A DNA stretch of 64,000 nucleotides from Candidatus Woesearchaeota archaeon. GTDB lineage: Archaea; Nanobdellota; Nanobdellia; SCGC-AAA011-G17; PNOQ01. This document shows positions 1-64,000 of the stretch, one piece after another. The position numbers were made by a program, and so were the translations under genes. The number at the start of each line of letters is the position of its first letter. Positions within the stretch are counted from its first letter, which is position 1. The notes beneath the pieces were generated by a model. The model was given only the letters and a program-made list of their open reading frames with translations, had not been told where the DNA came from and did no database searches. The stretch is taken from NCBI GenBank assembly GCA_018302135.1, contig JAGWAE010000002.1:11803-75802 (forward strand), read 5' to 3'.

Positions 1-22
1 AAAAAACTTAGACACTATTGAT

Positions 23-3000
23 TTGTCTGAAAATAAAGTTAGTTTGTTAAGTACATCGCTTAGTGATGTTACGCAAGATTCTATTATTTATGTAATGGAT
101 GGTGGTGAAAATGAAATTCAACTGGGCCAACCTTTGTTAAAAAATGTAAAAGATGAAAATGATAATTTTTATAGTTGGATTGTAAAAAATATTAATTCTA
201 ACAGTGTTGTTTTAGAACAAAAATTTGATAAAGCTAGTGGGTTAAGTAAAAAAACTATAACAATAGAGGTTAATAAAAATGGTGAATATATTCCTTACAG
301 TGATGGAACAACAAAATCAATTATGATAAAAGAAGTTAAAGTTGTTAGAAATGCTATCATAACAGTAACTCCTGGTTCTAAAGATAATTATGGTACTTCT
401 AGTTTTATAATACATATTCCAATTGAAAAAAGATTGTGGGATTGGACACCTGAAGAAATAGATAAAATGATTGCATCCACAGATAAAACTATAGATAAAG
501 TGGAGACAATAACTGAAAAATTAGGTAATGTTGTTAAAACTTGGAAAGGAATGTGTTTTGCTGTGTTTAGTTTTTTAGCTGTAAAAAATGCATTCTTCAA
601 TAATCCATTAGGAAGAAGATTGGCTGTTGAAAAATGGGAAGCAAAATGTAACGGTGCTATTAGTACTGGAACTCCCTTAAATGGTAAGGAGTATAGTGCA
701 GCCCAATTTGATAATTGTATGAGTGATAATTATGAAACTATTGAGCTTGATGTTAAAAAATCTGAAGAGCTGGTTAAGGAAACTAAAGAAGTAATGAAAG
801 ATTTTAACTGGGAAAAGAAAGAATCGGTTTCTAAAGCTGCAAGTGAACTTGGTGTAACTTCAGATGAACTTATATTGATGAACCAATATAACCAGCTAGA
901 GGCAGAAGATGTTAGAGATTCAGTATTCAATAAAAAATTTGGTGAAGGATTTAATGCTACTTCTTTTAATTTGAAGAAAGAGGAAACCAAAAAAATTCAT
1001 GAAAAAGTAACTGCTGCAGGATTAAATGTTAAAAATTCTGAAGATTTTAATAATATACAAGAAATTATAAATTCTATTAATGACAAGGGAGTTTCTTCAA
1101 AAGGGAATGATTTCTTTAGTAGTGAAGATGAAGTGGCAAAAAAAATAATAGGTGATGTAAATATTAACTATTTGGATTTAGACGGCAAAAAAACTGGTTA
1201 TAACATTGTAAAAGAAAATGAGGAATATTATTTATATCAGGATGGAACTAAGATTAAAGTTCAACCATATTTAAAAGAAGATAATCAACAGTTGACCAGT
1301 TCTTATGGTCAATTTTTTAAAACAAGTGATAATAAAATATATGTCGGTTCAGTAAATAGAGAATCATATTCTACTAGTTATTCTAACGGTAAGGGCAGTT
1401 TGATTTATGATGAGAATACAAAAAAACCTTTGTTTATACCAATAAAGTGGAGAAGAACACAAGAAATACCAAAGATAGACTATGCTAATTATATTGCTGT
1501 TGATCAAGAAATTATTGGTAGGGAATATCCTTATTCTGTTTGGAACGTTGGTTTAGATGGAAAAACTAATACGTTAGATGATCAGTTAGTTGTTAGTTCT
1601 GCTTTGTTGGCTAATCCAACAAATAATGAACTTAAAAGTTTAAAACAAGAAATAGAAAGAAGATATGAACGAGTTAATGTAAATCCAGATAAATCAGGAA
1701 AGAAAGTAAAAATTGATGGAGAAGAATATGCTGCACAACTAATTGGATCTAAAACTACAAGTGCAATTGGCGAATGTAGATATATGATGAGTGAAACTGA
1801 TTGTAAAATATTATTCGGAGTTTGTGACCCAGTAATGTGTCCAGCATCTAGATTTGATCTTGGTGGAAATTGGAAAGTAAGCAATGCAGTTCAAACTGGA
1901 ATAATTGGAAGTATAGTTTTAGGATTACCTAACTTTGATTTACCTTACGAACCTGTGCCGGTTTGTTTAACTGGAATACATGCAGGTTTAGAAAATATTG
2001 GAAGTATGTTGGGCAGTTTTAGAGATTGTTTAGAAACTGCAAAAGTTAAAGGAGAGTCTGTTGGTATTTGTAATGAAATAAGAAGTTTGTATATGTGCGA
2101 TATATTGTGGCAAGAAACATTGGCAATAGTTAATGTTTTTGGTGAATTAAATAAAATAATTTCTAATAAAATACTTGGAAAGTCTAACGGCGGAGGAGAA
2201 TACTTATCTTGGGATTCAAGTTGGAATCAGTTAACTAAGTCAGTAAGTTTCTTTACAAAAGATTATGCAAGTAGTGCATTTACAGCATTCCAGTCTAGAA
2301 GTACGAAAGAAATTGGAACTGAAATTTGTAAAGCTGCTATATTCGGAAAATATCCTGCTGGCGGAGATTTACTAGCACAATTAACAGAACCAGAAAGCCC
2401 AACACAATTTACTGGTTGGGTTGAAGAAGATAGGTATACTCAAGAAGAAGGAGGAAGGTCTTCATATAGAGTATATTACCATATTTATGCTGGAAGAAAT
2501 AATGATGTTAGATATAAAGTAATATTGAGAGATTTGCTTGGAAATGTAATGAGTGTAACTGATGATAATTATGCAACTGAAAGATTATTAAGAAAAGGAG
2601 AAAGTGTTGATAAAAGTTTCACAATAAATCCACCTGCTGGAAGAATTGGATTTACAAATATGTGTATAATAATAAATGGTGCTGAAACTTGTGGTTTTGG
2701 TAGTGTTTCTAGTAGTTTTTCAACCCAATATTTGAAAGATAAAATAATTGAAAGTCAAATTGGTAAGATAGAGTCTGCGGAAGATTGTAAACCAAGAACT
2801 TCTACTTACACACCAGGATTTACACAATCTGGGTTGGATATGAGATGTTCTGTTTATGATCCTGATGGTGTTGGTGATGATTGGGTTTGGACTGGAACTT
2901 GTGGATATGATGAAGAGAAAAGGTTCCAAGGAGATTGTTATTTATATAAAAAAGGAATTAATTTGTATGATGCTAGTTATAATATTTCTCAGCATATACC

Positions 3001-4948
3001 AAAACCAGATGGGCAAGAAACTGAAGAAAAATTTAGTGATAAAGAAATGATAGCATTAAAGAATCAATTTAATGAGCTAGTAAGTTTAGATGAAAAAACA
3101 ACAAGCACTAGTGAAAGATTAAATATTATTTCAAAATATAGAGAATTTATTAATTCTGAAATAACTACAGAAATAACTGCTTTAAGTTATTATAAAGTTG
3201 GTTATTTGTATTATAATATAGGAATAGATATGAAAACAAAAGTAGTAGAACAAGATAGAGCTAATGAAGAACAAGAAAGATTTAGTAAGTGTACTATAAC
3301 TTATGATGGAGATAAAAAAAGTACTGGTAAGGATGATAAAATTGTTCTTAAATTCATTGATAATGCTTGGATTATTAGTTCTTCTGGTGTATTATTAACG
3401 ACTGAATCAATAGATAATCCTATTAAAATAGAAGAAAAATTAGATTCATTCAGAATAGAAAATAAAGATTCTTGCAAACAATTGGATTCTTCTAAAGAAG
3501 AAGTTATAAAACAATTATGTGAAAATCTAGTCGGAAAAGGCTATGAAAATGGGCTTGCAATTATAGTTGATACAGCAAATGGAGAAAGTGATGATACTAT
3601 TCAAGTTGTAAATGTAAATGGTGAAAAATATGAACCTGAGCATAGAAAGGCTTCTGCATTAGAAATAATTAATTTGTGTGTTGGACAAACGGCGAAAGAA
3701 AGAGTAATAGACACAAGTGAGATGAATTGGTTAAGTGATATTGTTGGTCAAGAAATACTAATTAAAATTCAAGATGGAACAAAGAAGTGGTATGAATCTA
3801 AAGAATACACTTATTCTTTTTTGGATGGAAAAATTAATGGTGAAGACAAATCTTTTTCTGTTCAGAGTGTAAATGATTTGGTAAAATTAATTTTGGAAGG
3901 TGGATTAACAGGAAATTTGCCAAACATAGTAGTTATAGAAAATGAACAATATAAAACTTCTAGTACTTGGACAAGAAATTCTGGTGTTGATTTTAACATT
4001 TGGTTATTAAATGCTATGACTAATGCAGTTGTAGATGAACATTATCCTTTTGAATTAGAATTGAATAGGGGAAGGGATCTATTTGGTAAAAAAGGATTTA
4101 ATTTAGTTTGGAATGGTTTTGAATTAAGTAAAATGGAAGGTTATACAGATAGTAAATATCAAAATTCAGACTGGAATGGTTTTTTAAAACTAGTTTATAC
4201 ACTTTCAGATAAAGAAGATCTGAAATATTTAGAAATAAAATGTAAAGCCAGTGGTAAAATTACTAGATTAGATATAAATTTGGATGAAATTTATAAATAT
4301 TTTTCATCGGTTTCAAAATACATAGAGTCAAGTGGCTGGATAGAAAGGACAGTTGAAAGTTGTGGTATTGTTGAAGAAGTTGAGGTTGAAACTGGAGCTA
4401 TGGAATCAGTTATGAAATCTTATTCTACAAAAGGTGCATCTTTGTTTAATAAAGCATGTTATTGTGAAAATGATTGTGATGATTATGCAAAATGGATAGC
4501 AGAGTATGCACAGCAGTACAATGTTAATCCTATACTGTTACTTGCAATTATGATGAATGAAAATAATTGTGTTCAGAAAGAGGCAAAATCAAGTGCCGGT
4601 TGTGTTGGTTTGATGCAAATTTGTTCTTGGACACTATGTATTAAAGACATTCCTGAGTTGAACAAAGATAATTGGTGGGTTGTTTTAGGGAGTGATACTA
4701 AGGAATCTGCGGAAAAAAATATAAAATGTGGTGCCAGGATATTAAGGAATAGTTATTATGTATCCAAAGAAGGAGGTACTTTTCACCCATGTGTCGGCGA
4801 AGATAAAGTGTATACTGAATGGGAAGCTGCAGTAAGAGGTTATAATGGGTGGGATAATAGAAAATGTACCCCTGAAAATAGGAAACAGGATACATATGTT
4901 GAAGATGTGTTTGATATCTATGATGCCTTGAGTAGAAAAATAGTTTAA
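23..4948 (+). CDS. Giant protein (1641 aa or more, 5' end probably beyond window), Cys-rich, with C-terminal SLT/GH23 lytic transglycosylase-like domain
   Basis: Frame is open from position 2, with no upstream in-frame stop, and the first start candidate is TTG at 23, so the gene likely continues upstream. C-terminal about 130 aa carries the SLT signature: ILLLAIMMNENNCVQKEAKSSAGCVGLMQI (E...S...GLMQ catalytic motif) and AAVRGYNGWDN (AYNaG). The long N-terminal region has no recognisable domain. Confidence 0.8.
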   Translation: MSENKVSLLSTSLSDVTQDSIIYVMDGGENEIQLGQPLLKNVKDENDNFYSWIVKNINSNSVVLEQKFDKASGLSKKTITIEVNKNGEYIPYSDGTTKSIMIKEVKVVRNAIITVTPGSKDNYGTSSFIIHIPIEKRLWDWTPEEIDKMIASTDKTIDKVETITEKLGNVVKTWKGMCFAVFSFLAVKNAFFNNPLGRRLAVEKWEAKCNGAISTGTPLNGKEYSAAQFDNCMSDNYETIELDVKKSEELVKETKEVMKDFNWEKKESVSKAASELGVTSDELILMNQYNQLEAEDVRDSVFNKKFGEGFNATSFNLKKEETKKIHEKVTAAGLNVKNSEDFNNIQEIINSINDKGVSSKGNDFFSSEDEVAKKIIGDVNINYLDLDGKKTGYNIVKENEEYYLYQDGTKIKVQPYLKEDNQQLTSSYGQFFKTSDNKIYVGSVNRESYSTSYSNGKGSLIYDENTKKPLFIPIKWRRTQEIPKIDYANYIAVDQEIIGREYPYSVWNVGLDGKTNTLDDQLVVSSALLANPTNNELKSLKQEIERRYERVNVNPDKSGKKVKIDGEEYAAQLIGSKTTSAIGECRYMMSETDCKILFGVCDPVMCPASRFDLGGNWKVSNAVQTGIIGSIVLGLPNFDLPYEPVPVCLTGIHAGLENIGSMLGSFRDCLETAKVKGESVGICNEIRSLYMCDILWQETLAIVNVFGELNKIISNKILGKSNGGGEYLSWDSSWNQLTKSVSFFTKDYASSAFTAFQSRSTKEIGTEICKAAIFGKYPAGGDLLAQLTEPESPTQFTGWVEEDRYTQEEGGRSSYRVYYHIYAGRNNDVRYKVILRDLLGNVMSVTDDNYATERLLRKGESVDKSFTINPPAGRIGFTNMCIIINGAETCGFGSVSSSFSTQYLKDKIIESQIGKIESAEDCKPRTSTYTPGFTQSGLDMRCSVYDPDGVGDDWVWTGTCGYDEEKRFQGDCYLYKKGINLYDASYNISQHIPKPDGQETEEKFSDKEMIALKNQFNELVSLDEKTTSTSERLNIISKYREFINSEITTEITALSYYKVGYLYYNIGIDMKTKVVEQDRANEEQERFSKCTITYDGDKKSTGKDDKIVLKFIDNAWIISSSGVLLTTESIDNPIKIEEKLDSFRIENKDSCKQLDSSKEEVIKQLCENLVGKGYENGLAIIVDTANGESDDTIQVVNVNGEKYEPEHRKASALEIINLCVGQTAKERVIDTSEMNWLSDIVGQEILIKIQDGTKKWYESKEYTYSFLDGKINGEDKSFSVQSVNDLVKLILEGGLTGNLPNIVVIENEQYKTSSTWTRNSGVDFNIWLLNAMTNAVVDEHYPFELELNRGRDLFGKKGFNLVWNGFELSKMEGYTDSKYQNSDWNGFLKLVYTLSDKEDLKYLEIKCKASGKITRLDINLDEIYKYFSSVSKYIESSGWIERTVESCGIVEEVEVETGAMESVMKSYSTKGASLFNKACYCENDCDDYAKWIAEYAQQYNVNPILLLAIMMNENNCVQKEAKSSAGCVGLMQICSWTLCIKDIPELNKDNWWVVLGSDTKESAEKNIKCGARILRNSYYVSKEGGTFHPCVGEDKVYTEWEAAVRGYNGWDNRKCTPENRKQDTYVEDVFDIYDALSRKIV

Positions 4949-5032
4949 TGCAGAGGACAGGATTCGAACCTGCGAAGGCACTAAGCCATTAGGTCCTAAG
5001 CCTAACCCGTTTGACCGCTCCGGCACCTCTGC
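4949..5032 (-). tRNA. tRNA-Leu (anticodon UAG), long variable arm
   Basis: Reverse complement GCAGAGGTGCCGGAGCGGTCAAACGGGTTAGGCTTAGGACCTAATGGCTTAGTGCCTTCGCAGGTTCGAATCCTGTCCTCTGCA folds as a cloverleaf. Anticodon stem TTAGG/CCTAA, loop CTTAGGA, 15-nt variable arm, T-loop GGTTCGAATCC. No encoded CCA. Confidence 0.85.
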
Positions 5033-5097
5033 ACAAGAAGTTTAATATCAATTTTGTTTAAAAATGTTACTAAACTAACTAAAAATAATTAATACAA

Positions 5098-6273
5098 TTA
5101 GTTTTCTTCTCTTACTTGAGGATAAATAAATTCTTTACCTTCATAATTCCTAACTACAACTTCTTTATCGTCCATACTAACTATCCCTGCAGGTATTCTA
5201 ACTTTACCACCTCCACCAGGCGCATCAATTATAAAATCTGGAACTTCCATGCCACCAATATACCCACATAAGCTATTATAGATTTCCACTGCTTTTTCTA
5301 CTCTAGTTCTAAAATGATTTGTTCCTTTTACTGGGTCAGCTTGGTAAATATAATATGGTTTAACACGCATACTACCTAAACCAGACATCAACTTTTTCAT
5401 CGTTTCGGGGTTATCATTAACCCCTTTTAACAAAACAGTTTGACAACCGATAGGAATCCCTGCATCAGCTAACATATTGCAAGCTTTTCTGCTCTCGTCA
5501 GTTATTTCAGCAGGATGATTGAAGTGAGTGTTAACATATAACGGATGATATTTTCTTAACATACTTACTAATTCTGGAGTAACTCTCTGAGGTAATACAC
5601 ATGGAACTCTTGTGCCTATTCTTATTATTCCGTCTTCCCTTGTGCTGATTATATCATAGACAGATGAAATTATTCTTTCTAATGGAGCATCATCTAATAT
5701 GAATGGATCCCCACCAGATAAAATAACATCGTTAATTTCTTTAGTATTACTAATATATTCCAATGCTTTTTGAAGTTCTTCTTTTTTTGGTTGTTTCTTT
5801 GCATCTCCTACTTTTCTTTTTCTTGTGCAGAAACGACAATACATAGCACATTCATTTGAAACTCTTAGTAAAAGACGATTAGGATAACGGTGAGTTACAA
5901 GAGATGGAACGTTTTGTCTTGATTGGTGTTCAGGTTCTTCGTGTAATGGATCTTCCGTACAAACCTTATCTTCTAGTTCTATTGGATTAGGAATTGACTG
6001 TAAGTATAAAGGATCATTTATTCCTTCTATTAAACCTAAATAGTATGGATTAACTCTTGCAGGATATTGAGCGCAAACAGATTCTAGTGAACTTGCATCT
6101 AGTCCAAAATGATCTGCAATGCCTTGTGGGGAAGAAATGCTTTTTTTTAGAAGTTGTTTCCATTCTGGAGGATTGGAAAAATTTTGAGAAGTTTGATTTG
6201 TTGGGAGAAGTACAGGTTGTTTCAGCGTCGGATGTGGAGCCTCGCCTTGAATTATTATTGCTTTAGTATTCAT
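5098..6273 (-). CDS. Lysine 2,3-aminomutase family radical SAM protein (KamA/AblA/EpmB-like)
   Basis: CAMYCRFCTRKRK is the CxxxCxxC radical-SAM motif in the KamA-family context. Gly-rich PLP-binding-like region (DAPGGGGK) present. 391 aa. Confidence 0.75.
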   Translation of the reverse strand: MNTKAIIIQGEAPHPTLKQPVLLPTNQTSQNFSNPPEWKQLLKKSISSPQGIADHFGLDASSLESVCAQYPARVNPYYLGLIEGINDPLYLQSIPNPIELEDKVCTEDPLHEEPEHQSRQNVPSLVTHRYPNRLLLRVSNECAMYCRFCTRKRKVGDAKKQPKKEELQKALEYISNTKEINDVILSGGDPFILDDAPLERIISSVYDIISTREDGIIRIGTRVPCVLPQRVTPELVSMLRKYHPLYVNTHFNHPAEITDESRKACNMLADAGIPIGCQTVLLKGVNDNPETMKKLMSGLGSMRVKPYYIYQADPVKGTNHFRTRVEKAVEIYNSLCGYIGGMEVPDFIIDAPGGGGKVRIPAGIVSMDDKEVVVRNYEGKEFIYPQVREEN

Positions 6274-6362
6274 CTTACTTTTATTACGTGTTTTTACATG
6301 TTAATAATTTATAAAGTTTTCTATTATTTTATCGTCGAAAAAACTAAAAATTAGTTAAAATA

Positions 6363-6435
6363 AGCCTACGGAGGGATTTGAACCCACGACCTCCGCTTTA
6401 CTAAAGCGATGCTCTACCGGCTGAGCTACGTAGGC
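6363..6435 (-). tRNA. tRNA-Thr (encoded anticodon AGU)
   Basis: Reverse complement GCCTACGTAGCTCAGCCGGTAGAGCATCGCTTTAGTAAAGCGGAGGTCGTGGGTTCAAATCCCTCCGTAGGCT. Acceptor G1-C72, C2-G71, U73 is Thr-like. Anticodon loop TTAGTAA gives A34-G35-U36. One U-U mismatch in the T-stem. Confidence 0.65.
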
Positions 6436-6488
6436 AGTTATTTTTTAAGTATTGTATGTATATTAAAAAGTTTCTATAAACAAAAAAA

Positions 6489-6574
6489 TGTAGGGGAAGG
6501 GATTTGAACCCTCGAACCCACTAAGGGACAGGATCTTAAGTCCTGCGCATTTGACCAGGCTTTGCTACCCCTAC
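6489..6574 (-). tRNA. tRNA-Leu (anticodon UAA), long variable arm
   Basis: Reverse complement GTAGGGGTAGCAAAGCCTGGTCAAATGCGCAGGACTTAAGATCCTGTCCCTTAGTGGGTTCGAGGGTTCAAATCCCTTCCCCTACA. Anticodon stem CAGGA/TCCTG, loop CTTAAGA, long variable arm. Confidence 0.85.
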
Positions 6575-6612
6575 ATAACTTTAGAAGGAAATCATATTAT
6601 TTAAATAGCTTA

Positions 6613-7596
6613 CTAAATCTTTCTTAGAATTTGTTTCATACGATTTAATGTATCTATTGTTTCTTTTCCTTGTTTAAATTCTTTGTAATAAACAAAATAT
6701 CTTCTTATTATTTCTTGTTTTGCGGCTTCTCTACAAATTTTATCATTAATAATCCCGACTTTTGCCATGTTCAAACCCATATCAGTTGGAGATTTATAGC
6801 TAAAGTTATCTGAACTCGTCATTATACGCTTTAAAATTTTAAAGTTAAAAATATCTCTATTATAGTTTACTGCAGTTATACCATATGCTTTTTTATGATA
6901 AGTGTCTATCTTATTTTTATCATTTAAGTCTGCGGTTGCTGCTTCATAGGCAATGTTTACTGGGTGGTCTCTTTTTAAATTCCAAATTGGAAAAGTTTCA
7001 AACTTCGCAAAACTAGATTTAATATTATTCTTTCTTTCGTGGTTTATTTGTATTAAAGCAGTGGCCATTTTACCTGAGCCACCAGCTGGACCAGTTATAA
7101 TAACTAGTTTATTTTTTGTAGGAATATATGGTTGTTGTTCATATCCTTTTAAGATTAAACTAATATTATTGGGATATCCTTTAATTTCTCTGTGAATAAT
7201 TACTTTTACTCTTTGTTTTTTTAGTTTTCTAATAAATTGAGTAAGTTTTTGATTTTTATATAATGTTATAACTACAAAATTTACTTTTATGCCAAAACTT
7301 TTTAGGTCTTTAATATCTTTTAACGTTTGTTCATCATGAGTTAAGTTAAAATCACCAAGAACTTTCTTTTTTTGTATATTTTTTGCGTTAACGCAATATA
7401 TTATATCTCTATTTTTTAATGTTTTTAGAATTTTTATCTTATTCGTTGGGTCATAACCAGGTAAAACTCTTGACGCATGATAATCATAAACTAACTTTCC
7501 ACCAAATTCTAAGTAAAACTTTTCGTATTTTTTTATTCTATCTTTTATTGCTTTAGTTTGGGCTTTTATATATTTTTTTGAGTCAAAACCTTGCAT
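6613..7596 (-). CDS. Hypothetical protein with P-loop-like motif (ITGPAGGSGKM)
   Basis: 327-aa ORF flanked by tRNA genes. Gly-rich GxxGxSGK motif. No family recognised with confidence. Confidence 0.5.
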   Translation of the reverse strand: MQGFDSKKYIKAQTKAIKDRIKKYEKFYLEFGGKLVYDYHASRVLPGYDPTNKIKILKTLKNRDIIYCVNAKNIQKKKVLGDFNLTHDEQTLKDIKDLKSFGIKVNFVVITLYKNQKLTQFIRKLKKQRVKVIIHREIKGYPNNISLILKGYEQQPYIPTKNKLVIITGPAGGSGKMATALIQINHERKNNIKSSFAKFETFPIWNLKRDHPVNIAYEAATADLNDKNKIDTYHKKAYGITAVNYNRDIFNFKILKRIMTSSDNFSYKSPTDMGLNMAKVGIINDKICREAAKQEIIRRYFVYYKEFKQGKETIDTLNRMKQILRKI

Positions 7597-7639
7597 AACT
7601 TAATTCTAGATTAAATAATTTATAAATGTATTTAAAAAA

Positions 7640-7713
7640 AGCCCCAGAAGGGATTTGAACCCTCGGTCTATTGATTACGAATCAATTGCTCTACCGGACT
7701 AAGCTACTGGGGC
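7640..7713 (-). tRNA. tRNA-Thr (anticodon CGU)
   Basis: Reverse complement GCCCCAGTAGCTTAGTCCGGTAGAGCAATTGATTCGTAATCAATAGACCGAGGGTTCAAATCCCTTCTGGGGCT. Anticodon stem ATTGA/TCAAT, loop TTCGTAA, U73. Confidence 0.8.
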
Positions 7714-7818
7714 GTTTTTCTGACAAGTGAAACAAACAGGTTTACCTTTCTCGTAAGTTCCTTTTATCTTGCCCAAGAAAGTTTCTTCTATTTCTTTATT
7801 ACATTTTAAACATTTCAT
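7699..7818 (-). CDS. Small C4 zinc-ribbon protein (39 aa): MKCLKCNKEIEETFLGKIKGTYEKGKPVCFTCQKNAPVA
   Basis: CxxC-22-CxxC pattern. Not in the ORF track (under 60 aa). No obvious SD. The 3' end overlaps the 3' end of the tRNA at 7640-7713 by 15 nt. Confidence 0.35.
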   Translation of the reverse strand: MKCLKCNKEIEETFLGKIKGTYEKGKPVCFTCQKNAPVA

Positions 7819-7853
7819 ATTAAAAATAAAAAGTAGAGAATTAATATAGTTTT

Positions 7854-8279
7854 CTAAAATCTTAAATCTTCTTTGATTATCATATTATTTCTAGAAACCC
7901 CAAAGAATTTTTCTGCATGCTTTATAACAACTTCAGAATCAAAATCCTTGCATGAATATAAATCAAAGTTGATTCTATTCTTATTTGTAAAGGCATGGAA
8001 TGTTATGTGAGAATAATCTATTACAAGAACACCAGTTAAACCTGGGTTCTCTGGAATACCTTTAACAATTATTGGTGGGGTTAATGCTCCCATTTTAACT
8101 TTAGCAGGTAATTCTTTTAGAAAACTGTAAAATAAATGGTAATCGTTTGTTACTTCTTTAGATACACCATATACTTCAAGTCTTATATGTCTACCGTCTT
8201 TTTTAATGTCCTTTAAATTGACACCTTGACCAATCTTAAGATCATTCCAAGCAATCTCTTGATTTATATTAGATTTCAT
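7854..8279 (-). CDS. speH: Pyruvoyl-dependent S-adenosylmethionine decarboxylase proenzyme-like (SpeH/AdoMetDC class 1)
   Basis: 141 aa. GVLVIDYSHITFHAF resembles the E-S-H-I-x-I-H-T-W autoprocessing region. Size and FDLYSCK motif fit small archaeal/bacterial AdoMetDC. Confidence 0.6.
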   Translation of the reverse strand: MKSNINQEIAWNDLKIGQGVNLKDIKKDGRHIRLEVYGVSKEVTNDYHLFYSFLKELPAKVKMGALTPPIIVKGIPENPGLTGVLVIDYSHITFHAFTNKNRINFDLYSCKDFDSEVVIKHAEKFFGVSRNNMIIKEDLRF

Positions 8280-8395
8280 CTTTTAGTACCTCTAAAAAAA
8301 TATTTTTCATGTGAAAAATTATAGAAATAATTACTAGTTAAAATTTGGCAATGTTTGCGCCATCCGCCATAGTTTTCTAAAATAACATAACTCAT
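8276..8395 (-). CDS. Small ORF (39 aa, MSYVILENYGGWRKHCQILTSNYFYNFSHEKYFFRGTKR) translationally coupled to speH
   Basis: Strong SD (GGAGGT, 8-nt spacer) before ATG at 8395. Its TGA stop overlaps the speH ATG (ATGA). Not in the ORF track. Confidence 0.3.
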   Translation of the reverse strand: MSYVILENYGGWRKHCQILTSNYFYNFSHEKYFFRGTKR

Positions 8396-8599
8396 TCTAA
8401 AATACCTCCAAATCTTTTTTAAAAATTGAAAAGAGATTAGGATAGAAACGAATAGATACCAAATCGAACCAATGTCTTCCTTGTCTCATATAATCATCAA
8501 ACATTTATTATTTTTGGATTACGACGAACCCTGCCCCTCGTTATCAAATAGAATAAATTTAATTAAATAATTAGTTTATAAACTTTTTTATTTTCAGAA

Positions 8600-9259
8600 C
8601 TATTGAGAGATGGTTTGCTTGACAAAATACTTTTCTATGTAGTATCTTAACAGCTGTTCTGCCTCGGGAATACATGTTTTGTCTTGAATTCCAATTTTGG
8701 TTCTTTTTTGCAAGTCTTCAAAAGTTCTTGCACCATCCAAAACTGCCTCTTCGATATCGTGGTCAGTTATTTTTAGAATTTTATCGACGATTTTTATTCT
8801 GTCATTTTTTATTTTATCTAATTGATTTGTTTTTTTGTAGTAATCATTTATAGCGGCTCTTAATGCTTTGTCAGCTAGAACAGAACAATGAAATTTCCTT
8901 GTTGGTAAACCGTCAAGTCTGTTGGCAATGTCTTGAGGTTTAATTTCTAAAGCTTTTTCTATTTCCATCCCACCATTTTCAGTTATCATTGTAGAAAACA
9001 TAGATGTTGATGCGATTGCCGAGGCGCAGCCAAATGTTTGCCATTTACAGTCTATAATTTTATTATCTTTAACTTTAATCCACATTTTCATCATATCTCC
9101 ACAAGCAGGACTCCCTTCTTCTCCAATGCCATCAGCTTCTTTAGTTAACTTTTCTGATTCTTCTTTAGTTTTAGCTAAATTTTTTGGCTCAAAGAAATGT
9201 TTTTTTACAGTTTCAGAATAAAACCATTCTGTTCCGTCTTTGGATTTGACATCATACAT
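8600..9259 (-). CDS. iscU: Fe-S cluster scaffold protein IscU/NifU-like with C-terminal extension
   Basis: Conserved cysteine ligands ACGDMMK, FGCASAIA and HCSVLA. Overlaps iscS by 8 nt. Confidence 0.85.
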   Translation of the reverse strand: MYDVKSKDGTEWFYSETVKKHFFEPKNLAKTKEESEKLTKEADGIGEEGSPACGDMMKMWIKVKDNKIIDCKWQTFGCASAIASTSMFSTMITENGGMEIEKALEIKPQDIANRLDGLPTRKFHCSVLADKALRAAINDYYKKTNQLDKIKNDRIKIVDKILKITDHDIEEAVLDGARTFEDLQKRTKIGIQDKTCIPEAEQLLRYYIEKYFVKQTISQ

Positions 9260-10433
9260 TTTTTATATCCTCTATTTTTAGGTTTACTGGAGAAATATTT
9301 CTTAATTCCTGTACTATTTTAGGAATTATTTGTAAAACATAATCTATTTCTTCTTTTGTTGTATTTTTGCTTAAAGAAAATCTTATACTACCATGAGCTG
9401 CTTCGTATGGTCTACCTAGCGCTAGAATAACATGACTAGGATCTAGAGATTTAGATGTACATGCTGAGCCCGAAGAAGCACAAACCCCTTCAGAATCTAA
9501 TTTTAGCAAAACTGCTTCCCCCTCTATATTTAAGAAAGTAATATTAACGTTATTTGGTAATCTTTTTTCATTATCACCATTTAGGATTGTGTTTTCTATT
9601 TTTAATAAATTTTCAATAAAATAATCTCTTAATGGTGTTAATTTCTTTTTGTAATCTTCTTTTCCTTTTTGTGCTATTTCTAAAGCTTTTGCAAAACCTA
9701 CTATGGCTGCAATATTTTCTGTACCAGATCTTAAATTGAATTCTTGACCCCCACCATGAATTAATGGCTCTATTCTTATACCTTCTTTTTTATATAAACA
9801 GCCCACTCCTTTCGGGCCATAAATTTTACTTCCATTAATGCTTAATAGATCTACATTTAAATCCTGAACATCTAAAGATTCTGAATTTGCTGCTTGACAT
9901 GCATCAGTATGGAATAAAATATTATTTTCTTTTGCTATTTTTGCTATTTCTTTTATTGGTTGAATTGTTCCGATTTCATTGTTAGCATACATAACACTAA
10001 TTAAAATTGTTTCTTTTTTTATTGCATTTTTTATTTTCTCTGGGTTTACAATTCCATTGGGTTCTACTGGAACATAAGTAACTTCAAAACCTTGTTTTTC
10101 TAAAAATTCTAAAGTGTCTAAAACAGCATGATGCTCAATAGTAGTAGAAATTATATGTTTTCCTTTATTTTTTAATTTATTTACAACTCCTTTTATCGCT
10201 AAATTAACACTTTCTGTTCCAGAACCAGTAAAAATTATTTCATCTGAATGACAATTTAATATTTTGGCAACTTTACTTCTAGAAAGATTTAATGCATGGG
10301 CTGCTATCAATCCTTTAGCGTGCATACTTCCCGCGTTACCATATTCGATTTGGAAATATCTGTGCATTTCCAAATAAACTAATGGATCTACTGGAGTAGA
10401 TGATGATGTATCTAAATATATTGTTCTGTTCAT
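9252..10433 (-). CDS. iscS: Cysteine desulfurase IscS/NifS (PLP-dependent)
   Basis: Class V aminotransferase fold. Active-site loop SSGSACTS, PLP-lysine region SINGSKIYGPKG. Confidence 0.9.
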   Translation of the reverse strand: MNRTIYLDTSSSTPVDPLVYLEMHRYFQIEYGNAGSMHAKGLIAAHALNLSRSKVAKILNCHSDEIIFTGSGTESVNLAIKGVVNKLKNKGKHIISTTIEHHAVLDTLEFLEKQGFEVTYVPVEPNGIVNPEKIKNAIKKETILISVMYANNEIGTIQPIKEIAKIAKENNILFHTDACQAANSESLDVQDLNVDLLSINGSKIYGPKGVGCLYKKEGIRIEPLIHGGGQEFNLRSGTENIAAIVGFAKALEIAQKGKEDYKKKLTPLRDYFIENLLKIENTILNGDNEKRLPNNVNITFLNIEGEAVLLKLDSEGVCASSGSACTSKSLDPSHVILALGRPYEAAHGSIRFSLSKNTTKEEIDYVLQIIPKIVQELRNISPVNLKIEDIKNV

Positions 10434-10636
10434 TTTTCTATTAATTTGTTTAACTCCTTAATTATTTGTTCAACTTCTTCTTTTGTTTTACCGTGTCCAC
10501 GCAATCCTTGTTCGATTGTTTCAAAACTAGCCCCGAAACAACCAACACAATGAACTCCAGAATCTAATAAAAAGTCTGCTGTTTCAGGATATGTTGTTAT
10601 ACATTCTCCGATTAACATATTTTTAGTTATTTTCAT
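10430..10636 (-). CDS. DUF1858-family small redox-disulfide protein
   Basis: MKITKNMLIGECITTYPETADFLLDSGVHCVGCFGASFETIEQGLRGHG matches the CxGC redox-disulfide domain architecture. Start trimmed to 10636 (MKIT); the longer ORF-track start overlaps the upstream gene. Confidence 0.65.
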   Translation of the reverse strand: MKITKNMLIGECITTYPETADFLLDSGVHCVGCFGASFETIEQGLRGHGKTKEEVEQIIKELNKLIEK

Positions 10637-11003
10637 TTTCAAAACAAAAATTACACTCCTTTGGAACATTATCATATAATCTATGAATATCACATATTGT
10701 AGATGTTTTTTTTATCTTACTTGAAATTTTATATAACTCCTTGTGCAAAGTTGAAGATTTCTTAATTATCTTACTTGTTGAATTATTTATTTCTTTTTTA
10801 ATCTCTTCTTTAAATTTTGTTGAACCACGTTTTTCGCTTAAATATTGAGAGACTGCTGCGGGCGTTATATTTAACATTTTAGCAATTTCTTTTTGCTGTA
10901 TTTTGTTTCTAGCTAAAGCTACTGCAAATTCTTTTCTTAATGATGGAAGTATATAACGTACTTCTATTTCTTGTGGCATTAGTTTCATAAAATTAATTAA
11001 CAA
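10623..11003 (-). CDS. HTH transcriptional regulator with C-terminal Cys cluster (C-x9-C-x2-C), first gene of the isc operon
   Basis: HTH segment QKEIAKMLNITPAAVSQYLSEKRG. C-terminal CDIHRLYDNVPKECNFC. Not an obvious Rrf2/IscR. Confidence 0.55.
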   Translation of the reverse strand: MLINFMKLMPQEIEVRYILPSLRKEFAVALARNKIQQKEIAKMLNITPAAVSQYLSEKRGSTKFKEEIKKEINNSTSKIIKKSSTLHKELYKISSKIKKTSTICDIHRLYDNVPKECNFCFENENN

Positions 11004-11079
11004 TAGTTAATTTATAAAACTTTTGTTTTGGATAAATTTAAAAGTAGTTGAGTTTTAATTATATCGGGGGTGTTAATCT

Positions 11080-11385
11080 ATGAGTGCTTTGAGTGAATTT
11101 AAAGAATTTATAAAAGAATACAAAGTTTTAGGATTGGCTATTGCTTTCATTATGGGTGTAGCAGCGACTACATTAATTAAATCTTTAGTTGATAATGTTA
11201 TAATGCCAATAATAACTCCATTTATACCGGGTGGTGCTTGGCAAACTGCAACATTTAATTTGGGGCCAATTGTGATTGGGTGGGGTCCATTTTTAGCAGC
11301 AATAATCAACTTCGTGATAATAGCTTTAGTAGTATTTGTAATGGCTAAGAAATTGATGAAAGAAGAAAAAGTTGAGAAGAAATAA
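11080..11385 (+). CDS. mscL: Large-conductance mechanosensitive channel MscL
   Basis: N-terminal FKEFIKEY...GLAIAFIMGVAATTLIKSLVDNVIMPII matches the MscL signature. Two TM helices. 101 aa. Confidence 0.85.
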   Translation: MSALSEFKEFIKEYKVLGLAIAFIMGVAATTLIKSLVDNVIMPIITPFIPGGAWQTATFNLGPIVIGWGPFLAAIINFVIIALVVFVMAKKLMKEEKVEKK

Positions 11386-11417
11386 TTTTATAAACTTCTT
11401 TTACTTTTTTTATTTAT

Positions 11418-12605
11418 ATGAAAAAATTGGTGATGTTAGTAATATTAATTATTTCTATAAATATTAGTTTCGCGGAAGAAATTAATATTCCAGAAACGTT
11501 CACAGCTGAGACAAGTGTTAATGAAGTTACTACGTATTATTACGCAGGAGATAAATTGCTTGCATCTGAAAATAATAATATTGTTACATATCATTACCAA
11601 GATAGATTAGGTAGTGATGTTAGTTCTAAAACACTACCTTTTGGACAAGAGATTGTTTCTTCTGAAAGATTTTCATTTACTGGGAAAGAGTTGGATTCTG
11701 AATTATATTATTTTAATGCTAGGTATTATGATTCTGATTTAGGAAGATTTACTTCTGTGGATCCTGTGCAAGATAATCATCCTTATGCTTATGTTGCAAA
11801 TAATCCTATGAATTATGTGGATCCTGATGGTCGTGAAATCCATGCTTATACATGGACAGTCGATGGTGTGTCCAAAACTATTGATTATACTGTTGAAGGT
11901 GGTGCCAATGTAGCTGATTATATTAAAATGATGGATGAAATTCGTCAATTTTCCCCTAGATTTTTTGGAAAATCTACTAATAGGTATGTTTTTGGTGCTG
12001 CGATTAGTGAATATGATAAAACATTAAATGTTGTTCATGTTAGTGACCCTTGGGATTTAATTCATGAAATGATGCATTCTATTGCTACGCCAGATATTGA
12101 AAGAGGACTATTAACTGAATTTGCATCATATAGTTGGGAAGAGGAATTTTTCAAATATATGGAGAATGTAAAGGGTGTTGTGCCACAGGGTAGAACTCCT
12201 TTATCAATGGCTGCTGCTGAAGGCCCGCAAAATTTTTATGAAGCATTTAGAAAAAGTTCCTATATGCAAAGTTATCCTGAACTTACGGAGACATTTTTGA
12301 AAAAAGATCTTGCTCGTATAATCAAAATATTTAGTTCAGAATCTCTTGGGTTGGTTGGAGATTCTTATGATATTACTTATGGATATACCCACCCTGAAAT
12401 ATTATCACAAGAATGGTCTTCTGGACAACTCTTTTTAGAACATTATCAATCTTTTGGTGGTATGGGTGCACAATTACATCAAAGAGCTTTTGCTAGCTTG
12501 AGTGCTTGGGCCGTTACTATGGGTGAGATGACAAGTAGAATTGTTCAAGAAATTGGTGCTGCAGGTGGCAAACAGGCTTTAGGAAGAGAGAGTTATATTC
12601 AGTGA
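11418..12605 (+). CDS. Secreted RHS repeat-associated core domain protein with C-terminal HExxH zinc-metallopeptidase-like toxin domain (polymorphic toxin, short form)
   Basis: Signal peptide MKKLVMLVILIISINISFA. RHS core hallmarks: YYYAGDKLL...YHYQDRLGSD...PFGQE...FTGKELDSELYYFNARYYDSDLGRFTSVDPVQDNHPYAYVANNPMNYVDPDG. Variable C-terminus contains IHEMMHS (HExxH). Confidence 0.8.
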   Translation: MKKLVMLVILIISINISFAEEINIPETFTAETSVNEVTTYYYAGDKLLASENNNIVTYHYQDRLGSDVSSKTLPFGQEIVSSERFSFTGKELDSELYYFNARYYDSDLGRFTSVDPVQDNHPYAYVANNPMNYVDPDGREIHAYTWTVDGVSKTIDYTVEGGANVADYIKMMDEIRQFSPRFFGKSTNRYVFGAAISEYDKTLNVVHVSDPWDLIHEMMHSIATPDIERGLLTEFASYSWEEEFFKYMENVKGVVPQGRTPLSMAAAEGPQNFYEAFRKSSYMQSYPELTETFLKKDLARIIKIFSSESLGLVGDSYDITYGYTHPEILSQEWSSGQLFLEHYQSFGGMGAQLHQRAFASLSAWAVTMGEMTSRIVQEIGAAGGKQALGRESYIQ

Positions 12606-12757
12606 AGAGGATAATTTTTTAAAGTAATTTTTGTATATTTGTTAATTTAATAATAACTAGGATGAAATTGGTGTAAGAGGAATTGCTCCGAAATACTTGA
12701 ACCTTCTAGAATTTTTAAAAACATTTTAAGTGAAATAATGAGAATGTTAGAACAACG

Positions 12758-13012
12758 TTAAATTATTTTTTTATTTGTTTCTAAATCATAAATATGAATT
12801 ACATTAACAGGACAAGATCTTGCAGATTCTAAAATTTCTTTAAATTCATGTTCATCGATTTCTAAAACAAAAAATTCTTCATCTTCTTCTTTAGAACCAA
12901 TAAAATCTGCTTTACCGTCTTTGGCCATCTTAAATTTATTGGAAAAAATTGTACATGATGCTGCACCAATGCAACTCTCCCTATCATAGGTTACTTTATA
13001 TTTTTTTTTCAT
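12758..13012 (-). CDS. Small ferredoxin-like protein (mono-cluster 4Fe-4S type)
   Basis: YKVTYDRESCIGAASCTIF...ARSCPVNVIHIY, with Cys arrangement as in divergent 4Fe-4S mono-cluster ferredoxins. Confidence 0.6.
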   Translation of the reverse strand: MKKKYKVTYDRESCIGAASCTIFSNKFKMAKDGKADFIGSKEEDEEFFVLEIDEHEFKEILESARSCPVNVIHIYDLETNKKII

Positions 13013-14367
13013 TTTTTAGTGTGTAAATTTATTGGTCTATGAAAATATCTATGTGGGAACGAAGAGACTACTTTAATTAATAAATCTTTCGAAGATATTT
13101 CTTCTCTAACTTTTATATCTTTCAATTTTGGGAGGAATATTAGTGCTGCTATTAATCTCATTAATGCACCCAACAAAAGAATGATTATATATTTTGACCA
13201 AAATATTGAGCTAATTGAAGACAAATTTAATTCTAAAGCTAATTTTATTATATATGCACCAATTAAACTTCCAATAAATATGAATACCCCACTTATGAAA
13301 TTATAATATGCAAAAGCGGCAACTCTTTTTTCTTTTGTAGTTGTTTCTAACATAAAATTAATTGAAGAAACAGTAAAGCCTGCCCATAAGAAACCACCTA
13401 CTACCTGAGTTAGTATTAAGATAGGTAAACTCTTTGAAAAAGCTAACAATACTGGTACAATGGGTAATAAGTAACCCGTTAATTTTAATATTTTTAGTGG
13501 GCCGTATTTATCTATAAAACTACCCCATATTGGCAAAAAAGCTAATTCAAATAATAATGAAGTTGCTGTGAACAAAACGTATTGCAAATAACTAAAATGT
13601 AAATCTTTAAACAAATAAGCGATTATATATGGAGAAGTTATATATAAACCAAAGTACATAAAGGATAAATAAGCAATTATTACATTGAAATAACCTAGCT
13701 TATATCTTTTTTTGAATTCCTTTAAAAATTGTTTAAATGAAAAGTTGTCTTGTTTTTTTATCTTCAATTTTGGCTCATATTGTTTTGATAAAAAGTAAAC
13801 TGAAATCAATCTTGCAATTACTGCTATGATGAATATTACTGCAAATCCTGCATACTCATTCACAAAATTATCTTTAGCATAGGTTAAAATGAAACCTGCA
13901 ATTATAAATGATACAAACATTGTTGAACTTGCTACTAATTGTCTGTTTGAGAAAAATTTACCTCTTATTTTTTCTGGAACTAAATCTCCAATCCAGCTAA
14001 CCCAAATAGGATTTGAGAGCCAACCAAATATAGAGTACAATGTTACCAATAATGTTAATAAAGTTAATCTATAACTTTCTATGTGATATATTAAAATAAT
14101 AGGTAATATCATTAATCCTTGCAAGAAAACTAAAGCTAAAACTGATTTTTTTCTTGATTTAAATTTGTGCATTAAATTTATTGAAAATAACTGCATTATT
14201 GAGGCAATTAAAATTGGGAATGTTGCTAAGATACCTAGTTGGAAATCCGTTGCATTTAATAACAATGCGTAGGCTGCAAAATAATATTCACCAAAACCAT
14301 ACATTGCATAATAGGCAGCTCCATCAAGAACAGAATATCTTAATGCAGATTTCACCCTTTTTTCCAT
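13009..14367 (-). CDS. MFS-type membrane transporter
   Basis: 452 aa, about 12 predicted hydrophobic helices. Typical MFS loop between TM2 and TM3. Confidence 0.7.
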   Translation of the reverse strand: MEKRVKSALRYSVLDGAAYYAMYGFGEYYFAAYALLLNATDFQLGILATFPILIASIMQLFSINLMHKFKSRKKSVLALVFLQGLMILPIILIYHIESYRLTLLTLLVTLYSIFGWLSNPIWVSWIGDLVPEKIRGKFFSNRQLVASSTMFVSFIIAGFILTYAKDNFVNEYAGFAVIFIIAVIARLISVYFLSKQYEPKLKIKKQDNFSFKQFLKEFKKRYKLGYFNVIIAYLSFMYFGLYITSPYIIAYLFKDLHFSYLQYVLFTATSLLFELAFLPIWGSFIDKYGPLKILKLTGYLLPIVPVLLAFSKSLPILILTQVVGGFLWAGFTVSSINFMLETTTKEKRVAAFAYYNFISGVFIFIGSLIGAYIIKLALELNLSSISSIFWSKYIIILLLGALMRLIAALIFLPKLKDIKVREEISSKDLLIKVVSSFPHRYFHRPINLHTKK

Positions 14368-14420
14368 GCATTGAATAATTGAATTTTTATTTTATAAACT
14401 TAACTGAGAAATAAAAAAAT

Positions 14421-14438
14421 AAGAACCTAAAGGTTCTT
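14421..14438 (-). terminator. Hairpin AAGAACC-TAAA-GGTTCTT followed on the minus strand by a T-rich tract
   Basis: Perfect 7-bp inverted repeat overlapping the stop of the small acidic ORF; oligo-T follows on the minus strand. Confidence 0.35.
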
Positions 14439-14601
14439 AGTTTTCATCAGACTCATCATCAGAGCCTTTATCATCATCTTCTTCTATATCATCATCAAAA
14501 TCATCTTCTTCATCTTCGAATTCTTCTTCTGCTACTTCTTCTTCGAATTCTTCTTCAACATCTTCTTCTAGTTCTTCTTTCTTCTTTTCAAAACTTTTCA
14601 T
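14437..14601 (-). CDS. Small highly acidic protein (54 aa, about 65% Asp/Glu): MKSFEKKKEELEEDVEEEFEEEVAEEEFEDEEDDFDDDIEEDDDKGSDDESDEN
   Basis: Strong SD (GGAGGTG) 8 nt upstream of ATG. Not in the ORF track (under 60 aa). Confidence 0.5.
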   Translation of the reverse strand: MKSFEKKKEELEEDVEEEFEEEVAEEEFEDEEDDFDDDIEEDDDKGSDDESDEN

Positions 14602-14684
14602 CTAACGCACCTCCAATGATTTAAAACCGGGTTGTAATCAACTATTTATAAAGTTTTTGTATATTAAAAAAGAAATAAAAATAG

Positions 14685-15473
14685 TTAGGATTTGTTCCAA
14701 ACCATTTCAAATAGATTTTCTAATGCACCAGCAAAATATGGAGCATTTACCCAGATACCTAAGTCATAAGTTGGGTGTACATCTTTGTCATCCATTACCA
14801 TAAACATTATTTCCTTGCCGTCTACAATGCAGAATCTTGCGTTAACATTCTTAACATCTTTTACTGTAGCATAACTTTTCATTTCTGACATTGGTATTTC
14901 TTTAGTCATTGGAGCAGCTATTTTTACTTTAACGCCTTTCTTTGTTAATTTAGCTAATGTTGGCTGTAATGCTTCAATCTTTCTTAAAACACCTTTAGAT
15001 GTAGTCATTATTGTTACTGATTTTTCAGCTTTCTTTATCATGGTTTCTAAGTGAGCATATAAATTATGTCTTCCACGTATTGCACCGGATAAATCTGCAG
15101 GCTCTACAAACTCTATACCTTGTGTAAACAATGTGTTTAATTCAGATAGCGCGTCGTTTTCATTTAAATCTTTTAATTTTTGCATATTTTTTTCTGCTTC
15201 TTCTTTCACTGTTTTCTTTAATCTTTCAACTACTTCTTTAGGTTCCACTGCAAGATATTGTATTGGTTTGCCCAATTTCATTACTACAAAACCTTTTTTC
15301 TCCAAAGATTCTAAAACGTCATATGCTCTTGATCTTGGTACATCACCAATTTCAGAAAGTTCACCTGCTGTTGCTTTACCTCTTGAAAGTAAAGCTGTCC
15401 ATATTCTTACCTCATAAAGGTTCAAACCAAAAAATTGTCTTAATTTTACCAAAAAATCGTCTTTGACGATCAT
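14685..15473 (-). CDS. TrmB-family transcriptional regulator
   Basis: N-terminal wHTH RIWTALLSRGKATAGELSEIGDVPRSRAYDVLESLEKKGFV plus a C-terminal TrmB-like domain. Confidence 0.75.
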   Translation of the reverse strand: MIVKDDFLVKLRQFFGLNLYEVRIWTALLSRGKATAGELSEIGDVPRSRAYDVLESLEKKGFVVMKLGKPIQYLAVEPKEVVERLKKTVKEEAEKNMQKLKDLNENDALSELNTLFTQGIEFVEPADLSGAIRGRHNLYAHLETMIKKAEKSVTIMTTSKGVLRKIEALQPTLAKLTKKGVKVKIAAPMTKEIPMSEMKSYATVKDVKNVNARFCIVDGKEIMFMVMDDKDVHPTYDLGIWVNAPYFAGALENLFEMVWNKS

Positions 15474-15581
15474 ATTATTAACCCCCTAAGGAAACACCCT
15501 TTTTTTTATTTACTGTTAAATGATATAAACTATCACTAGATGGTACGTTATCACTATATAAAGATTATTGTTTTCGAGAGA

Positions 15582-17387
15582 TTATTTTTTTTGTTGTGAG
15601 TGATAATATTTTATACGCTTCAAAGTTTCTATGTTTTTAATTGATTTATCTAAACGAACTCTTATTGCTCTTGGAAATCTTAAGGCAAATCCAGAATTAT
15701 AAGTTGGTGATTTTTGTAGTTCTTCATAATTTATTTCTAAAACTAAATAAGGTTTAAGTTTTACTTCTTTTCCTTTCTCTGAAATTATTTTTGGTCTTAA
15801 TATTTTTGTTAATTCTGCGAAACTTAACTCATCATCTTTTTCTTTAAATCCAGTTCCTACTTTACCAACTTCTAAAAATTTACCGTTATCTATACAAGAC
15901 AAAGTAAATGAGCTTAAAAATTTAGCACGTTTTCCTTCACCCCATTCTGCTCCAGTTATAACTAAATCTAAAGTTTCTTTTACTGGTTTATGTTTTAACC
16001 AACCACCTACTCTTCTACCGGGGACATATTTAGATTGTAAACTTTTAAGCATTATTCCTTCGTTACCTTTTGCTAAAGATTTCTTGTAGAACTCTTCAAT
16101 TTCTTTAGGATCTGAAGTTATTAATTTTTTTGTGAGAACTATTTTATGCTTTTCTTCTTTGACTATTTTTTCCAAAATTTTTCTACGTTCTTCTTGAGTC
16201 AAATCTATTAATACTTTTCCATCTTTGTAAATTATATCAAAAGCATTTATTTCAACTTTAATATGTTCAGCTGTTTTTTCTATGTGGTGTTTTCTTTTAA
16301 TTCTTTGAGATATATTTTGAAAAGACAAATACATATCTGTTTTTGAATCAACACCAACTAATTCTGAATCTAATATAAAATCATCTGCGTTTACATGAGA
16401 GGTTATTATTGGGATTATTTCTTGGAACTGTTTTGTTACATTTTCTAGTCTTCTCGTAAATAATTTTACTTCTTTTCCTTTTTTGTGAATCTGCAATCTA
16501 AATCCGTCTAATTTATGTTCTGCTTGTAATGGGCTACCAACTGCTTCAAGTGCTTGTTCTATACTTTCAGCTTTTATTGCTAGCATTGGATTAACTGGTT
16601 TACCAACATGCATTTTTAGTGTGTGTAATTTGTTATGTTTTGCAGCCAAAGCAACTTCTGAAAAATCATTTGTTAAATTATATGACTCTTCAATTTGTGA
16701 AATAAAATAATTATATATTTCTCTTGCTAGTTCTTCTGAGCTTGCTTCTAATGCTTCATAATTAGATAAGTTTAGTTTTTTTAACTCTGCCATTGATGAA
16801 ACTAATTTTGCTTTTTCTTGGTTAGAGTTAATTCCTTTTATTCTTGGAAAATATGTCCAGGTAACGGCATCTCTTAATACACCATCTTGAACTCCAATTC
16901 TTAAATCTTCTATTACAGTCCTTGCAATATATTTTGCTTCAAGTGGAGTAGCGGAAGTGATTAATTCTGTGACTAATTGTATTTTTTTAGAAACAGTTCC
17001 TTTTCCTTCTAACTCTGAAAGTTTCATTAAATTTTCAAAAACTTTGGTTACTGTGAGTTTTTTTGAGAATAATGTAGTTTGTTTTTTGTTTTTTATTATA
17101 GATTCAACTACTGTTCCTAAATCTCCTTTTGTGGCCCATTCTTTTTCAATTGCATGTATTGTAGCTCCAGTAGACGAATTAATTGTTTTTAGTATTGATT
17201 GTGAGCTCATTCCAATTTTTCTTTCGTCCCATTTTGGAAAAACTGTGCCTTGTAATAAATAAATTACTTTTTCTAATAAATCATTTGGTGTTTTTTTCAA
17301 TAATTTTGAGATTATCTCTGTTTTTTCTAACCTTTTTGGTGTTGATTCTAATTTTGAGTATACTTGAGCAAGTACGGAGTAATCCAT
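15582..17387 (-). CDS. lig: ATP-dependent DNA ligase (archaeal/eukaryal type)
   Basis: Motif I AEHKLDGFR (KxDG adenylation lysine). 601 aa with DNA-binding, adenylation and OB domains. Confidence 0.9.
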   Translation of the reverse strand: MDYSVLAQVYSKLESTPKRLEKTEIISKLLKKTPNDLLEKVIYLLQGTVFPKWDERKIGMSSQSILKTINSSTGATIHAIEKEWATKGDLGTVVESIIKNKKQTTLFSKKLTVTKVFENLMKLSELEGKGTVSKKIQLVTELITSATPLEAKYIARTVIEDLRIGVQDGVLRDAVTWTYFPRIKGINSNQEKAKLVSSMAELKKLNLSNYEALEASSEELAREIYNYFISQIEESYNLTNDFSEVALAAKHNKLHTLKMHVGKPVNPMLAIKAESIEQALEAVGSPLQAEHKLDGFRLQIHKKGKEVKLFTRRLENVTKQFQEIIPIITSHVNADDFILDSELVGVDSKTDMYLSFQNISQRIKRKHHIEKTAEHIKVEINAFDIIYKDGKVLIDLTQEERRKILEKIVKEEKHKIVLTKKLITSDPKEIEEFYKKSLAKGNEGIMLKSLQSKYVPGRRVGGWLKHKPVKETLDLVITGAEWGEGKRAKFLSSFTLSCIDNGKFLEVGKVGTGFKEKDDELSFAELTKILRPKIISEKGKEVKLKPYLVLEINYEELQKSPTYNSGFALRFPRAIRVRLDKSIKNIETLKRIKYYHSQQKK

Positions 17388-17544
17388 AGGATTTATTTTA
17401 AATTATATAATATAAATGTTTTGATTAAAATAATTCAATAAACATAAAGCTTAAATACTCATGTTTATCACAAAATTTATAGTAATACGGAAGAAGAGTA
17501 ACGGGCCGTAAAGGAAACGAATTCTTTTATCCAAGTATTATGAA

Positions 17545-17892
17545 TTGGAGGAAAATAATATGGAAGGAAGCGTAAAATGGTTTAATGTAAGAAAGGGTTT
17601 TGGTTTTATTAGTGGGGAAGATGGCCAAGATTATTTTGTTCACTTTAGTGCATTAAAGAAAGGTACATTCATAAGGGAGAATGACAGAGTATCATTCGAA
17701 GCTGTTGAAACTGATAAAGGTAAACAAGCTAAAGAAGTAGTTCTCCTTCAAAAGGGCAGTGAAATAGCTGGCGGAAGCGATAAAAAACAGTCCGATGAAG
17801 AAGAATATTCTGAAGATGAAGTAACAGAAGACGAAGTATCAGAAGATGAAGAAACATCTGAAGATGAACAAGAAGTAGAAGAAGAATTTTAA
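17545..17892 (+). CDS. Cold-shock domain protein (CspA-like) with acidic Ser/Glu/Asp-rich C-terminal tail
   Basis: GSVKWFNVRKGFGFISGEDGQDYFVHFSAL carries the RNP1/RNP2-like motifs of the cold-shock domain. C-terminus EEYSEDEVTEDEVSEDEETSEDEQEVEEEF. Good SD (GGAGGA). Confidence 0.8.
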   Translation: MEENNMEGSVKWFNVRKGFGFISGEDGQDYFVHFSALKKGTFIRENDRVSFEAVETDKGKQAKEVVLLQKGSEIAGGSDKKQSDEEEYSEDEVTEDEVSEDEETSEDEQEVEEEF

Positions 17893-17952
17893 TTCTTTTC
17901 TTTTTTTTAATTTATAAAAAAGTTTAAAAACAATTAAGCATTTAATATTTCT

Positions 17953-18498
17953 ATGGATGTTGATAGATGTATACAAACAAGAAGGTCCGTGAGAAAATAT
18001 TTATCAAAAAAAATTAGTTGGGACAAATTAAAAGAGATATTAGACTCTGCTAGATATGCACCTAGCGCAGGTAATCTTCAAAATTGGAGATTTATAGTTG
18101 TTCAAGATTCAGATTTGAAAAAAAGAATTTCTCAATTGTGTTCTGATCAAACCTGGATTAATGGGGTGCCAGTATTAATTGTTGTTTGTAGTTATGATAA
18201 AGATTTAAAAATTATGTACAGAGAAAAGTCTGAAACGTTTTCTATACAAAATACTGCTGCAGCAATAGAAAATATGTTATTAAAGGCTAATTCATTAAGC
18301 ATAGATAGTTGTTGGGTTGGTTCTTATAATGAAGATAGAATAAAAAGTATATTAAAAATACCAAATGAAGTTAGAATGGACGCTATTATTACTTTTGGTT
18401 ATGGTGCAGAAAAAGAAGAAATGCCGAAAAGAATAGATTTAAGAAATATTGTTTTTTATGAAGAATGGGGAGATTCTGGTAAACCTAAATCTTATTAA
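17953..18498 (+). CDS. Nitroreductase-family FMN oxidoreductase
   Basis: RRSVRKY...ARYAPSAGNLQNWRFIVV is the nitroreductase signature. Confidence 0.8.
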   Translation: MDVDRCIQTRRSVRKYLSKKISWDKLKEILDSARYAPSAGNLQNWRFIVVQDSDLKKRISQLCSDQTWINGVPVLIVVCSYDKDLKIMYREKSETFSIQNTAAAIENMLLKANSLSIDSCWVGSYNEDRIKSILKIPNEVRMDAIITFGYGAEKEEMPKRIDLRNIVFYEEWGDSGKPKSY

Positions 18499-18938
18499 CG
18501 TTTTCCTGTTGAACCAAAACCACCAATTCCACGTTGACTAGGAAATAATTCTTCAACTTCCATGATTTCTGCTATTTCATGTTTTGCTATTACCATCTGT
18601 GCAATTTTATCTCCTTTTTTTATTTCAAAGTCTTCATCACCGTGATTTATTATTACAATTCCTAGTTCTCCACGATAGCCAGAATCGATTGTTGCTGGAG
18701 AGTTTAAAACTGTAATTCTGTTTTTTAAAGCTAAACCAGACCTAGGTCTAATTTGTGCTTCAAAACCCATCGGTAATTCCATTTGTAAACCTGTTTTTAC
18801 TAAAATATGGTCACCTGGATTAATTACATAATCTTCTACTGAATGTAAATCTAAACCTGCATCACCATAATTCGCGTACTTCGGAATTACTGCATCCGGA
18901 TGTATTTTTTTTATTTTTAAAAGCATCATACTGCACAA
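18495..18938 (-). CDS. dut: dUTP diphosphatase (trimeric dUTPase)
   Basis: Motifs AGLDLHS, RPRSGLALK, IDSGYRGELGIVIINHG. Confidence 0.85.
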   Translation of the reverse strand: MCSMMLLKIKKIHPDAVIPKYANYGDAGLDLHSVEDYVINPGDHILVKTGLQMELPMGFEAQIRPRSGLALKNRITVLNSPATIDSGYRGELGIVIINHGDEDFEIKKGDKIAQMVIAKHEIAEIMEVEELFPSQRGIGGFGSTGKR

Positions 18939-21844
18939 CCTCCTACTGTTCTACCACAATTGATACATTTTTTACATTTTCCATTAAGTATTAGTTGACC
19001 ACCACAGTCACAAGTATCTCCTGTAGTGGTAAGTCTGTGAATTCTTTTAGGCATATTAGCATTTGGGTCTTCAGGTTGTCTTAATTCTTTATCAAATTCA
19101 CGCATGTCTTCTATAGTTTCCAATCCCATCTTCCTGTTTATTTCTGCGATTGAATCAAAATAAATTTGTGATCTTCTTTCTTCCTTAACCCGGTTCAACC
19201 TTAATTCCCTCTCTTTTTGAGCAGAAAGTCTAAAATTGTAATCCCCAGTTAATTCTTTATACTTTTCTACGCCCAAATATTCTAAAACTAAACTTTTAAA
19301 CATCCAATCTTCTAGAGAAGTACATGACCTTATTAATGAATCGGTTGTTGCACCAGAAATATCTGTTTTGGTATTAATGTATTTCTTTGCAAAGGCTACT
19401 AGTGGGACTCCAGTTTTCAAACCTTCGGATAAAGCGATACCGAAGTTATCATAATTTGTTCTTAACTGCGAACCTTGTTTGGATATTTGAACTCTGATCT
19501 CTCCAAGATCTCCGTCGGGATATTCGCCAGTAATTAGATGAACTCTGTATTCTAAACCAGTACCTGTATTTATTGTTGTAACTCTTGTTAGAGCTTCTCT
19601 TCTTTCATCAAGCGGTATTTTCTGGCCCCTTAATAGTTTCTCCTCTTCTTTTTTGGATTCGTCAAATAAAGGTTGATATAATTTTGAACCATCTCTATAA
19701 ATAGCTAGAGCTTTTAGTCCTTGTTTCCATCCTTCAACATAAAGATTAAATATTTCTTCTATGCTTGCGCTCGCTGGAACATTAACAGTTTTTGAAATTG
19801 CTCCTGATAAAAAAGGTTGAGTGGCAGCCATCATTTTTATGTGAGCCATTGGTTCTAAAAATCTTGTACCATTATTAGGTTTATTTGCTGTATCAAATAC
19901 TGGATAGTGCTCTTTTTTTAAATGTGGAGCGTTTTCTACATGATTATTAGATAGTATATAATTTTTTATGTCTTTAATTTGGTCAGGAGAGTAACCTAAT
20001 TTTGTTAATGCTTCTCCAACAGATTGATTCACTATTTTTTCTATTCCTCCCCCAACTAAGTTTTTATATTTTACTAATATTAAATCGGGTTCTATTCCAG
20101 TTGTATCACAATCCATTAAAAATCCAATTGTACCAGTTGGAGCTAGTAAAGTTCCTTGAGCATTTCTAAATCCATATTCGGTTCCAGATTCAACAACTTC
20201 ATTCCATATTTTTTTACCTTCTGTTACTAATTCTTCTAGATTCATTCCGCCATTTGGACGAGATTTTAATTTGCTTGCTGCGGTTCTGTGTAAATTCATA
20301 ACCTCTAGGAATGGCTCTTTATTTTTTTCGAATTCTTTGAATGGACCTTTTCTTTTTGCAAGTCTTGCAGACTGTTCGTAAACTGTGCCTGCCATAATAG
20401 ATGTTATTGCAGCGGCTATTTCTCTACTATAATCACTATTGTAATCAAGTCCAGCAGACATTAGTAATGCACCAAGGTTTGCATAGCCTACCCCCAATGG
20501 TCTAAATCTATGACTATTCTCTGCGATTCTTGAGCCAGGATAACCTGCATAGTCTACTATAATCTCTTGAGCAATTGTTGCAATTCTTGCTGCATGTTCA
20601 AAAGATTCAATATCAAATCTTCCATTTCTAACAAATTTTTTTAAGTTTAATGATCCTAAATTACATGCAGAGTCATCTAAAAACATATATTCTGAACATG
20701 GATTAGAACTATTTATTCTGCCAGAATTTTTTACTGGATTAAACATATTAATTATGGTGTCATATTGTAAACCTGGATCACCAGATATGTGTGTTGCTGC
20801 AGCAACCATAATCATAAATTGCTCTGCGGGGATAGTATGTCTTACTTGCCCAGATTTTCTTTCTGTTAGTTCTATATTTCCTTTATTCATAACTGCATAC
20901 ATAAAATTATCATCAACTCTAACTGAATTATTCGAATTCTGACCGGAAACATATTTATAGGCGTCTTGAGGAGAATAAAGACCAGACGCAACTAACGCTC
21001 TTACTTGTTTTTCAGATTCTACTTTCCATTGAATAAAATCTAAAACTTCTGGGTGGGTATAATGTTGAATAACCATTTTAGCGGCTCGTCTAGTAATACC
21101 ACCAGACTTTACCACGTTAGCAATTTGGTCACTTACTAGAGCAAAAGATTGAGCGCCACTACTGTATCCTCCGCCTGAAAGTTTTTCCAAGATAGATCTT
21201 AGTCTTTCTAAATTAACTCCGGAGCCAGAACCGAATTTGAATAATCTTGTTTCGGTATTCCACCAATCAGTTATGCTATTCTCTCCAAAAAGCTTATCTT
21301 CTAAACCTAAAATAAAACAAGCAGAACACTGCGGATGAGAATATTCTTCAGTTGTTTTTTCAACTTGCCCTGTTGTTTCATTAAAATAAAACAATCCGTT
21401 TTCCTGACTACCTTTTATTCCATAAATATCCCCTTTTCCTGCATTGAACCATGTAGGTGAATTCGGTGAATACATTTGGTTTAAAACCATAAAAGAAAGT
21501 TCTTCTTGGAAAGTATTTGCTTCTTCTTCAGATCTGAAATAACCATTTGATTGACCATAATTTCTTAATGAAGTTGCAACACGACCAACCATTTGTTTCA
21601 TATCTTTTTCTTCACCAGTTTCTGGGACACCTTCTCTCGCAAAATATTTACTTGCAACTATATTAACAGCTAAATCAGAATAACCTACTGGAAAAACTAC
21701 GCCTTCTTTTTGATATATTATCTCACCGGTGTTTAAATCTTTAATCTCTGCTTTTCTTGGTTGATATTGGAACATGTCGAAGGCTCTTCTTTCTGGTTGT
21801 GTGTAAAGTCTTTCTACTAATGTATCTTTAGACTCATAGACCAT
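18926..21844 (-). CDS. nrdJ: Class II (adenosylcobalamin-dependent) ribonucleotide reductase NrdJ with C-terminal zinc ribbon
   Basis: Active-site NPCSEYMFLDDSACNLGSLNL. 972 aa. C-terminal CDCGG...CKKCINCG. Confidence 0.9.
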   Translation of the reverse strand: MVYESKDTLVERLYTQPERRAFDMFQYQPRKAEIKDLNTGEIIYQKEGVVFPVGYSDLAVNIVASKYFAREGVPETGEEKDMKQMVGRVATSLRNYGQSNGYFRSEEEANTFQEELSFMVLNQMYSPNSPTWFNAGKGDIYGIKGSQENGLFYFNETTGQVEKTTEEYSHPQCSACFILGLEDKLFGENSITDWWNTETRLFKFGSGSGVNLERLRSILEKLSGGGYSSGAQSFALVSDQIANVVKSGGITRRAAKMVIQHYTHPEVLDFIQWKVESEKQVRALVASGLYSPQDAYKYVSGQNSNNSVRVDDNFMYAVMNKGNIELTERKSGQVRHTIPAEQFMIMVAAATHISGDPGLQYDTIINMFNPVKNSGRINSSNPCSEYMFLDDSACNLGSLNLKKFVRNGRFDIESFEHAARIATIAQEIIVDYAGYPGSRIAENSHRFRPLGVGYANLGALLMSAGLDYNSDYSREIAAAITSIMAGTVYEQSARLAKRKGPFKEFEKNKEPFLEVMNLHRTAASKLKSRPNGGMNLEELVTEGKKIWNEVVESGTEYGFRNAQGTLLAPTGTIGFLMDCDTTGIEPDLILVKYKNLVGGGIEKIVNQSVGEALTKLGYSPDQIKDIKNYILSNNHVENAPHLKKEHYPVFDTANKPNNGTRFLEPMAHIKMMAATQPFLSGAISKTVNVPASASIEEIFNLYVEGWKQGLKALAIYRDGSKLYQPLFDESKKEEEKLLRGQKIPLDERREALTRVTTINTGTGLEYRVHLITGEYPDGDLGEIRVQISKQGSQLRTNYDNFGIALSEGLKTGVPLVAFAKKYINTKTDISGATTDSLIRSCTSLEDWMFKSLVLEYLGVEKYKELTGDYNFRLSAQKERELRLNRVKEERRSQIYFDSIAEINRKMGLETIEDMREFDKELRQPEDPNANMPKRIHRLTTTGDTCDCGGQLILNGKCKKCINCGRTVGGCAV

Positions 21845-22296
21845 TATTTTCCACCCTTCAACGATTTTATTAACTCTTCAAAAGATTTAACATCAGCAAA
21901 GTCTTTGTAAACAGATGCAAATCTTACATAAGCAACTTTGTCTAATTGTTTTAATTTTTCCATTACTAACTCACCTACAATTTGTGAGTGAATTTCTTCA
22001 GTATCATTACTTCTTATTTCTGTTTCAATTTCTCTAACTGCTTGATTTATTTGTTCAGTTGTAACTGGACGTTTTTCACATGCTTTTAAAATTCCGTTTA
22101 AAACTTTAAGTCTATCAAATTGTTCACGTTCACCGGATTTTTTAACAACTCTTATTCCAGTGGTTTCTATTTTTTCATAAGTTGTGAATCTTTTTTCACA
22201 TTTCAAACATTCACGCCTTCTTCTTATTGTATCATTAGAATGGGTCCTTTTATCAATAACTTTCAATTCCAGATGATCACAGAATGGGCACCTCAT
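21844..22296 (-). CDS. nrdR: Transcriptional repressor NrdR (zinc ribbon + ATP-cone)
   Basis: MRCPFCDHLELKVIDKRTHSNDTIRRRRECLKCEKRFTTYE is the canonical NrdR N-terminus. Start trimmed to MRCPFC (22296). Stop overlaps the nrdJ start at 21844. Confidence 0.85.
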   Translation of the reverse strand: MRCPFCDHLELKVIDKRTHSNDTIRRRRECLKCEKRFTTYEKIETTGIRVVKKSGEREQFDRLKVLNGILKACEKRPVTTEQINQAVREIETEIRSNDTEEIHSQIVGELVMEKLKQLDKVAYVRFASVYKDFADVKSFEELIKSLKGGK

Positions 22297-22299
22297 TTT

Positions 22300-22315
22300 C
22301 ACAACATATTGTGTA
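22300..22315 (-). promoter_or_regulatory. Candidate NrdR box immediately upstream of nrdR-nrdJ
   Basis: Minus-strand reading ACACAATATGTTGTG matches the bacterial NrdR-box consensus acaCwAtATaTwGtgt at 14 of 15 positions. Lies 4 nt upstream of the nrdR ATG. Confidence 0.5.
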
Positions 22316-22437
22316 TTTTTCTTCCTAACATACACAACCTGTTGAGTTTTAGAGAAATACCCTATATAAATATTTGTTTACTAAAACTGTAGTTTTGAGA
22401 GAGATATTTCAGAAAATTTATTTCAAAAAAAATAAAG

Positions 22438-22466
22438 AAGAGACGAGGCATGGCCTCGCCTTTCCT
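22438..22466 (-). terminator. ftsZ terminator hairpin (GAGGC-CATG-GCCTC) followed by an oligo-T run on the minus strand
   Basis: Minus-strand sequence GGCGAGGCCATGCCTCGTC then TCTCTTCTTTATTTTTTTT, downstream of the ftsZ stop. A second hairpin GGGTTAAA-N6-TTTAACCC sits at 22503-22524. Confidence 0.5.
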
Positions 22467-22526
22467 AAAAATTCCAAGTAGTGAGTTAACACTTTTTTGT
22501 GGGGGTTAAAGAATAATTTAACCCTA

Positions 22527-23606
22527 CTACCTGATCATGTCAATGCCTAGTTCATGGCTCATCTTTGTAGATTCTTTAGCTTTTTCTCTAGCTCTATCTA
22601 TTTTTCCAAGAACATATGGCGAAGTAACTCCTGTAATGATTGTCATTACCCTTACTTTACCCTCAAACTTTGGATCAATTCTTGCTCCCCATATAACAAG
22701 TGCATCTGCATCTAATGATGAACTTACTACATTACCTACTTTTTCTACTTCTTCAAGTAATAAATCATCTCCACCTGTAATGTGGATTAAAGCACCTGTT
22801 GCACCCTCATAGGTAACGTCCAATAATGGGTTAGATAATGCTCTTTTTACAGCTTCTTCTGCTCTTCTTTCAGATCCAGCTTCACCAATACCAATAACTG
22901 AAACTCCACCACCAGACATTATTGTTTTAACATCTGCATAGTCTAAGTTTACTAAACTTGGTACTGCGATTGTTTCTACTATTCCTTTGATCATTGTTGA
23001 AAGTAATTCGTTAGCAACTGCAAAAGCTTGTTGTAAAGGTAGCTGACCTGCAATTCTACATAATCTGTTGTTGTCCATAACGATAACTGTATCACAAACT
23101 TGTCTTAGTTGTTGTAAACCAAATTCAGCTTTGTCACATCTTGCTTTTTCAATGTTGAATGGCATTGTAACTGTTGCAATAACAATGGCTCCGCCTTCTT
23201 TTGCTATTTGAGCTACAACTGGAGCGGCACCTGTACCTGTACCTCCACCCATACCAGCACAAACAAATATCATGTCTGCACCTTTGATTACTTCTCTTAA
23301 TTCTTGTATGCTTTCTTTTGCGGATTCCTTACCTCTTTCCGGCATACCACCACAACCTAAACCTCTTGTTAAGTCTCTACCTAACAAAATTTTTCTCTCA
23401 GCGTGTGAGATGTCTAAGTGTTGTTTGTCTGTATTACAGATTATGACTTCTGCACCTGTAATTCCCTTCTTGTATAACCAAGAAGCGATGTTGGATCCTG
23501 CTCCTCCACATCCTATTACTTTCATATTTGCGTTTCCAATTTTCAAGTCTTCTTCCGCATAATTACTTTCTGCGGTTTTTAATGCGTCTTGTATTATGAA
23601 TTCCAT
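22527..23606 (-). CDS. ftsZ: Cell division GTPase FtsZ
   Basis: Tubulin signature GGGTGTGAAPVVA. Start trimmed to MEFIIQ (23606), preceded by AAGGGGGAAAAAAA SD. Confidence 0.9.
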   Translation of the reverse strand: MEFIIQDALKTAESNYAEEDLKIGNANMKVIGCGGAGSNIASWLYKKGITGAEVIICNTDKQHLDISHAERKILLGRDLTRGLGCGGMPERGKESAKESIQELREVIKGADMIFVCAGMGGGTGTGAAPVVAQIAKEGGAIVIATVTMPFNIEKARCDKAEFGLQQLRQVCDTVIVMDNNRLCRIAGQLPLQQAFAVANELLSTMIKGIVETIAVPSLVNLDYADVKTIMSGGGVSVIGIGEAGSERRAEEAVKRALSNPLLDVTYEGATGALIHITGGDDLLLEEVEKVGNVVSSSLDADALVIWGARIDPKFEGKVRVMTIITGVTSPYVLGKIDRAREKAKESTKMSHELGIDMIR

Positions 23607-23938
23607 TTTTTTTCCCCCTTGTTTTTGTATTCTCCACCATAACAATATTTATAAGGTGTGAATTAGTTTATTCTTCCTAAGAAAAAGTTGTTTATCGCCA
23701 AATGAACATGCTTTTCGATATAGACCAAAATAAGACCAAAGTTATACACGATTGTTTGATGCGCCAACACCAAGCAACGATTATTTTTTGTTTTGAATAG
23801 ACCTGAGTGACTTTCTTGAGTTATTAATATATAAATGTATTTAATATTCAATATATATTTTGAAATAAATGGTTCGACTTTTTATTTGGTTAAATTTTAT
23901 TAGATAGTTTTTTATATTTATTATAATAAATTAGTTTT

Positions 23939-25186
23939 ATGGACCTTGGTGATTATATAGAAGTCAGAACTGATTCTGAAGTTTTTAAAGGAACTTTAAT
24001 GCCAGATTCTTTGAGTAATAAATTGATTTTAAAGTTAGATTCTGGTTATAATATTGGAATTGATAAGAAAAAAATAAAAGAAAAAAAAGTTATAAAAGAA
24101 ATGGTACAAAAAGAAAGAAGACCAAACAAAATTAAGTTTTCTAAAGAGTTACCAACTATATTAATATTGCATACTGGCGGGACAATTGCTTCTAAAGTAA
24201 GTTATAAAACTGGTGGTGTAATAGCTAAGTTTAGTCCAGAAGAAATTTTAGAGCTTTTTCCAGAGATAAGTAATATTGCTAATATCAAAACCAAACTAAT
24301 TTCTAATATATTTTCTGAAGATATGGGATTTAAAGATTATAATAAGTTAGTTTTGCAAATTAAAAGGGAGTGTAAAAATGTTGAAGGTATTATAATAACT
24401 CATGGAACAGATACTATGCATTATACTTCTGCTGCTTTGAGCTTTATGTTGGAAAATTTAGGATTTCCTGTGATTTTAGTTGGATCTCAAAGAAGTTCGG
24501 ATAGAGGAAGTTCGGATGCAGCCTTAAATTTAGTTTGCGCAGCACAATTTATTGTAAAATCTAATTATGCTGGTGTTGCTATTTGCATGCATTCTAGTAT
24601 GAATGATGATAATTGTTATATTTTACCCGGGTTAAAGGTTAAAAAGTTGCATAGTTCAAGAAGAGATGCTTTTCAAACTGTGAATAGTAAGCCAATTGCT
24701 ACAGTTAATTTTAATGGTGAGATAAAATATATCAGTCATGATTTTATGAGAAAAGATAAAAGTAAAGAATTAGTAGTTAACTTGCTTAGCAAAAATCTTA
24801 AAATTGGTATTTTGAAAGTTCACCCAAATATGCATTATTCTGAAATTTCTAAATACAAGACTTTTGATGGATTGATAATAGAAGGAACTGGGCTAGGACA
24901 TGTTCCGATAAATGAAAATGTTAAAGTTTACAATGCTTTGAAAAGTTTAAATATTCCAATTGTAATGACTAGTCAAACTGTTTTTGGAAGAGTTAACTTA
25001 AATGTTTATTCAACTGGCAGAAAATTGCAAGAATTTGTTCTTTCTGGGTCTGATATGACTTCAGAAACTGCTTTTGTCAAACTTGCTTGGTTACTTAGCA
25101 ATAAGAAAGACGTTAAATTAATCTCTAGTAATTTGAAAGGTGAGATTAATGAAAGAATTTCTGATGAATTTTTGAAGGAATATTAG
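23939..25186 (+). CDS. gatD: Glutamyl-tRNA(Gln) amidotransferase subunit D (GatD), asparaginase-like
   Basis: N-terminal GatD domain plus L-asparaginase motifs ILHTGGTIAS and IIITHGTDTM. Confidence 0.85.
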   Translation: MDLGDYIEVRTDSEVFKGTLMPDSLSNKLILKLDSGYNIGIDKKKIKEKKVIKEMVQKERRPNKIKFSKELPTILILHTGGTIASKVSYKTGGVIAKFSPEEILELFPEISNIANIKTKLISNIFSEDMGFKDYNKLVLQIKRECKNVEGIIITHGTDTMHYTSAALSFMLENLGFPVILVGSQRSSDRGSSDAALNLVCAAQFIVKSNYAGVAICMHSSMNDDNCYILPGLKVKKLHSSRRDAFQTVNSKPIATVNFNGEIKYISHDFMRKDKSKELVVNLLSKNLKIGILKVHPNMHYSEISKYKTFDGLIIEGTGLGHVPINENVKVYNALKSLNIPIVMTSQTVFGRVNLNVYSTGRKLQEFVLSGSDMTSETAFVKLAWLLSNKKDVKLISSNLKGEINERISDEFLKEY

Positions 25187-25959
25187 TTTTTGTAACCAAT
25201 TATCTTATACACTAGTTTAGCTGCTGTGTAATCAGATACTATATTATTTGAAGGACATAGTTCAACAATATCACAACCAACTACATTTCTTTTTTTGAAA
25301 ACTTCTTCTAATAAATCTGTGACTTGCTTGAATTGTAATCCATTTGGTTCTGGAGTTCCGACATCGGGCAAAACTGAAGGATCAAAAACATCTAAGTCTA
25401 TAGTAATGTAAACATTTTTCTTTAAAGTTTTAATTATTTTTTTTATATCAAAATTATTACCAAAGAAAGTGTTAATTTTATTCTTTTTTATGAAAGATAG
25501 TTCATCTTTGTCTAAACTTCTAACTCCAACTTGAGTTATATTTTTGTTAAATTCTGAAATTCTGTGCATAACACATGCATGATTTAGTTTTTTACCTTCA
25601 AAACTATCTTTTAAATCTGCATGAGCATCTAGTTGTAATATTGAAAGATCTTCTTGATTTAATCTTTTGATTAAAGGTAATGTTATTGTGTGTTCACCAC
25701 CTAAAGCAATAAGAAATTTATTTGTTTTTATATTTTCTAATTTTTTTAAGTCTATTATTGGTTTTAATGTTGCTATACCTATAATATAAGGTTCTAATTT
25801 TAGTTCATAATCGTATAATTCTAGTTCATTTGATGCCTTTAATATTGCATTTGGACCATTTATTGTTCCTTTTTTGTATGAAGTTGTTTTTTCGTAAGGA
25901 ACTGGAAGTATTAATATCTTAGATTCTGCAAAATTTGGTAGATTCATGAATGTTTCCAT
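25183..25959 (-). CDS. Arginase/agmatinase-family ureohydrolase (likely agmatinase)
   Basis: Mn-binding motifs GGEHTIT, LQLDAHADL, ITIDLDVFDP. Confidence 0.75.
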   Translation of the reverse strand: METFMNLPNFAESKILILPVPYEKTTSYKKGTINGPNAILKASNELELYDYELKLEPYIIGIATLKPIIDLKKLENIKTNKFLIALGGEHTITLPLIKRLNQEDLSILQLDAHADLKDSFEGKKLNHACVMHRISEFNKNITQVGVRSLDKDELSFIKKNKINTFFGNNFDIKKIIKTLKKNVYITIDLDVFDPSVLPDVGTPEPNGLQFKQVTDLLEEVFKKRNVVGCDIVELCPSNNIVSDYTAAKLVYKIIGYKN

Positions 25960-26062
25960 GTTTTTCGTTAGTCTTATTTGTTTTAAATAACTTTTGGTTT
26001 TATCAACACTCCCAAGTGATTACAACAGAAAGATTTATAAATCATTATTTTGGGTTAAAAAT

Positions 26063-26710
26063 ATGACACTTACAAATATTTTAATGGAAATGGGTATTGA
26101 TAAAAGTAGAGCTGAGACTGCTAAAATTCCTGAAGGAAGATTTTATGATGTTTTTGGTGAATTAGAAATTTTGCTGGGCGGAACAGAACATGGTTTTGAA
26201 CATGCTTTAGATGTATTTAGTAATGGTGAGATCTTAGATTATCATCAAGTTAAGTTAGATGAATATCTTAAACTTGCTAGAATTGTAGCGGGCAAGATAG
26301 GTTATAATGTTAATCAAAGACAAATATTTTATTCTGTAGACTCTTTGAAAAATTATCTGGATGGACCACAAGAACAAAAATTGGATTTTTCTAGATTGAG
26401 AATCGAAAGATATAGGATTTTACATAATAACCCTCAATCAATAAGATATCTTAGAGAGTTAATTAAATCTAATGAATTAACAACAGGGGATCATGAGCAT
26501 TGGAAGAAAGAAAGGAGTATGTGTGACGGCGGAGCAAGAGGAGTAGATATTTGCAAGGATATAGGTCGACAAATTAATAAGATATATGATGATTTAGGTT
26601 TGCCTAGACCAGGAATTGTAATTAATCACGGTCAAAGAAGAATAATAATAAATGAAGAAACAAGAGAACTGCTTAGACAAATAAAGAATTATAAAGAACA
26701 AAATTTATAA
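26063..26710 (+). CDS. Hypothetical protein (216 aa)
   Basis: ORF with start trimmed to MTLTNIL. No recognisable domain. His/Cys-containing stretch HEHWKKERSMCDGGARGVDIC. Confidence 0.45.
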   Translation: MTLTNILMEMGIDKSRAETAKIPEGRFYDVFGELEILLGGTEHGFEHALDVFSNGEILDYHQVKLDEYLKLARIVAGKIGYNVNQRQIFYSVDSLKNYLDGPQEQKLDFSRLRIERYRILHNNPQSIRYLRELIKSNELTTGDHEHWKKERSMCDGGARGVDICKDIGRQINKIYDDLGLPRPGIVINHGQRRIIINEETRELLRQIKNYKEQNL

Positions 26711-26732
26711 ATAAGCTAGAATTTTTCGACTG

Positions 26733-27317
26733 ATGTTAGTTGCTTTTGATGTTGATGATACACTTGCAAAATTTAATATTCCGTTGTTAAACGTGTATAA
26801 CGCTATAGATGGAACTAATTACACTTCTAGAGATATTAAAAGTTATAATTTAGAAATGCTTTGGGGGTGTACTAAAGAAGAAGCAATACAAAGAATACAA
26901 TATTTTTACAAAACTCATGAATTTGGAAGAATAGTTCCTGTTGAAGGTTCACAAGAGGCTGTTGAAAAATTAAGCAAAGAAAATCAATTAATAGTTATTA
27001 CTTCTAGATTGAGTAGTGTTAGCAGAAAAACTGAAGAATGGTTAGATAAATATTTTTCTGGCAAATTTTCTGATATTTATTACACTAGTGAATGGCATTC
27101 GGCCAATGGTGGAAGTGGAAAAAAAGCAGATATATGTAGAGATAAGAAAGTTGATATTATTATTGATGATTGTTTGGAATATATTTTAGCTTGTCAGAAT
27201 GTTGGAACGAGAGGAATATTATTTGACTTAAATGGTGAATATGGTTGGAATAAAACAGAAGAAGAAATTAAAAGAGTTCTTAATTGGGAAGAAGTTCTTA
27301 AAAAAATAAAAAAATAA
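26733..27317 (+). CDS. HAD-superfamily phosphatase, 5'(3')-deoxyribonucleotidase (NT5C)-like
   Basis: N-terminal FDVDDTL (DxDxT nucleophile motif) in NT5C-like context (MLVAFDVDDTLAKF). C-terminal IIIDD. Confidence 0.6.
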   Translation: MLVAFDVDDTLAKFNIPLLNVYNAIDGTNYTSRDIKSYNLEMLWGCTKEEAIQRIQYFYKTHEFGRIVPVEGSQEAVEKLSKENQLIVITSRLSSVSRKTEEWLDKYFSGKFSDIYYTSEWHSANGGSGKKADICRDKKVDIIIDDCLEYILACQNVGTRGILFDLNGEYGWNKTEEEIKRVLNWEEVLKKIKK

Positions 27318-27325
27318 AGAATTTT

Positions 27326-27523
27326 TTATTTTTTATTCAAGTAGAATATCATGTATATTGCTGATAAACCAACTAGAATATAAACTATATCTCTAACTAT
27401 TGTTACTGAACCTAAAATTGCTTGTACTAAGTCGAATTTGAATAAACCGACTAATCCCCAATTTAGGCCACCAATTATGACTAGAATTAATGCTATCCAG
27501 TCTAATCCGCTTTTATTTGCCAT
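27326..27523 (-). CDS. DUF378-family small membrane protein
   Basis: MANKSGLDWIALILVIIGGLNWGLVGLF... Two TM helices, typical DUF378 pattern. Confidence 0.55.
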   Translation of the reverse strand: MANKSGLDWIALILVIIGGLNWGLVGLFKFDLVQAILGSVTIVRDIVYILVGLSAIYMIFYLNKK

Positions 27524-27635
27524 CTAAACTACCTCCTTTTTTCGAGCAAAAGCTCTATTATTTTCTAGAATTATAGTTATTTAAAGATTGCTATTAAATC
27601 ACAAGTTTTAAAAGTATATTTTTTACTCTAAACGT

Positions 27636-28571
27636 ATGGAATTTGTTAAAGATTTGAGATGGAAGAAAGGAATGCAAGTAGATGAGCTAGTTAGTAGTTT
27701 GGGTAAGGTAGGATTTCAAAGTATTGAACTAAAAAAAGCTCAAGAAAACATTGTTAAGATGAAAAAAGATGGAGCTAAGGTTTATTTAACATTTACTTCC
27801 AATATGGTTACTTCTGGATTAAGAGGATTTTTTGCCCAATTAATAAAATTAAAAATTGTAGATGTTATAGTCACAACTATTGGTGGGATTGAAGAAGATA
27901 TAATGAAAGCACATGGTGAAAATTTTATAATCGGTGGGTTTGACACAGATGATATTGAATTACATGAAAAAGGAATAAATAGAGTGGGTAACTTGTTTAT
28001 TAGAAATGAGAGTTATTCTAAATTTGAAGATCTAATGAATCCTATTATTAAAAAATTATATGAAAAAAAGCATAGGTGGGCACCTTCTGAAATGTTTAAA
28101 GAAATTGGTTTAAGTTTAAAGGATGAAAATTCTATTTTATATCAAGCAGCTGAGAACAATGTACCAATATTTTGTCCTGCTGTAACTGATGGTGCATTTG
28201 GTTTTCATTTATTTATGTTCCAACAAAATAATCCTGATTTTATTGTAGATGTTGTAAAAGATTTTCAGAATATATTATTATCAACATCACAGGATGAGAA
28301 AAAAGGAATGATTAGTTTAGGTGGGAGTATTAGTAAACATCATGCAATACTAGCTTGTTTGTTAAATGGTGGGCTAGACTATGCTGTTTATATGACAACT
28401 GCAAGCCATTCTAGTGGAAGTATGTCTGGAGCTACAACTAAAGAAGCCAAAAGCTGGGGAAAAATTAAAGATGATTCCGATGCTGTGACTGTTATTGGAG
28501 ATGTTTCTATAACCTTTCCATTAGTTATGATTTCTGTTTTGGAAGAGTTGAGTAGAGAAGGATTAATTTAG
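27636..28571 (+). CDS. dys: Deoxyhypusine synthase
   Basis: TFTSNMVTSGLRGFF...DVIVTTIGGIEEDIMK and GGSISKHH, the active-site Lys region. Confidence 0.8.
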   Translation: MEFVKDLRWKKGMQVDELVSSLGKVGFQSIELKKAQENIVKMKKDGAKVYLTFTSNMVTSGLRGFFAQLIKLKIVDVIVTTIGGIEEDIMKAHGENFIIGGFDTDDIELHEKGINRVGNLFIRNESYSKFEDLMNPIIKKLYEKKHRWAPSEMFKEIGLSLKDENSILYQAAENNVPIFCPAVTDGAFGFHLFMFQQNNPDFIVDVVKDFQNILLSTSQDEKKGMISLGGSISKHHAILACLLNGGLDYAVYMTTASHSSGSMSGATTKEAKSWGKIKDDSDAVTVIGDVSITFPLVMISVLEELSREGLI

Positions 28572-28610
28572 TGTTAGTGGTAACAATTAGTAAGATTTAT
28601 AAATCTCTTT

Positions 28611-29072
28611 GTGTTTCAACTAATTATGGTAGATAGAGAAGATATCCAAAAAGCAGTAGAAGAATTAGATATTGCTAGAACAAATTTAGTTGGATTATAT
28701 TTAACTATAATCGGAAAAAATTATGAAGATTTGGATATTAGCCAAAAAAATTCTGTGCTTAATGGTTTAGAGAATATTGTAAGATCGATGGGAAATGAAG
28801 ATTTTACTGAAAAATTAATGGATACTCCAGAAACACGATCTAGAAGATTGAATTTAGCTTTTAATCGAAAAATTGCAGTTAGAGCTAGAGAAATTAAAGG
28901 ATTGACTAGAAAAGGGTTGGCCGATGAATTAGGATTTGATAGGGCAGGATACATTAGATTGAGTAAGTATGAAACTGGTGAAGCGAGACCAAGTAATCCT
29001 CCGAGAGGAGAAGTAGCAAAAATATATATACATTGGTTGAAGGAACATGGATATGATCCTTACAAATTATAA
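28611..29072 (+). CDS. Hypothetical protein with C-terminal HTH-like segment
   Basis: 153 aa. LTRKGLADELGFDRAGYIRLSKYETGE resembles an XRE-type HTH. Confidence 0.4.
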   Translation: MFQLIMVDREDIQKAVEELDIARTNLVGLYLTIIGKNYEDLDISQKNSVLNGLENIVRSMGNEDFTEKLMDTPETRSRRLNLAFNRKIAVRAREIKGLTRKGLADELGFDRAGYIRLSKYETGEARPSNPPRGEVAKIYIHWLKEHGYDPYKL

Positions 29073-29075
29073 AAT

Positions 29076-29450
29076 TTAATTTTTCTTTTTCTTCCAGTTT
29101 ATAATAAATAATATTCCTATAATAAATGCAATTCCGGAAATTTGTATAGCCCAAGACAGCATATACCATTCAAACTGATTTTTCAAAGCATTCATAACAA
29201 TTAGAAAGATATATACTAGCCCAGCTAAAATGAAAGCAATCCCTCCTACTATTTCACGTTTCCAAGATATTAATATTACGATTAATAGAATAAATGCTGG
29301 AATGTTATGTATTAGTAAAGCTCCAATTGTTTGCCAGAAAGTTAGTTCTAACGAAAAGACATCTAAGGACATTAAAAATAGGAAAAATACGAATATAATT
29401 GATAATATTCTTGGTGTCCAGTACACAAATTTGCTAACTTTTCTTTTCAT
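29076..29450 (-). CDS. Hypothetical integral membrane protein (4 TM)
   Basis: Hydrophobic 124-aa ORF. Confidence 0.45.
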   Translation of the reverse strand: MKRKVSKFVYWTPRILSIIFVFFLFLMSLDVFSLELTFWQTIGALLIHNIPAFILLIVILISWKREIVGGIAFILAGLVYIFLIVMNALKNQFEWYMLSWAIQISGIAFIIGILFIINWKKKKN

Positions 29451-29529
29451 AATTAAAAGTTAAATTGTGAGTATTTAAAATATTTGATTTATAAAAAGAT
29501 TTAAAAATCAATTAAGTACACTTTTTGCT

Positions 29530-30537
29530 ATGGAAGCTAAGTTTATTTTAAACAAAAGGAAAGCAATTGAACAGTTAGAAATAGTTAAAGAACTAGCAGA
29601 TGAAGTTTCTTATAGTTTTAAAACTAATAACGAAGTTGGAAAAATTTTAGAAGGAAAATGCTTGTTTAGTGTACATAGTTTTGAGGATTTAAGTTTGATA
29701 AAAGATAAGTCAAAAGTTTGGTACTTTCCACAAGCTTGGAATAAAGAGTTAGTAACAGAAATATTAAAAGAAGAGGTGAATAGTTTTGTTATTGATAATG
29801 AAAATGATTTGAAAGTTTTATTAGAGAATACAAATAAAGAAATTAATTTATTATTAAGAATGAAATTAAAGGAACATACTATCCATACTGGAAAATATTT
29901 TGTTTTTGGATTTAATAGTGAAAAAATAAATAAATTATTGCCAGAATTAAGAAGAAATAAAAAAATAAAAAAGTTAGGAATACATTTTCATAGAAAAACG
30001 CAAAATGTGAGTGAATGGTCACTAAAAGAAGAATTTATTGATAATATATCAAATGAAAATTTAAAAAATATAGACTTAATAAATATTGGTGGCGGATTGC
30101 CTGCTGAATATAAAAATTATAGAAAGGAAGTTATTAACAATATATTTTTCAAGATTAGTGAATTAAGAAAATTTTTGAATTCTAAAAATATTAAAATGGC
30201 TATTGAGCCGGGAAGATTTATTGCTGCCCCTGCTGTAAAATTAGAATGTGAAATAATAAGTGTATATGATAATAATATAACTGTGAACTGTTCAGTTTAT
30301 AATTCTGATATGGATGTTTTTGTTGCAAATGTTAGGTTATTAGTTGAAAATGAATTAGAAAAAGGGGAAGGTTATACAATAAAAGGGTGTACTCCAGATT
30401 CTATGGACATATTTAGATATAATGTTTTTTTGAAAAAACCAAAAGCCGGGGATAAGATAGTTTTCCTAAACGCTGGCGCTTATAATTTTTCTAGTAACTA
30501 TTTTAATTTACCAAAGATTAAAACTGTTGTTGAATAA
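29530..30537 (+). CDS. PLP-dependent Orn/DAP/Arg decarboxylase family 2 protein (likely polyamine biosynthesis)
   Basis: PLP-lysine context FSFKTNNEV. Motifs IGIHFHRKTQ, INIGGGLPAEY, AIEPGRFIAAPAV. Confidence 0.7.
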   Translation: MEAKFILNKRKAIEQLEIVKELADEVSYSFKTNNEVGKILEGKCLFSVHSFEDLSLIKDKSKVWYFPQAWNKELVTEILKEEVNSFVIDNENDLKVLLENTNKEINLLLRMKLKEHTIHTGKYFVFGFNSEKINKLLPELRRNKKIKKLGIHFHRKTQNVSEWSLKEEFIDNISNENLKNIDLINIGGGLPAEYKNYRKEVINNIFFKISELRKFLNSKNIKMAIEPGRFIAAPAVKLECEIISVYDNNITVNCSVYNSDMDVFVANVRLLVENELEKGEGYTIKGCTPDSMDIFRYNVFLKKPKAGDKIVFLNAGAYNFSSNYFNLPKIKTVVE

Positions 30538-30561
30538 ATTTATAAATAACTTATACTTTGT

Positions 30562-31965
30562 TTGAGTATGGATTATGAAAAAATTCAGTTTAAGGCTGGT
30601 TTGGAAATACATCAACAGTTAGAAACACATAAATTATTTTGCAATTGTCCTTCTGAATTAAAAGATGAACCCCATGAGATATTAATCAAAAGAAGATTAA
30701 GAGCAGTTCCTGGTGAAGAAGGTGAAGTTGATGTTGCGGCGGAATATGAAAGCCTAAAAAATAAAGAATTTATTTATGAAGGATATAAAGATAGTTCGTG
30801 TCTTGTTGAATTTGATGAAGAACCTCCACATAATATAAATCAAGATGCTTTAGATATTGTTTTGCAGATTTGTAAAATGTTAAATTGTAAAATTGTTGAT
30901 GAAATACAAGTAATGAGAAAAATTGTTGTTGATGGATCAAATACTTCAGGTTTTCAGAGAACCATGTTAGTGGGTTATGATGGAAAATTAGAAACTAGTA
31001 AAGGAATTGTAAAAGTTGATAGTGTTTGTTTAGAGGAAGATTCTGCAAGAAAAATTGCAAAAAATGATAATTCTATTATTTATAGATTAGATAGATTAGG
31101 AATCCCATTAATAGAAATTGGAACTAAACCAGATATAAAAAATCCAGAGCATTGCAAAGAAACAGCTGAATTAATTGGAATGATATTGAGAAGCACGGGA
31201 AAAGTTAAAAGAGGATTAGGTACAATAAGGCAAGATGTTAATGTTTCTATTAAAAATGGAGCAAGAGTTGAAATAAAAGGTTTTCAAGATTTGAGAAATA
31301 TGCCTAAAATTATTGAGTATGAAATTGAAAGACAATTAAAGGAAATTGTGAAGCAAGAAGTTAGAAAGGCTAATAGTGATGGAACTACTTCTTTTTTAAG
31401 ACCTATACCTGGTGCAGGAAGAATGTATCCAGAAACAGATGTAAAACCAATAATTATTGATAATAAACGATTAGATAAAATTAAATTACCGGAATTAATA
31501 GATGAAAAAATATTAAGATATGAAAAACAAGGATTGAGCTCTGAGTTAGCTAGAAGTTTCGTTAAATCTGGGTTTGAATTAGAAGATTATGATTATAAAT
31601 TAGATAAAACTTTGATAGCTAGTGTTTTAGTTGAAGTTCCTAAAGATTTGAAAGCTAGATATAATATTGAATATGAATTCAAAGAGAAAGATTATAGATT
31701 TGTTTTAGATGCTTTAGAGAAAGATAAAATAAGTAAAAGCGCAGTTACTGAGATTATGTTAGAAATTGCCCAAGACAAAAAAATCGAGTTGAATAAATTT
31801 GAAAAAGTTAATGAAAACAAGCTAGAGGAAGAAATCAAAAAAATTGTTCATGAGAATAAAAATTTGAGTGATGGTGCATTAATGGGGATTATAATGAAAA
31901 GGTTTAAGAATACAGCAGACGGTAAATTAATAGCATCAATTTTGGCGAAATATAAAAATGGATAA
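30562..31965 (+). CDS. gatE: GatE/GatB-family amidotransferase subunit (probable partner of GatD, unusually short at 467 aa)
   Basis: N-terminus MSMDYEKIQFKAGLEIHQQLETHKLFCNCPSEL matches the GatE/GatB catalytic domain. C-terminal GatB/YqeY-like helical region. GatD is in the same window. Confidence 0.75.
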   Translation: MSMDYEKIQFKAGLEIHQQLETHKLFCNCPSELKDEPHEILIKRRLRAVPGEEGEVDVAAEYESLKNKEFIYEGYKDSSCLVEFDEEPPHNINQDALDIVLQICKMLNCKIVDEIQVMRKIVVDGSNTSGFQRTMLVGYDGKLETSKGIVKVDSVCLEEDSARKIAKNDNSIIYRLDRLGIPLIEIGTKPDIKNPEHCKETAELIGMILRSTGKVKRGLGTIRQDVNVSIKNGARVEIKGFQDLRNMPKIIEYEIERQLKEIVKQEVRKANSDGTTSFLRPIPGAGRMYPETDVKPIIIDNKRLDKIKLPELIDEKILRYEKQGLSSELARSFVKSGFELEDYDYKLDKTLIASVLVEVPKDLKARYNIEYEFKEKDYRFVLDALEKDKISKSAVTEIMLEIAQDKKIELNKFEKVNENKLEEEIKKIVHENKNLSDGALMGIIMKRFKNTADGKLIASILAKYKNG

Positions 31966-32224
31966 AGAACATTTAAATTATGTTATCGATATGGGTTTGC
32001 TGATATCTTTCTTGATTGTGATTGTAACGGGTATAATAAAATTTCGTGCGTTAATGAATATTTTTGGTTTGGATTATAGCAGTCTACCGATGAAATTATT
32101 TAGTGTATGGCATGATTGGGCTGGATTAGTAATGGTTGTTTTAGTCTTAGTACATTTAATACTGCATTGGAGATGGATTGTTATTGTTACTAAAGATATT
32201 TTTAAAAGTAAAAAGAAAAGGTAA
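31958..32224 (+). CDS. Small membrane protein (2 TM), overlaps gatE stop
   Basis: 88-aa ORF, hydrophobic with His residues, co-directional with and coupled to gatE. Confidence 0.45.
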   Translation: MDKEHLNYVIDMGLLISFLIVIVTGIIKFRALMNIFGLDYSSLPMKLFSVWHDWAGLVMVVLVLVHLILHWRWIVIVTKDIFKSKKKR

Positions 32225-32299
32225 ATATTTTCTAATTTTTGAAAAACGAAAAATTTATAAATAGTTATGAATATATATTCATAATCAATTAGGAGGTAA

Positions 32300-32452
32300 A
32301 TGAAAATGCCGAATAGAGATGGAACTGGACCCGGAGGTAAGGGATCAAGAACTGGAAGACAGATGGGCAAATGTGAGGGTGCTAATCCTGGACCAGGTTG
32401 TAGTAGGTTAAGTAGTGGTAGAGGAAGATTTAGGAATAGACAAAATGCCTAG
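32300..32452 (+). CDS. Small Gly/Arg-rich protein of the MPxxDGTGP (DUF5320-like) type, 50 aa
   Basis: MKMPNRDGTGPGGKGSRTGRQMGKCEGANPGPGCSRL..., preceded by a perfect SD AGGAGGT. Stop overlaps the start of the DUF134 gene. Confidence 0.5.
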   Translation: MKMPNRDGTGPGGKGSRTGRQMGKCEGANPGPGCSRLSSGRGRFRNRQNA

Positions 32453-32744
32453 ACCATGTATGAGAAGAAGAGTGAGAGGAAGACCTAACTCTTATTATTT
32501 TAAGCCGGCGGGAGTTAGAATGATTGAATTAGAGGAAATTATCTTAGAAATGGATGAGTTTGAAGCTTTAAGGCTAAAGGATTTTGAACAGTTAGAACAA
32601 GAATCTGCTGCCGAAAAAATGAGAATCTCTCAACCTACTTTTCATAGAATATTATTGTCTGCTAGAAAAAAAGTTTCTGATGCAATAATCAATGGGAAAG
32701 CTATAAAAATAGACGGATCTAGTATTAAAAAAAATGAAAACTAA
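32445..32744 (+). CDS. DUF134 (UPF0251) family protein
   Basis: MPRPCMRRRVRGRP...FKPAGV...LEEIILEMDEFEALRLKD...QEQESAAEKMRISQPTFHRILLSARKKVSDAIINGKAIKI matches the DUF134 pattern. Start trimmed to MPRPC. Confidence 0.7.
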   Translation: MPRPCMRRRVRGRPNSYYFKPAGVRMIELEEIILEMDEFEALRLKDFEQLEQESAAEKMRISQPTFHRILLSARKKVSDAIINGKAIKIDGSSIKKNEN

Positions 32745-32907
32745 TAAATTAATCATTTCAGTCTTAATATTAGGTTATTTAGTATTATTATTCTTTCCTA
32801 ACCCAGAAGATAACTTTATTGCTTATTTTTCAATTATGCTGTTATTTATAGCAATTATTATATTCTTATTAAAAAAAAGAAAGAAAAAATTAAGACCAGT
32901 CAAATAG
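32734..32907 (+). CDS. Small 2-TM membrane protein (57 aa)
   Basis: MKTNKLIISVLILGYLVLLFFPNPEDNFIAYFSIMLLFIAIIIFLLKKRKKKLRPVK, overlaps the DUF134 stop. Not in the ORF track. Confidence 0.3.
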   Translation: MKTNKLIISVLILGYLVLLFFPNPEDNFIAYFSIMLLFIAIIIFLLKKRKKKLRPVK

Positions 32908-33549
32908 GCCTTTAGATTTCTTTTCTTGTTGAGCTAGCTCTTTAAGTCTTGTTTGTTCTTGAGTCATTAATTGTATTTGCTCTTGCATTAAATCTTTAAC
33001 TTCTTGATCACATTGACATTCAGTTCTTAATTGAGTTAGTTGTTGTATTCTCAATTGATTTTGTTCTACTTCAGATTCTAATTCTGTTGCTGTAGTTTCA
33101 TCTCCACCTGCGAAGAATCTAGCAAGTCCAGACCTTGTTTGTATTTTTTCTTCTGCTCTTATTGTAGACATTACTGAATTGTTAAATTGTCTAGCTATTG
33201 CTGAAACATTTTTTCCGATTCCACCAGTCATGTTTTCCATTGATAATAATGCATGGACTGCTAATCTAACTTGATTTTGGTTTTGATATACTTTTTGTTG
33301 TTTTTCATTTAAACCAGACATTTCTTGATTCATTGTTTGTTGTCTTTCCTGCATCATTGATCTAACTTCATTTGTATTTCTAAATTGTATAACATCGCCT
33401 GCATTGTTTGTTTGCTCATTGGTTGAGATAACATTGTTGCCTACTTCATCATCTTGATTTGAATTGGTTTGTGAATTGTCGGAGCCTTGAGCGGCAAAAA
33501 CAAAACTGGAAACTAACAAAATCAATACTAAAAATATTGCTTTATTCAT
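32890..33549 (-). CDS. Secreted Gln/Asn-rich coiled-coil protein
   Basis: Signal peptide MNKAIFLVLILLVSSFVFA. Q-rich heptad-like sequence. SD GGAGGTG upstream. Confidence 0.55.
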   Translation of the reverse strand: MNKAIFLVLILLVSSFVFAAQGSDNSQTNSNQDDEVGNNVISTNEQTNNAGDVIQFRNTNEVRSMMQERQQTMNQEMSGLNEKQQKVYQNQNQVRLAVHALLSMENMTGGIGKNVSAIARQFNNSVMSTIRAEEKIQTRSGLARFFAGGDETTATELESEVEQNQLRIQQLTQLRTECQCDQEVKDLMQEQIQLMTQEQTRLKELAQQEKKSKGLFDWS

Positions 33550-33613
33550 AAAACGACACCTCCTTATATCTATAAAATTAGATATTATATATATAAATCT
33601 TACGTTAAATGTT

Positions 33614-33787
33614 TTAATTATTTAAAATTTTTTTGAACTCTTCTTCATTCATTAAATTTTCATCTTTTAATTTTTGTGCAATAATTAAATTTAATTCTTT
33701 ATCTATAGTGGAGTCTACGAGATTTACGTAAACCATAAATCTTAACAACAATTCTTTGTCTATCTTTTTTATTACTTCTTTTTTCAT
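33614..33787 (-). CDS. Small ORF (57 aa) immediately downstream of tldE
   Basis: MKKEVIKKIDKELLLRFMVYVNLVDSTIDKELNLIIAQKLKDENLMNEEEFKKILNN. ATG 3 nt after the tldE stop. Confidence 0.3.
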   Translation of the reverse strand: MKKEVIKKIDKELLLRFMVYVNLVDSTIDKELNLIIAQKLKDENLMNEEEFKKILNN

Positions 33788-33790
33788 TTT

Positions 33791-35089
33791 TTAGTTCGTT
33801 GGTTTTGTAATATTAACTTCTTTTATTAATATTGGGGCCATTATACATGGCGTATCTGCTTCCCAACTAGTTATTTGTTCTTTTTCTTTACCAAATAGTC
33901 TTATGTTTTTGAGTAAATTTAAAATATTATCTGAGACTCTTAAATTTTTAACGGGTTCTGAAATAACTCCATTTTTTATTAAAAACATTCCATCTCTAGG
34001 TATTGTTGAAAAATCACCAGTTGTATAATTTTGAAATCTTGTGTACCATGTGTTTGTTATGTATAATCCATTTTTTACATCAAAAACATTACCTTTTTCT
34101 CCATCTAAGACTAAATTGTGTGGATGAGGAGATATAATCCCTGCATTTCCTGTAGATTTAGTTTTATATCTTTGAGCAGAAGAGTTATTATGTAAATAAG
34201 TTTTTAAAATTCCATTCTGAGTTATATTTGTTTTTTGTGTTGGATATCCTTCTGAATCAAATTTTAAGGAACCTGCTCCGTTTTCTAAATTACCATCATC
34301 TATTAATTCAAAATCTCCGAGTTTTTTTCCTAATTTATCTTGAAAGAAAGACATTCCAGATTCAACATTAAATATTGAAGTCGCCGAACCAATATTTTCT
34401 AAAATTGGCGCAAATGCTAAAGGTGAAAATATAACATCATATTTGCCAGCAATTCCTTCTTTTGGATTTAATGATAGTTTTGCTATTTCTCCTGCTTCTT
34501 TTCCAATTTGTTCTGGATTAAACTTAGATAAAACTCTTGAAGTAGCTGTTTTATGGCCCGAGGCTTCTTTTGTTTTTAATGCTCTTACAGATAAATATAA
34601 ACTTGAAGATTTGTCTTCTTGTTTTATTCCTGTAGATGTTAATATTGATAATTTACCATAAGATTTTTCGAAAGTTCCTGAAACTCTTGAAGAATTTTTT
34701 AATGCTGCGTTAATAGTTGATTCTACAACATCAACTTCATCCAAATTTTCAACTTTTGGATCATAAATATCTTTTATTTCTTTGTATGTATATTTATTTT
34801 CTGGTATGTTTACAAAGTTTTTATTTGGTTGTGAATATTGCAGAAAGTTTTTTAATTTTGAAATTGTCTTTTTTATAGATTCCTCATCAAATTCTTTTAT
34901 TGAAGTCATTACTATTCTTTTATCTTTTGAAACAAAAACTTCAACACTAGATGTTGATTCAATACCTGTTTTTACAATTTTATTGTTTACAAACTTGACC
35001 ATTGATTCGTTTATTGAGAATTTCTTCAAAATGATAGTATCAACTTTTTCTTTTAATAACAATTCTTTTATTCTTTCTAAGTCTTGCAT
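33791..35089 (-). CDS. TldE/PmbA-family metalloprotease-like protein
   Basis: 432 aa with PmbA/TldD fold features (GAGSLKFDSEGYPTQ...). Lacks the HExxxH of TldD. Confidence 0.7.
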   Translation of the reverse strand: MQDLERIKELLLKEKVDTIILKKFSINESMVKFVNNKIVKTGIESTSSVEVFVSKDKRIVMTSIKEFDEESIKKTISKLKNFLQYSQPNKNFVNIPENKYTYKEIKDIYDPKVENLDEVDVVESTINAALKNSSRVSGTFEKSYGKLSILTSTGIKQEDKSSSLYLSVRALKTKEASGHKTATSRVLSKFNPEQIGKEAGEIAKLSLNPKEGIAGKYDVIFSPLAFAPILENIGSATSIFNVESGMSFFQDKLGKKLGDFELIDDGNLENGAGSLKFDSEGYPTQKTNITQNGILKTYLHNNSSAQRYKTKSTGNAGIISPHPHNLVLDGEKGNVFDVKNGLYITNTWYTRFQNYTTGDFSTIPRDGMFLIKNGVISEPVKNLRVSDNILNLLKNIRLFGKEKEQITSWEADTPCIMAPILIKEVNITKPTN

Positions 35090-35092
35090 GTT

Positions 35093-35329
35093 TTAACCTT
35101 CTCTTAATTCTCTTAAATATCTTTCCTTTTCTGCTTCATCTTCTCCGAAGTAATAATCAACACCATCTAACATCATTGCCCCAATCAGTTCATCTTCTAA
35201 ATCGTTTATATGTACTTTGCACATACTTGCCCTTTCTGGTCTCATGCTATCTATAGTACTCGCTAAATCATGTTTATATGTATTTAACCAAAAATTTGCT
35301 ATATCAAAATCTCCATTTGCAATGCTCAT
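35093..35329 (-). CDS. Hypothetical small protein (78 aa)
   Basis: ORF between tldE and the PD-(D/E)XK nuclease gene, same strand. Confidence 0.4.
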   Translation of the reverse strand: MSIANGDFDIANFWLNTYKHDLASTIDSMRPERASMCKVHINDLEDELIGAMMLDGVDYYFGEDEAEKERYLRELREG

Positions 35330-35378
35330 GTAAATTAATTGAGCATAATGGGTTTCATATATTTCTAAGGGATCATTT

Positions 35379-36137
35379 TCAAGATGTTTTTAATGGATAA
35401 TCTTCAATATCTTCTGAAATAGTTTTTTCTTGAATAGACCTACATTCATTTTTGGCAAAATCTATTAATTCATCATTTACTTCTAGATAATGTGGTTTAT
35501 GTTTTAAGAAGTCTATACCTACTATATTTGGTTTCTTTCCATGCTGTTCTTCGTATAATAATGCGTAGATGGCTAATTGTAATTTATACTCTTGCGTTAT
35601 TAGCTCTTTTGCAGAGGTTTTATAATCCATTAAGCTTACTTTGCCATCAATATTATGAACTGCATCAACAAATCCTTGTACTTGAAATTCTGGCGAAACA
35701 AAATGAACTTCAGTCATTGGTTTCAAAATAGAAAAGGCAGATTCAATTGACATTTCTTTTATCTTTGGGTTTAATTTTCTCAAAAAGTTACCATACCAAT
35801 TATTTAACATTTGAATAGATTCTTCATAATAAAAATCTAATTGTTCGGGAGTTAATTTTATTTTTCTTAACTCTTCAGAGAAATCCTGCCACTTCTGATT
35901 GAATAGACTGTTTAGAACTACTTTTAATTCAAACTCGTAATATTCTTCACTTATTTTTAATATGTCTATCTTAAAGAAATCTTCTAAAGCTAGATGAACT
36001 ATTTTACCTCTGGTTAAATGAATTGAAGGAACTTTTTTTTGTAATCCTAATATGTATTGATAATAATATTTTCTTGGACATTGTTTGAATGTATTAATAG
36101 AGCTAGGACTCTGTACACGTTGCACCATTATCGACAT
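35379..36137 (-). CDS. PD-(D/E)XK nuclease superfamily protein (RecB/Cas4-like, without C-terminal Fe-S cysteines)
   Basis: N-terminal FKQCPRKYYYQYILG, motif II D (VDAVH), motif III MDYKT (D/ExK), QxxxY (QLAIYALL). Only one C-terminal Cys, so no Cas4-type Fe-S cluster. Confidence 0.6.
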   Translation of the reverse strand: MSIMVQRVQSPSSINTFKQCPRKYYYQYILGLQKKVPSIHLTRGKIVHLALEDFFKIDILKISEEYYEFELKVVLNSLFNQKWQDFSEELRKIKLTPEQLDFYYEESIQMLNNWYGNFLRKLNPKIKEMSIESAFSILKPMTEVHFVSPEFQVQGFVDAVHNIDGKVSLMDYKTSAKELITQEYKLQLAIYALLYEEQHGKKPNIVGIDFLKHKPHYLEVNDELIDFAKNECRSIQEKTISEDIEDYPLKTS

Positions 36138-36251
36138 AAAAAAGTGGTTAAGTTTTAAAGTATATCTTAGTTTGAGTATATATTTTGGGTTATATGCTTA
36201 GAAAAGTTTTTAAATAGGAAAATCAAAATTTAGCTTAAATGGAGGGGGTTC

Positions 36252-36467
36252 TTGATGGTTAGAAAATCTAAAAAATCGTCTAAATTACTTAGTACTAGGA
36301 AGTATATGACTGTTAATAAAAGAGCTGGTTTAGTTTTTGCTGGAATAGTTTCATTAATCTTAGGTTGGATTTTGTGGGAAGGTGTGTTGACTATTGAACA
36401 ATCCATAGCTATACTATTGTATATTGCTGGTGCCTTGAAAATATTATGGGGACTATTTTGGAAATAA
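36252..36467 (+). CDS. Small 2-TM membrane protein, DUF308/HdeD-like repeat
   Basis: SD GGAGGGGG. Hydrophobic pattern LILGWILWEGVLTIEQSIAILLYIAGALKILWG. Confidence 0.5.
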   Translation: MMVRKSKKSSKLLSTRKYMTVNKRAGLVFAGIVSLILGWILWEGVLTIEQSIAILLYIAGALKILWGLFWK

Positions 36468-36479
36468 GGGAGGTTAAAA

Positions 36480-36674
36480 ATGGCAGATAAAAAGAAAATG
36501 ATTGAAAGTTGTAGTTGTTGTCCAAGCAAGGGATTTTTTATGTTTAAAGGGATAGTTGCTATACTTTTAGGTTTAATATTATGGTTTGATTACTTAAGTT
36601 TTTCACAAGTAATCGCAATAACGTTTGTTTTATACGGAATAAAAAAGTTATTTTATGGATGTTGTAGCAAATAA
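36480..36674 (+). CDS. Small 2-TM membrane protein, paralog of the preceding gene
   Basis: SD GGGAGG. AILLGLILWFDYLSFSQVIAITFVLYGIKKLFYG, similar in architecture to 36252-36467. Confidence 0.5.
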   Translation: MADKKKMIESCSCCPSKGFFMFKGIVAILLGLILWFDYLSFSQVIAITFVLYGIKKLFYGCCSK

Positions 36675-37475
36675 TTATTTATTGCAAACTACATAAGATC
36701 CTTTTTCATTTCTATTTATTTTTTCAAAACCAGCTTTTTTTAATCTTAAGGTTATTTCTGATGTAAAATCTCGGCCACGTTTTATATGGTGCTGGGGGAT
36801 GTAATGATATAATATTCCATGTTTTTTTAAAACTCTATAAACTTCTTTATAATTATTTAATGAAAAGAAATTTCCTGAAGACCTTGGAGTACCGGCATCT
36901 AAGATTATATTGTCAAAACTTTCATTTTGAAATTTTTTAATTTCTTCTGATAAATCTCCAATTATCAACTCAATTTTTTTGTTTGTAAATAAATCTTGTG
37001 AATATGGATTGAATTTCGCTATTTCTATAACTGTTTTATCTATCTCAATTGTAGTTATTTTATCTGCAGTTTTTGCTAGTCCGATTGAAGTATAACCCAA
37101 ACCAGTTCCAGAATCTAAAATATTACCTTTTAATTTATCTTGAATTATTCTTTCTACAAATTCTTTTTTATGCATTGATGTGCCAGAGATTTGTAATATT
37201 GGATTTTTTGAAGTTGGAATTAATTTATATAAATTGTTATTAACAAAAAATTGAGCTTTCTGTAGATTATTTTTCATTAATATATAACAACATTTATCAT
37301 ATCTTTTTATTTTTGTTGTTATAATTCTTTTTCCTTCATAAATAATGCCCGTAGTTGTTAATTTAACTATAGTTTTTGTTAGGTTTAAATCTAAAGAAAC
37401 TTCTATTTCTTTTTTGTTATTCTCTATTGCTTCGTTAATTCTTTCTATTTCTCTAGAGTCTATGATTAAATTCAT
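36675..37475 (-). CDS. Class I SAM-dependent methyltransferase with N-terminal extra domain
   Basis: Motif I ILDSGTGLGYTSIGLA. Acidic motif II IIGDLSE. Confidence 0.6.
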   Translation of the reverse strand: MNLIIDSREIERINEAIENNKKEIEVSLDLNLTKTIVKLTTTGIIYEGKRIITTKIKRYDKCCYILMKNNLQKAQFFVNNNLYKLIPTSKNPILQISGTSMHKKEFVERIIQDKLKGNILDSGTGLGYTSIGLAKTADKITTIEIDKTVIEIAKFNPYSQDLFTNKKIELIIGDLSEEIKKFQNESFDNIILDAGTPRSSGNFFSLNNYKEVYRVLKKHGILYHYIPQHHIKRGRDFTSEITLRLKKAGFEKINRNEKGSYVVCNK

Positions 37476-37506
37476 AGTTATTTGAAGAAAAAGTTATTTA
37501 ATAAGC

Positions 37507-37842
37507 TTATGCTAAATTTCCAATGAAATAATTTTTGAGATTTTCTTTAGCTGAACTTGAGTGTTTACTAAACATCTGTGTTGCATCTTTACCACAGCCA
37601 TCAATTATTTTTTCATTTGGATGATCTGGAATATAATCTGTAACATCATAAACTTTACTTTCAATTGCTAACCAACAATCTTCTTTTGATTTGTGATTAG
37701 AAATATCTTGTATTGTGTATGAGGTTATTTCATTTGTAGTATTGTCTTCTATTTTTATTGGTTCTGAATTTATATTATCGGTACAACTGCTAATAAATAA
37801 TGTAAAAATTAATAAAATTGTTATTAAAAATATTTGTTTCAT
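37507..37842 (-). CDS. Secreted/lipoprotein-like cytochrome b5-like heme-binding domain protein
   Basis: Signal/lipobox-like N-terminus (LFISSCTDN). WLAIESKVYDVTDYIPDHPNEKIIDGCGKDAT fits the cytochrome b5 heme-binding pattern (HP...G.DAT). Confidence 0.55.
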   Translation of the reverse strand: MKQIFLITILLIFTLFISSCTDNINSEPIKIEDNTTNEITSYTIQDISNHKSKEDCWLAIESKVYDVTDYIPDHPNEKIIDGCGKDATQMFSKHSSSAKENLKNYFIGNLA

Positions 37843-38104
37843 TTGATTATTGTAAAAGTTTGATTTATAAATTTTGTGTAGAATAAATAGTTTTATAAAT
37901 TATGTTTTCCTTTTAATTTTAGAGCCCTGCTCCTTAAACTCTTAGAGAATCCTTATGGACTCTGTGACTAAGAGAGAATAAGTGGGGCTTCATAATCAGT
38001 TATGATTTAACTTCCAAAAGCTTTTTAAATAGTTAATTTATAGCTTTACAAGAGGATCAAAAACTACTTTTATATTATTTTAAATGATTAGGAGCGTGAA
38101 AAAA

Positions 38105-38722
38105 ATGAAACAATTAGAAAATTTGCCTTATGCATACAATGCATTAGAACCTTACATAGATGAACAAACTATGAGATTACACCATGATAAACATCATCAA
38201 ACTTACTTCGATAAGTTTTTGGCTGCTATCGAAAATTATCCGGAATTGAAAAATGAAAACGTTAAAGAAATATTAAGACATTTAAATAAAATTCCGAGTG
38301 AAATAAAAACTGCTGTAGTAAATCATGGTGGGGGCTATTACAATCATAACTTCTTTTGGACAATTTTAAAGAAAGATGTTAAGTTTGAAGGAGAAATAAG
38401 CAAAGAAATATTAAAAAAATGGGGAAGCTTTGATAAATTTAAAGAAGAATTCAAAAATAACGCTTTAGGTGTTTTTGGAAGTGGATGGACTTGGTTGGTT
38501 TTAGATAAGAATGAATTAAAAATTGTTAAGACTGCAAACCAAGATTCTGTGATAAGTTTAAATATGATTCCATTATTAACTATAGATGTTTGGGAGCATG
38601 CGTATTATTTGAAATATCAAAATAAAAGAATGGATTATGTTGAAGCATTTTTTAATGTTATCAATTGGAAAAAAGTAAATGAGTATTATTTGGAGGTAAG
38701 AAAAAATGATAAAAATAAATGA
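38105..38722 (+). CDS. sod: Fe/Mn superoxide dismutase
   Basis: LPYAYNALEPYIDEQTMRLHHDKHHQTY; C-terminal DVWEHAYYL metal ligands. Start trimmed to MKQLENL, with AGGAG SD. Confidence 0.9.
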   Translation: MKQLENLPYAYNALEPYIDEQTMRLHHDKHHQTYFDKFLAAIENYPELKNENVKEILRHLNKIPSEIKTAVVNHGGGYYNHNFFWTILKKDVKFEGEISKEILKKWGSFDKFKEEFKNNALGVFGSGWTWLVLDKNELKIVKTANQDSVISLNMIPLLTIDVWEHAYYLKYQNKRMDYVEAFFNVINWKKVNEYYLEVRKNDKNK

Positions 38723-39269
38723 AAATGCACCACATTTTAGTGCTAAGGCATTTAATAATGAAGAATTTGTAACTGTAAGTTTATCTGATTATAAAGGTAA
38801 ATGGGTTGTTTTGTTTTTTTATCCGGCAGATTTCACTTTTGTTTGTCCAACTGAGCTTGGAGAGCTAGCAGATAATTATAATGAACTAAAGAAAATGAAC
38901 GTGGAAGTATTGAGTGTAAGCACTGATACTGAATTTGTTCATAAAGCATGGTATGACAATTCTGAGCAAATTAAAAAGATTAAGTATCCAATGGTTGCTG
39001 ATCCTACTGGAAATATTTGTAAAGCTTATGGAACCTATATTGAATCTGAAGGATTAAGTTTGAGGGGCACATTTGTTATAGATCCAGATGGAATTTTGAA
39101 AGCTTTTGAAGTGAATGATAATAGTATTGGAAGAAGTGTTAGAGAATTAATAAGAAAAATAAAAGCAGCTCAATTTGTTAGAGAGCATGGTGAATATGTT
39201 TGCCCTGCAAGTTGGGAACCTGGAGATGAAGCATTAAAACCAGGTATAGATTTAATCGGAAAAATTTAG
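38706..39269 (+). CDS. Peroxiredoxin (typical 2-Cys AhpC/Prx1 type)
   Basis: Peroxidatic Cys in FTFVCPTEL. Resolving Cys in VCPASWEPG. Confidence 0.9.
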   Translation: MIKINENAPHFSAKAFNNEEFVTVSLSDYKGKWVVLFFYPADFTFVCPTELGELADNYNELKKMNVEVLSVSTDTEFVHKAWYDNSEQIKKIKYPMVADPTGNICKAYGTYIESEGLSLRGTFVIDPDGILKAFEVNDNSIGRSVRELIRKIKAAQFVREHGEYVCPASWEPGDEALKPGIDLIGKI

Positions 39270-39538
39270 TGTTTTCCCATTACTTCATTTTTTCCTTTTT
39301 CTAATTCTTCAACTTGTTCTTTATCTAATTCTAGCAATAAAGCTTGAAATTCACCTATATGTGTTTTTTCCTCTTTTGCTATTTCTAACAATACTTCTTT
39401 TATTTTTTTACTTTTAGCATATGCCGCAAACTGTTCGTATAAATTTACTGCATCTAATTCGGCTATAATTCCGGCTCTTAGAATTTCTTTATCTGCATCT
39501 TTTAATTTTTTTAAATCGATTGGTAATGAAGACATCAT
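39266..39538 (-). CDS. Small ferritin-like/rubrerythrin-like diiron protein
   Basis: ExxH-containing helices (ELDAVNLYEQ..., AKEEKTHIGEF). 90 aa. Confidence 0.5.
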   Translation of the reverse strand: MMSSLPIDLKKLKDADKEILRAGIIAELDAVNLYEQFAAYAKSKKIKEVLLEIAKEEKTHIGEFQALLLELDKEQVEELEKGKNEVMGKH

Positions 39539-39623
39539 CTTTTAACCACCCCTTTGTTATTAGTTGATTTTCTTTTATATAGTTTTTGAAAAGATTTTTA
39601 TAATTGTTAGATAAAGGGTTACT

Positions 39624-40271
39624 ATGCAAATAGATAATATATATAGAATTTTGGAGAAAGAAGTTGTTAGTTACAAATCTCCTATTATTGATTTAATGAG
39701 AGCTAGAGGTAATAGCCCTTTTAGAATATTAATAGCTACTATTTTGTCTGCTAGAACTAAAGATGAAACTACTTCCAAAGTTGTTAGTAAATTGTTTCTA
39801 AAAGTTAAAGATTTTAAAGATTTGGAAAAAATAGATGTTAAAGAGCTTGAAAAATTAATTTATCCAGTCGGTTTTTATAAAAATAAAGCTAAACAATTGA
39901 AAAAATTGCCGATTGTTATTAAAAAAGAGTTTAATGGTAAAATTCCTGAAAATATTGATGATTTGGTTAAACTGCCCGGAGTTGGAAGGAAAACTGCAAA
40001 TTTAGTGATGACTGCAGCATTTGGCAAGTATGGAATAACTGTTGATACACATGTTTTTAGAATTATGAATCGAATTGGTTATGTTAAGACTAAGAATCCT
40101 TTGGAAACTGAAATGGTTTTAAGGAGAAGATTACCTAAAAAATATTGGAAGAATATTAATTATTTTTTAGTTTCTTTAGGCCAAAATGTTTGTACCCCTA
40201 TTTCTCCTTATTGTAGTAAGTGCCCTGTAAGAGAATATTGTAAGAGGGTTGGAGTTAAATCAAAAAGATAG
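39624..40271 (+). CDS. nth: Endonuclease III (Nth), HhH-GPD with 4Fe-4S cluster
   Basis: HhH-GPD LPGVGRKTANLVM. C-terminal C-x6-C-x2-C-x5-C (CTPISPYCSKCPVREYC). Confidence 0.85.
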   Translation: MQIDNIYRILEKEVVSYKSPIIDLMRARGNSPFRILIATILSARTKDETTSKVVSKLFLKVKDFKDLEKIDVKELEKLIYPVGFYKNKAKQLKKLPIVIKKEFNGKIPENIDDLVKLPGVGRKTANLVMTAAFGKYGITVDTHVFRIMNRIGYVKTKNPLETEMVLRRRLPKKYWKNINYFLVSLGQNVCTPISPYCSKCPVREYCKRVGVKSKR

Positions 40272-40312
40272 TATATAATTAATTATATAAATTCATTAAG
40301 TTTATTCTTTTT

Positions 40313-40924
40313 ATGAACCTATTAATTGAACAAGTAAAAGAGTTGCAAAATACAGCTATTAAAAATATTGTAGATAATAAATTAAAAGAATTTGAAAACA
40401 ATAATGAATGGTTCTCAGAATTGTGTTTTTGTTTGCTAACTGCAAATTCTAAAGCTGAAACGGCAATAAATATTCAAAAAGAAATTGGTACAAATGGATT
40501 TTTAAATTTAAAACAAGAAGAAATTAAAGAAATTATAGAAAAGAATAAGCATAGATTTCATAATAATAAAAGCAAGTATATAGTTGAAGCTAGACAATAT
40601 AAAGATATAAAAAAATTAATTGAACAAAAAAATGAGATTGATGCTAGAAACTGGTTGGCTGAAAATGTTAAAGGATTAGGATATAAAGAAGCTTCACATT
40701 TTATGAGAAATGTTGGTTACAAAAATTTGGCTATTTTGGACAGACATATATTAAAATTAATGTTTGAAAATAATTACATTAATAATATTCCTAAACCACT
40801 TAACAAAAAAATATATTTTGAAATAGAAAATAAATTTAATAGTATTGCAAAAGGATTAAAATTAAATTCTGCTGAACTGGATTTATATATGTGGTATCTT
40901 AAAACTGGTAAAATTTTAAAATAA
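40313..40924 (+). CDS. ogg: N-glycosylase/DNA lyase, archaeal Ogg2-type 8-oxoguanine glycosylase
   Basis: 203 aa. GLGYKEASHFMRNVG (HhH with catalytic Lys). Size and pattern as in Ogg2. Confidence 0.7.
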   Translation: MNLLIEQVKELQNTAIKNIVDNKLKEFENNNEWFSELCFCLLTANSKAETAINIQKEIGTNGFLNLKQEEIKEIIEKNKHRFHNNKSKYIVEARQYKDIKKLIEQKNEIDARNWLAENVKGLGYKEASHFMRNVGYKNLAILDRHILKLMFENNYINNIPKPLNKKIYFEIENKFNSIAKGLKLNSAELDLYMWYLKTGKILK

Positions 40925-40925
40925 A

Positions 40926-41663
40926 TTATTCTAACAAGCCAGTTAAATAAATTATAATTATTCCAATTATAAAGACTAATAGATTTAGCATTGCTTTTCT
41001 AAAATCTTTTTCTTTTCTTAGTTCTGGAATTAAATCGGAAGCCGAAATGTATAAAAATCCCCCGGCTGCGAAAGGAAGCAATAAACTTGTGAAGTTAGGT
41101 ATGTAATTTGGTAAAACATAACCTACTAAGCCACCAATAATTGCAGTTAATGCAGTTAAAAAGTTGTATAGCAGTGCCTTTGATTTTTTAAAACCCCCGT
41201 GAACTAAAACACCGAAATCTCCAATTTCTTGAGGAATCTCATGTGCTATTATTGCTAAAGTAGTTATTAATCCTAATTTTACATCTACCACAAAACTTGC
41301 AGCGATTATCAAACCATCTATAAAATTATGAACTGCTTCACCAAACAAACTCATATATGCAAATGTATGGATTTCACAATGATCTTTATGACAATGTCTC
41401 CAGTGAAGAACTTTTTCTATTAAGAAAAAGAATGTAAATCCTAATAATAATATAACAAATACTGGAACCGGTTCAGTATTTTCTAAAGATTCTGGAATTA
41501 AATGGAAAAATGCTGCACCAATCAAAGCTCCTGCTGATAATGCAACGAATAACATTAATACTTTTTCTAAAGATTTTGATTTTAAAGATAAAGTGAATAT
41601 ACCAACTAAAGAGATTAAGCTAACAAATAACGTGCTTAATATTATCCAATAAATAGTTTGCAT
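40926..41663 (-). CDS. ZIP-family metal (zinc) transporter
   Basis: HNFIDGLIIAASF and HEIPQEIGDFGVLV motifs. 8 TM. Confidence 0.8.
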   Translation of the reverse strand: MQTIYWIILSTLFVSLISLVGIFTLSLKSKSLEKVLMLFVALSAGALIGAAFFHLIPESLENTEPVPVFVILLLGFTFFFLIEKVLHWRHCHKDHCEIHTFAYMSLFGEAVHNFIDGLIIAASFVVDVKLGLITTLAIIAHEIPQEIGDFGVLVHGGFKKSKALLYNFLTALTAIIGGLVGYVLPNYIPNFTSLLLPFAAGGFLYISASDLIPELRKEKDFRKAMLNLLVFIIGIIIIYLTGLLE

Positions 41664-41697
41664 TTAGTTTTTGAATTTTACAGGTATAAATAACTTT

Positions 41698-42873
41698 TTA
41701 TTTTTTCCTTATGTGTTTTTTAAGGGAAATAAATAATAAAACAGAAATTAAAGAAACGATTGAACCAAATGCAAATGTCATAGTTGGATTAATATCCCAA
41801 AGTATTCCTGCGATTAAACTTGCTGGTAATGCAGTTACACCAATACAAGTATGGAATAATCCCAAAGCAGAACCTCTGTGTTCTTCGGAAGATAAATCAG
41901 ATATTAAAGCACGTTGATTACCTTCAATCATCGCATAAACTAAACCATACAATGCAAATAGAACTACAAAGAAAGTTATTGTATTTGCAAATATAAATCC
42001 TAATGAAACTATTGAAAATAGAGTATATCCGTAAATTAATACACGTTTCCTGCCTATATGGTCTGATAACTTGCCCATTGGAATAGCAAAAGTAAGATAA
42101 AATAAATTAAAGAAAATGTAAAGTAAAATTGGAACTGCTAAACCTAATTTACCCGGTAAAAAATTGCTTGCTTTTAGTATAAAAAACATATAACTAAAAT
42201 TTGCTAAGGCAAAAATAGTTGATATAAATATGAATAATTTTACTTGTTTGGGAAGTTTTTTTATTTCCCATTTCATTGAATGGTTTGTTGTTTTTTTCTT
42301 ATTCTTTTCTTTAACAAAAGCTAAAGGAATGATAGCAATAAATCCTAAGATTGCAGCTATAAAAATTATTTTTTGAAAACTAAAATCGAAATACCAGAAT
42401 AAAACAAAAGCAGTCATTGCACCAAGAACTGCACCAGTTGTATCCAATGTTCTATGAATACCAAAACCTTTGCCTTTATTTTTTGGCATAGATTCTGAAA
42501 TCAAAGCATCTATTGGAGCAGTTCTCATACCTTTGCCCAATCTTTCTAAACCTGCAAAAATTAAAACTTGTTGCCATGTTTTTGAAATTACTAATAATAG
42601 TTTGAAAGATGCAGAAGTTAAATATCCAGATAAAATAAAACGTTTCCTTTTTCTTTTATGATCTGATAAATGACCAAAATAAAATTTTATTATACTTGCG
42701 ATACAATCACGAACACCACCAATTAAACCAATTATTATTCCTGTTCCACCTAGTGAAGCAATTAATAAAGGTAAAATTGGAACTATTAATTCACTGCTAA
42801 AATCATTAATCAAACTCACAATGCCCAAGAAGATAACATTAGTACTGATTCCATTAATGACCTTCTTTTGCAT
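41698..42873 (-). CDS. MFS-type transporter
   Basis: 391 aa, 12 TM, MFS loop pattern. Confidence 0.65.
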   Translation of the reverse strand: MQKKVINGISTNVIFLGIVSLINDFSSELIVPILPLLIASLGGTGIIIGLIGGVRDCIASIIKFYFGHLSDHKRKRKRFILSGYLTSASFKLLLVISKTWQQVLIFAGLERLGKGMRTAPIDALISESMPKNKGKGFGIHRTLDTTGAVLGAMTAFVLFWYFDFSFQKIIFIAAILGFIAIIPLAFVKEKNKKKTTNHSMKWEIKKLPKQVKLFIFISTIFALANFSYMFFILKASNFLPGKLGLAVPILLYIFFNLFYLTFAIPMGKLSDHIGRKRVLIYGYTLFSIVSLGFIFANTITFFVVLFALYGLVYAMIEGNQRALISDLSSEEHRGSALGLFHTCIGVTALPASLIAGILWDINPTMTFAFGSIVSLISVLLFISLKKHIRKK

Positions 42874-42934
42874 ATCAAATCTTCACGTTTTGAGTTTATA
42901 AACTTTTTTTAAGTAAGGTTTATAAAGATTAATT

Positions 42935-43879
42935 TTGATAATTAGAATAATGATTAATTGTGTGAAGTATGCTGATAAAAGTTTGGGAAAAAGTAGTGTG
43001 AAAAATATAAATGTTCTTAGAGATTTGGTTTGGATTGACGTTTCTGCAAAGGATAAAAAAGAATTGAAAGAAATTCAAAAAAAATTTAATTTAAATGAAA
43101 AAGATTTAGAAGATAGTATAGATATACGTGAAGTAACAAGAGTGCATGATAGAATTAATTATTCTTTTGTTGTTTTAAGATCTACTAGTAAAAAAAATTA
43201 TATTCCTGTCGGTGTTTTTGTTAGTAAAAGATTTTTGATAACAATTCACATGAAAGATATTCCTGCGATTAATAGCCTTTTAAAAAATAATATTGAGATT
43301 AAAGATGGTTTTTCCAAAGGAATTGATTTTCTTTTTTGTAAGGTGGTTTCTGAGATGAATAAAAAGACTGAGGAAGATATTGAAAAATTTGATGATGAGT
43401 TAGATGAGTTTGAGAATAAAATCATTAATTCTAAATTAGAGAAAGTAGATGATATTTCCCCATTAAAAAGAAAGTTAAATTATTATAAAAAAGCTTTAAG
43501 TTCTAATAAAGAAGTTATGCAGAAATTGTTGAGCGGAAACGGAAAGTTCTTTTCTGAAAAAAATTATTCTAATTTAAATTATTTGAATATTGAAATTATG
43601 CAATCTGAAACTGCTATCGAATTTCAAAGAGAAAAATTAACTGGAATTTTAGAGATGCATATGATAGGGGTGTCTAATAAATTAAATGATATAATGAGAG
43701 TTTTTACTGTTGTTGCTGCTCTTTTTTTATTGCCAACTGTTATAACTGGTATATGGGGTATGAACTTTGCTGAAATACCTTTCTTCGGATTTAAATATGG
43801 TTTTTACATACCGATAGTTATAATAATCATTAGTATGTTGCTTCTTTATTTGTATTTTAAGAGGAAAAAATTAGTATGA
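42935..43879 (+). CDS. corA: CorA-family Mg2+/Co2+ transporter
   Basis: C-terminal two TM with GIWGMNF (GMN motif). Confidence 0.8.
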   Translation: MIIRIMINCVKYADKSLGKSSVKNINVLRDLVWIDVSAKDKKELKEIQKKFNLNEKDLEDSIDIREVTRVHDRINYSFVVLRSTSKKNYIPVGVFVSKRFLITIHMKDIPAINSLLKNNIEIKDGFSKGIDFLFCKVVSEMNKKTEEDIEKFDDELDEFENKIINSKLEKVDDISPLKRKLNYYKKALSSNKEVMQKLLSGNGKFFSEKNYSNLNYLNIEIMQSETAIEFQREKLTGILEMHMIGVSNKLNDIMRVFTVVAALFLLPTVITGIWGMNFAEIPFFGFKYGFYIPIVIIIISMLLLYLYFKRKKLV

Positions 43880-44421
43880 GGGGAGACAAGTTTACAAAAC
43901 GAGCTTTAGAAGAAGGTTATTTAGCTAGAAGCATTTTTAAAATTAAAAATATTCAAAATAGATTTCATATTATTAGAAAAGGAGATTATGTTTTAGATTT
44001 AGGAGCTGCACCAGGAAGTTGGAGCCAGTATGTTTTAGAACTTGGCGCAAAAGTTGATTCTATTGATTTAAATCGTGTAAAATATGGAAATTGGATAAAG
44101 ATTGATATTTTTGATGAAAAATTATTTGAGGTATTGGAAAGAGATTATAATGTTGTTTTGAGTGATTTGGCACCAAGAACTTCTGGAATTAAACATTTAG
44201 ATGTAGAAAGATCTATTGGGTTAAGTCAGAGAGCTTTAGAAATTGCTAAACTTAAATTAAAAAGAAATGGAAATTTTGTTTGCAAAGTTTTTCAAGGTGA
44301 AGATTTTAAATTATTTTTTGATGACATGAAAAAGAATTTTCAAGTTGTTAGAAGTATAAGACCTATGGCTACTAGAAAAAGTAGCAGAGAAATTTATTTG
44401 ATTGGGTTGGGAAAGAAATAA
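43876..44421 (+). CDS. rlmE: rRNA 2'-O-methyltransferase RlmE/FtsJ
   Basis: RSIFKIKNIQNRF...VLDLGAAPGSWSQY, with K-D-K-E catalytic residues context. Confidence 0.85.
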   Translation: MRGDKFTKRALEEGYLARSIFKIKNIQNRFHIIRKGDYVLDLGAAPGSWSQYVLELGAKVDSIDLNRVKYGNWIKIDIFDEKLFEVLERDYNVVLSDLAPRTSGIKHLDVERSIGLSQRALEIAKLKLKRNGNFVCKVFQGEDFKLFFDDMKKNFQVVRSIRPMATRKSSREIYLIGLGKK

Positions 44422-45810
44422 TTAATTCATCCTTATTTTTCTTAGTCTTATTGATGGCCCACCGGTGAATACTGGTATTCCTTGCATAGGTTCACCTTTT
44501 CCACAAGTAGCAGCAAAGAATTGTAAGTTATTAGCAACCATATCTACTGAAGACCAAAGTTTTGGGGTTGTTATTTCAATAGCAGGATGTTTTACTGGTT
44601 TTGTTATTTCTCCATTTTCTATTAAATAAGCTTCATCACCAGTATATTTTTGATGAAATCTTTTATCATCGATATTCCATTCCATAAAACTTTTAATATA
44701 CACACCTTTTTTTATTTCTTTAAACAAATCTTCCTCAGAATTTTTTCCTGGTTTAACAAAAGTGTTAGACATTCTTACCATTGGTTCAACTGAATAATTA
44801 GAAGCACGTGCAGAACCGTTACTTTGTATTCCTATTTGTTTGGAAGTCGCACGATCATGTAAAAATTCATTTATTATTCCGTTTTTCATTAAAACTCTTT
44901 CGCTTGCTTTTATTCCTTCATCATCGTATGAATAATAACCATAACTTCCTTCTAAAGTAGGATCATCAACTGCTGTAACTACTTCTGAACCTATTTTTGT
45001 ATTCAACATATTTTGTGTTACAAATGATTCGCCAGCTTGCGCAGATTCTCTTCCAAAAATTCTATCTGCTTCATATGGGTGGCCTATAGATTCATGAGTT
45101 GCAATACCAGTAACTTCTGGGCCAAAAACAACATCTAATTCTCCTTTTGGACAAGCAATACCTTTTTCTAAATTTTCTTTTAATGCTTTTATTTCATTTT
45201 GTAAATGAGATTCTAGTTTCCATTTTTTTAGTACTTCAAAACCAGTTGTAGAACCAAATTGTAAATTTCTTTGTATTGAATTTGCTCCGCTTAAAATTGT
45301 TAGGAAATAGAAAAAATGAACTCTTGGAATTATTTGAGTTACATTTGTACCTTCAGTATTAATATAATATTTTTCTGTTAAATCTTCGGTTAATGAAAAG
45401 TATTTGTGATTTACGTTTACTAATTTGTCTATTTCTTTTAAATATTCTAATTTTTGTTCTTCATCTAAAATTTGTTTTGATTTTATATTAATTGATTTTT
45501 TCACTGATTTATTTTCTGAAAATAAAACTTTTTCAGATAGTCTAGAAGCTTTTTTTACTAACATTATTGATTTTTCTAACTCTTGTTTAATTTTTTCCTT
45601 TTCTAATGTGTTTATTGCGGCAAAACCTAAGTTATTATTTATTATGAATCTAACACCTAAACCAATAGTCTGATCAAATCCAGACATTTCTAAATTAGAA
45701 TTATTTAATACTAAACCAGAACCAGAACTTTTTTCTAGCCTTACTTCTGCATAATCTACTTCTTTTTCTTTTAAATAATTTATGGCAAACTCTGCTAATT
45801 CTTTGGACAT
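44422..45810 (-). CDS. tldD: TldD-family metalloprotease
   Basis: HESIGHPYEADR (HExxxH-type motif of TldD). 462 aa. Confidence 0.8.
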   Translation of the reverse strand: MSKELAEFAINYLKEKEVDYAEVRLEKSSGSGLVLNNSNLEMSGFDQTIGLGVRFIINNNLGFAAINTLEKEKIKQELEKSIMLVKKASRLSEKVLFSENKSVKKSINIKSKQILDEEQKLEYLKEIDKLVNVNHKYFSLTEDLTEKYYINTEGTNVTQIIPRVHFFYFLTILSGANSIQRNLQFGSTTGFEVLKKWKLESHLQNEIKALKENLEKGIACPKGELDVVFGPEVTGIATHESIGHPYEADRIFGRESAQAGESFVTQNMLNTKIGSEVVTAVDDPTLEGSYGYYSYDDEGIKASERVLMKNGIINEFLHDRATSKQIGIQSNGSARASNYSVEPMVRMSNTFVKPGKNSEEDLFKEIKKGVYIKSFMEWNIDDKRFHQKYTGDEAYLIENGEITKPVKHPAIEITTPKLWSSVDMVANNLQFFAATCGKGEPMQGIPVFTGGPSIRLRKIRMN

Positions 45811-45972
45811 ATATTGGAATTGTTTGAGTAGATTTATATAAGTTTTGAAAGTAGAATTATTGTTATTTATGCTATTTGTATAAATAATATGTTAATATTT
45901 TATCTAATTTTTATTGATATTTATACCAATAGTAAACTTTATATATTAATAGTATAAATGATATTCATATAA

Positions 45973-46227
45973 ATGGCCTCACCTTTACCAAAATGGATTA
46001 TGCAAAGATATTCTATCCTTTGGAATACTTTTCATGATAAAGAGTTTGATCATGATGCTGCTTTTAACTTATTGAATAATGAGAAAACGGTTAGTATTGC
46101 TATTTCTAAATTAAGAAAAAATGGTTGGTTGGAAATTAAACTAGATGAAAATGATGCTAGAAGAAGATTGTATAAATTAAAAAGTCCAGAACAAGCTGTA
46201 AAAGAAATAGGTGAGAAAAATGAATAA
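45973..46227 (+). CDS. Small hypothetical protein (84 aa), overlaps start of the giant surface protein gene
   Basis: Possible winged-helix-like segment (TVSIAISKLRKNGWLEI). 17-nt overlap with the downstream gene. Confidence 0.4.
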   Translation: MASPLPKWIMQRYSILWNTFHDKEFDHDAAFNLLNNEKTVSIAISKLRKNGWLEIKLDENDARRRLYKLKSPEQAVKEIGEKNE

Positions 46228-49200
46228 TAAATATTTTATTCTTTTAATGATTTGTATAACTTTAGTTGTTGAATTCGCTTCTGCAGAAATAATCAGTAGT
46301 TGCCAAACTATATCTAGCCCAGGATCTTATGAATTAAACCAGAGTATAACTAGTACTACAACATGTATGACTATTGCAGTTAGTAATGTAGATTTTAATT
46401 GTAATGGTTCAACTATTTCTTATAATTCTGGGGGAGGAGCGACTAATTATGGAATTAATGCTATTTATCTGCTTGTCCCCTTAGAAAACATAACTATAAG
46501 AAATTGTGATATTAAAGATGTAAACGCCGCAGGAACCCCATCGGCAGGAATACAATTTACTAGAGTTACAGATTCAGTTATATTAAACAACACTATACAG
46601 ACTAATGGAACTACATTAAATCATGGAATTACGCTTACAACCGGATGTAAAAGAAATAGAATAGAAAATAATACTATAAATACTTGGGGGAGTGGAATAA
46701 CAAATGTAGGAATTTACCTTAATACAGAGGCATCAAATAATAATATAACTGGAAATATTGTAAGAGGTGTAGGTACATTAACTAGTTATGCTGTTTATTT
46801 TGCTGCCGACGCTAATAATAATAGTGTAAATAATAATAATCTTTCTACAATTTCAACGGTTGTTGCAGCTAATGCTGACCCACATGTTGTTGTTATCAGT
46901 GCGAGTAATTTGAATAATATCACTAATAACAATATATATGGTGAAGGCGCGCAGAGAGGATATGCTGTGTATATTACCACAAATGCAGAATCAAATAATA
47001 TTCAAAACAATGATATTATTATTAATCTTACTACTGGTGCAATAAGTTATGGAATTTATATTTTAAGATCACCTTCAACTAATGTGATAAATAATACTAT
47101 AACCCCTATTGGGACAGGTACTTTAAGAGGAGTTTATGTTGCTAATGCACAATATACTAACATACAAAATAATAATATATCTATCCTTAGCCCCGCTATA
47201 ACAACTGCAGATGGGATTCTTGTTACTGCCTCACCAAATAGTTCAGTTTTAAACAATGATATTTTAATTAATGCAACTTCTACTGTCAATGCCATATCTT
47301 CCACTTCCTCTGCTAATAATCGTATCGAAAATAATAATATAAATATTTTAGGGAATGGTACTGCAACGACATTTAATGGTGTTTTGACTACTACTTCGTA
47401 TTCTAACTCTATAATAAATAATAGTATATATATCAAAGGAATAACTGTATTAAACGGAGTGTTACTCACTACTTCTCCAGATAATATTGTTGAAAACAAT
47501 TCTATAAACGTTACTGGAACTGGAGCTACAAATGTTGGAATTTATTTATCTTCTGCTGCACCTTCAAATATTGTAAGAAATAATACGATATATTCCTCAG
47601 CATCAATTCCTGCATATGGAATATATTTACTTTATGATGGAGTAAATAATCTTATAGAAAAAAATACTATAACTACTTATGGAACAACTAATGCTAATTT
47701 TGGTATTTATTTAAGCACCGGAACCAATGAGAATAGGATAATAAACAATACAGTTACTACACTGGGCGCAGGTACTACAAATTATGGAATTCATTTGCTT
47801 ACATGTAATAATAATTATGTTGGTTATAATAATATTTCTACAAACGGTACTACTGCAAACCACGGGATATACATTCTTACACAAGCAAATAATAATACTG
47901 CAGAAAATAATATAATTTCTACGTATGGAACAACAGGTAGTTATGGAATTTATATCAACAGTGCGAATTATAATAAATTAATTGGAAATAATATCACTGC
48001 TAATGGATCAACACAAGTTGCTGGAACTACAACAAGTAATTATGGTATTGTGGTAGGTGCAAGTTCTTACTTTTCTGAAGTTTATAATAATACAATTTAC
48101 AATGGGGGCGGGAGATATAATTATGGAATTTATAGTCTTACTAATTCTAGATGGGGAACATTTACAGGAAATAATGTGAATACTGGTGGAACTGGTAACC
48201 TTAATGTGGGAGCGTATATTTCAGAAAGCCATTACAATACTTTAGAAAATAATGTATTTTCTACATCTGGATCTACTACAAACCATGCAGTATATTTACA
48301 TTCTAGTGCCAGGGAAAATGTTATAGAAAATAATAATATATCTACCTCAGGTGGAACTGACTCCCATGCATTCGCATTTTTATATGTTGCTGCAGGAGGA
48401 TATCCGGAGAGGAATATTATCAAAAATAATGAACTTTTAAGTATTTCTGGTAGAGATATTGACTTTGCAACTGCATCTATAAATGGAACCACACTTATTG
48501 ATCAAGTTATTGGAAATTATTCTTTTACTGGTACAGCAGGCACATTAATAATAAGAAATGAATCTGCAGGCCAAATAGAATTTGGAGCAGTTTTGTCTGG
48601 GGCGAGTACATTTTTTAGTAATAGAATATTCATATGGCCTAATTTAGCCGGAATAGAAGAAAGTACTTCTGCTTTGAATAAATCGGCTACAATAACATTT
48701 TATAATGTTTCAACAAGTTCGACAGAACTACAAATATATAGAAATGGGGGGATTTGCCCAGAAACAATATGTACTAATCTAACAACTATGCAGGCTGGAA
48801 ATGTAACATTCAATGTTACACGGGGAGGGAATTATTCCATACTTGCAACATCATCATCACCATCAGTTGAATTAAATTATCCAGATAATAGTTTTAATAG
48901 TTCTTCTCAGAATATAACTTTCAATTTTACTGCTATAGACGATTCTGTTGGAGACTTAAATTGTAGTGTTTATATTAATAATGTAATAAATCAAACAAAT
49001 TATTCTGTTTCTAATGGCACATTAACTAGCTTTATTATTAATGGTTTACAAGAAAATAATCATACTTGGTATATTGAATGTTATGATTATTTAGGGAATA
49101 GAAATGTATCAGAAACAAGAAATTTTTCTGTAATAATCTCTCAACCATCTTATAATTTCAATTATCCTGGAAATAATTCTTATATCAATGATGTTTCATC

Positions 49201-51667
49201 AGTTTTGTTGAATTATAGTGTTTTTGATAGTGATTTAAGAAATATTACCGTACATCTTTATGGAAATGACGTTTTGTTGAATACAAGTGAAAATATTGCC
49301 AACGGAACTGAATTGATTTATAATTGGACTGGATTATCTTTAGGTAAATATAATTGGTCTTTGGAAACTTCTAATGGATTAAAAAATTCGACAAGAGAAT
49401 ATAATTATTTTAATTTGACTAATCTGACAGTTAATTGTGAAGCTGGTGGGCCTTATCAAGGAAATGCTTTGGTTTTAGTTCATGGTAATGTTAGTGATGG
49501 CACAAATTATTTGAATTCTGGTAGTGTTAATGTTAGTATTTTAGATGGTGAAACTCTAGTTTCAACAAAAAATATAACTTTGAGCTCAAATGGAAATTTT
49601 GAAACTAGTTTTGCCGATTTAACTTCTGGATTGTATACTTTAAATGTCACCGGGAATTATTTTGGGGTTAGTAAATCTTGTGTAGATGATGTAATTTTGG
49701 GAAATTCTGCAAGTTTAGTTTTGAATAAAATTATATCATTATATAATTTAACAAATGAAACATTGGATTATAACATAACTCTTAAAGTTATTAATAAGGG
49801 AGGAAGCAATGCAACAAGTACAACATTGATTGATGATGATTCTGATTCAAGCCCGTATAATATTGGAAATATTTCTGGAAATGAAACAATTAGTTTTAGT
49901 TATATAAAAACATTTGCGAGAAATAGTAGTATTTACAATGTAACCTTTGCAATAGCCAATGTTAGTGGAACTGATTCATATGGTGGCGGAGAAGTATCTG
50001 CAAGTTCATCACAAATTCTGCTCACTGTTCCAGATACAACCCCCGAACAGCAAATAAACTTGATTAAAAATGCATATTATTTATCAGAAAATTCTACTAG
50101 TGTTACTTACAATTTAAGTATTGAGGTTGTAAACTCCGGAGGAATTGATTTGAATTCAATAACATTAATAGATTCTGATTTGAGTATTAATACTGTTATA
50201 AACTTAAATAGGACAGAGAATTATTTAGATTCTGGGATAATTGTTATTGATAAGGCTGCATCAAATACTAATAAATTATTTGTAAGCGCTACTGCTACTG
50301 TGAATGTTTTAACATATTCTTCAAATCAAATATTAGTAAGAATACCCGGTTATGGTGGGCCAGCGGATGCTATTGTTTATACGCCTAGTTCAGTATTAAC
50401 TTCTACTTCATTCGATACTAATATAACTGTAGAAAATCAAAATTCAGATATAGGCCAAGATTTTGTTGTAGATTATTGGATAACTAGTGATAATGAAACA
50501 ACAAATTATAGTTCTGGCCAACAAACCATATATGTTGGAGCTTCAAGTACTTCAAATATAACAGCTATATTAACTTCACCATCTAGTCCTGGAAATTATA
50601 GATTTAGATCTTTAGTGACATGGGTTGGCGGAACTGCAACTTCTTACGATAGCTTTGAGGTTACAGCACCTAGTGTAGTTTCTGAAACCCCTTCTCAAAA
50701 TGGGGGAGGATCTAGTGGCGGTGGAACGCGGGTAAGACCTATTGAAGAAATAACTGGAGATGTTATTTTTGATCAGAATAAATTGATACAGGTCATAGAA
50801 TATCCAGATAATATTATAATATCTTCTGAAGAAAATTTAACTAAAGAATTTATTGTAAAAAACACTGGAAACAAAACACTACATAATATGAAAATAACCA
50901 TATCTGGATTGCCTTTGGGATTTTATTCAATAACTCCTAACTCAGTGGATATTGGTGTGATGAATACTCAAAGTTACAAAATAGTTTTTACCCCTACGGG
51001 AGATTCTAATAAATATTTATTTAAATTTATAATTAGTTCTGATGAGTCTTATAACGAAGAAAATTCAATTTTACAAGTTATAAACAAAGACAAAGAATCA
51101 ACAAATTTCTTCAATAAAATAAATCCAAAAGTTTATACTCTTTTTACGGTAATGTTTGTGTTTGGAATTTTGGTTATTCTATTGATAAGAACAAGCAATA
51201 AGACCATAAAAAAAGTATTTCTAATAAGTTTTCCAATTATTCTCATAGGAATCAATGAATATTTTTATTCAGATGGGATAATTAGTGGTTTGATATCAAA
51301 GGATTTATTTAATTATAATAATTTGATTATGATACCTTATTTGGTATCTCTTATTATATTATTCTTTGTTTTTTGGATAATCCTTCGGAAGTATAAGATA
51401 AAACCTTACGTGAGAAAACAGAAATATGCCAAGAATACGGTAAAAGGTTTGCTGAAGAAAGAAGTATATACCTCTTCTGGCCACCATATGGGTAAGATTA
51501 TGGAAATTATTGTTTGTAAAAATAAAATTGATAGTTTGGTGATAAAATCAAGAAAAAAAACTAAAGCTAAGGGGATATTAGTGAAGTATAAAGAAGTAAA
51601 AAGTATTGGTCAAATAGTGATTATAAAATGTGATTCTGTAGAAAAATTTAGAAATTTGCAAATCTAA
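46211..51667 (+). CDS. Giant (1818 aa) secreted Asn/Thr-rich parallel beta-helix repeat surface protein with C-terminal TM segments and PRC-barrel-like domain
   Basis: Signal peptide. Dozens of about 22-aa beta-helix repeats (NNxIxxxGxxxYGIYL...). Ig-like/CARDB-like middle region. Three C-terminal TM helices followed by VYTSSGHHMGKIMEIIV...KGILVKYKEV (PRC-barrel-like). Confidence 0.8.
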   Translation: MRKMNNKYFILLMICITLVVEFASAEIISSCQTISSPGSYELNQSITSTTTCMTIAVSNVDFNCNGSTISYNSGGGATNYGINAIYLLVPLENITIRNCDIKDVNAAGTPSAGIQFTRVTDSVILNNTIQTNGTTLNHGITLTTGCKRNRIENNTINTWGSGITNVGIYLNTEASNNNITGNIVRGVGTLTSYAVYFAADANNNSVNNNNLSTISTVVAANADPHVVVISASNLNNITNNNIYGEGAQRGYAVYITTNAESNNIQNNDIIINLTTGAISYGIYILRSPSTNVINNTITPIGTGTLRGVYVANAQYTNIQNNNISILSPAITTADGILVTASPNSSVLNNDILINATSTVNAISSTSSANNRIENNNINILGNGTATTFNGVLTTTSYSNSIINNSIYIKGITVLNGVLLTTSPDNIVENNSINVTGTGATNVGIYLSSAAPSNIVRNNTIYSSASIPAYGIYLLYDGVNNLIEKNTITTYGTTNANFGIYLSTGTNENRIINNTVTTLGAGTTNYGIHLLTCNNNYVGYNNISTNGTTANHGIYILTQANNNTAENNIISTYGTTGSYGIYINSANYNKLIGNNITANGSTQVAGTTTSNYGIVVGASSYFSEVYNNTIYNGGGRYNYGIYSLTNSRWGTFTGNNVNTGGTGNLNVGAYISESHYNTLENNVFSTSGSTTNHAVYLHSSARENVIENNNISTSGGTDSHAFAFLYVAAGGYPERNIIKNNELLSISGRDIDFATASINGTTLIDQVIGNYSFTGTAGTLIIRNESAGQIEFGAVLSGASTFFSNRIFIWPNLAGIEESTSALNKSATITFYNVSTSSTELQIYRNGGICPETICTNLTTMQAGNVTFNVTRGGNYSILATSSSPSVELNYPDNSFNSSSQNITFNFTAIDDSVGDLNCSVYINNVINQTNYSVSNGTLTSFIINGLQENNHTWYIECYDYLGNRNVSETRNFSVIISQPSYNFNYPGNNSYINDVSSVLLNYSVFDSDLRNITVHLYGNDVLLNTSENIANGTELIYNWTGLSLGKYNWSLETSNGLKNSTREYNYFNLTNLTVNCEAGGPYQGNALVLVHGNVSDGTNYLNSGSVNVSILDGETLVSTKNITLSSNGNFETSFADLTSGLYTLNVTGNYFGVSKSCVDDVILGNSASLVLNKIISLYNLTNETLDYNITLKVINKGGSNATSTTLIDDDSDSSPYNIGNISGNETISFSYIKTFARNSSIYNVTFAIANVSGTDSYGGGEVSASSSQILLTVPDTTPEQQINLIKNAYYLSENSTSVTYNLSIEVVNSGGIDLNSITLIDSDLSINTVINLNRTENYLDSGIIVIDKAASNTNKLFVSATATVNVLTYSSNQILVRIPGYGGPADAIVYTPSSVLTSTSFDTNITVENQNSDIGQDFVVDYWITSDNETTNYSSGQQTIYVGASSTSNITAILTSPSSPGNYRFRSLVTWVGGTATSYDSFEVTAPSVVSETPSQNGGGSSGGGTRVRPIEEITGDVIFDQNKLIQVIEYPDNIIISSEENLTKEFIVKNTGNKTLHNMKITISGLPLGFYSITPNSVDIGVMNTQSYKIVFTPTGDSNKYLFKFIISSDESYNEENSILQVINKDKESTNFFNKINPKVYTLFTVMFVFGILVILLIRTSNKTIKKVFLISFPIILIGINEYFYSDGIISGLISKDLFNYNNLIMIPYLVSLIILFFVFWIILRKYKIKPYVRKQKYAKNTVKGLLKKEVYTSSGHHMGKIMEIIVCKNKIDSLVIKSRKKTKAKGILVKYKEVKSIGQIVIIKCDSVEKFRNLQI

Positions 51668-51714
51668 TGTTTTGGAACATAATATTTTATAAATAGACTT
51701 ATTTTTTCTTTTGT

Positions 51715-53538
51715 ATGTTAGATTTATTTCCTTTTGACAAACATAGAGATGCACAAGAATCTTTTATGAAAGTTGTAGGCACTGCATTAAAACATAAAAA
51801 AGATGTTTTGGCCCATGTTCCAACTGGAGTTGGAAAAACTGTTGCAACATTAGCTCCGAGTTTAGCTTTTGCTTTGGAAAATAAAAAACATGTTATATTT
51901 TTAACTTCTAAACATACACATCATAAAATTGCTGTTGAAACTTTAAAAATAATAAAAGATAAAAAAAATATTAATTTTCAAGTTGCGGATTTTATTGGTA
52001 AAAGATGGATGTGCCCAAGAGAAGATGTTGGAGCTTTAAATTCTAAGGAGTTTGGAGAATTTTGTAGATATGTTGTAGAAAATAAAGAATGCCCCTATTA
52101 TGAGAATTATTATAGTAGAAGTAGAATTTTTACTAATAAATTATTACTTGATGAACTAAATAATAACATCTTTCATGTTGAAGAATTAATTGATAAATGT
52201 AGAAATGCACATGCTTGTAGTTTTGAAGCGGCTGCTGATTTGGCTAAAAAATCTAAAGTTGTAATATTAGATTATTATCATGTTTTGAATCCAATAACAA
52301 GAGCTAATTTTTTTAAGAAGATTGAAAAGGATGTAGAAGATTGTATTTTTATCTGGGATGAGGCACATAATCTGGCTGGAAGAGCAAGAGAATTGTTAAG
52401 TGAATATATTAATACTTTAAGTTTGGATTCTGCGATAAAAGAAGCTGAAAGGTTTAATCAAGATTTGGCTAGTGTTATAGTTGGGTTAAAAGAAAGTTTG
52501 TTGGGTATGAGTGAAAAATTAAGTTTAGATAAAAATGAGGTTTTAGTTAATAAAACTGATTTGATTAATTTGAAAGATGAAATTATAACTGAAATGTTTG
52601 AAACTGCTGAAAAAGTTATTGAAGAAGAAAAAAGAAGTTATTTAAACTCTTTAGCGGGATTTTTGATGCTTTGGAAACAAGAAGACAAAAGATTTACGAG
52701 AATTTTAAAAAGAAGTTTTAACAGAATGGGCAAACCTATTATAAGTTTGTATTACAACTGCTTAGATCCAAGTATTGTACTGGCTCCGATAATCGAGCAA
52801 GCACATTGTAACATTTTTATGAGCGGGACTTTACATCCTTTAGATATGTATGAAGAAATATTTGGTTTAAAAACTCCAATAAAAGTTGAATATGAAAATC
52901 CATTTCCTTCTTCTAATAGATTAGACTTGATTGTGCCTAACATTAGTACTAAATATACTTCAAGAAATTTGGAAATGTATGAAAGAATTGCTGATAATAT
53001 TAATGAATTAATTAAAGTGATAAAAGGAAACAAAATATTCTTTTTTCCAAGTTATGAATTGATGGATAAAGTTAAAGATAAAATATTTGGTGAAAATCTT
53101 TTTATAGAGAACCAAGGAACTGATAAAGGTTCTAGAGAAGCATTACTTAGAAAATTTGTTGAGTTAAAAGATAAAAGTTGTAGTTTATTGGCTGTTAGTT
53201 CTGGCAGTTTTGGTGAAAGTGTAGATTTAATTGGTGATCATTTAGTTGGAGTTGTTATAGTTGGCATTCCTTTTGGCAAAGTAGATTTAGAAAGCAATGA
53301 ATTGATTAGGTATTATGAAGAAAAATTTAAGAAAGGAATGGAATATGGTTATATAATTCCGGCATTTACTAGTATTATGCAGAATTCAGGCAGGTGTATT
53401 AGAAGTGAGAACGATAAAGGAGTTATCGTTTATTTAGATGAAAGATATTTATCTCCAAATTATAAAAAATATTTTCCATCCACTGTTAAGTTTAAAGTAG
53501 CTAGAGATTATAAAGAAGTTGAGAAGTTTTTTAAATAA
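51715..53538 (+). CDS. XPD/Rad3-like superfamily 2 DNA helicase with Fe-S domain
   Basis: Walker A VPTGVGKT, DEAH box IWDEAHNL, four Cys (WMCPRED...FCRYVVENKECPYY) as in the XPD Fe-S domain, C-terminal Helicase_C_2-like region. Confidence 0.75.
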   Translation: MLDLFPFDKHRDAQESFMKVVGTALKHKKDVLAHVPTGVGKTVATLAPSLAFALENKKHVIFLTSKHTHHKIAVETLKIIKDKKNINFQVADFIGKRWMCPREDVGALNSKEFGEFCRYVVENKECPYYENYYSRSRIFTNKLLLDELNNNIFHVEELIDKCRNAHACSFEAAADLAKKSKVVILDYYHVLNPITRANFFKKIEKDVEDCIFIWDEAHNLAGRARELLSEYINTLSLDSAIKEAERFNQDLASVIVGLKESLLGMSEKLSLDKNEVLVNKTDLINLKDEIITEMFETAEKVIEEEKRSYLNSLAGFLMLWKQEDKRFTRILKRSFNRMGKPIISLYYNCLDPSIVLAPIIEQAHCNIFMSGTLHPLDMYEEIFGLKTPIKVEYENPFPSSNRLDLIVPNISTKYTSRNLEMYERIADNINELIKVIKGNKIFFFPSYELMDKVKDKIFGENLFIENQGTDKGSREALLRKFVELKDKSCSLLAVSSGSFGESVDLIGDHLVGVVIVGIPFGKVDLESNELIRYYEEKFKKGMEYGYIIPAFTSIMQNSGRCIRSENDKGVIVYLDERYLSPNYKKYFPSTVKFKVARDYKEVEKFFK

Positions 53539-53570
53539 AATTTATATACTAGTGAAATAATTTTTTATTT

Positions 53571-54203
53571 ATGGATATACAAACTGCCGCTTTGAGGTTT
53601 GGAATTACTTTTCTTTTAGCATTTATATTTGGTATAGAAAGACAAAGAGAGCATAAACCAGTAGGTTTTGGAACTTTTAGTTTTGTTTCTGTTGGTTCAT
53701 GTGGTCTAGCTTTGGTTGCTACAGATCTTTACTCAAATAATCCTTTGCCTTTGCTTGCAGCAATTGTTACAGGTATTGGTTTTCTTGGAGCAGGTGCATT
53801 AATCAAAACAACTGATAAAATATTTGGATTTACTACTGCAGCAAGCATTTGGTTATTTGCCATAATAGGCTTAATTGTTGGAGTTGGAGAGTATAATATT
53901 GCATTGATGATATATATTTTAGTCTGGATAGTTATAATTGTTGATAAAATTCTACAAATAAAAGGTATTGGATCTTATCAAAAAAAATTGATTATAACTA
54001 CTAAAAATATGATAACTGAACAGGAAGTTGACAAATTGTTTGATGAATTTAAAACGAAACATAAATTAATTGGTGTTGAAATGGATAAAACTAATAATAA
54101 AAGCAATCTTATTTATTTAATAGAAGGCACAAGAGATAATATAAATAAACTAGCCAAAAAATTATATGAACAAAAATGGTTAGCTAGTGTTAAGTCTGAA
54201 TAA
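53571..54203 (+). CDS. MgtC/SapB-family membrane protein
   Basis: FGIERQREHKPVGFGTFSFVSVGSCGLAL is the MgtC signature. Confidence 0.7.
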   Translation: MDIQTAALRFGITFLLAFIFGIERQREHKPVGFGTFSFVSVGSCGLALVATDLYSNNPLPLLAAIVTGIGFLGAGALIKTTDKIFGFTTAASIWLFAIIGLIVGVGEYNIALMIYILVWIVIIVDKILQIKGIGSYQKKLIITTKNMITEQEVDKLFDEFKTKHKLIGVEMDKTNNKSNLIYLIEGTRDNINKLAKKLYEQKWLASVKSE

Positions 54204-54243
54204 AAGAAAAAGTTTAAATAACTCCTAGATTTGATTATTTATT

Positions 54244-55469
54244 ATGTACACTAGTGAGATAAAAAATTCTTTAGAAGGCAAAAAGATAACATTGCGTGGC
54301 TGGGCACATGAATTGAGAGATTTGGCTAAAATTAAATTTGTTTTACTTAGAGACGAAGAAGGAATTATACAATGTGCTATTAAGACTGGAAAAGCTTTTG
54401 ATAATTTTGGTGAATTAAGCCAAGAGAGCGTAATAGAAATTACTGGAAATGTTAAAAAAGCCCAAGTAAAAAGCCCAGAAGTTAGTGTTAAAGATTTTGA
54501 AATTGAAGTTGTAGAATTGAATTTATTAAATAAAGCTGAAGTACTGCCTATTCAAGTTGTTGAGAAAGATATTGATACTGGATTAGCTAAAAGATTGGAT
54601 TATAGGTCATTGGATATTAGAAAGCCACGAGTGTCTACAATTTTTAAGATACAATCAACAATTGCTAACTCATTCAGAGAATTTTTTTATAAAAAAGGAT
54701 TTATTGAAATAAGGCGAAATATTTTGACAGAGATGCTTATTTGGCACAATCACCCCAATTGTATAAACAATTGTGCGCAATTAGTTGGGGTAAAGTATTT
54801 TCCACTTCTCCTGTGTGGAGAGCAGAAAAACATAATACACCAAGGCATTTGAATGAAGTAAGACAAATGGATATTGAAGTTGCTTTTGCTGATCAATTTG
54901 CCGTGATGAAATATCAAGAGGAAGTTATGAAACATATTATCGAAAATGTTATTGAAAAATGCAAAGAAGAAATTAAATTATTAAATTTAGATTTAAAGAT
55001 ACCTAAAGCAAAGTATATCAGTTATGATGAAACTATTGAATTATTAAATAAAAATGGAGTTAAAATTAAATATGGTGAGGATCTGGAACCGGAATGTGAA
55101 AAAAAGTTGTGTGAATTATTCAAACATAGTTTAGTTTTTGTACATTCCTGGCCAACATCAATAAAACCATTTTATATATGGCCAATTGATAAAAAAGTTA
55201 GTGGTGGTTTTGATATGTTGTATGGTGGAATGGAATTAAGCTCTGGTGGACAAAGAGTTCATGTTCCTGAAATATTAATTGAAAACTTGAAGAAAAAAAG
55301 TTTAAATCCAAAAGATTTTAAATGGTATGTTGATGCATTTAGATTTGGTGCACCCATGCATGCAGGTTGGTCAATAGGGTTAGAAAGAATAACTATGGTT
55401 GTTTGTAATCTAGATAATATAAGAGAAGCTTGTTTGTTTCCAAGAGACAGAGATAGGTTATCACCATGA
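54244..55469 (+). pseudogene. aspS: Aspartyl-tRNA synthetase (archaeal/eukaryal type) disrupted by an internal deletion/frameshift near 54705-54720
   Basis: N-terminal OB domain and ...FYKKGFIEI in frame 1, then stop. Downstream frame carries KYFDRDAYLAQSPQLYKQ...FRAEKHNTPRHLNE...FPRDRDRLSP. The segment expected between GFIEI and KYF (about 19 aa containing the motif-1 TPKI and tEGGAelF) is absent, and the frames differ. Confidence 0.7.
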
Positions 55470-56746
55470 ATTTCATACAAATACAGGAAGCATTAGAAAA
55501 AAAGAAAGGCAATGTAGCAGTAAGAGGATGGATTTATAGAATTAGAAAATTAAAAGATAAAATATTTATTGTTTTGAGAGATTCTTCTGAAATTATTCAA
55601 TGTGTAATTAAAAATGAAGAAATGATTAAGGTTGCAGATAAGCTATTAATGGAAAGTTCTTTAGAAATTGAAGGTGAAATTTATTCTGAACCAAGAGCAC
55701 CAACTAAATATGAAATTGATGTTAAAAAATTAATAGTTGTTCACGCTTCTGAAGATTTCCCAATAAATAAGGACCAAAGCCCAGAATTTTTGGCAGATAA
55801 TAGACATTTATGGTTAAGAAGTAGAAAAATGACTTCTATTCTGAAAATTAGAAGTACTGTTTTAGAAGCAATGAGAGAACATTGGAGAAAAAAAGGATTT
55901 TATGAATATCACAGCCCAATGTTTATGGGGATGCAAGCTGAAGGAGGTTCTACTTTGTTTAAAGTAGATTATTATGGTAAACCTGTATATTTATCCCAAA
56001 CTTGGCAATTACATGCTGAACCAGCTATATTTGCTTTAGAAAAAATATTTACAATACAACCTGCATTTAGAGCTGAAAAGTCAAAAACATCTAGACATCT
56101 ATCTGAGTTATGGATGGCAGAAATGGAAGCTGCATGGGAGGGTTTTGAATATTTACAAGATGATGCCGAAGAAATGATTAAACATGTTGTTAAAAAAGTA
56201 TTAGCTGATAACAAAGATGAATTAAAAATTCTTGAAAGAGATATTTCTAAGTTAGAACCTGTGTTGAAAAAGAAATTCCCAAGAATGACTTATGATGATT
56301 CTTTAAAAATATTAGCTAAACATGATATGAAATTAGAATGGGGCAAGGATTTGAGAACTTTTGAAGAAGATAAATTAAGTGAGTTATACGATACACCGAT
56401 TATCATAACTAAATATCCAAAGGTAGTAAAAGCATTTTATATGAGAGAAGATCCTAAAAATTCAAAAGTAGTTTTGGGTTTTGATGTTATTGCCCCTGAA
56501 CATTATGGTGAAATTGTTGGGGCTTCTGAAAGAGAAACGGATATTAAAAAATTAAAAAAGAATTTAGAGGAACAGGGAGAAGACCCAAAAAAATATGAGT
56601 TTTACTTTGATACAAGAAGATACGGTAGTGTTCCGCATGGTGGTTATGGCGCGGGTGTTGAAAGAATTATTTCTTGGATTTGTGGCCTAGATAATATTAA
56701 GGATGCTATTGCTTTTCCAAGAACTATGACTAGATGGACACCATAA
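55466..56746 (+). CDS. asnS: Asparaginyl-tRNA synthetase (class IIb)
   Basis: Anticodon-binding OB, motif 2 FRAEKSKTSRHLSE, C-terminal GYGAGVERIISWICGLDNIKDAIAFPRTMTRWTP. ATGA overlap with aspS. Confidence 0.8.
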   Translation: MNFIQIQEALEKKKGNVAVRGWIYRIRKLKDKIFIVLRDSSEIIQCVIKNEEMIKVADKLLMESSLEIEGEIYSEPRAPTKYEIDVKKLIVVHASEDFPINKDQSPEFLADNRHLWLRSRKMTSILKIRSTVLEAMREHWRKKGFYEYHSPMFMGMQAEGGSTLFKVDYYGKPVYLSQTWQLHAEPAIFALEKIFTIQPAFRAEKSKTSRHLSELWMAEMEAAWEGFEYLQDDAEEMIKHVVKKVLADNKDELKILERDISKLEPVLKKKFPRMTYDDSLKILAKHDMKLEWGKDLRTFEEDKLSELYDTPIIITKYPKVVKAFYMREDPKNSKVVLGFDVIAPEHYGEIVGASERETDIKKLKKNLEEQGEDPKKYEFYFDTRRYGSVPHGGYGAGVERIISWICGLDNIKDAIAFPRTMTRWTP

Positions 56747-56792
56747 GTTTATTTTAATAAACTTTATAAATTATTCAGCTTTCCCAATTTAA

Positions 56793-57941
56793 ATGGAAAA
56801 TTATTTTATAACTTCTGAATCTGTTACTGAAGGACATCCAGATAAAATTTGTGACCAAATATCTGATGAAATTTTAGATATATTAATTAGTCAAGATCCT
56901 ACTTCTAAAGTTGCTGTTGAAACTTTAGTAACTACAGGTAGTGTTCATGTAGCTGGAGAAATTACAACAGAAGGATATGTAGATGTTCAAGAAACAGTTA
57001 GAAGAGTTTTAAAAGAAATTGGTTATATTAATCCAAGATTTGGTATTGATTGTCAAGATGCAGGTGTTTGGGTTGCTATTCATAAACAAAGTCCTGAAAT
57101 TGCTATGGGTGTAAATAGTGAGGAACAAGGCGCTGGGGATCAGGGGATGATGTACGGTTTTGCTTGCGATGAAACAAAAGAATTAATGCCTATGCCAATA
57201 ATATTTGCGCATAAATTAACTAGAAAATTGGCTGAAGTAAGAAAGAAAAAAATAATAAATTATCTAGGACCAGATGGAAAATCCCAAGTTACAGTTCAGT
57301 ATGTAAAAGGTAGACCAAAAAGAATTGAATGTATTGTTATAGCGCAACAGCACACAGAAGAAATTTCTGAAAAAGAATTGAGAAAAGAAATTTTTAAAAA
57401 AGTGATAAAACCTATATGTGGAAAATTAATAGATAAAAATACTAAAATTCACATTAATGCTACTGGAAGATTTGTCATTGGTGGACCAGAAGGAGATACT
57501 GGGGTGACTGGAAGAAAAATTATTGTAGATAGTTATGGTGGAATTGGAAGACATGGTGGCGGTGCTTTTTCTGGAAAGGATCCTAGCAAAGTAGATAGAA
57601 GTGGCGCTTATATGGCAAGATATATTGCTAAAAATATTGTTGCTGCGGGTTTAGCAAATAAGTGTGAAGTACAAATAAGTTATGTTATTGGTGTTGCCAG
57701 ACCAAGTTCAGTAAATGTTGAATGTTTCGGAACTAATAAAATTCCTGAAGAAAAAATAATGAAGTTAATATATGAAAACTTTGATATGACTCCGAAAGGG
57801 ATTATAGATAAATTAGACTTATTAAAACCTAAATACAGACAGACTGCTGCTTATGGTCATTTTGGAAGGAATGAACCTGGATTTACATGGGAAAGAACTG
57901 ACCGAGCATTGTTATTAAGAGAAGAAGCTGGATTAGAATAA
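56793..57941 (+). CDS. metK: S-adenosylmethionine synthetase, bacterial/eukaryal MetK type
   Basis: [21 protein letters not shown] (MetK N-terminal signature), [10 protein letters not shown]-loop, 382 aa. Not the archaeal MAT type. Confidence 0.9.
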
Positions 57942-59023
57942 ATGGTATACTTGATAAATTAATCCTAGTATAAACATTAACATCAAAAATATTCCTATTA
58001 TATATTTTTTACCTAAATGATATTCTGGAGTTCTGTAATGTTTTTTTCTCGCTCTGTGAAACATTAAAACTATTAAGATTCCATCTATGCCACCAGCAAT
58101 AGCTCCAGTTATTCCAATAACTTTTATAAAACTTGTAAAACCTGTTAAAAATATTACAAATGGAATAACAACAGTTAAACACCAAGCCCAAAAATTTTTA
58201 ATTTTATAATCATAGAAGTGAACATTGCAAGTGCTGCAAACAAATTGCCAATAATCAAAATGAATTTGCCAAAAGATTCTCCTAATCCAATTGTTGCTAT
58301 TTCTGTTGTTTTTGCTCCAGTGATTCCGAGAACTGCAAAAGTAAATAATAAATAAGCAAATAAAGGAATTAAAGAACCAATAATTATTGTTTTTTTTAAC
58401 TTTTTTTTATCGTGAGATAGATATTCTTTCATTTCTGGAATTGCTGCAGTTCCTATGAACGCGAATAAGACAACACCATAAGGCAAAAATATATTTTTTA
58501 GATTTATTGTAGCTAAATTAGCTAAATTAAACTTTCCTGAAAAAATTGAATATAAAAATAATCCACTAAAAATTAAAAAAACAGTTGTTATAAAAAATAC
58601 TTCTGATTTTGCTATCGTTTTTAAACCAATGTAAATTATTGAAGAAGCAACAACAAAAAACGCTATTGAGAATGTGATACTAGATAACCCAAAAACTGTA
58701 GCTAAAGCTTGACCAGAACCTATAATGTAAGCTATTAATGCACCATATATTCCAAATACCATAGAAAACATCATTAGCTTTTTTCCCGTTTTACCAAGAT
58801 AACGTTCAGCATAACCAGGTAATTGATGATTTCCCGGAGTTCTTAGTACAATCTCTCCTAGAAATAAATTTAACATCATCATTGCTAAACCAATTATAAT
58901 TATTATAAAAAATCCAGGAATAAATCCAACTTGAGAGATTACATAAGGAATTCCTAAAACTCCTGCACCTATAATTGTGCCGCATAATAGAGCAGTTGCT
59001 CTAAAAGTAGATAATGAATTCAT
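57934..59023 (-). pseudogene. Amino-acid transporter (APC/aromatic amino acid permease-like), frameshifted near 58185-58200
   Basis: ORF 58175-59023 (282 aa, 8 TM) ends in an A/T homopolymer. A downstream frame continues with TM segments (FWAWCLTVVIPFVIFLTGF...HRARKKHYRTPEYH...) to a stop at 57934. Intact length would be about 365 aa. Confidence 0.6.
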
Positions 59024-59025
59024 AA

Positions 59026-61650
59026 CTAAATTTTGGATTCTTGTTTTATATAGTTTTTTGTTTCATCTATTACAAATATTTTTCTTAATTCTAAAATTAC
59101 TATTCCTACAAGTACTACACCTAATGAGATTAACCAATCATTTAAAGATAATTGAACTAACTCAAAAAATTCACTTATTGGTGTATATATTAAAATTATT
59201 TGTAATCCTAAAGCCAATAATATTGAAATTAATAAAAATTTGTTATTAAACAAACTCATTTTGAATATACTTTTTTTATTAGATCTACAAACAAGTACCA
59301 AAAATAATTCAAATAAAATTACTGTTGTCAAAACCATTGTTCTTGCTTTGTCTATATTTCCAGAAACATTATAAGAATATGAAAAAATAGAAATACCTAT
59401 TACTGTTAATAACACTGCAGATAAAATTAGAAATGGTGTTGAACCATTTAATATAGACTCCTTTGGATTTCTTGGTTTTCTATGCATAATATTTTTTTCT
59501 GCAGGATCTACTCCTAATGCTATTGCAGGCAAACTATCTGTGATTAAATTAATCCAAAGAATTTGTAAAGGTAATAATGGTAAAGGTAAAGATAAAATTA
59601 AAGACATTGTAATTATACCTATTTCTCCAAGATTTGCAGATAATACTAATTTAACAAACTTTTTTGTGTTATCATAAATTCTTCTTCCGTGACTTACTGC
59701 ATTAACAATTGAGTTAAAATTATCATCTAATAATATTACATCTGATGAATCTCTTGTAACATCTGTGCCAGAAATACCCATTGCTATACTTACATTTGCT
59801 TTTTTTAATGCTGGTGCATCATTAATACCATCTCCAGTCATTGCTACAATCTCTCCTTTTTCTTGTAAGTTTTCTAAAATTAGTACTTTGTGTTCTGGGT
59901 TTACTCTTGCGTAAATGTCTACTTGGTTAATAATAGAAGATATTTGATCTTTGTTCATATTTGAAAGTTGTTCGCCAGTAATAACTCTTGTACCTAAGTT
60001 TAATTCTTTTGCAATTGCTTGTGCGGTTAATGCATTATCTCCAGTTATCATTATTACTCTGATTCCTGCCTTTTTGCAAAGCTTGATTGCTTCTTTTGCT
60101 TCTTCTCTTGGAGAGTCTATCATACCTACTAATCCTAAAAATATCATTTCTTTTGAATTGTTTTCTTTTGAAAATGCTAATCCTAAAACTCTTAATGCTG
60201 AATTAGCCATTTTTGAATTCATTAATAATATTCTTTCTTTGTCTTTTGGATCAATAAATTTTATTCTGCCATTATCATAATAATATTTACATTTGGCTAA
60301 TACAATTTCTGGGGCACCTTTCATATGAATACACTTTTTATCTTGATATGAATCTAAAGTTGCCATAAATTTTTTAATTGAGTCAAATGGAGTTTCATCT
60401 ACTCTTGTAAAATTTGTTTTGATATTTGCTTTTTTTGCAGCAACTAATAATGCTAATTCTGTTGGATCTCCAATTTTGTTTTCTAGTTGAGAATTATTAC
60501 AAAGAATTCCAGTTTCTAATAATTTTTCAATTCTTTTTGTATCATATTTTGTTGAAAATGAAGTTTTAAAATTTCCTTTTGTATCGTAACCATTCCCAGT
60601 TACTTGTATTAATTCGTTATTTGCATATATTTGAGTTACTGTCATTTCTCCTTTTGTCATTGTTCCTGTTTTATCTGCACAAATAACAGTTACAGCACCA
60701 AGAGTTTCTATTGATGAGAGTTTTCTTACTAACGCTTTATTTTGTGCCATTCTTTGCACACCTAAAGCTAAAGAAACAGTTAGAACTATTGGCAATCCTT
60801 CTGGTATTGCTGCAACTGCTATACTTATCGCAGTCATTATTGATTCTGATAATGGAATTTTTCTAATAAAACCTAATCCTAATAATAATATAACTACAAA
60901 GAGAATAATTTTAGTTAAACTTTTACTTACTTTTTTTAATTTTTTTTCTAATAACGTTTCTTCTTTTTTTATAGTTTGTAATGAACTGGCAATTTTACCA
61001 AATTCAGTTTTATCTCCTGTAGAAATTACAACTGCTTTTGCTCTACCAGAGGCAACAATTGTTCCTGCAAAAACCATATTGGTTTGTAGCGCTAATGTTT
61101 GAGTTTGTTGTATCTGTTTTGTTATTTTTTCTACTGGCAAAGATTCTCCGGTTAAAATTGATTCATTTGTTTTAAAATCAAAAACTTGAATTAAACGAGC
61201 ATCCGCAGGTATTTTGTCTCCTTCTTCTAATATTAATATATCTCCCGGAACAACTTCTTCTGAATTTATTATGATTAAACGTTTGTTTCTTATAACTTTG
61301 GCTGAAGAGGCACTAATCTTCTTTAATAATTCTAAAGCACGCTCCGCTTTGTATTCTTGATAATATCCAAGCACACTATTAATTATTAATATTACTAAAA
61401 TTACCGAAGCGTCTAAAAATTCTTTTATTATTAATGAGATTATTATTGCTAAAAATAAAATATAAATTAATGGACTTTTAAATTGCCTAATAAAAATTGA
61501 TAGTTTAGAAATACCTTTTTGTTTCTCTATTTTGTTTAAACCTACTTTTTTTAATCTGTATTCTGCTTCATGTTGGGATAATCCATTATTAAAATCAGAG
61601 TTTAATGATGTTAAAACTTGTTCTTTTGATTTGGAATGATATGGAATCAT
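59026..61650 (-). CDS. P-type cation-transporting ATPase (type II, Ca2+/Mg2+-like)
   Basis: Phosphorylation site CADKTGTMT, TGES (LTGESLPV), MITGDN, VAMTGDGINDAPALKKA. 874 aa. Confidence 0.9.
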   Translation of the reverse strand: MIPYHSKSKEQVLTSLNSDFNNGLSQHEAEYRLKKVGLNKIEKQKGISKLSIFIRQFKSPLIYILFLAIIISLIIKEFLDASVILVILIINSVLGYYQEYKAERALELLKKISASSAKVIRNKRLIIINSEEVVPGDILILEEGDKIPADARLIQVFDFKTNESILTGESLPVEKITKQIQQTQTLALQTNMVFAGTIVASGRAKAVVISTGDKTEFGKIASSLQTIKKEETLLEKKLKKVSKSLTKIILFVVILLLGLGFIRKIPLSESIMTAISIAVAAIPEGLPIVLTVSLALGVQRMAQNKALVRKLSSIETLGAVTVICADKTGTMTKGEMTVTQIYANNELIQVTGNGYDTKGNFKTSFSTKYDTKRIEKLLETGILCNNSQLENKIGDPTELALLVAAKKANIKTNFTRVDETPFDSIKKFMATLDSYQDKKCIHMKGAPEIVLAKCKYYYDNGRIKFIDPKDKERILLMNSKMANSALRVLGLAFSKENNSKEMIFLGLVGMIDSPREEAKEAIKLCKKAGIRVIMITGDNALTAQAIAKELNLGTRVITGEQLSNMNKDQISSIINQVDIYARVNPEHKVLILENLQEKGEIVAMTGDGINDAPALKKANVSIAMGISGTDVTRDSSDVILLDDNFNSIVNAVSHGRRIYDNTKKFVKLVLSANLGEIGIITMSLILSLPLPLLPLQILWINLITDSLPAIALGVDPAEKNIMHRKPRNPKESILNGSTPFLILSAVLLTVIGISIFSYSYNVSGNIDKARTMVLTTVILFELFLVLVCRSNKKSIFKMSLFNNKFLLISILLALGLQIILIYTPISEFFELVQLSLNDWLISLGVVLVGIVILELRKIFVIDETKNYIKQESKI

Positions 61651-61689
61651 TAGTAAATTTTATTATTTATATTATATAAATGTTTTTTA

Positions 61690-61763
61690 TGGGGCTGCTC
61701 GGATTTGAACCGGGATCACCAGGACCCCATCCTGGTAGGCTAACCAAGTTACCCCACAACCCC
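61690..61763 (-). tRNA. tRNA-Pro (anticodon GGG)
   Basis: Reverse complement GGGGTTGTGGGGTAACTTGGTTAGCCTACCAGGATGGGGTCCTGGTGATCCCGGTTCAAATCCGAGCAGCCCCA. Anticodon stem CCAGG/CCTGG, loop ATGGGGT. One C-A mismatch in the T-stem. Confidence 0.7.
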
Positions 61764-61768
61764 AAAAA

Positions 61769-61842
61769 TGACCCTACTGGGATTTGAACCCAGATCTACC
61801 GGGCCGAAACCGGTGACTCTATCCAAGTTAAGCTATAGGGCC
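61769..61842 (-). tRNA. tRNA-Arg (anticodon UCG)
   Basis: Reverse complement GGCCCTATAGCTTAACTTGGATAGAGTCACCGGTTTCGGCCCGGTAGATCTGGGTTCAAATCCCAGTAGGGTCA. Anticodon stem ACCGG/CCGGT, loop TTTCGGC. Confidence 0.75.
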
Positions 61843-61894
61843 TTAAAATATTAATTTTCATAAACTTATAAAATAATCGGAAAGCTTTTTATAT

Positions 61895-62347
61895 TTGTAT
61901 TTCCAGATTTTGTTTGGGGTGAAGTTATTGAAAAAAAAGAAAGTTTTATTAAAAAAGAAAAAAGTTCCGACATTAGTTAAAGTTATTTCAGTTTTCTATT
62001 ACATAGGTGCGTTCTTAGGTTTACTTTTTGGAATATTATTTATGGTTGGTGCTAAGATAGTATATTTAATACTAGACCAAATACCCGAGCTTGCAGCGCT
62101 AGGTTCTGGAATCTTTGTTGTTTTAGGAGTAATATTAATAGTAATGAGTGTTGTTGACTTCTTTATTGGAGTAGGATTATGGAACGGTAAACGTTGGGCT
62201 AGAATATGGGTAATAATCTTCTGTGCTTTAGGAATTTTAAGTGCCATAATTAATGGGATACTTGTAAATTTGGGTAGCTTAATAATAAACTTAGCTATTG
62301 GATTGTACTTTTACCTAGATAAAGACGTTAAAAAAGCTTTTAATTAA
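61895..62347 (+). CDS. Hypothetical membrane protein (3-4 TM) with Lys-rich N-terminus
   Basis: 150-aa hydrophobic ORF between tRNA genes. Confidence 0.45.
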   Translation: MYFQILFGVKLLKKKKVLLKKKKVPTLVKVISVFYYIGAFLGLLFGILFMVGAKIVYLILDQIPELAALGSGIFVVLGVILIVMSVVDFFIGVGLWNGKRWARIWVIIFCALGILSAIINGILVNLGSLIINLAIGLYFYLDKDVKKAFN

Positions 62348-62357
62348 TTTTTTATAT

Positions 62358-62430
62358 GGCCTTACGGGGATTTGAACCCCGATCGCCCGGTCCGTAGCCG
62401 AGAGCTCTATCCAAGTTAAGCTATAAGGCC
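62358..62430 (-). tRNA. tRNA-Arg (encoded anticodon ACG)
   Basis: Reverse complement GGCCTTATAGCTTAACTTGGATAGAGCTCTCGGCTACGGACCGGGCGATCGGGGTTCAAATCCCCGTAAGGCCA. Anticodon stem CTCGG/CCGGG, loop CTACGGA. 5' half nearly identical to tRNA-Arg(UCG). Confidence 0.75.
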
Positions 62431-62453
62431 TCAAGAGTAAAGAAATATGTTAG

Positions 62454-62687
62454 TTAAAAAAGCTTACCCTCTAATGATATTTTAAAATCGTTCACTTTGT
62501 TTCTTATACCCTCGTCAGATACATATAAGTCTAAAACTCTTCTTGCATGGGCTAAATCTTCTAATTCTACATGTTGAAGTATTAACTTTATAATTGAAGG
62601 TGGAACTCTACTTTCATATTCGTTTGCTAATGTACATAAATCGGAGTAATAAAACTTAGGTTTTACATCTTTAGAATTAGGATCCAT
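62454..62687 (-). CDS. Hypothetical small protein (77 aa)
   Basis: ORF only. No recognisable domain. Confidence 0.35.
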   Translation of the reverse strand: MDPNSKDVKPKFYYSDLCTLANEYESRVPPSIIKLILQHVELEDLAHARRVLDLYVSDEGIRNKVNDFKISLEGKLF

Positions 62688-62780
62688 GATTCTGGGGATT
62701 TACAATTAGTTAAAAACTTTGCGTTACTCTATTTTTAAAAATAAAAACATTTAAAAGTATTAACAAGAAGTGTATAACAT

Positions 62781-64000
62781 ATGGATAACAAAGGGGTAAA
62801 TGCAGTTAAAAAAGAAAATTTTTCTGAATGGTACACTCAAGTTATACAAAAAGCAGATTTAATAGATTATAGTGAGGTTTCTGGCTGCTTAATTTTTAAA
62901 CCAGGATCTTATTCTATATGGGAAAACATACAGAGTTATTTGGATGGTAAATTTAAAAAAGATGGAGTGAAAAATGCATACTTTCCTTTACTTATACCCG
63001 AGCATTTATTTAAAAAAGAAGCTGAACATGTTCAAGGATTCGCTCCAGAAGTTGCTTGGGTAACTCATGCAGGAAATACTAAATTAAATGAAAGATTGGC
63101 TATAAGACCAACATCTGAAACTATAATGTATGATTCTTATGCTAAATGGATTAGAAGTTGGAAAGATTTACCATTAAGATACAATCAATGGTGTAATGTT
63201 ATTAGATGGGAATTTAAACATCCTGTTCCATTTTTGAGGACTAGAGAATTTTTGTGGCAGGAAGGGCATAGTGTTTTTGCTACTAAAAAAGAAGCTGATA
63301 AAGAGGCCATAAGAATTTTAAATTTTTACGCTGATTGTTATGAAAAAATTTTAGCGGTTCCTGTTTTGAAAGGAATAAAATCAAAAAATGAAAAATTTGC
63401 TGGTGCGGATTATTCTCTAAGTGTTGAAACTTTATTGCCTAATGGAAAAGCAATACAAGGAGCAACTTCACACAATTTAGGACAGAATTTTTCAAAAGCA
63501 TTCGGTATAAAATTTTTAGATATATCTGAGAAAAATGATTATGGTTGGCAAAACTCTTGGGGATTTTCAACAAGAAGCATAGGCATAATGATAGCTATAC
63601 ATGGAGATGATAAAGGAATAATATTACCTCCAAACGTTGTCTTGAATAAAGTTGTTGTTGTCCCAATATTATTTACAAAAGATAAAAAAGAAATAGTAAA
63701 TGTTGCAAATTCTATTGTTAAAAAGTTAAAAAAGTTTAATCCTTTGTTAGATGACAGAGATGATTATAGTGCAGGATGGAAGTTTAATGAATGGGAAATG
63801 AAAGGGATTCCGTTAAGAATTGAGATTGGGCCTAAAGATTTAGCTAGTAAACAAGTTGTTTTTGTCAGAAGAGATAATAATGAAAAAATTAATGTTAAAA
63901 TAAAAGATATTGGTAAAGAAGTTCCAAAAGTTTTGAATGAAATACAAGAAAATTTGTTTTTGAAAGCTAAAAAATTTTTAGAAGGGTCTATTCAAAAAGT
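62781..64000 (+). CDS. proS: Prolyl-tRNA synthetase, archaeal/eukaryal type (3' end beyond window)
   Basis: MDNKGVNAVKKENFSEWYTQVIQKADLIDYSEVSGCLIFKPGSYSIWENIQ..., class II motifs (IRPTSET; FLRTREFLWQEGH). Open to the window end. Confidence 0.85.
   Translation, partial: MDNKGVNAVKKENFSEWYTQVIQKADLIDYSEVSGCLIFKPGSYSIWENIQSYLDGKFKKDGVKNAYFPLLIPEHLFKKEAEHVQGFAPEVAWVTHAGNTKLNERLAIRPTSETIMYDSYAKWIRSWKDLPLRYNQWCNVIRWEFKHPVPFLRTREFLWQEGHSVFATKKEADKEAIRILNFYADCYEKILAVPVLKGIKSKNEKFAGADYSLSVETLLPNGKAIQGATSHNLGQNFSKAFGIKFLDISEKNDYGWQNSWGFSTRSIGIMIAIHGDDKGIILPPNVVLNKVVVVPILFTKDKKEIVNVANSIVKKLKKFNPLLDDRDDYSAGWKFNEWEMKGIPLRIEIGPKDLASKQVVFVRRDNNEKINVKIKDIGKEVPKVLNEIQENLFLKAKKFLEGSIQK

What the first reader, a model, noticed from the sequence alone, without database searches (positions are those of the whole stretch)
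23..4948. Giant (more than 1641 aa) Cys-rich protein ending in a lytic transglycosylase (SLT/GH23) domain in an organism without obvious murein synthesis genes
The C-terminal 130 aa contains the SLT catalytic signature (E-S...GLMQI...AYNGW-like). The remaining 1500 aa have no recognisable domain and many cysteines. The ORF appears to continue beyond the 5' window edge. A peptidoglycan-cleaving domain in a probable archaeon with no cell-wall genes in this window suggests a host/prey-directed murein hydrolase or adhesion/penetration factor.
Basis: partly seen in the sequence, partly recalled or inferred. Interest (0 to 1): 0.6.

Follow-up and report, generated by a model that had tools for sequence, protein, structure and literature searches.

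The report
Giant secreted archaeal protein with lysozyme-like tail
This is the last 80% of a 2,068-residue secreted protein of a tiny Woesearchaeota (DPANN) archaeon that carries a bacterial-type cell-wall-cutting domain, a protein family already described and thought to help these archaea attach to or feed on bacteria.

Summary
Window 2-4948 (+) is an open frame encoding residues 421-2068 of a 2,068-aa protein already deposited as 'transglycosylase SLT domain-containing protein [Candidatus Woesearchaeota archaeon]'. The gene starts 1,259 nt upstream of the window and opens with a signal-peptide-like sequence. The C-terminal domain matches Pfam SLT/GH23. Its catalytic Glu (E1940, nt 4559-4561) is kept in all homologues aligned.

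Three points were not in the four papers consulted:
1. The SLT domain is optional, found in about 30% of members and at different positions. The family is defined by an N-terminal beta-rich domain, a short conserved motif and a Cys-rich 400-aa core. None of these match Pfam, PDB sequences or, where modelled, PDB folds. Other members carry phage-tail lysozyme, NlpC/P60, GH3, GDSL, DUF2272, ankyrin or LRR modules.
2. A ~620-660-aa gene with a conserved prepilin-like N-terminus (KRGQVT + hydrophobic helix) lies immediately upstream in 61 of 61 testable genomes.
3. Both proteins are strongly depleted in N-glycosylation sequons.

Best reading: a surface-tethered, host-directed wall-breaching device. 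This is inferred, not shown.

The parts
2..4948 (+). 3' 80% of the giant gene. It encodes residues 421-2068 of the 2,068-aa protein P0001. The stop codon is at 4946-4948. The gene begins 1,259 nt upstream of the window.
422..616 (+). Conserved short motif 'H4' (aa 561-625: IEKRLW.WTPEEIDK...KTWKG.C...KNAFF). It is present in 121 of 123 full-length relatives and is not hydrophobic enough for a transmembrane helix.
617..1747 (+). Variable linker region (aa 626-1002). It is Cys-poor (0.5%) and conserved only among close relatives.
1748..2956 (+). Family-defining Cys-rich core (aa 1003-1405; 15 Cys). Conserved motifs are CDPV.CP, GIIGS, P.CL.G..AG, G..VG.C.EI, GGEY, YHIYAG, CGF and GTCG. AlphaFold2 suggests a helical half and a beta-sandwich half at low confidence. 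There is no match in Pfam, PDB or phage collections.
2957..4435 (+). Post-core variable region (aa 1406-1898), with no recognisable domain. In other family members this part carries different modules.
4436..4945 (+). C-terminal GH23/SLT module (aa 1899-2068; 10 Cys), including a C.C...C stretch ahead of the catalytic fold. The Pfam SLT hit spans nt 4496-4870.
4559..4561 (+). Codon of the predicted catalytic Glu (E1940, in 'IMMNENNC'). It is invariant in 9 of 9 aligned SLT domains and occupies the profile column where wild-type MltC has Glu and its Gln variant (4cfo) has Gln. It is followed by Asn instead of the usual Ser.
4607..4621 (+). GLMQI motif (SLT motif II). The G and Q are invariant in the alignment.
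4838..4852 (+). GYNGW motif (equivalent of SLT motif 'AYN.G'). The Y is invariant.

Best explanation
The ORF encodes most of a 2,068-aa protein that a Woesearchaeota (DPANN, Nanoarchaeota) cell most likely exports through the Sec pathway.

It is one half of a strictly conserved two-gene unit. The upstream ~656-aa protein overlaps it by 4 nt (ATGA). That protein has a conserved prepilin-like N-terminus (M..KRG|QVT followed by about 20 hydrophobic residues). It probably holds the complex at the cell surface, either as a membrane anchor or in a pilus-like fibre.

The giant protein itself has no membrane anchor. It consists of:
- a conserved scaffold: an N-terminal beta-rich domain, a short motif and a Cys-rich (probably disulfide-bonded) core;
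- a variable C-terminal 'payload' region.

In this organism the payload is a GH23/SLT domain with an intact catalytic Glu. I propose that this domain cleaves the MurNAc-GlcNAc glycan strands of a bacterial partner's peptidoglycan at the contact site, opening the wall for attachment or nutrient uptake.

Shown here: the gene structure, the domain and its catalytic residues, the conserved operon, the taxonomic restriction, the modular payloads, and the sequon depletion.

Inferred: export, tethering by the upstream protein, the bacterial target, and enzymatic activity.
For: - Full-length protein and N-terminal signal-like sequence MKNKIFAIFVMFLIISSPVSA|F, which is the only hydrophobic segment.
- Nearly all 87 tabulated full-length relatives (those without SLT) begin with a similar basic-plus-hydrophobic leader.
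- SLT is above the Pfam cut-off. The SLT profile hits MltC at 3e-12, EmtA at 3e-9, goose lysozyme at 2e-8 and Slt70 at 4e-7. The Glu column coincides with the MltC catalytic residue. E, G..Q and Y are invariant.
- The upstream gene lies on the same strand immediately before the giant gene in 61 of 61 species-representative loci with enough upstream sequence. The same holds in L001-L007, L088 and L089. The 4-nt overlap is confirmed.
- The upstream N-terminus [KR][KR]GQ[VI][TS] plus a hydrophobic stretch is conserved in 49 sequences that are otherwise only about 31% identical.
- N-x-S/T sequons are depleted to 0.36 of expectation in 123 giants and to 0.21 in 65 upstream proteins. Control motifs lie at 0.89-1.22 and cytoplasmic ORFs at 0.97. 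This implies both proteins meet the glycosylation machinery outside the cell and share one constraint.
- Payload modularity. By the family HMM, SLT is in 36 of 123 full-length relatives and at varying positions. Pfam found none in 20 of the HMM-negative ones. Other members carry Phage_lysozyme2, NLPC_P60, Glyco_hydro_3, Ank, LRR, DUF2272 and GDSL lipase.
- No murein-synthesis family was hit among 39 window ORFs of 140 aa or more (42 incl. three annotated in L001); six shorter or overlapping ones were not scanned. None was found in the 10 kb upstream.
- The published hypothesis is the same.
Against: - No experimental data exist for any family member.
- The Ser that normally follows the catalytic Glu is Asn in this protein (ENN; relatives have ES), so activity could be altered.
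- Most family members lack any recognisable lytic domain. The conserved function of the scaffold therefore need not involve peptidoglycan.
- Woesearchaeota hosts are unknown and may be archaea without murein.
- The prepilin-like reading of the upstream protein rests on a sequence pattern recalled from archaeal pilins. No prepilin peptidase or assembly ATPase was seen near the locus. No other protein in the window carries the motif.
- The core model is of low confidence (pLDDT 55).
- The better N-terminal domain model (pLDDT 78) has no structural neighbour. The scaffold's role is therefore unsupported by homology.
Confidence: 0.5

Rival explanations
1. It is a freely released bacteriolytic enzyme. 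The protein is secreted into the medium and lyses neighbouring bacteria to scavenge nutrients, without forming a cell-attached apparatus.
For: - Signal peptide and no membrane anchor or transmembrane segment in the giant protein.
- Lytic payloads occur in several relatives.
- The 'vampiristic' proposal is in the literature.
Against: - The partner gene with a hydrophobic, prepilin-like N-terminus is strictly conserved and overlaps the giant gene by 4 nt in the loci examined (61 of 61 loci). That argues for a tethered complex.
- About 1,900 aa of conserved non-enzymatic scaffold is hard to justify for a diffusible lysin.
- Many members have no lytic domain.
Confidence: 0.15
2. It is a general structural component of the archaeon's own envelope: an S-layer-like or spike complex built from an anchor protein plus a large outer protein, as in SlaB/SlaA. 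The SLT domain would be a lineage-specific decoration of minor importance.
For: - Relatives were found in at least 532 stretches of the species-representative genome collection. All 80 loci shown were from Woese-, Pace- or Nanoarchaeota or unclassified 'archaeon' records.
- There are 1,099 cluster representatives.
- Chromosomal synteny next to LSM/L37e/S8e/TFIIB is conserved.
- The two-gene anchor-plus-large-protein layout holds throughout.
- SLT is optional.
Against: - Archaeal S-layer proteins are typically heavily N-glycosylated (general knowledge). This pair is strongly depleted in sequons (0.36 and 0.21).
- A different 1,818-aa protein in the same window has the classical surface-protein look: signal peptide, beta-helix repeats, 80 sequons and C-terminal transmembrane segments.
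- The variable, often lytic or protein-binding C-terminal modules look like interaction payloads rather than lattice elements.
Confidence: 0.15
3. The GH23 domain does not cut bacterial murein. It may bind glycan without catalysis, or act on another GlcNAc-containing polymer such as chitin-like material or the archaeon's own glycans.
For: - The E-S motif is changed to E-N in this protein.
- The profile also matches goose-type and C-type lysozymes and alpha-lactalbumin, so specificity cannot be read from sequence.
- From general knowledge, GH23 includes some chitinases.
Against: - The catalytic Glu and the GLMQ and YN motifs are all retained under clear purifying selection across relatives.
- The best matches are bona fide bacterial lytic transglycosylases.
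- Other members carry further murein-specific modules: NlpC/P60, phage tail lysozyme and DUF2272.
Confidence: 0.1
4. It is a housekeeping autolysin that remodels the archaeon's own murein-like wall.
For: SLT enzymes have this role in bacteria. The whole genome was not examined.
Against: - The organism is an archaeon.
- No Mur ligase, MraY, MurG or PBP family was hit among 39 window ORFs of 140 aa or more (42 incl. three annotated in L001) or in the 10 kb upstream.
- The SLT domain is missing from about two thirds of orthologous proteins in sister species. That is incompatible with an essential wall-remodelling role.
- Lysozyme-type enzymes do not cut pseudomurein (general knowledge).
Confidence: 0.03
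5. It is a viral or mobile-element protein, such as a tape-measure or ejection protein with a lytic transglycosylase domain (compare T7 gp16 or phage gp41), sitting in a prophage.
For: The SLT profile matches a phage tape-measure protein (2.7e-8) and T7 gp16 (1.5e-3). There is a weak PHROG 'lytic tail fiber' hit (E = 0.003).
Against: - The core and the SLT domain have no tblastn match in 50,697 phage records.
- The core has no relative in 2.9 million IMG/VR contigs.
- The N-terminal domain has no structural neighbour in BFVD.
- Neighbours are housekeeping genes in conserved synteny across relatives of 36-60% identity.
- No integrase or capsid family was hit among the window ORFs scanned or the annotated genes of the 10 kb upstream.
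Confidence: 0.02

Closest known systems
[quoted passage not shown] 2021, PMC8204110; first noted by Rinke 2013 and Castelle 2015; GH23 proteins in Vigneron et al. 2022, PMC9723730)
   Same: Same lineage, same size class (2,000-3,000 aa), same SLT/GH23 domain and predicted extracellular location. This exact protein is deposited as 'transglycosylase SLT domain-containing protein [Candidatus Woesearchaeota archaeon]'.
   Different: Nothing differs at the level of the finding. The papers I read describe the family by its SLT domain only. They do not mention that SLT is optional, the conserved scaffold domains, the obligatory upstream partner or the sequon depletion.
Bacterial family-1 lytic transglycosylases (MltC, EmtA/MltE, Slt70) and goose-type lysozyme (GH23)
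   Same: Same catalytic fold by profile (E = 3e-12 to 4e-7). The catalytic Glu is aligned, and the GLMQ and YN motifs are present.
   Different: - The domain is about 8% of a 2,068-aa archaeal protein.
- It has 10 Cys in 170 aa.
- Glu is followed by Asn, not Ser.
- There is no lipobox or periplasmic context.
- The producer shows no murein genes in the region examined.
Phage tape-measure and internal virion proteins with a lytic transglycosylase module (phage gp41 TMP, T7 gp16)
   Same: A very long, mostly non-enzymatic protein that carries a small SLT module to breach a bacterial wall from outside. This is a functional analogy.
   Different: There is no sequence or structural relation outside the SLT module. 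The gene is chromosomal in conserved synteny and absent from phage and IMG/VR collections.
Modular effector proteins with a conserved delivery part and swappable C-terminal modules (polymorphic toxins such as Rhs/CDI; from general knowledge)
   Same: A conserved N-terminal and central scaffold carries lineage-variable C-terminal enzymatic or binding modules: SLT, Phage_lysozyme2, NlpC/P60, GH3, GDSL, DUF2272, Ank and LRR.
   Different: No Rhs/YD, PT-HINT or immunity-gene features were seen. The modules are wall-degrading or binding rather than intracellular toxins. In some members the SLT module is inserted N-terminal to the core.
Archaeal surface proteins with class III (prepilin-type) signal peptides, such as type IV pilins and Sulfolobus 'bindosome' sugar-binding proteins (from general knowledge). 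This comparison is for the upstream partner.
   Same: A short basic leader ends in [KR]G, followed by Gln and about 20 hydrophobic residues, conserved across 49 sequences. The extracellular domain behind it is large.
   Different: No Pfam pilin family is hit. No prepilin peptidase or assembly ATPase was found nearby. The protein is 620-660 aa, far larger than a structural pilin.
SPEARE proteins of Nanohaloarchaeota (giant DPANN surface proteins with enzymatic domains proposed to open the host envelope; from general knowledge, Hamm et al. 2019)
   Same: A giant secreted DPANN protein combining adhesion-like regions with a hydrolytic domain, proposed to act on the host envelope.
   Different: It is unrelated in sequence, has different domains (protease and nuclease versus GH23), and its host is archaeal rather than the bacterial host presumed here.

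Membership tests
SLT / GH23 lytic transglycosylase domain (Pfam PF01464) | Match to the family profile above the curated threshold | tested here: met
   33.5 bits against a cut-off of 21.3, E = 3.5e-8, fragment residues 1499-1623. The same hit appears on the full-length protein.
SLT / GH23 lytic transglycosylase domain (Pfam PF01464) | Catalytic glutamate at the end of the first conserved helix | tested here: met
   E1940 is invariant in 9 of 9 aligned domains. The column aligns with the Glu of MltC and with the Gln of its E-to-Q mutant 4cfo.
SLT / GH23 lytic transglycosylase domain (Pfam PF01464) | Ser immediately after the catalytic Glu (E-S motif) | tested here: not met
   This protein has E-N-N. 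All eight relatives in the alignment have E-S. The consequence for activity is unknown.
SLT / GH23 lytic transglycosylase domain (Pfam PF01464) | G-L-M-Q and A-Y-N-x-G motifs | tested here: met
   GLMQI at nt 4607-4621 and GYNGW at nt 4838-4852. G, Q and Y are invariant.
SLT / GH23 lytic transglycosylase domain (Pfam PF01464) | Cleavage of the MurNAc-GlcNAc bond with formation of 1,6-anhydroMurNAc (as opposed to hydrolysis) | not testable with these tools
   This needs an enzyme assay. The profile matches both lytic transglycosylases and goose lysozyme.
DPANN large extracellular lytic-transglycosylase proteins (fam00969, Castelle et al. 2021) | Woesearchaeota or Pacearchaeota origin, 2,000-3,000 aa, SLT domain, predicted extracellular | tested here: met
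   Source name and size, archaeal context, SLT, signal peptide, description of the family.
DPANN large extracellular lytic-transglycosylase proteins (fam00969, Castelle et al. 2021) | Actual inclusion in the published cluster | not testable with these tools
   The member list of fam00969 was not available to me.
Phage tape-measure or ejection proteins with an SLT module | Located in a viral genome or prophage structural module, with relatives in virus collections | tested here: not met
   No match in phage records, IMG/VR or BFVD folds. Neighbours are housekeeping genes.
Secretion-system-associated lytic transglycosylases (VirB1, EtgA type) | Small protein encoded within a type III or type IV secretion gene cluster | tested here: not met
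   There is a weak EtgA match to the SLT fold only. The protein is 2,068 aa. No secretion-system genes lie in the window or flanks.
Class III (prepilin-type) signal peptide proteins (upstream partner) | Short basic leader, Gly at -1, then about 20 hydrophobic residues | tested here: met
   M..[KR][KR]G|Q[VI][TS] followed by a hydrophobic stretch in 49 sequences. The motif definition is recalled from the literature and not scored with a model.
Class III (prepilin-type) signal peptide proteins (upstream partner) | Prepilin peptidase (PibD/EppA/FlaK) and assembly ATPase in the genome; cleavage demonstrated | not tested
   Neither is in the window or the flanks. The whole genome was not available.
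Two-component archaeal S-layer (SlaA/SlaB type) | Abundant lattice protein, usually heavily N-glycosylated | tested here: not met
   Sequons are depleted to 0.36 (giant) and 0.21 (partner) of expectation. Another surface protein in the window is enriched, with 80 observed against 53.5 expected. Abundance is not testable.

The most novel reading that the evidence does not exclude
The SLT protein is one variant of a two-protein surface device found in all testable Woesearchaeales and Pacearchaeales loci and not described in the four papers consulted. A prepilin-like anchor protein is paired with a ~2,000-aa, Cys-rich, deliberately non-glycosylated scaffold of novel fold. Its exchangeable C-terminal (or inserted) modules include lytic transglycosylase, phage-tail lysozyme, NlpC/P60, GH3, lipase, ankyrin and LRR. 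These modules would determine which host envelope the episymbiont can breach. The strong avoidance of N-glycosylation sites in both partners would reflect a mechanical requirement, such as threading through the host's peptidoglycan mesh or tight polymerisation.
Probability: 0.3. Interest if true: 0.7.

Novelty: already known. Interest (0 to 1): 0.35.

Why it matters
Woesearchaeota and Pacearchaeota are among the most diverse and abundant uncultured archaea, and nobody knows who their hosts are or how they attach.

A murein-cutting domain on a secreted archaeal protein is one of the few genomic hints that some of them live on bacteria rather than on other archaea. That hint is already in the literature, so the finding itself adds little.

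What may help the field is the anatomy worked out here:
- A conserved two-gene unit was found in all 61 testable genomes. It gives a defined target for antibodies, cryo-ET, metaproteomics and heterologous expression.
- The variable payload modules give a possible read-out of host type.
- The shared sequon depletion is a testable and unexplained signature of the pair.

Tried and rejected
- **AlphaFold2 of the Cys-rich core** (23-sequence alignment) gave a low-confidence model (mean pLDDT 55.5, pTM 0.33). Foldseek against PDB returned only generic beta-sandwich hits, none at E <= 1e-3. I draw no conclusion from them.
- **AlphaFold2 of the N-terminal domain** was better (pLDDT 78.2, pTM 0.65). 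It had no neighbour in PDB or BFVD.
- **Sequence profiles against PDB chains.** The core, the N-terminal domain and the upstream protein found nothing meaningful.
- **Other family libraries.** NCBIfam and PHROGs gave only sub-threshold noise.
- **Prophage or mobile-element origin** was considered and rejected (synteny).
- **Autolysin for the cell's own wall** was considered and rejected on present evidence.
- **Transmembrane helices.** Hydrophobic stretches in the H4 motif and the core do not reach the hydropathy threshold.
- **Other prepilin-like N-termini** in the window, sought to calibrate the motif: none found.
- **Tandem repeats** in the gene: none.
- **Apparently short 'stand-alone core' proteins** (for example P0011) are fragments of frameshifted or truncated genes on low-coverage contigs.
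- **'Bacterial' source names** for two relatives are mis-binned archaeal contigs.
Full report

Yes. The ORF listing reports a 1,641-codon ORF at 23..4948 (+), counted from its first TTG. The frame is in fact open from window base 2. At this base composition (about 29% G+C, P(stop) = 0.083 per codon) a run of 1,648 open codons has a chance probability of about 1e-62.

A database search found the complete protein. P0001 is 2,068 aa, 100% identical over the whole fragment, and deposited as 'transglycosylase SLT domain-containing protein [Candidatus Woesearchaeota archaeon]'. It occurs on at least 14 metagenomic contigs. The window is identical (0 mismatches in 14,948 nt) to contig L001 from position 11260. 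The gene therefore starts 1,259 nt upstream of the window, and the window encodes residues 421-2068.

Pfam SLT (PF01464) matches fragment residues 1499-1623 above the curated cut-off (33.5 against 21.3 bits). No Pfam, NCBIfam or PHROGs family explains the rest.

- The first motif is E-N, not E-S.
- Cysteine enrichment is confined to two regions:

| Region | Cys content |
|---|---|
| Core (aa 1003-1405) | 3.7% |
| SLT module | 5.9% |
| aa 421-1002 | 0.5% |
| Other ORFs of the window | 0.95% |

**2. The organism and the surroundings**

The window and the 10 kb upstream carry archaeal markers. These are TFIIB, ribosomal proteins S8e and L37e, LSM, TrmB, ATP-dependent DNA ligase, GatD/GatE, deoxyhypusine synthase and FtsZ. 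The source names say Woesearchaeota or Nanoarchaeum.

I scanned 39 window ORFs of 140 aa or more and found no Mur ligase, MraY, MurG, PBP or pseudomurein enzyme. L001's annotation covers three more; six shorter or overlapping ORFs were not scanned. This covers about 74 kb, not the whole genome. A tRNA-Leu on the opposite strand abuts the stop codon. There are no tandem repeats in the gene.

**3. The SLT module**

I aligned the SLT regions of nine family members. Invariant residues are the catalytic Glu (E1940 of P0001, nt 4559-4561), the G and Q of GLMQ, an Asn, and the Tyr of the (A/G)YN motif.

The profile of this alignment gave these matches among solved structures:

| Structure | E-value |
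|---|---|
| MltC | 3e-12 |
| EmtA | 3e-9 |
| Goose lysozyme (full-length alignment) | 2e-8 |
| Phage tape-measure protein | 3e-8 |
| Slt70 | 4e-7 |
| T7 gp16 | 1.5e-3 |

The profile's Glu column aligns with the Glu of wild-type MltC and with the Gln of its E-to-Q variant 4cfo. This confirms that the column is the catalytic position.

Whether the enzyme is a lytic transglycosylase or a hydrolase, and what it cuts, cannot be decided from sequence.

**4. What the rest of the protein is**

Alignment of ten full-length relatives of 29-60% identity shows that the best-conserved part is not the SLT domain. It is a 400-aa Cys-rich core (aa 1003-1405; nt 1748-2956). The mean column identity is 61% in a five-sequence core alignment. 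It is 41% in the ten-sequence full-length alignment and 36% in the nine-sequence SLT alignment.

A profile of the core was searched against 1.84 billion cluster representatives. It found 1,099 proteins, 933 of them below 1e-30. They are typically 1,800-2,700 aa long, with the core at about residues 1,200-1,700.

Block HMMs were applied to the 123 retrieved proteins of at least 1,700 aa:
- 120 have the N-terminal domain, 121 the short H4 motif (aa 561-625) and all 123 the core.
- Only 36 have SLT. In two of these it is inserted ahead of H4 and the core rather than at the C-terminus.
- Pfam found no SLT in 20 of the SLT-negative members, which validates the negative calls.

Those 20 members instead carried ankyrin repeats (2), Phage_lysozyme2, Glyco_hydro_3, NLPC_P60, LRR and DUF4347 (one each). 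The other 13 of the 20 had no Pfam hit. Close relatives of the window protein add DUF2272 and a GDSL lipase after the SLT domain.

The architecture is therefore a conserved scaffold plus exchangeable payload. The SLT is this organism's payload.

**5. Export**

P0001 begins MKNKIFAIFVMFLIISSPVSA|F. This is the only segment passing a hydropathy threshold, so there is no transmembrane anchor. Nearly all 87 tabulated full-length relatives start with a similar leader.

**6. A conserved partner gene**

In L001 a 656-aa gene ends in the sequence ATGA, which contains the giant gene's start codon. The same arrangement holds in relatives of 36-38% identity, on a frameshifted low-coverage contig and on two contigs wrongly binned as bacterial.

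A scan of one genome per species found at least 532 stretches encoding a relative of the core. All 80 loci shown came from Woese-, Pace- or Nanoarchaeota or unclassified 'archaeon' records. In 61 of 61 loci with enough upstream sequence, the partner gene lies immediately upstream on the same strand. SLT was present in 12 of 33 loci with enough downstream sequence: 8 after the core and 4 before it.

The partner has no Pfam, NCBIfam or PDB match. Its N-terminus is strikingly conserved: M..[KR][KR]GQ[VI][TS] followed by about 20 hydrophobic residues in 49 sequences. To my knowledge this is the pattern of archaeal class III (prepilin-type) signal peptides. I did not score it with a model, and I found no peptidase gene nearby, so this reading is an inference.

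**7. An unexpected shared property**

N-glycosylation sequons (N-x-S/T) are strongly under-represented in both proteins:

| Sequence set | Observed | Expected | Ratio |
|---|---|---|---|
| P0001 | 4 | ~20 | 0.2 |
| Its upstream partner | 0 | ~7 | 0 |
| 123 full-length giants | 773 | 2,156 | 0.36 |
| 65 upstream partners | 71 | 344 | 0.21 |
| 17 cytoplasmic ORFs of the window | 46 | 47.3 | 0.97 |
| Other giant surface protein (46211-51667) | 80 | 53.5 | 1.5 |

Four control motifs (reverse motif, N-x-A/G, D-x-S/T, Q-x-S/T) lie between 0.89 and 1.22.

Directional avoidance of sequons makes sense only for proteins that meet the oligosaccharyltransferase, which means exported proteins, and that must stay glycan-free. 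This supports export and ties the two proteins together functionally. It also argues against an S-layer role. I cannot explain why the constraint exists.

**8. Structure and remote homology**

- AlphaFold2 of the core was poor (pLDDT 55.5). Its fold hits were generic beta-sandwiches below significance.
- The N-terminal domain modelled reasonably (pLDDT 78.2, pTM 0.65, mostly beta). It has no neighbour in PDB or BFVD.
- Two further fold libraries were unavailable.
- Neither the core nor the SLT module has a tblastn match in phage records. The core has no relative in IMG/VR.

**9. Comparison with what is known**

Large extracellular SLT-domain proteins of Woese- and Pacearchaeota have been published:
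- They were first noted in three genomes (Rinke 2013; Castelle 2015).
- They were described as family fam00969, 'up to 3,000 aa', widespread in both lineages, and proposed to attach to and degrade bacterial walls (PMC8204110).
- GH23 'large lytic murein transglycosylases' formed part of a 'vampiristic' predation proposal (PMC9723730).
- Later studies repeat this.

The papers I could read do not mention the optional nature of the SLT, the scaffold domains, the obligatory partner gene or the sequon depletion. I cannot exclude that these are described elsewhere.

**10. Verdict**

The feature is real, correctly located and correctly typed. As a finding it is already known.

The most likely mechanism has confidence of about 0.5. 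A Sec-exported, Cys-rich (probably disulfide-stabilised) giant protein is held at the cell surface by its prepilin-like partner. It presents a GH23 domain that opens the peptidoglycan of a bacterial host or prey.

Main rivals:
- free secreted lysin (0.15)
- general envelope component (0.15)
- non-murein or non-catalytic role of the GH23 domain (0.10)
- autolysin (0.03)
- viral origin (0.02)

The rest (about 0.05) is unassigned.

Interest is 0.35. It is low for the finding as stated. It is raised somewhat by the conserved two-gene device and its unexplained avoidance of glycosylation sites, both of which are directly testable.

Noticed in passing
window 46211-51667 (+): A second giant ORF (1,818 aa). 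It has a signal peptide, right-handed beta-helix/NosD repeats, 80 N-x-S/T sequons (53.5 expected), C-terminal hydrophobic segments and a PRC-barrel domain. It looks like a classical glycosylated archaeal surface protein or adhesin and contrasts with the sequon-poor SLT protein.
   Followed up: partly
window 54244-54852 and 54741-55469 (+), next to 55466-56746 (+): A class II aminoacyl-tRNA synthetase (Asp/Asn/Lys type) appears split into two overlapping ORFs: OB-fold plus the start of the catalytic domain, then the rest. It is followed directly by an intact paralogue. This could be a frameshift, a pseudogene or an assembly error.
   Followed up: no
window 56793-57941 (+): The S-adenosylmethionine synthetase here has the three domains of the bacterial/eukaryotic MetK type (PF00438, PF02772, PF02773) in an archaeal genome. 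From memory, archaea usually have a different type.
   Followed up: no
window 7854-8279, 25183-25959, 27636-28571, 29530-30537, 36675-37475: Polyamine and hypusine genes are scattered through the window: AdoMet decarboxylase, an arginase-family enzyme, deoxyhypusine synthase, an Orn/Arg decarboxylase-like protein and a spermidine-synthase-like methyltransferase.
   Followed up: no
window 4948-7713 (-): Four tRNA genes (Leu, Thr, Leu, Thr) are interleaved with a lysine-2,3-aminomutase-like radical SAM gene and a DUF1846 gene. The first tRNA-Leu abuts the stop codon of the giant gene on the opposite strand.
   Followed up: no
L088 (Ga0376277_0015672, protein named 'Parcubacteria group bacterium') and L089 (DATJPO010000003.1, 'Candidatus Omnitrophota bacterium'): Contigs carrying family members but attributed to bacteria encode TFIIB, S8e, S3Ae and GINS. 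They are archaeal contigs mis-binned into bacterial MAGs.
   Followed up: yes
L007 (ctg862693_2x_l), 4565-9620: On this 2x-coverage long-read contig the giant gene is broken into at least six called ORFs, so short 'stand-alone' hits such as P0011 and P0198 are artefacts. Separately, P0025 ends in CLLYTSPSPRDR, which looks like translated sequencing adapter.
   Followed up: partly
L005 6415-7968 and L006 6422-7969 (+): In the more distant relatives an extra 515-517-aa gene precedes the partner gene. It has no signal peptide and no Pfam or NCBIfam hit, and it is absent from the window's own lineage.
   Followed up: partly
L049 3418-4113: This is the only locus where a match to the partner-protein profile lies downstream of the core instead of upstream. 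It could be a paralogue or a rearrangement.
   Followed up: no

Follow-up and report, generated by a model that had tools for sequence, protein, structure and literature searches.

A secreted RHS-core protein with a hypervariable tip in a Woesearchaeota archaeon: a possible cartridge of a split Rhs/Tc-like effector system

The gene at positions 11418..12605 (+ strand) of the 64-kb stretch of DNA analysed here (the window) starts with ATG and codes for a short RHS-core protein of 395 aa (plus stop), which we term a cartridge. We are highly confident that it is a secreted, self-cleaving RHS-core protein carrying a polymorphic effector tip. We also propose, tentatively, that it is one cartridge of a split Rhs/Tc-like polymorphic effector system in a Woesearchaeota (DPANN) archaeon. 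The cartridge would be exported by Sec, as its signal peptide suggests; its mature N-module (aa 20-139) would combine the terminal YD hairpins with the RHS core, i.e. the C-terminal plug/aspartyl autoprotease; the tip freed by its self-cleavage would be a fast-evolving domain which, at the level of motifs (HExxH and a downstream Glu), is likely a small zinc metallopeptidase; and the beta-shell enclosing the tip would come in trans from a secreted, core-less YD giant of 1977 aa, which we infer to be encoded in the same genome and to assemble with the cartridge. The gene is no lone oddity: its family counts hundreds of members.

Genetic context, N-module and predicted self-cleavage

Public assemblies carry the same ORF as MBS3172029.1, named 'RHS repeat-associated core domain-containing protein' by NCBI and assigned to Candidatus Woesearchaeota archaeon, in agreement with the DPANN source that the initial annotation had suggested from the sequence. 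An identical protein is found on 15 contigs from several samples. The gene is separated by a spacer of 32 nt from mscL, which lies upstream. As read from the sequence, a TATA-box-like element (TTTATAAA; 11387..11394, +), located 24-31 nt 5' of the ATG, may be the gene's own archaeal promoter and would then give a leaderless or near-leaderless mRNA. On the 3' side a convergent ferredoxin gene is followed by an MFS transporter gene. The spacer to the ferredoxin gene (12606..12757, no strand assigned; 152 nt) is devoid of + strand ORFs of 20 aa or more, and the initial remark that the next gene is convergent and that no immunity gene follows is upheld for this interval. The genes downstream of the relatives are likewise mostly housekeeping genes, with no immunity gene in most cases. 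The window also encodes a giant protein with a lytic-transglycosylase domain. Neither cartridge paralogues nor a YD giant were found within its 64 kb.

Altogether 337 relatives were found, mostly in Woesearchaeota/DPANN MAGs; the family statistics given below refer to the 120 of them that were listed. The Sec-type signal peptide (aa 1-19, MKKLVMLVILIISINISFA; 11418..11474, +) was recognized by inspection, hydrophobicity and family-wide conservation. Its n-region contains KK, the Kyte-Doolittle mean reaches 3.5 over a 10-aa hydrophobic window, and the S-F-A site is followed by EE, with cleavage predicted before E20; a comparable N-terminal hydrophobic stretch is present in 116 of the 120 listed relatives. 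Next come a conserved post-signal segment (aa 20-37, EEINIPETFTAE...; 11475..11528, +), delimited by column conservation and with the consensus AKEVxIPExFE in the 120 listed relatives, and two YD-repeat-like beta hairpins (aa 38-66, TTYYYAGDKLLAS ... VTYHYQDRLGS; 11529..11615, +). The latter are supported both by conservation (residues Y40, Y42, G44, Y58, Y60, Q61, R63, L64 and S66 are nearly invariant in the 120 listed relatives) and by AlphaFold strands at 38-58 (pLDDT 77-93); they are the counterparts of the last repeats of the shell, located just ahead of the core, in Rhs proteins of full length. A Pfam scan of the protein gave no match at E<=10, RHS_repeat included, and the RHS core was the sole match above threshold in an NCBIfam scan, with no YD match and with the N-terminal 22 residues sub-threshold. 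Only about 55 mature residues lie ahead of the core and, these two hairpins apart, the long YD-repeat beta-shell is absent from the 395-aa polypeptide.

The RHS repeat-associated core (plug/aspartyl autoprotease; aa 74-138; 11637..11831, +) matches TIGR03696 with 70.2 bits against a cut-off of 32.5 bits (E = 1.6e-19; model positions 3-75 of 76), so that this HMM check, like the inspection of the N-terminus, bears out what had initially been read as a secreted RHS-core protein. Sequence matches in PDB are limited to the C-terminal plug of YenC2, TccC3, Rhs1, Tse5 and SGS1. When the core is aligned to residues 632-689 of YenC2, R102, D115 and D135 fall on YenC2 residues 650, 663 and 686. These three residues and G138 are invariant across the 120 listed relatives, and so is the DPDG motif. 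The latter belongs to the second DPxG motif of the protein, D135-P-D-G-R139 (11820..11834, +), identified by motif reading, with the cleavage rule applied by analogy. This rule, the assignment of the plug as an aspartyl protease and the role of the Asp in the second motif are documented (PMC8636562). The family keeps the catalytic Arg/Asp/Asp residues and the DPxG motif intact and without variation; self-cleavage is therefore predicted by homology to occur after R139, as in DPLGL|A of Rhs1, with release of a 256-aa tip.

A hypervariable tip with an HExxH motif

The predicted cleavage site coincides with an abrupt change in conservation. The N-module of about 140 aa is common to the 120 listed relatives, with top-residue frequencies of 0.63-0.84; right after DPxG, from residue 140 on, these collapse to 0.15-0.25 (the family median for the end of the N-module is residue 142). 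The remaining C-terminal region, the presumed effector (aa 140-395; 11835..12602, +), is 256 aa long in our protein and has a pI of 5.1. The C-termini of the 120 listed relatives form 66 clusters, which agrees with the variable, polymorphic-toxin type of tip announced in the initial annotation. Their length varies little: 108 of 120 are 200-300 aa long (interquartile range 221-258 aa), and they are acidic (median pI 4.9). Two relatives, P0002 and P0003, have N-modules that are essentially identical to about residue 105 and tips that are unrelated. Similarity between the window and sister loci ends at position 11837 and there is no synteny between them beyond the N-module; replacement of the tip in situ at one locus is therefore without support. 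Archaeal cartridges form tandem arrays at five loci (L006, L013, L017, L021 and L027); genes for DNA polymerase B, an amino-acid kinase and a GTPase are among the neighbours of the relatives. Some relatives have Ig-like/sorting-tail, tannase-like or YkuD domains (YkuD, n = 1), and a PT-TG pre-toxin domain is found in a single one (n = 1).

A quite improbable explanation for such proteins is that they are nutritional or cell-surface proteases, exported, as other hydrolases would be, by a DPANN cell that has few biosynthetic genes, and that the RHS module is a reused export or processing handle. The lack of an immunity gene would fit, as would the acidic, secreted and enzyme-like character of the tips and the presence in some relatives of the first-named domains, which are not those of classical toxins. 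However, the extreme turnover of tips on a constant N-module is the signature of a conflict system, and the occurrence in one genome of paralogues with near-identical N-modules, as well as the PT-TG domain, also speaks for effectors. In the reading that we prefer, that of an effector, the targets would likely be other organisms (host or neighbouring bacteria) and not kin, because there is no adjacent immunity gene, at least one family tip (YkuD) acts on peptidoglycan and the window encodes the lytic-transglycosylase giant.

Within the tip, the HExxH that had initially been noticed is HEMMH (aa 216-220; 12063..12077, +), a candidate zinc-binding/catalytic motif. It is aligned with HELAH in P0005 and with HEYQH in P0063. 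The probability of finding an HExxH by chance in a tail of such composition is about 0.5%; in the family, the motif occurs in 29 of the 120 listed tips, belonging to 13 clusters, where 0.65 would be expected and none of 500 shuffles gave more than 4. Given its conservation in homologues and its enrichment in the family tips, we reject a chance occurrence. The Smith-Waterman alignment of the query tail with P0005 begins at HExxH and has a z-score of 8.2 (a score attained by 0 of 1000 shuffles), while that with P0063 is anchored on HExxH (z = 4.9). The same pairwise alignments point to a candidate third zinc ligand in the segment R229-G230 ... E234-F235, then E241-E243 (12102..12146, +). E234 is located 14 residues past H220, the matching Glu 15 residues past the second His in both P0005 and P0063, and an aromatic residue directly follows this Glu in all three proteins; E234 is the candidate ligand, with E241-243 as alternatives.

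Neither the query nor any of the 120 listed relatives matches a peptidase or Tox-MPTase Pfam model. When the tip was compared by phmmer with 1.84 billion cluster representatives (E<=1e-3) only the tip itself was retrieved, and a profile made of the tip, P0005 and the P0081 tail recovered only its two input proteins from 5.8 billion proteins, P0005 being the one clear homologue of the tip in the profile search. The same profile gave noise only against PDB, with no meaningful E-value, and none of its 78 pattern matches in metagenome contigs was confirmed. AlphaFold models were of low confidence: the pLDDT was 39.9 for the tip with a 3-sequence alignment and 55.3 for the full-length protein with a 120-sequence alignment, where only aa 1-60 and 101-120 were fairly confident. 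Both models, neither of them trustworthy, put two strands ahead of a helix that contains the HExxH; a Foldseek search of PDB from such a model gave no match at E<=0.001 and was discarded as uninformative. A single zincin family common to all HExxH tips is unsupported, since hhalign comparison of the query/P0005 profile with the 12 other HExxH tip clusters gave probabilities below 5%, mostly for local matches restricted to the motif. The zincin-like protease tip of the initial annotation thus finds support in the conservation of the motif, the Glu at +14/15 and the enrichment of HExxH, and none in the curated peptidase or Tox-MPTase models. Given this lack of a model match and AlphaFold models that are unusable, we rate the tip, from its sequence, as only moderately probable to be a small zinc metallopeptidase.

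The tip also contains a tail motif, LGLVGDSYDITYGYTHPE (aa 310-327; 12345..12398, +), that is common to P0005 and P0081 and is followed by a helical stretch (aa 357-384). P0081 aligns with the query tail (z = 5.8) and has a different, kinase-like middle domain, with the tail motif GDxYDxxxGYxxPE retained. The association of this motif and of the helical stretch with another middle domain raises the question of whether the toxin is the helical C-terminal tail itself (aa ~310-395), which could for example be membrane-active or serve in docking, the HExxH domain then being a releasing/processing peptidase or an inactive scaffold; HExxH releasing peptidases are known in polymorphic toxins (Zhang et al. 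2012; PMC3482391). This arrangement is nevertheless improbable: the RHS core already offers a release mechanism, and the tail is found in only 3 of the 120 listed relatives and matches no known family.

Finally, short RHS-core ORFs beside core-bearing YD genes, such as those at L123, L124, L130 and L140, are commonly unexpressed orphan cassettes, and the gene might by the same token be what is left, decayed or orphaned, of a former full-length rhs gene, non-functional and with an HExxH present by chance. This is very improbable, and largely refuted by an intact ORF with a signal peptide, the recurrence of the identical protein on 15 contigs, the sharing of the same short architecture by 116 of the 120 listed relatives, the invariance of the catalytic residues, and the retention of HExxH in homologues.

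A core-less YD giant as candidate shell

The absence of a YD-repeat shell, put forward in the initial annotation, holds for the 395-aa protein and probably not for the system. A gene for a giant protein of 1977 aa lies at L086:14770-20703; its product has a signal peptide, matches RHS_repeat (E = 5.7e-13) and TIGR01643 (E = 1.5e-12), and ends with a dockerin-like, Cys-rich module. Its matches to SpvB (23.4 bits on the N fragment) and TcdB_midN are weak, and with the full-length protein they reach 19.6 bits, under the cut-off of 22 bits. No TIGR03696 match was found in this giant. Sister cartridges whose N-modules are near-identical flank it, one of them starting 38 nt past its stop. Adjacency of a core-less giant and short cartridges was seen in at least three archaeal lineages: in addition to L086, a giant at L027 precedes two cartridges with a gap of 3 nt, and the gap between giant and cartridge is 10 nt at L092, where the giant has a C-type lectin domain and no SpvB/TcdB_midN matches. 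Looser or fragmentary layouts exist in three further lineages, at L013, L011 and L055.

The giant (MBS3172611.1, J4438_03465) and three sister cartridges (MBS3172410.1, MBS3172614.1 and MBS3172704.1) share with the query one accession block, which runs from MBS3172029 to MBS3172704, and the tetranucleotide correlation between the giant locus and the window is 0.99. Accession numbering and composition suggest that the giant is encoded in the query's genome. A shell supplied in trans by this giant is a possibility we take seriously and hold as tentatively as the split system itself. Since cartridge and giant both have signal peptides, any assembly would take place outside the cell, perhaps at the cell surface via the dockerin-like end of the giant. 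We know of no case of Rhs or Tc assembly outside the cell.

The distribution of the two genes is also open to another reading, which we regard as rather unlikely: the cartridge would be a stand-alone secreted effector, its RHS core a self-removing pro-domain or an export/anchoring module, and the giant merely a neighbour in some genomes. Most family members stand alone among housekeeping genes, as the query does (mscL on one side, ferredoxin/MFS on the other), each having a signal peptide and probably also a promoter of its own; cartridges are much commoner than giants, and of the roughly 30 archaeal cartridge loci about 20 have no giant within 4 kb. Against this reading, the plug is buried inside the barrel in solved Rhs structures (PMC8636562), and residues 61-100 of the N-module are not confidently modelled alone by AlphaFold even with the 120-sequence alignment. 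Moreover, the giants lack exactly the part that the cartridges carry, with gene gaps of 3-38 nt in three lineages, and unrelated tips keep to a narrow size of 200-300 aa. A shell provided in trans remains our preferred reading. In its most general form, namely that Woesearchaeota and related DPANN archaea possess a modular split Rhs, in which a plug-less Sec-exported cocoon and scattered, interchangeable, Sec-exported plug and toxin cartridges with a homogenised 140-aa N-module would assemble extracellularly, it is more speculative still.

Relation to known systems and significance

Among known systems, the proposed pair resembles the TcB-TcC cocoon (YenB/YenC2, TcdB2-TccC3), also a YD-repeat shell made of two chains from two genes, in which the second chain, TcC, has an RHS core aspartyl protease followed by a hypervariable toxin of 200-400 aa, as the cartridge does. 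The query core matches YenC2 and TccC3, and the giant is TcB-like in its weak matches to SpvB and TcdB_midN. Orphan tcC genes are dispersed in genomes, TcC proteins are 851-1050 aa long and their toxin region spans 201-400 aa (PMC7861908), a range that includes the 256 aa of the query tip. However, TcC contributes about 680 aa of shell whereas the N-module of the cartridge amounts to about 120 aa (plug plus two hairpins), the 395-aa protein being devoid of the N-terminal RHS half of the shell; both archaeal chains differ from Tc toxins by their Sec signal peptides, the giant by its dockerin-like Cys-rich end, and the organism is an archaeon. No TcA-type Pfam family was seen in the cartridge/giant loci examined.

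The Rhs effectors of type VI secretion systems (P. laumondii Rhs1, P. aeruginosa Tse5, Salmonella Rhs) share with the query the RHS plug, paired DPxG motifs and cleavage just ahead of a variable toxin, at a constant/variable boundary that permits swapping of tips (PMC8636562). Each of them, however, consists of one chain of 1100-1900 aa, begins with a PAAR or VgrG-binding N-terminus and comes with a cognate immunity gene; the cartridge relies on Sec export outside any T6SS context and is accompanied neither by a shell in cis nor by an immunity gene. Orphan rhs core-CT cassettes are like cartridges in being short ORFs that start near the core, carry alternative tips and often form tandem arrays. 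As a control, we considered orphan core ORFs downstream of core-bearing YD proteins on higher-GC, presumably bacterial, metagenome contigs: they have no hydrophobic N-terminus (0.2-0.8 versus 3.9-4.0) and the main gene keeps its own core, whereas archaeal cartridges have their own start codon and signal peptide and the upstream giant is core-less. As to the tip, RHS-linked zincins (Tox-MPTase1-5, HopH1-like) are also small C-terminal HExxH domains, and the table of Zhang et al. 2012 gives no immunity protein for them (PMC3482391). Unlike Tox-MPTase tips, that of the query has no curated-model match and a single clear homologue in 5.8 billion sequences.

We found no paper on short RHS-core proteins or a split Rhs in DPANN archaea, although Makarova et al. 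2019 (mBio) might already describe them, and nothing relevant in the literature on TcB/TcC in archaea. To our knowledge, the manner in which these tiny-genome, partner-dependent archaea attack, hold or feed on cells is largely unknown. The cartridge family provides a concrete set of effectors for this problem, with a candidate shell partner at hand. Nearly all of its tips lack annotation, many of them being HExxH domains, and any tip can readily be located in metagenomes through the constant self-cleaving handle. No archaeal polymorphic toxin system has been characterized by experiment (PMC8416519). The split system, if true, would allow a genome of roughly 1 Mb to field many effectors against hosts or bacteria, and would be the first case of Rhs/Tc-type encapsulation loaded in trans after export, as well as the first described in archaea. 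Assembly in trans would change the current picture, in which an Rhs cocoon has to fold around the C-terminal toxin of its own chain, and would constitute a natural plug-in system for encapsulating proteins. Should there be no assembly in trans, the RHS core would still be shown to be able to act as a stand-alone release module.

Constant N-module and variable tips

The query, a short RHS-core protein of 395 aa, is encoded by a real ORF at 11418..12605 (+ strand). It is annotated at NCBI as 'RHS repeat-associated core domain-containing protein [Candidatus Woesearchaeota archaeon]' (MBS3172029.1) and is identical on 15 public contigs that derive from several samples, each time with mscL on one side and a convergent ferredoxin/MFS pair on the other. 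The window and ENA contig ANAN16-1_SAMN03842451 scaffold_468 show 2 nt differences in 16,107; codon 63 (11604..11606) encodes the nearly invariant R63 in the window, as in the family consensus, and G63 in the ENA copy. The window has a G+C content of 29% and carries archaeal housekeeping genes (ATP-dependent DNA ligase, TrmB and class II ribonucleotide reductase); the DPANN origin assumed in the initial annotation is well supported by the names on the closest relatives. Elsewhere in the window, an 1818-aa ORF (46211..51667, +), probably a giant surface protein, combines right-handed beta-helix/NosD repeats with a C-terminal PRC-barrel and is followed by an XPD-type helicase gene (51715..53538). 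Seven tRNA genes form two groups, at 4949..7713 and 61690..62430 (-), with closely spaced pairs at 6363-6435 and 6489-6574 and at 61690-61763 and 61769-61842.

The signal peptide, the RHS core and the lack of a YD-repeat shell that had been read from the sequence were borne out. A classical Sec-type signal peptide (aa 1-19), with a counterpart in 116 of the 120 listed relatives, precedes a segment, EEINIPETFTAE (aa 20-37, window 11475..11528; family consensus AKEVxIPExFE), which is conserved family-wide and lies outside every Rhs model; then come two YD-like hairpins (aa 38-66) and the RHS-associated core (aa 74-138; TIGR03696, 70.2 bits, E = 1.6e-19). No YD shell was found in the protein by Pfam and NCBIfam searches. 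PDB sequence matches were limited to the last ~60 shell-chain residues of the Tc/Rhs proteins YenC2, TccC3, Rhs1 and Tse5. In the alignment, the catalytic residues R102, D115 and D135 correspond to YenC2 residues 650, 663 and 686; together with G138 they are invariant in the 120 listed relatives. The corresponding plug of Rhs1 (~95 aa) is the aspartyl protease; the cut falls after the second DPxGL, and mutation of its Asp abolishes cleavage (PMC8636562). By this rule the query would cut itself after R139, i.e. after DPDGR.

One search gave 337 relatives, and family counts cover the 120 listed (223-496 aa), whose source names are mostly Woesearchaeota, 'archaeon' or Nanoarchaeum. They have in common an N-module of ~140 aa, with top-residue frequencies of 0.63-0.84 that drop to 0.15-0.25 from residue 140 on, and their C-termini fall into 66 clusters. 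In two relatives, P0002 and P0003, essentially identical N-modules are joined to tips that are unrelated. A constant N-module with such tip turnover marks this as a polymorphic toxin family, in agreement with the initial annotation. Tip length is 200-300 aa in 108 of the 120, with an acidic median pI of 4.9; the narrow length and acidity of unrelated tips, though unexplained, are compatible with a packaging limit. Most of the listed tips have no Pfam match; the matches were FlgD-Ig/sorting-tail-like (7), YkuD L,D-transpeptidase (1), PT-TG pre-toxin (1) and single, weaker ones to a few families such as DUF4846 and tannase. Among species-representative genomes, matches to the N-module over its full length, signal peptide included, came from Woesearchaeota, Nanoarchaeota and a small number of other archaeal MAGs; almost all bacterial matches were to the core alone.

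The query tip, its tail and immunity

A search of 1.84 billion representatives gave no homologue of residues 140-395 with E <= 1e-3, and a profile search with the tip recovered a single protein, the relative P0005. Their alignment, spanning HExxH to the tail motif, has a Smith-Waterman score of 74 (shuffles 33.5 +/- 4.9; 0/1000 reach 74), and judged by this score the relationship is real. A weaker relative, P0063 (z = 4.9), aligns likewise anchored on HExxH. Kept in all three are HExxH, RG and a Glu-aromatic 14-15 residues past the second His (E234 in the query). HExxH occurs in 29 of the 120 listed tips, in 13 clusters (expected 0.65). The motif proposed initially is thus conserved, but no Tox-MPTase model matched the query or the 120 listed relatives; both AlphaFold models were too poor for use. 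On sequence grounds we consider it moderately probable that the tip is a zinc peptidase.

The last ~85 residues carry the motif GDxYDxxxGYxxPE (GLVGDxYDxxxGYxxPE), followed by a helical stretch (together window 12345..12569). Both are common to the query, P0005 and another relative, P0081. Since the middle domain is zincin-like in the first two and kinase-like in P0081, the tail may be a separate module. A related end, YDxxxYGRxNEMT, is seen in P0010 and P0027.

As first noted, there is no obvious immunity gene: no + strand ORF of at least 20 aa lies in the spacer 3' of the query gene (12606-12757). In relatives, the genes downstream mostly have housekeeping roles (dNK, DNA polymerase B, amino-acid kinase, methylase, GTPase). 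At a few loci, small unannotated ORFs separate the cartridges (short secreted proteins with this N-module and a variable tip). A gene for a 167-aa multi-pass membrane protein between two cartridges (L013 3028..3531) is among the few immunity-like candidates in the family.

Association of cartridges with core-less giants

A secreted protein of 1977 aa (the giant) was found at loci of the query's closest relatives. Its RHS/YD repeats are clear (E = 5.7e-13 and 1.5e-12) and are accompanied by a signal peptide, a Cys-rich insert and a dockerin-like end. The matches to TcdB_toxin_midN and SpvB are weak (for SpvB, 23.4 bits with the N fragment and 19.6 bits with the whole protein), and no TIGR03696 core was found in it. 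In our reading, its last repeat (…ATYYVYGIGINPLQVVE) corresponds to the strand found ahead of the YYHxDHLGS…PFGE core in full-length Rhs proteins, and the cartridge start (TTYYYAGDKLLAS…YHYQDRLGS…PFGQE) would be its exact continuation. The giant's stop lies 38 nt from the start of a cartridge gene, and two more cartridges are located ~3.6 kb upstream and ~4 kb downstream. The same layout recurs at locus L027, where the gap is 3 nt and the two cartridges have the same N-module, and at L092, where a 1785-aa core-less giant is followed after 10 nt by a 399-aa signal peptide and core gene; L013, L011 and L055 hold looser or fragmentary versions. As a control, YD proteins on other, higher-GC and presumably bacterial contigs of the same metagenome scan often retain a fused core, and the orphan core ORFs downstream of them have no hydrophobic N-termini.

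The query, the giant (MBS3172611.1, J4438_03465, annotated 'hypothetical protein') and cartridges like P0003 (MBS3172410.1), P0004 (MBS3172614.1, J4438_03480) and P0002 (MBS3172704.1) have accessions in one consecutive block, and the giant locus equals the window in G+C (0.294) with a tetranucleotide correlation of 0.99. From this numbering and composition, rather than a closed genome, we infer that a single MAG carries one core-less giant together with four or more cartridges, of which the query is a dispersed one.

The L092 giant (4440..9797) has a C-type lectin domain (aa 217-293, E = 1.8e-5) in the place of the Cys-rich insert of the Woesearchaeota giant, which hints at a carbohydrate-binding, target-recognition role. 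Small secreted Cys-rich proteins are encoded between or beside cartridge and giant genes and may be accessory components: three paralogues of 132-159 aa ending in ...CC... (L011 5252..6585), a 455-aa protein just upstream of the giant (L086 13410..14777) and a 132-aa protein (L013 3565..3963). A PIN + T2SSE (PilT-like) ATPase gene (L086 11535..13322) lies between cartridge P0004 and the giant.

Known systems and proposed mechanism

The query belongs to the TIGR03696 core superfamily; it differs from TcC in size and shell content, and from canonical Rhs proteins in having neither a shell in cis nor immunity. RHS toxins with small zincin tips and no immunity protein listed are a known class, Tox-MPTase1-5 (PMC3482391); the query is likewise an HExxH-tipped RHS protein without an immunity gene, but no model of that class matches. 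In the literature searched, a set without the key survey of archaeal polymorphic toxins (Makarova et al. 2019), no account was found of mini RHS-core proteins with a signal peptide, or of a system in DPANN split into plug and shell. The split system would work most like the TcB-TcC cocoon, whose shell consists of two chains and whose 'orphan' TcC genes are dispersed (PMC7861908).

The cartridge would be exported by Sec, cut itself at the predicted site and release a tip acting as a zinc peptidase, and its N-module would dock into the giant's barrel at its open end; that the aa 20-37 segment is a docking peptide, e.g. for the giant's dockerin-like end, is pure speculation. Targets would be non-kin. 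A 1641-aa ORF (window 23..4948, +) ends in an SLT lytic transglycosylase domain (aa 1492-1616, E = 3.5e-8), and such a peptidoglycan-cutting domain on a giant archaeal protein suggests interaction with bacteria; an SLT/LysM gene (L086 9206..9949) lies 52 nt upstream of cartridge P0004. Both fit bacterial targets.

Follow-up and report, generated by a model that had tools for sequence, protein, structure and literature searches.

The interrupted aspS gene and its neighbours

The whole stretch of DNA analysed here, 64,000 nt in length and hereafter called the window, carries on its forward strand an interrupted aspS gene for an archaeal-type aspartyl-tRNA synthetase (AspRS) at position 54244–55469. 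Its 5' part (54244–54591) encodes the OB anticodon-binding domain and the start of the catalytic core, its 3' part (54711–55469) the region from KAKYF to the C-terminal FPRDRDRLSP, including motifs 2 and 3, in a frame that is offset by +2. Both parts belong to the genome's own population, which we call organism A. Between them follow, on the same strand, a stretch of 20 nt (54592–54611), a patch of 87 nt (54612–54698), a stretch of 12 nt (54699–54710) and a junction between 54710 and 54711, at which 52 nt are gone.

In frame 1, the homology to AspRS runs up to SFREFFYKKGFIEI, and the residues FFYKKGFIEI end at 54711 in the ORF translation. Past the break the frame does not terminate after GFIEI, as an earlier sequence-only reading of this DNA had stated, but stays open for 47 further out-of-frame codons up to a TGA at 54850–54852. 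The homology restarts in the +2 frame at 54711/54717 (KAKYFDRDAY), and this frame reads KAKYFDRDAYLAQSPQLYKQ and onwards via FPRDRDRLSP to the stop codon at 55467–55469. Another TGA (54705–54707) adjoins the break, belongs to the downstream frame and stands directly before the restart of homology; after it, the frame continues with NKAKYFDRDAYLAQSPQLYKQ on to FPRDRDRLSP. When both parts are spliced, the translation of the window can be aligned end to end with the AspRS of P. kodakarensis (3nel and 1b8a, E about 1e-89), spanning residues 6–438 of 3nel_A, and the single large gap lies precisely at the transition from GFIEI to KYF. Class II aminoacyl-tRNA synthetases (aaRS) are characterised by motif 1, which contains an invariant proline, and by the TEGG loop behind it. 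Both elements are absent from the aspS of the window and are part of the missing 52 nt. Thus, the identification as an archaeal-type aspS, the interruption, the continuation in a different frame and the loss of the motif-1 region, all of which had been read from the sequence before, are correct.

The same holds for the ATGA-coupled tandem with asnS (ORFs 54741–55469 and 55466–56746). The asnS gene (55466–56746, forward strand) overlaps the aspS stop codon and is intact, with a score of 472.6 bits against NCBIfam NF003037 (cut-off 414). An identical 4-nt overlap exists in a different archaeon, organism B, which is considered in detail below (contig L022, 3001–4275 and 4272–5579). This arrangement is conserved between A and B; their AspRS proteins are 62% identical. 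The NCBIfam name for the AspRS of the window is 'aspartate--tRNA(Asn) ligase', with an intact AsnRS encoded alongside. A GatD-like protein with GatD_N and asparaginase domains is encoded at 23939–25186 (forward strand), and a protein of 465–467 aa with GatB_N and a weak GatB_Yqey match at 30562–31965 (forward strand); its size presumably resembles that of GatB more than that of GatE. Organism B, too, has a GatB_N protein close to its aspS–asnS pair.

Two tRNA genes on the reverse strand have an A at the wobble position 34: a tRNA-Thr(AGT) with the loop TTAGTAA (6363–6435; Rfam tRNA, 67.2 bits) and a tRNA-Arg(ACG) with the loop CTACGGA (62357–62430; Rfam tRNA, 58.7 bits). The region of the former is 99.9–100% identical in three independent contigs (L008, L010 and L011) and is therefore not an assembly quirk. 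There are also two very large ORFs on the forward strand. One of 1641 aa (23–4948) has a counterpart of 2068 aa with an SLT domain in population contigs, the other of 1818 aa (46211–51667) a counterpart of 1815 aa with Beta_helix and faint NosD matches. These are probably surface or cell-wall-active proteins as in episymbiotic archaea.

The intact allele and the foreign patch

At least 14 contigs from assemblies of the Rifle aquifer (JGI 3300025073 and 3300002727; ENA ANAN16-1 scaffolds and MEGAHIT k141 contigs; Logan SRR3989309), which stem from other samples or are re-assemblies, encode an intact AspRS of 425 aa (P0001), the top match of the protein search. Against the AspRS family (NCBIfam NF003483 / TIGR00458) this protein reaches 495.7 bits with a cut-off of 353 and 461.6 bits with a cut-off of 368.4. 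With PF01336 and PF00152 on record, corresponding to the OB-fold and the class II core, and with an end-to-end alignment to 3nel, it is a full-length member of the archaeal/eukaryal type (class IIb; 1b8a, 3nel). The copy in this record, in contrast, is frameshifted and lacks 17 codons, among them the one for the motif-1 proline. Taken alone, its N-terminal fragment yields 132.5 bits and its C-terminal one 298.7 bits, neither of which reaches the family cut-off; the spliced translation yields 446.2 bits.

Seven of these contigs (L001–L007) were compared with the window over 48244–61429. They have the same gene order and are 99.4–100% identical per aligned block. Compared with all seven, the window is shorter by exactly 52 nt at 54710/54711 (CCAACCGCCAGGAATAATTGGAACTTCAACTGAGGGTGGAACTGAATTATTT in L001). 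These correspond to 17 codons (QPPGIIGTSTEGGTELF) plus 1 nt and include the motif-1 proline. The alignment of both fragments, as proposed previously, thus sizes the gap by near-identical DNA at 52 nt instead of 56–58 nt, and the lost segment is 17 codons and a single nucleotide rather than about 19 residues. Putting the 52 nt back restores a continuous ORF of 1278 nt and 425 codons, whose product P0001 aligns without gaps and differs from the window just in about 30 residues before the break. Residues 174–425 of P0001 are 100% identical to the window in a tblastn comparison. Intact sequence was regarded beforehand as a sign of an assembly error if present in the reads; at the level of contigs, it is present in at least 14 of them.

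The missing segment, QPPxIIxxSTEGGTxLF, is kept with minor substitutions in 25/25 of the AspRS homologs listed, and the closest relatives (P0001, P0002 and P0003) all retain it in a continuous frame. Therefore, the idea that it might be naturally absent in close relatives is not tenable. One could still think of a short variant natural to this lineage, for which the segment is dispensable and the frame is restored by recoding, e.g. by programmed frameshifting. All that speaks for it is that the two fragments jointly span most of the AspRS profile. The retention of the segment in relatives and listed homologs, the motif-1 proline and TEGG loop within it, and the TGA at 54705–54707, which would interrupt the downstream frame just before homology resumes, make such a variant vanishingly improbable. 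A split or trans-complementing AspRS was rejected as well, given the conservation of the 17 residues lacking here and the unbroken gene of the relatives. The segment is ancestral, judged by its presence in 25/25 listed homologs, so that an insertion of 52 nt in the other contigs was likewise discarded.

A second anomaly, the 87 nt directly upstream, had escaped the sequence-only reading. When the 5' part of aspS is compared with contigs L002–L007, all 24 mismatches and 4 gaps fall into 54612–54698. They recur in the BLAST alignment of each of these contigs, including L007, which starts at 54242. The four contigs that reach the aspS stop codon (L001, L002, L005 and L006) do not show a single substitution in aspS outside the patch, so that nothing points to relaxed constraint. 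The patch could be assigned to a source. It encodes the peptide RKPRVSTIFKIQSTIANSFREFFYKKGFIEI, which matches P0066, the AspRS of organism B, at 31/31 residues. Contigs of this organism (L022 and L023) come from groundwater metagenomes (ANAN16-1 scaffold, PRJNA268031, with ENA analyses numbered near those of A). Over the entire aspS gene, A and B share 65% nucleotide identity. A three-way nucleotide alignment, with P0001 and L001 as the reference for A and L022 and L023 for B, contains 156 discriminating sites in 54244–54591, of which 154 agree with A and none with B. In 54612–54698, all 30 discriminating sites agree with B and none with A, and in 54711–55469 all 249 agree with A and none with B. 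The aspS of the window is a chimera of two organisms.

The switch from A to B lies within the 20-nt stretch AGATTGGATTATAGGTCATT (54592–54611), which is common to both and has no discriminating site. The return to A follows the 12-nt stretch ATTTATTGAAAT (54699–54710), again common to both, which ends at the break and from which the sequence skips 52 nt of A. The left flank and the missing segment end on the same T but agree no further, leaving a microhomology of 1 nt. No direct repeats were found flanking the missing 52 nt in the contig and three-way alignments. A slipped-strand deletion between direct repeats was dismissed on the grounds of this 1-nt microhomology.

These details bear on the possibility, also raised before, that the organism carries a real pseudogene. 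Its history would then have to combine an interspecies gene-conversion tract of 87 nt with a loss of 52 nt, and Asp-tRNA would be provided through a second aspS or by a host. The lesion is present in the deposited record, after all, and DPANN archaea, which are predicted to be symbionts, possess reduced genomes (PMC8204110). The search for a second aspS covered the 64 kb of the window; there, none was found, and the sole other match was asnS with 32% identity. However, the same population has the intact gene on at least 14 contigs, and homologous exchange at 65% identity, anchored by stretches of 20 nt and 12 nt, is implausible. Moreover, the deletion is not flanked by repeats and lies precisely where the tract ends. 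Decay is not visible either: everywhere but in the patch the gene equals the intact allele (154/156 and 249/249 sites identical to A). A split of an essential synthetase into two apparent ORFs does resemble the aaRS pseudogenes and losses of reduced symbiont genomes. Yet genuine aaRS pseudogenes recur across the assemblies of a lineage and gather substitutions, whereas this lesion occurs in one record and the remainder of the gene is unchanged. Together with the observations on the scaffold and on the public record described below, this lets us regard a pseudogene as very unlikely. Most unlikely, too, is a related scenario, in which a rare subpopulation of episymbionts had its sole aspS inactivated by the conversion tract and the deletion and used imported Asp-tRNA or AspRS activity. 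Were it true, this activity would come from the host or from sister cells.

Further gaps in the scaffold and the public record

Together with L001–L007, further population contigs cover the window from 1 to 61429; these further contigs are 99.8–100% identical to it per aligned block. Besides aspS, there are only two large discrepancies in this region, and each damages a gene on the reverse strand. At 35382–35384, 87 nt are missing in frame from a gene for a PDDEXK/Cas4-like nuclease (35379–36137) in comparison to L013 and L016, both of which are 100% identical on either flank of the gap. The predicted protein shrinks by this loss from 281 aa to 252 aa. Within 1–2 nt of the left edge of the gap, L017 (MEGAHIT) and L018 (Logan), which are independent contigs, come to an end. 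Thus, position 35383 is an assembly breakpoint, a place where assembly graphs break, and the loss of 87 nt is probably an assembly defect of the same kind. The second discrepancy, at 58213–58214, consists of 40 missing nt compared with L001, L002 and L006 and causes a frameshift in a gene for an amino-acid permease (57933–59023), which has 376 aa in L001 and a longest ORF of 282 aa in the window. One additional mismatch lies close to this gap, near 58140. All remaining indels are small and were seen only with contigs of strain variants (one of 6 nt in L009, 8 gap positions in L014).

The window does not contain a single N, and each of the three junctions has the appearance of a join without a gap. 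From this one might suspect that the deletion arose while the window was prepared, e.g. by stripping of Ns, and is not part of the public record. This explanation is extremely unlikely, because the two aspS ORFs of the window are exactly the NCBI proteins MBS3172078.1 (202 aa) and MBS3172079.1 (242 aa). The former, J4438_00660, corresponds to the N-terminal ORF with the tail that runs out of frame across the junction; the latter is the C-terminal ORF, listed as 'hypothetical protein J4438_00665 [Candidatus Woesearchaeota archaeon]' on a contig of 83,046 bp. The NCBI proteins are the ORFs of a gapless junction; hence the record already had this sequence at the time of its annotation, and the defect is part of the public record and does not stem from the preparation of the window.

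Each of the two proteins occurs on one NCBI contig only, and neither comes from any other assembly. There is, accordingly, no recurrence of the lesion in independent assemblies or samples that would point to a pseudogene, and the presence of two further gene-damaging gaps within 61 kb of the same scaffold, one of them at a known contig breakpoint, also argues against it. In an exact look-up in the assembly collection, no contig was found for the C-terminal fragment, which fits a fragment unique to the NCBI record. Exact scans of genome and metagenome contig collections returned no match for the 32-nt junction, and the population is absent from them. Nor did 47 nt of the intact allele match anything in these collections. 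As the junction and the intact allele are both missing there, these negative results are uninformative either way.

Origin of the interruption and its consequences

From the 87 foreign bases before the break and the intact aspS on no fewer than 14 contigs of this population, we conclude that the broken gene is very probably a local error of a metagenome-assembled scaffold and not a property of the organism. The assembler would have left the path of organism A inside the 20-nt stretch common with the aspS of organism B, another archaeon of the Rifle aquifer, and would have followed organism B for 87 nt, where the contig ended. This chimeric end would then have been joined straight to the next contig of organism A, which would begin 52 nt further on, and the join would carry no Ns. 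The outcome would be an apparent frameshifting internal deletion in aspS, and we would expect read support across 54709–54711 to be lacking. Such a mis-join accounts for a lesion found in a single record, for the exact copy of B, for the unchanged remainder of the gene, for a junction devoid of repeats and for the sibling defects in the scaffold. Among the options considered earlier, a collapsed assembly is therefore favoured, with the foreign patch matching B at 30/30 sites and the intact allele present in the population. Support is lacking for the pseudogene and for Asp-tRNA being formed otherwise, given the 14 or more contigs on which this population has aspS intact.

By which algorithmic route the error arose can be narrowed down less well. 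Rifle DPANN genomes have been obtained from IDBA-UD scaffolds with k of 40–100 (Castelle et al. 2021, PMC8204110), a study which may not include the genome considered here. With this reservation, the shared 20-mer is shorter than k, so that a plain de Bruijn path fails to explain the switch. Candidates are an assembly step that is local or uses a low k, a read that is itself chimeric, and the loss of Ns from a scaffold gap, and we infer the route only in this general sense.

Errors of this type have been described before. In 'Accurate and Complete Genomes from Metagenomes', Chen et al. (bioRxiv 10.1101/808410) found local errors to be prominent in IDBA_UD output, counted 13 of them in one curated genome of 1.1 Mb and warned that they send wrong gene sequences into public databases. 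The case described here resembles these errors in several respects. The population does not support the consensus, a contig or scaffold join is the site of the defect, a protein gene is damaged, and one scaffold has several defects. The sequence at the defect comes from a different genome, as 30/30 discriminating sites agree with organism B, and the scaffold has more unsupported joins, one at 58214 and one at 35383, where other assemblies break (ends of L017 and L018). Two differences should be mentioned. Our evidence came from the comparison of independent assemblies instead of read mapping. Furthermore, chimeras of whole scaffolds are called rare in their study (bioRxiv 10.1101/808410), whereas here the chimeric part is a mere 87 nt and stems from a second organism's ortholog of aspS.

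For the users of such data the consequences are tangible. A public scaffold of a metagenome-assembled genome contains at least 3 gapless mis-joins within 61 kb, which hit aspS, an amino-acid permease gene and a gene for a PDDEXK/Cas4-like nuclease. Due to the mis-join, NCBI lists the two pieces of aspS, J4438_00660 and J4438_00665, as hypothetical proteins, and protein databases gain spurious entries of 202 aa and 242 aa. The value of the finding is one of data quality; a biological significance of the interruption itself is not given. Judged from its gene sequence, the organism has an ordinary, intact AspRS of the archaeal type, and nothing indicates that it lacks this enzyme. Inferences of a missing aaRS or of dependence on a host, if drawn for DPANN archaea from records such as this one, would be misled.
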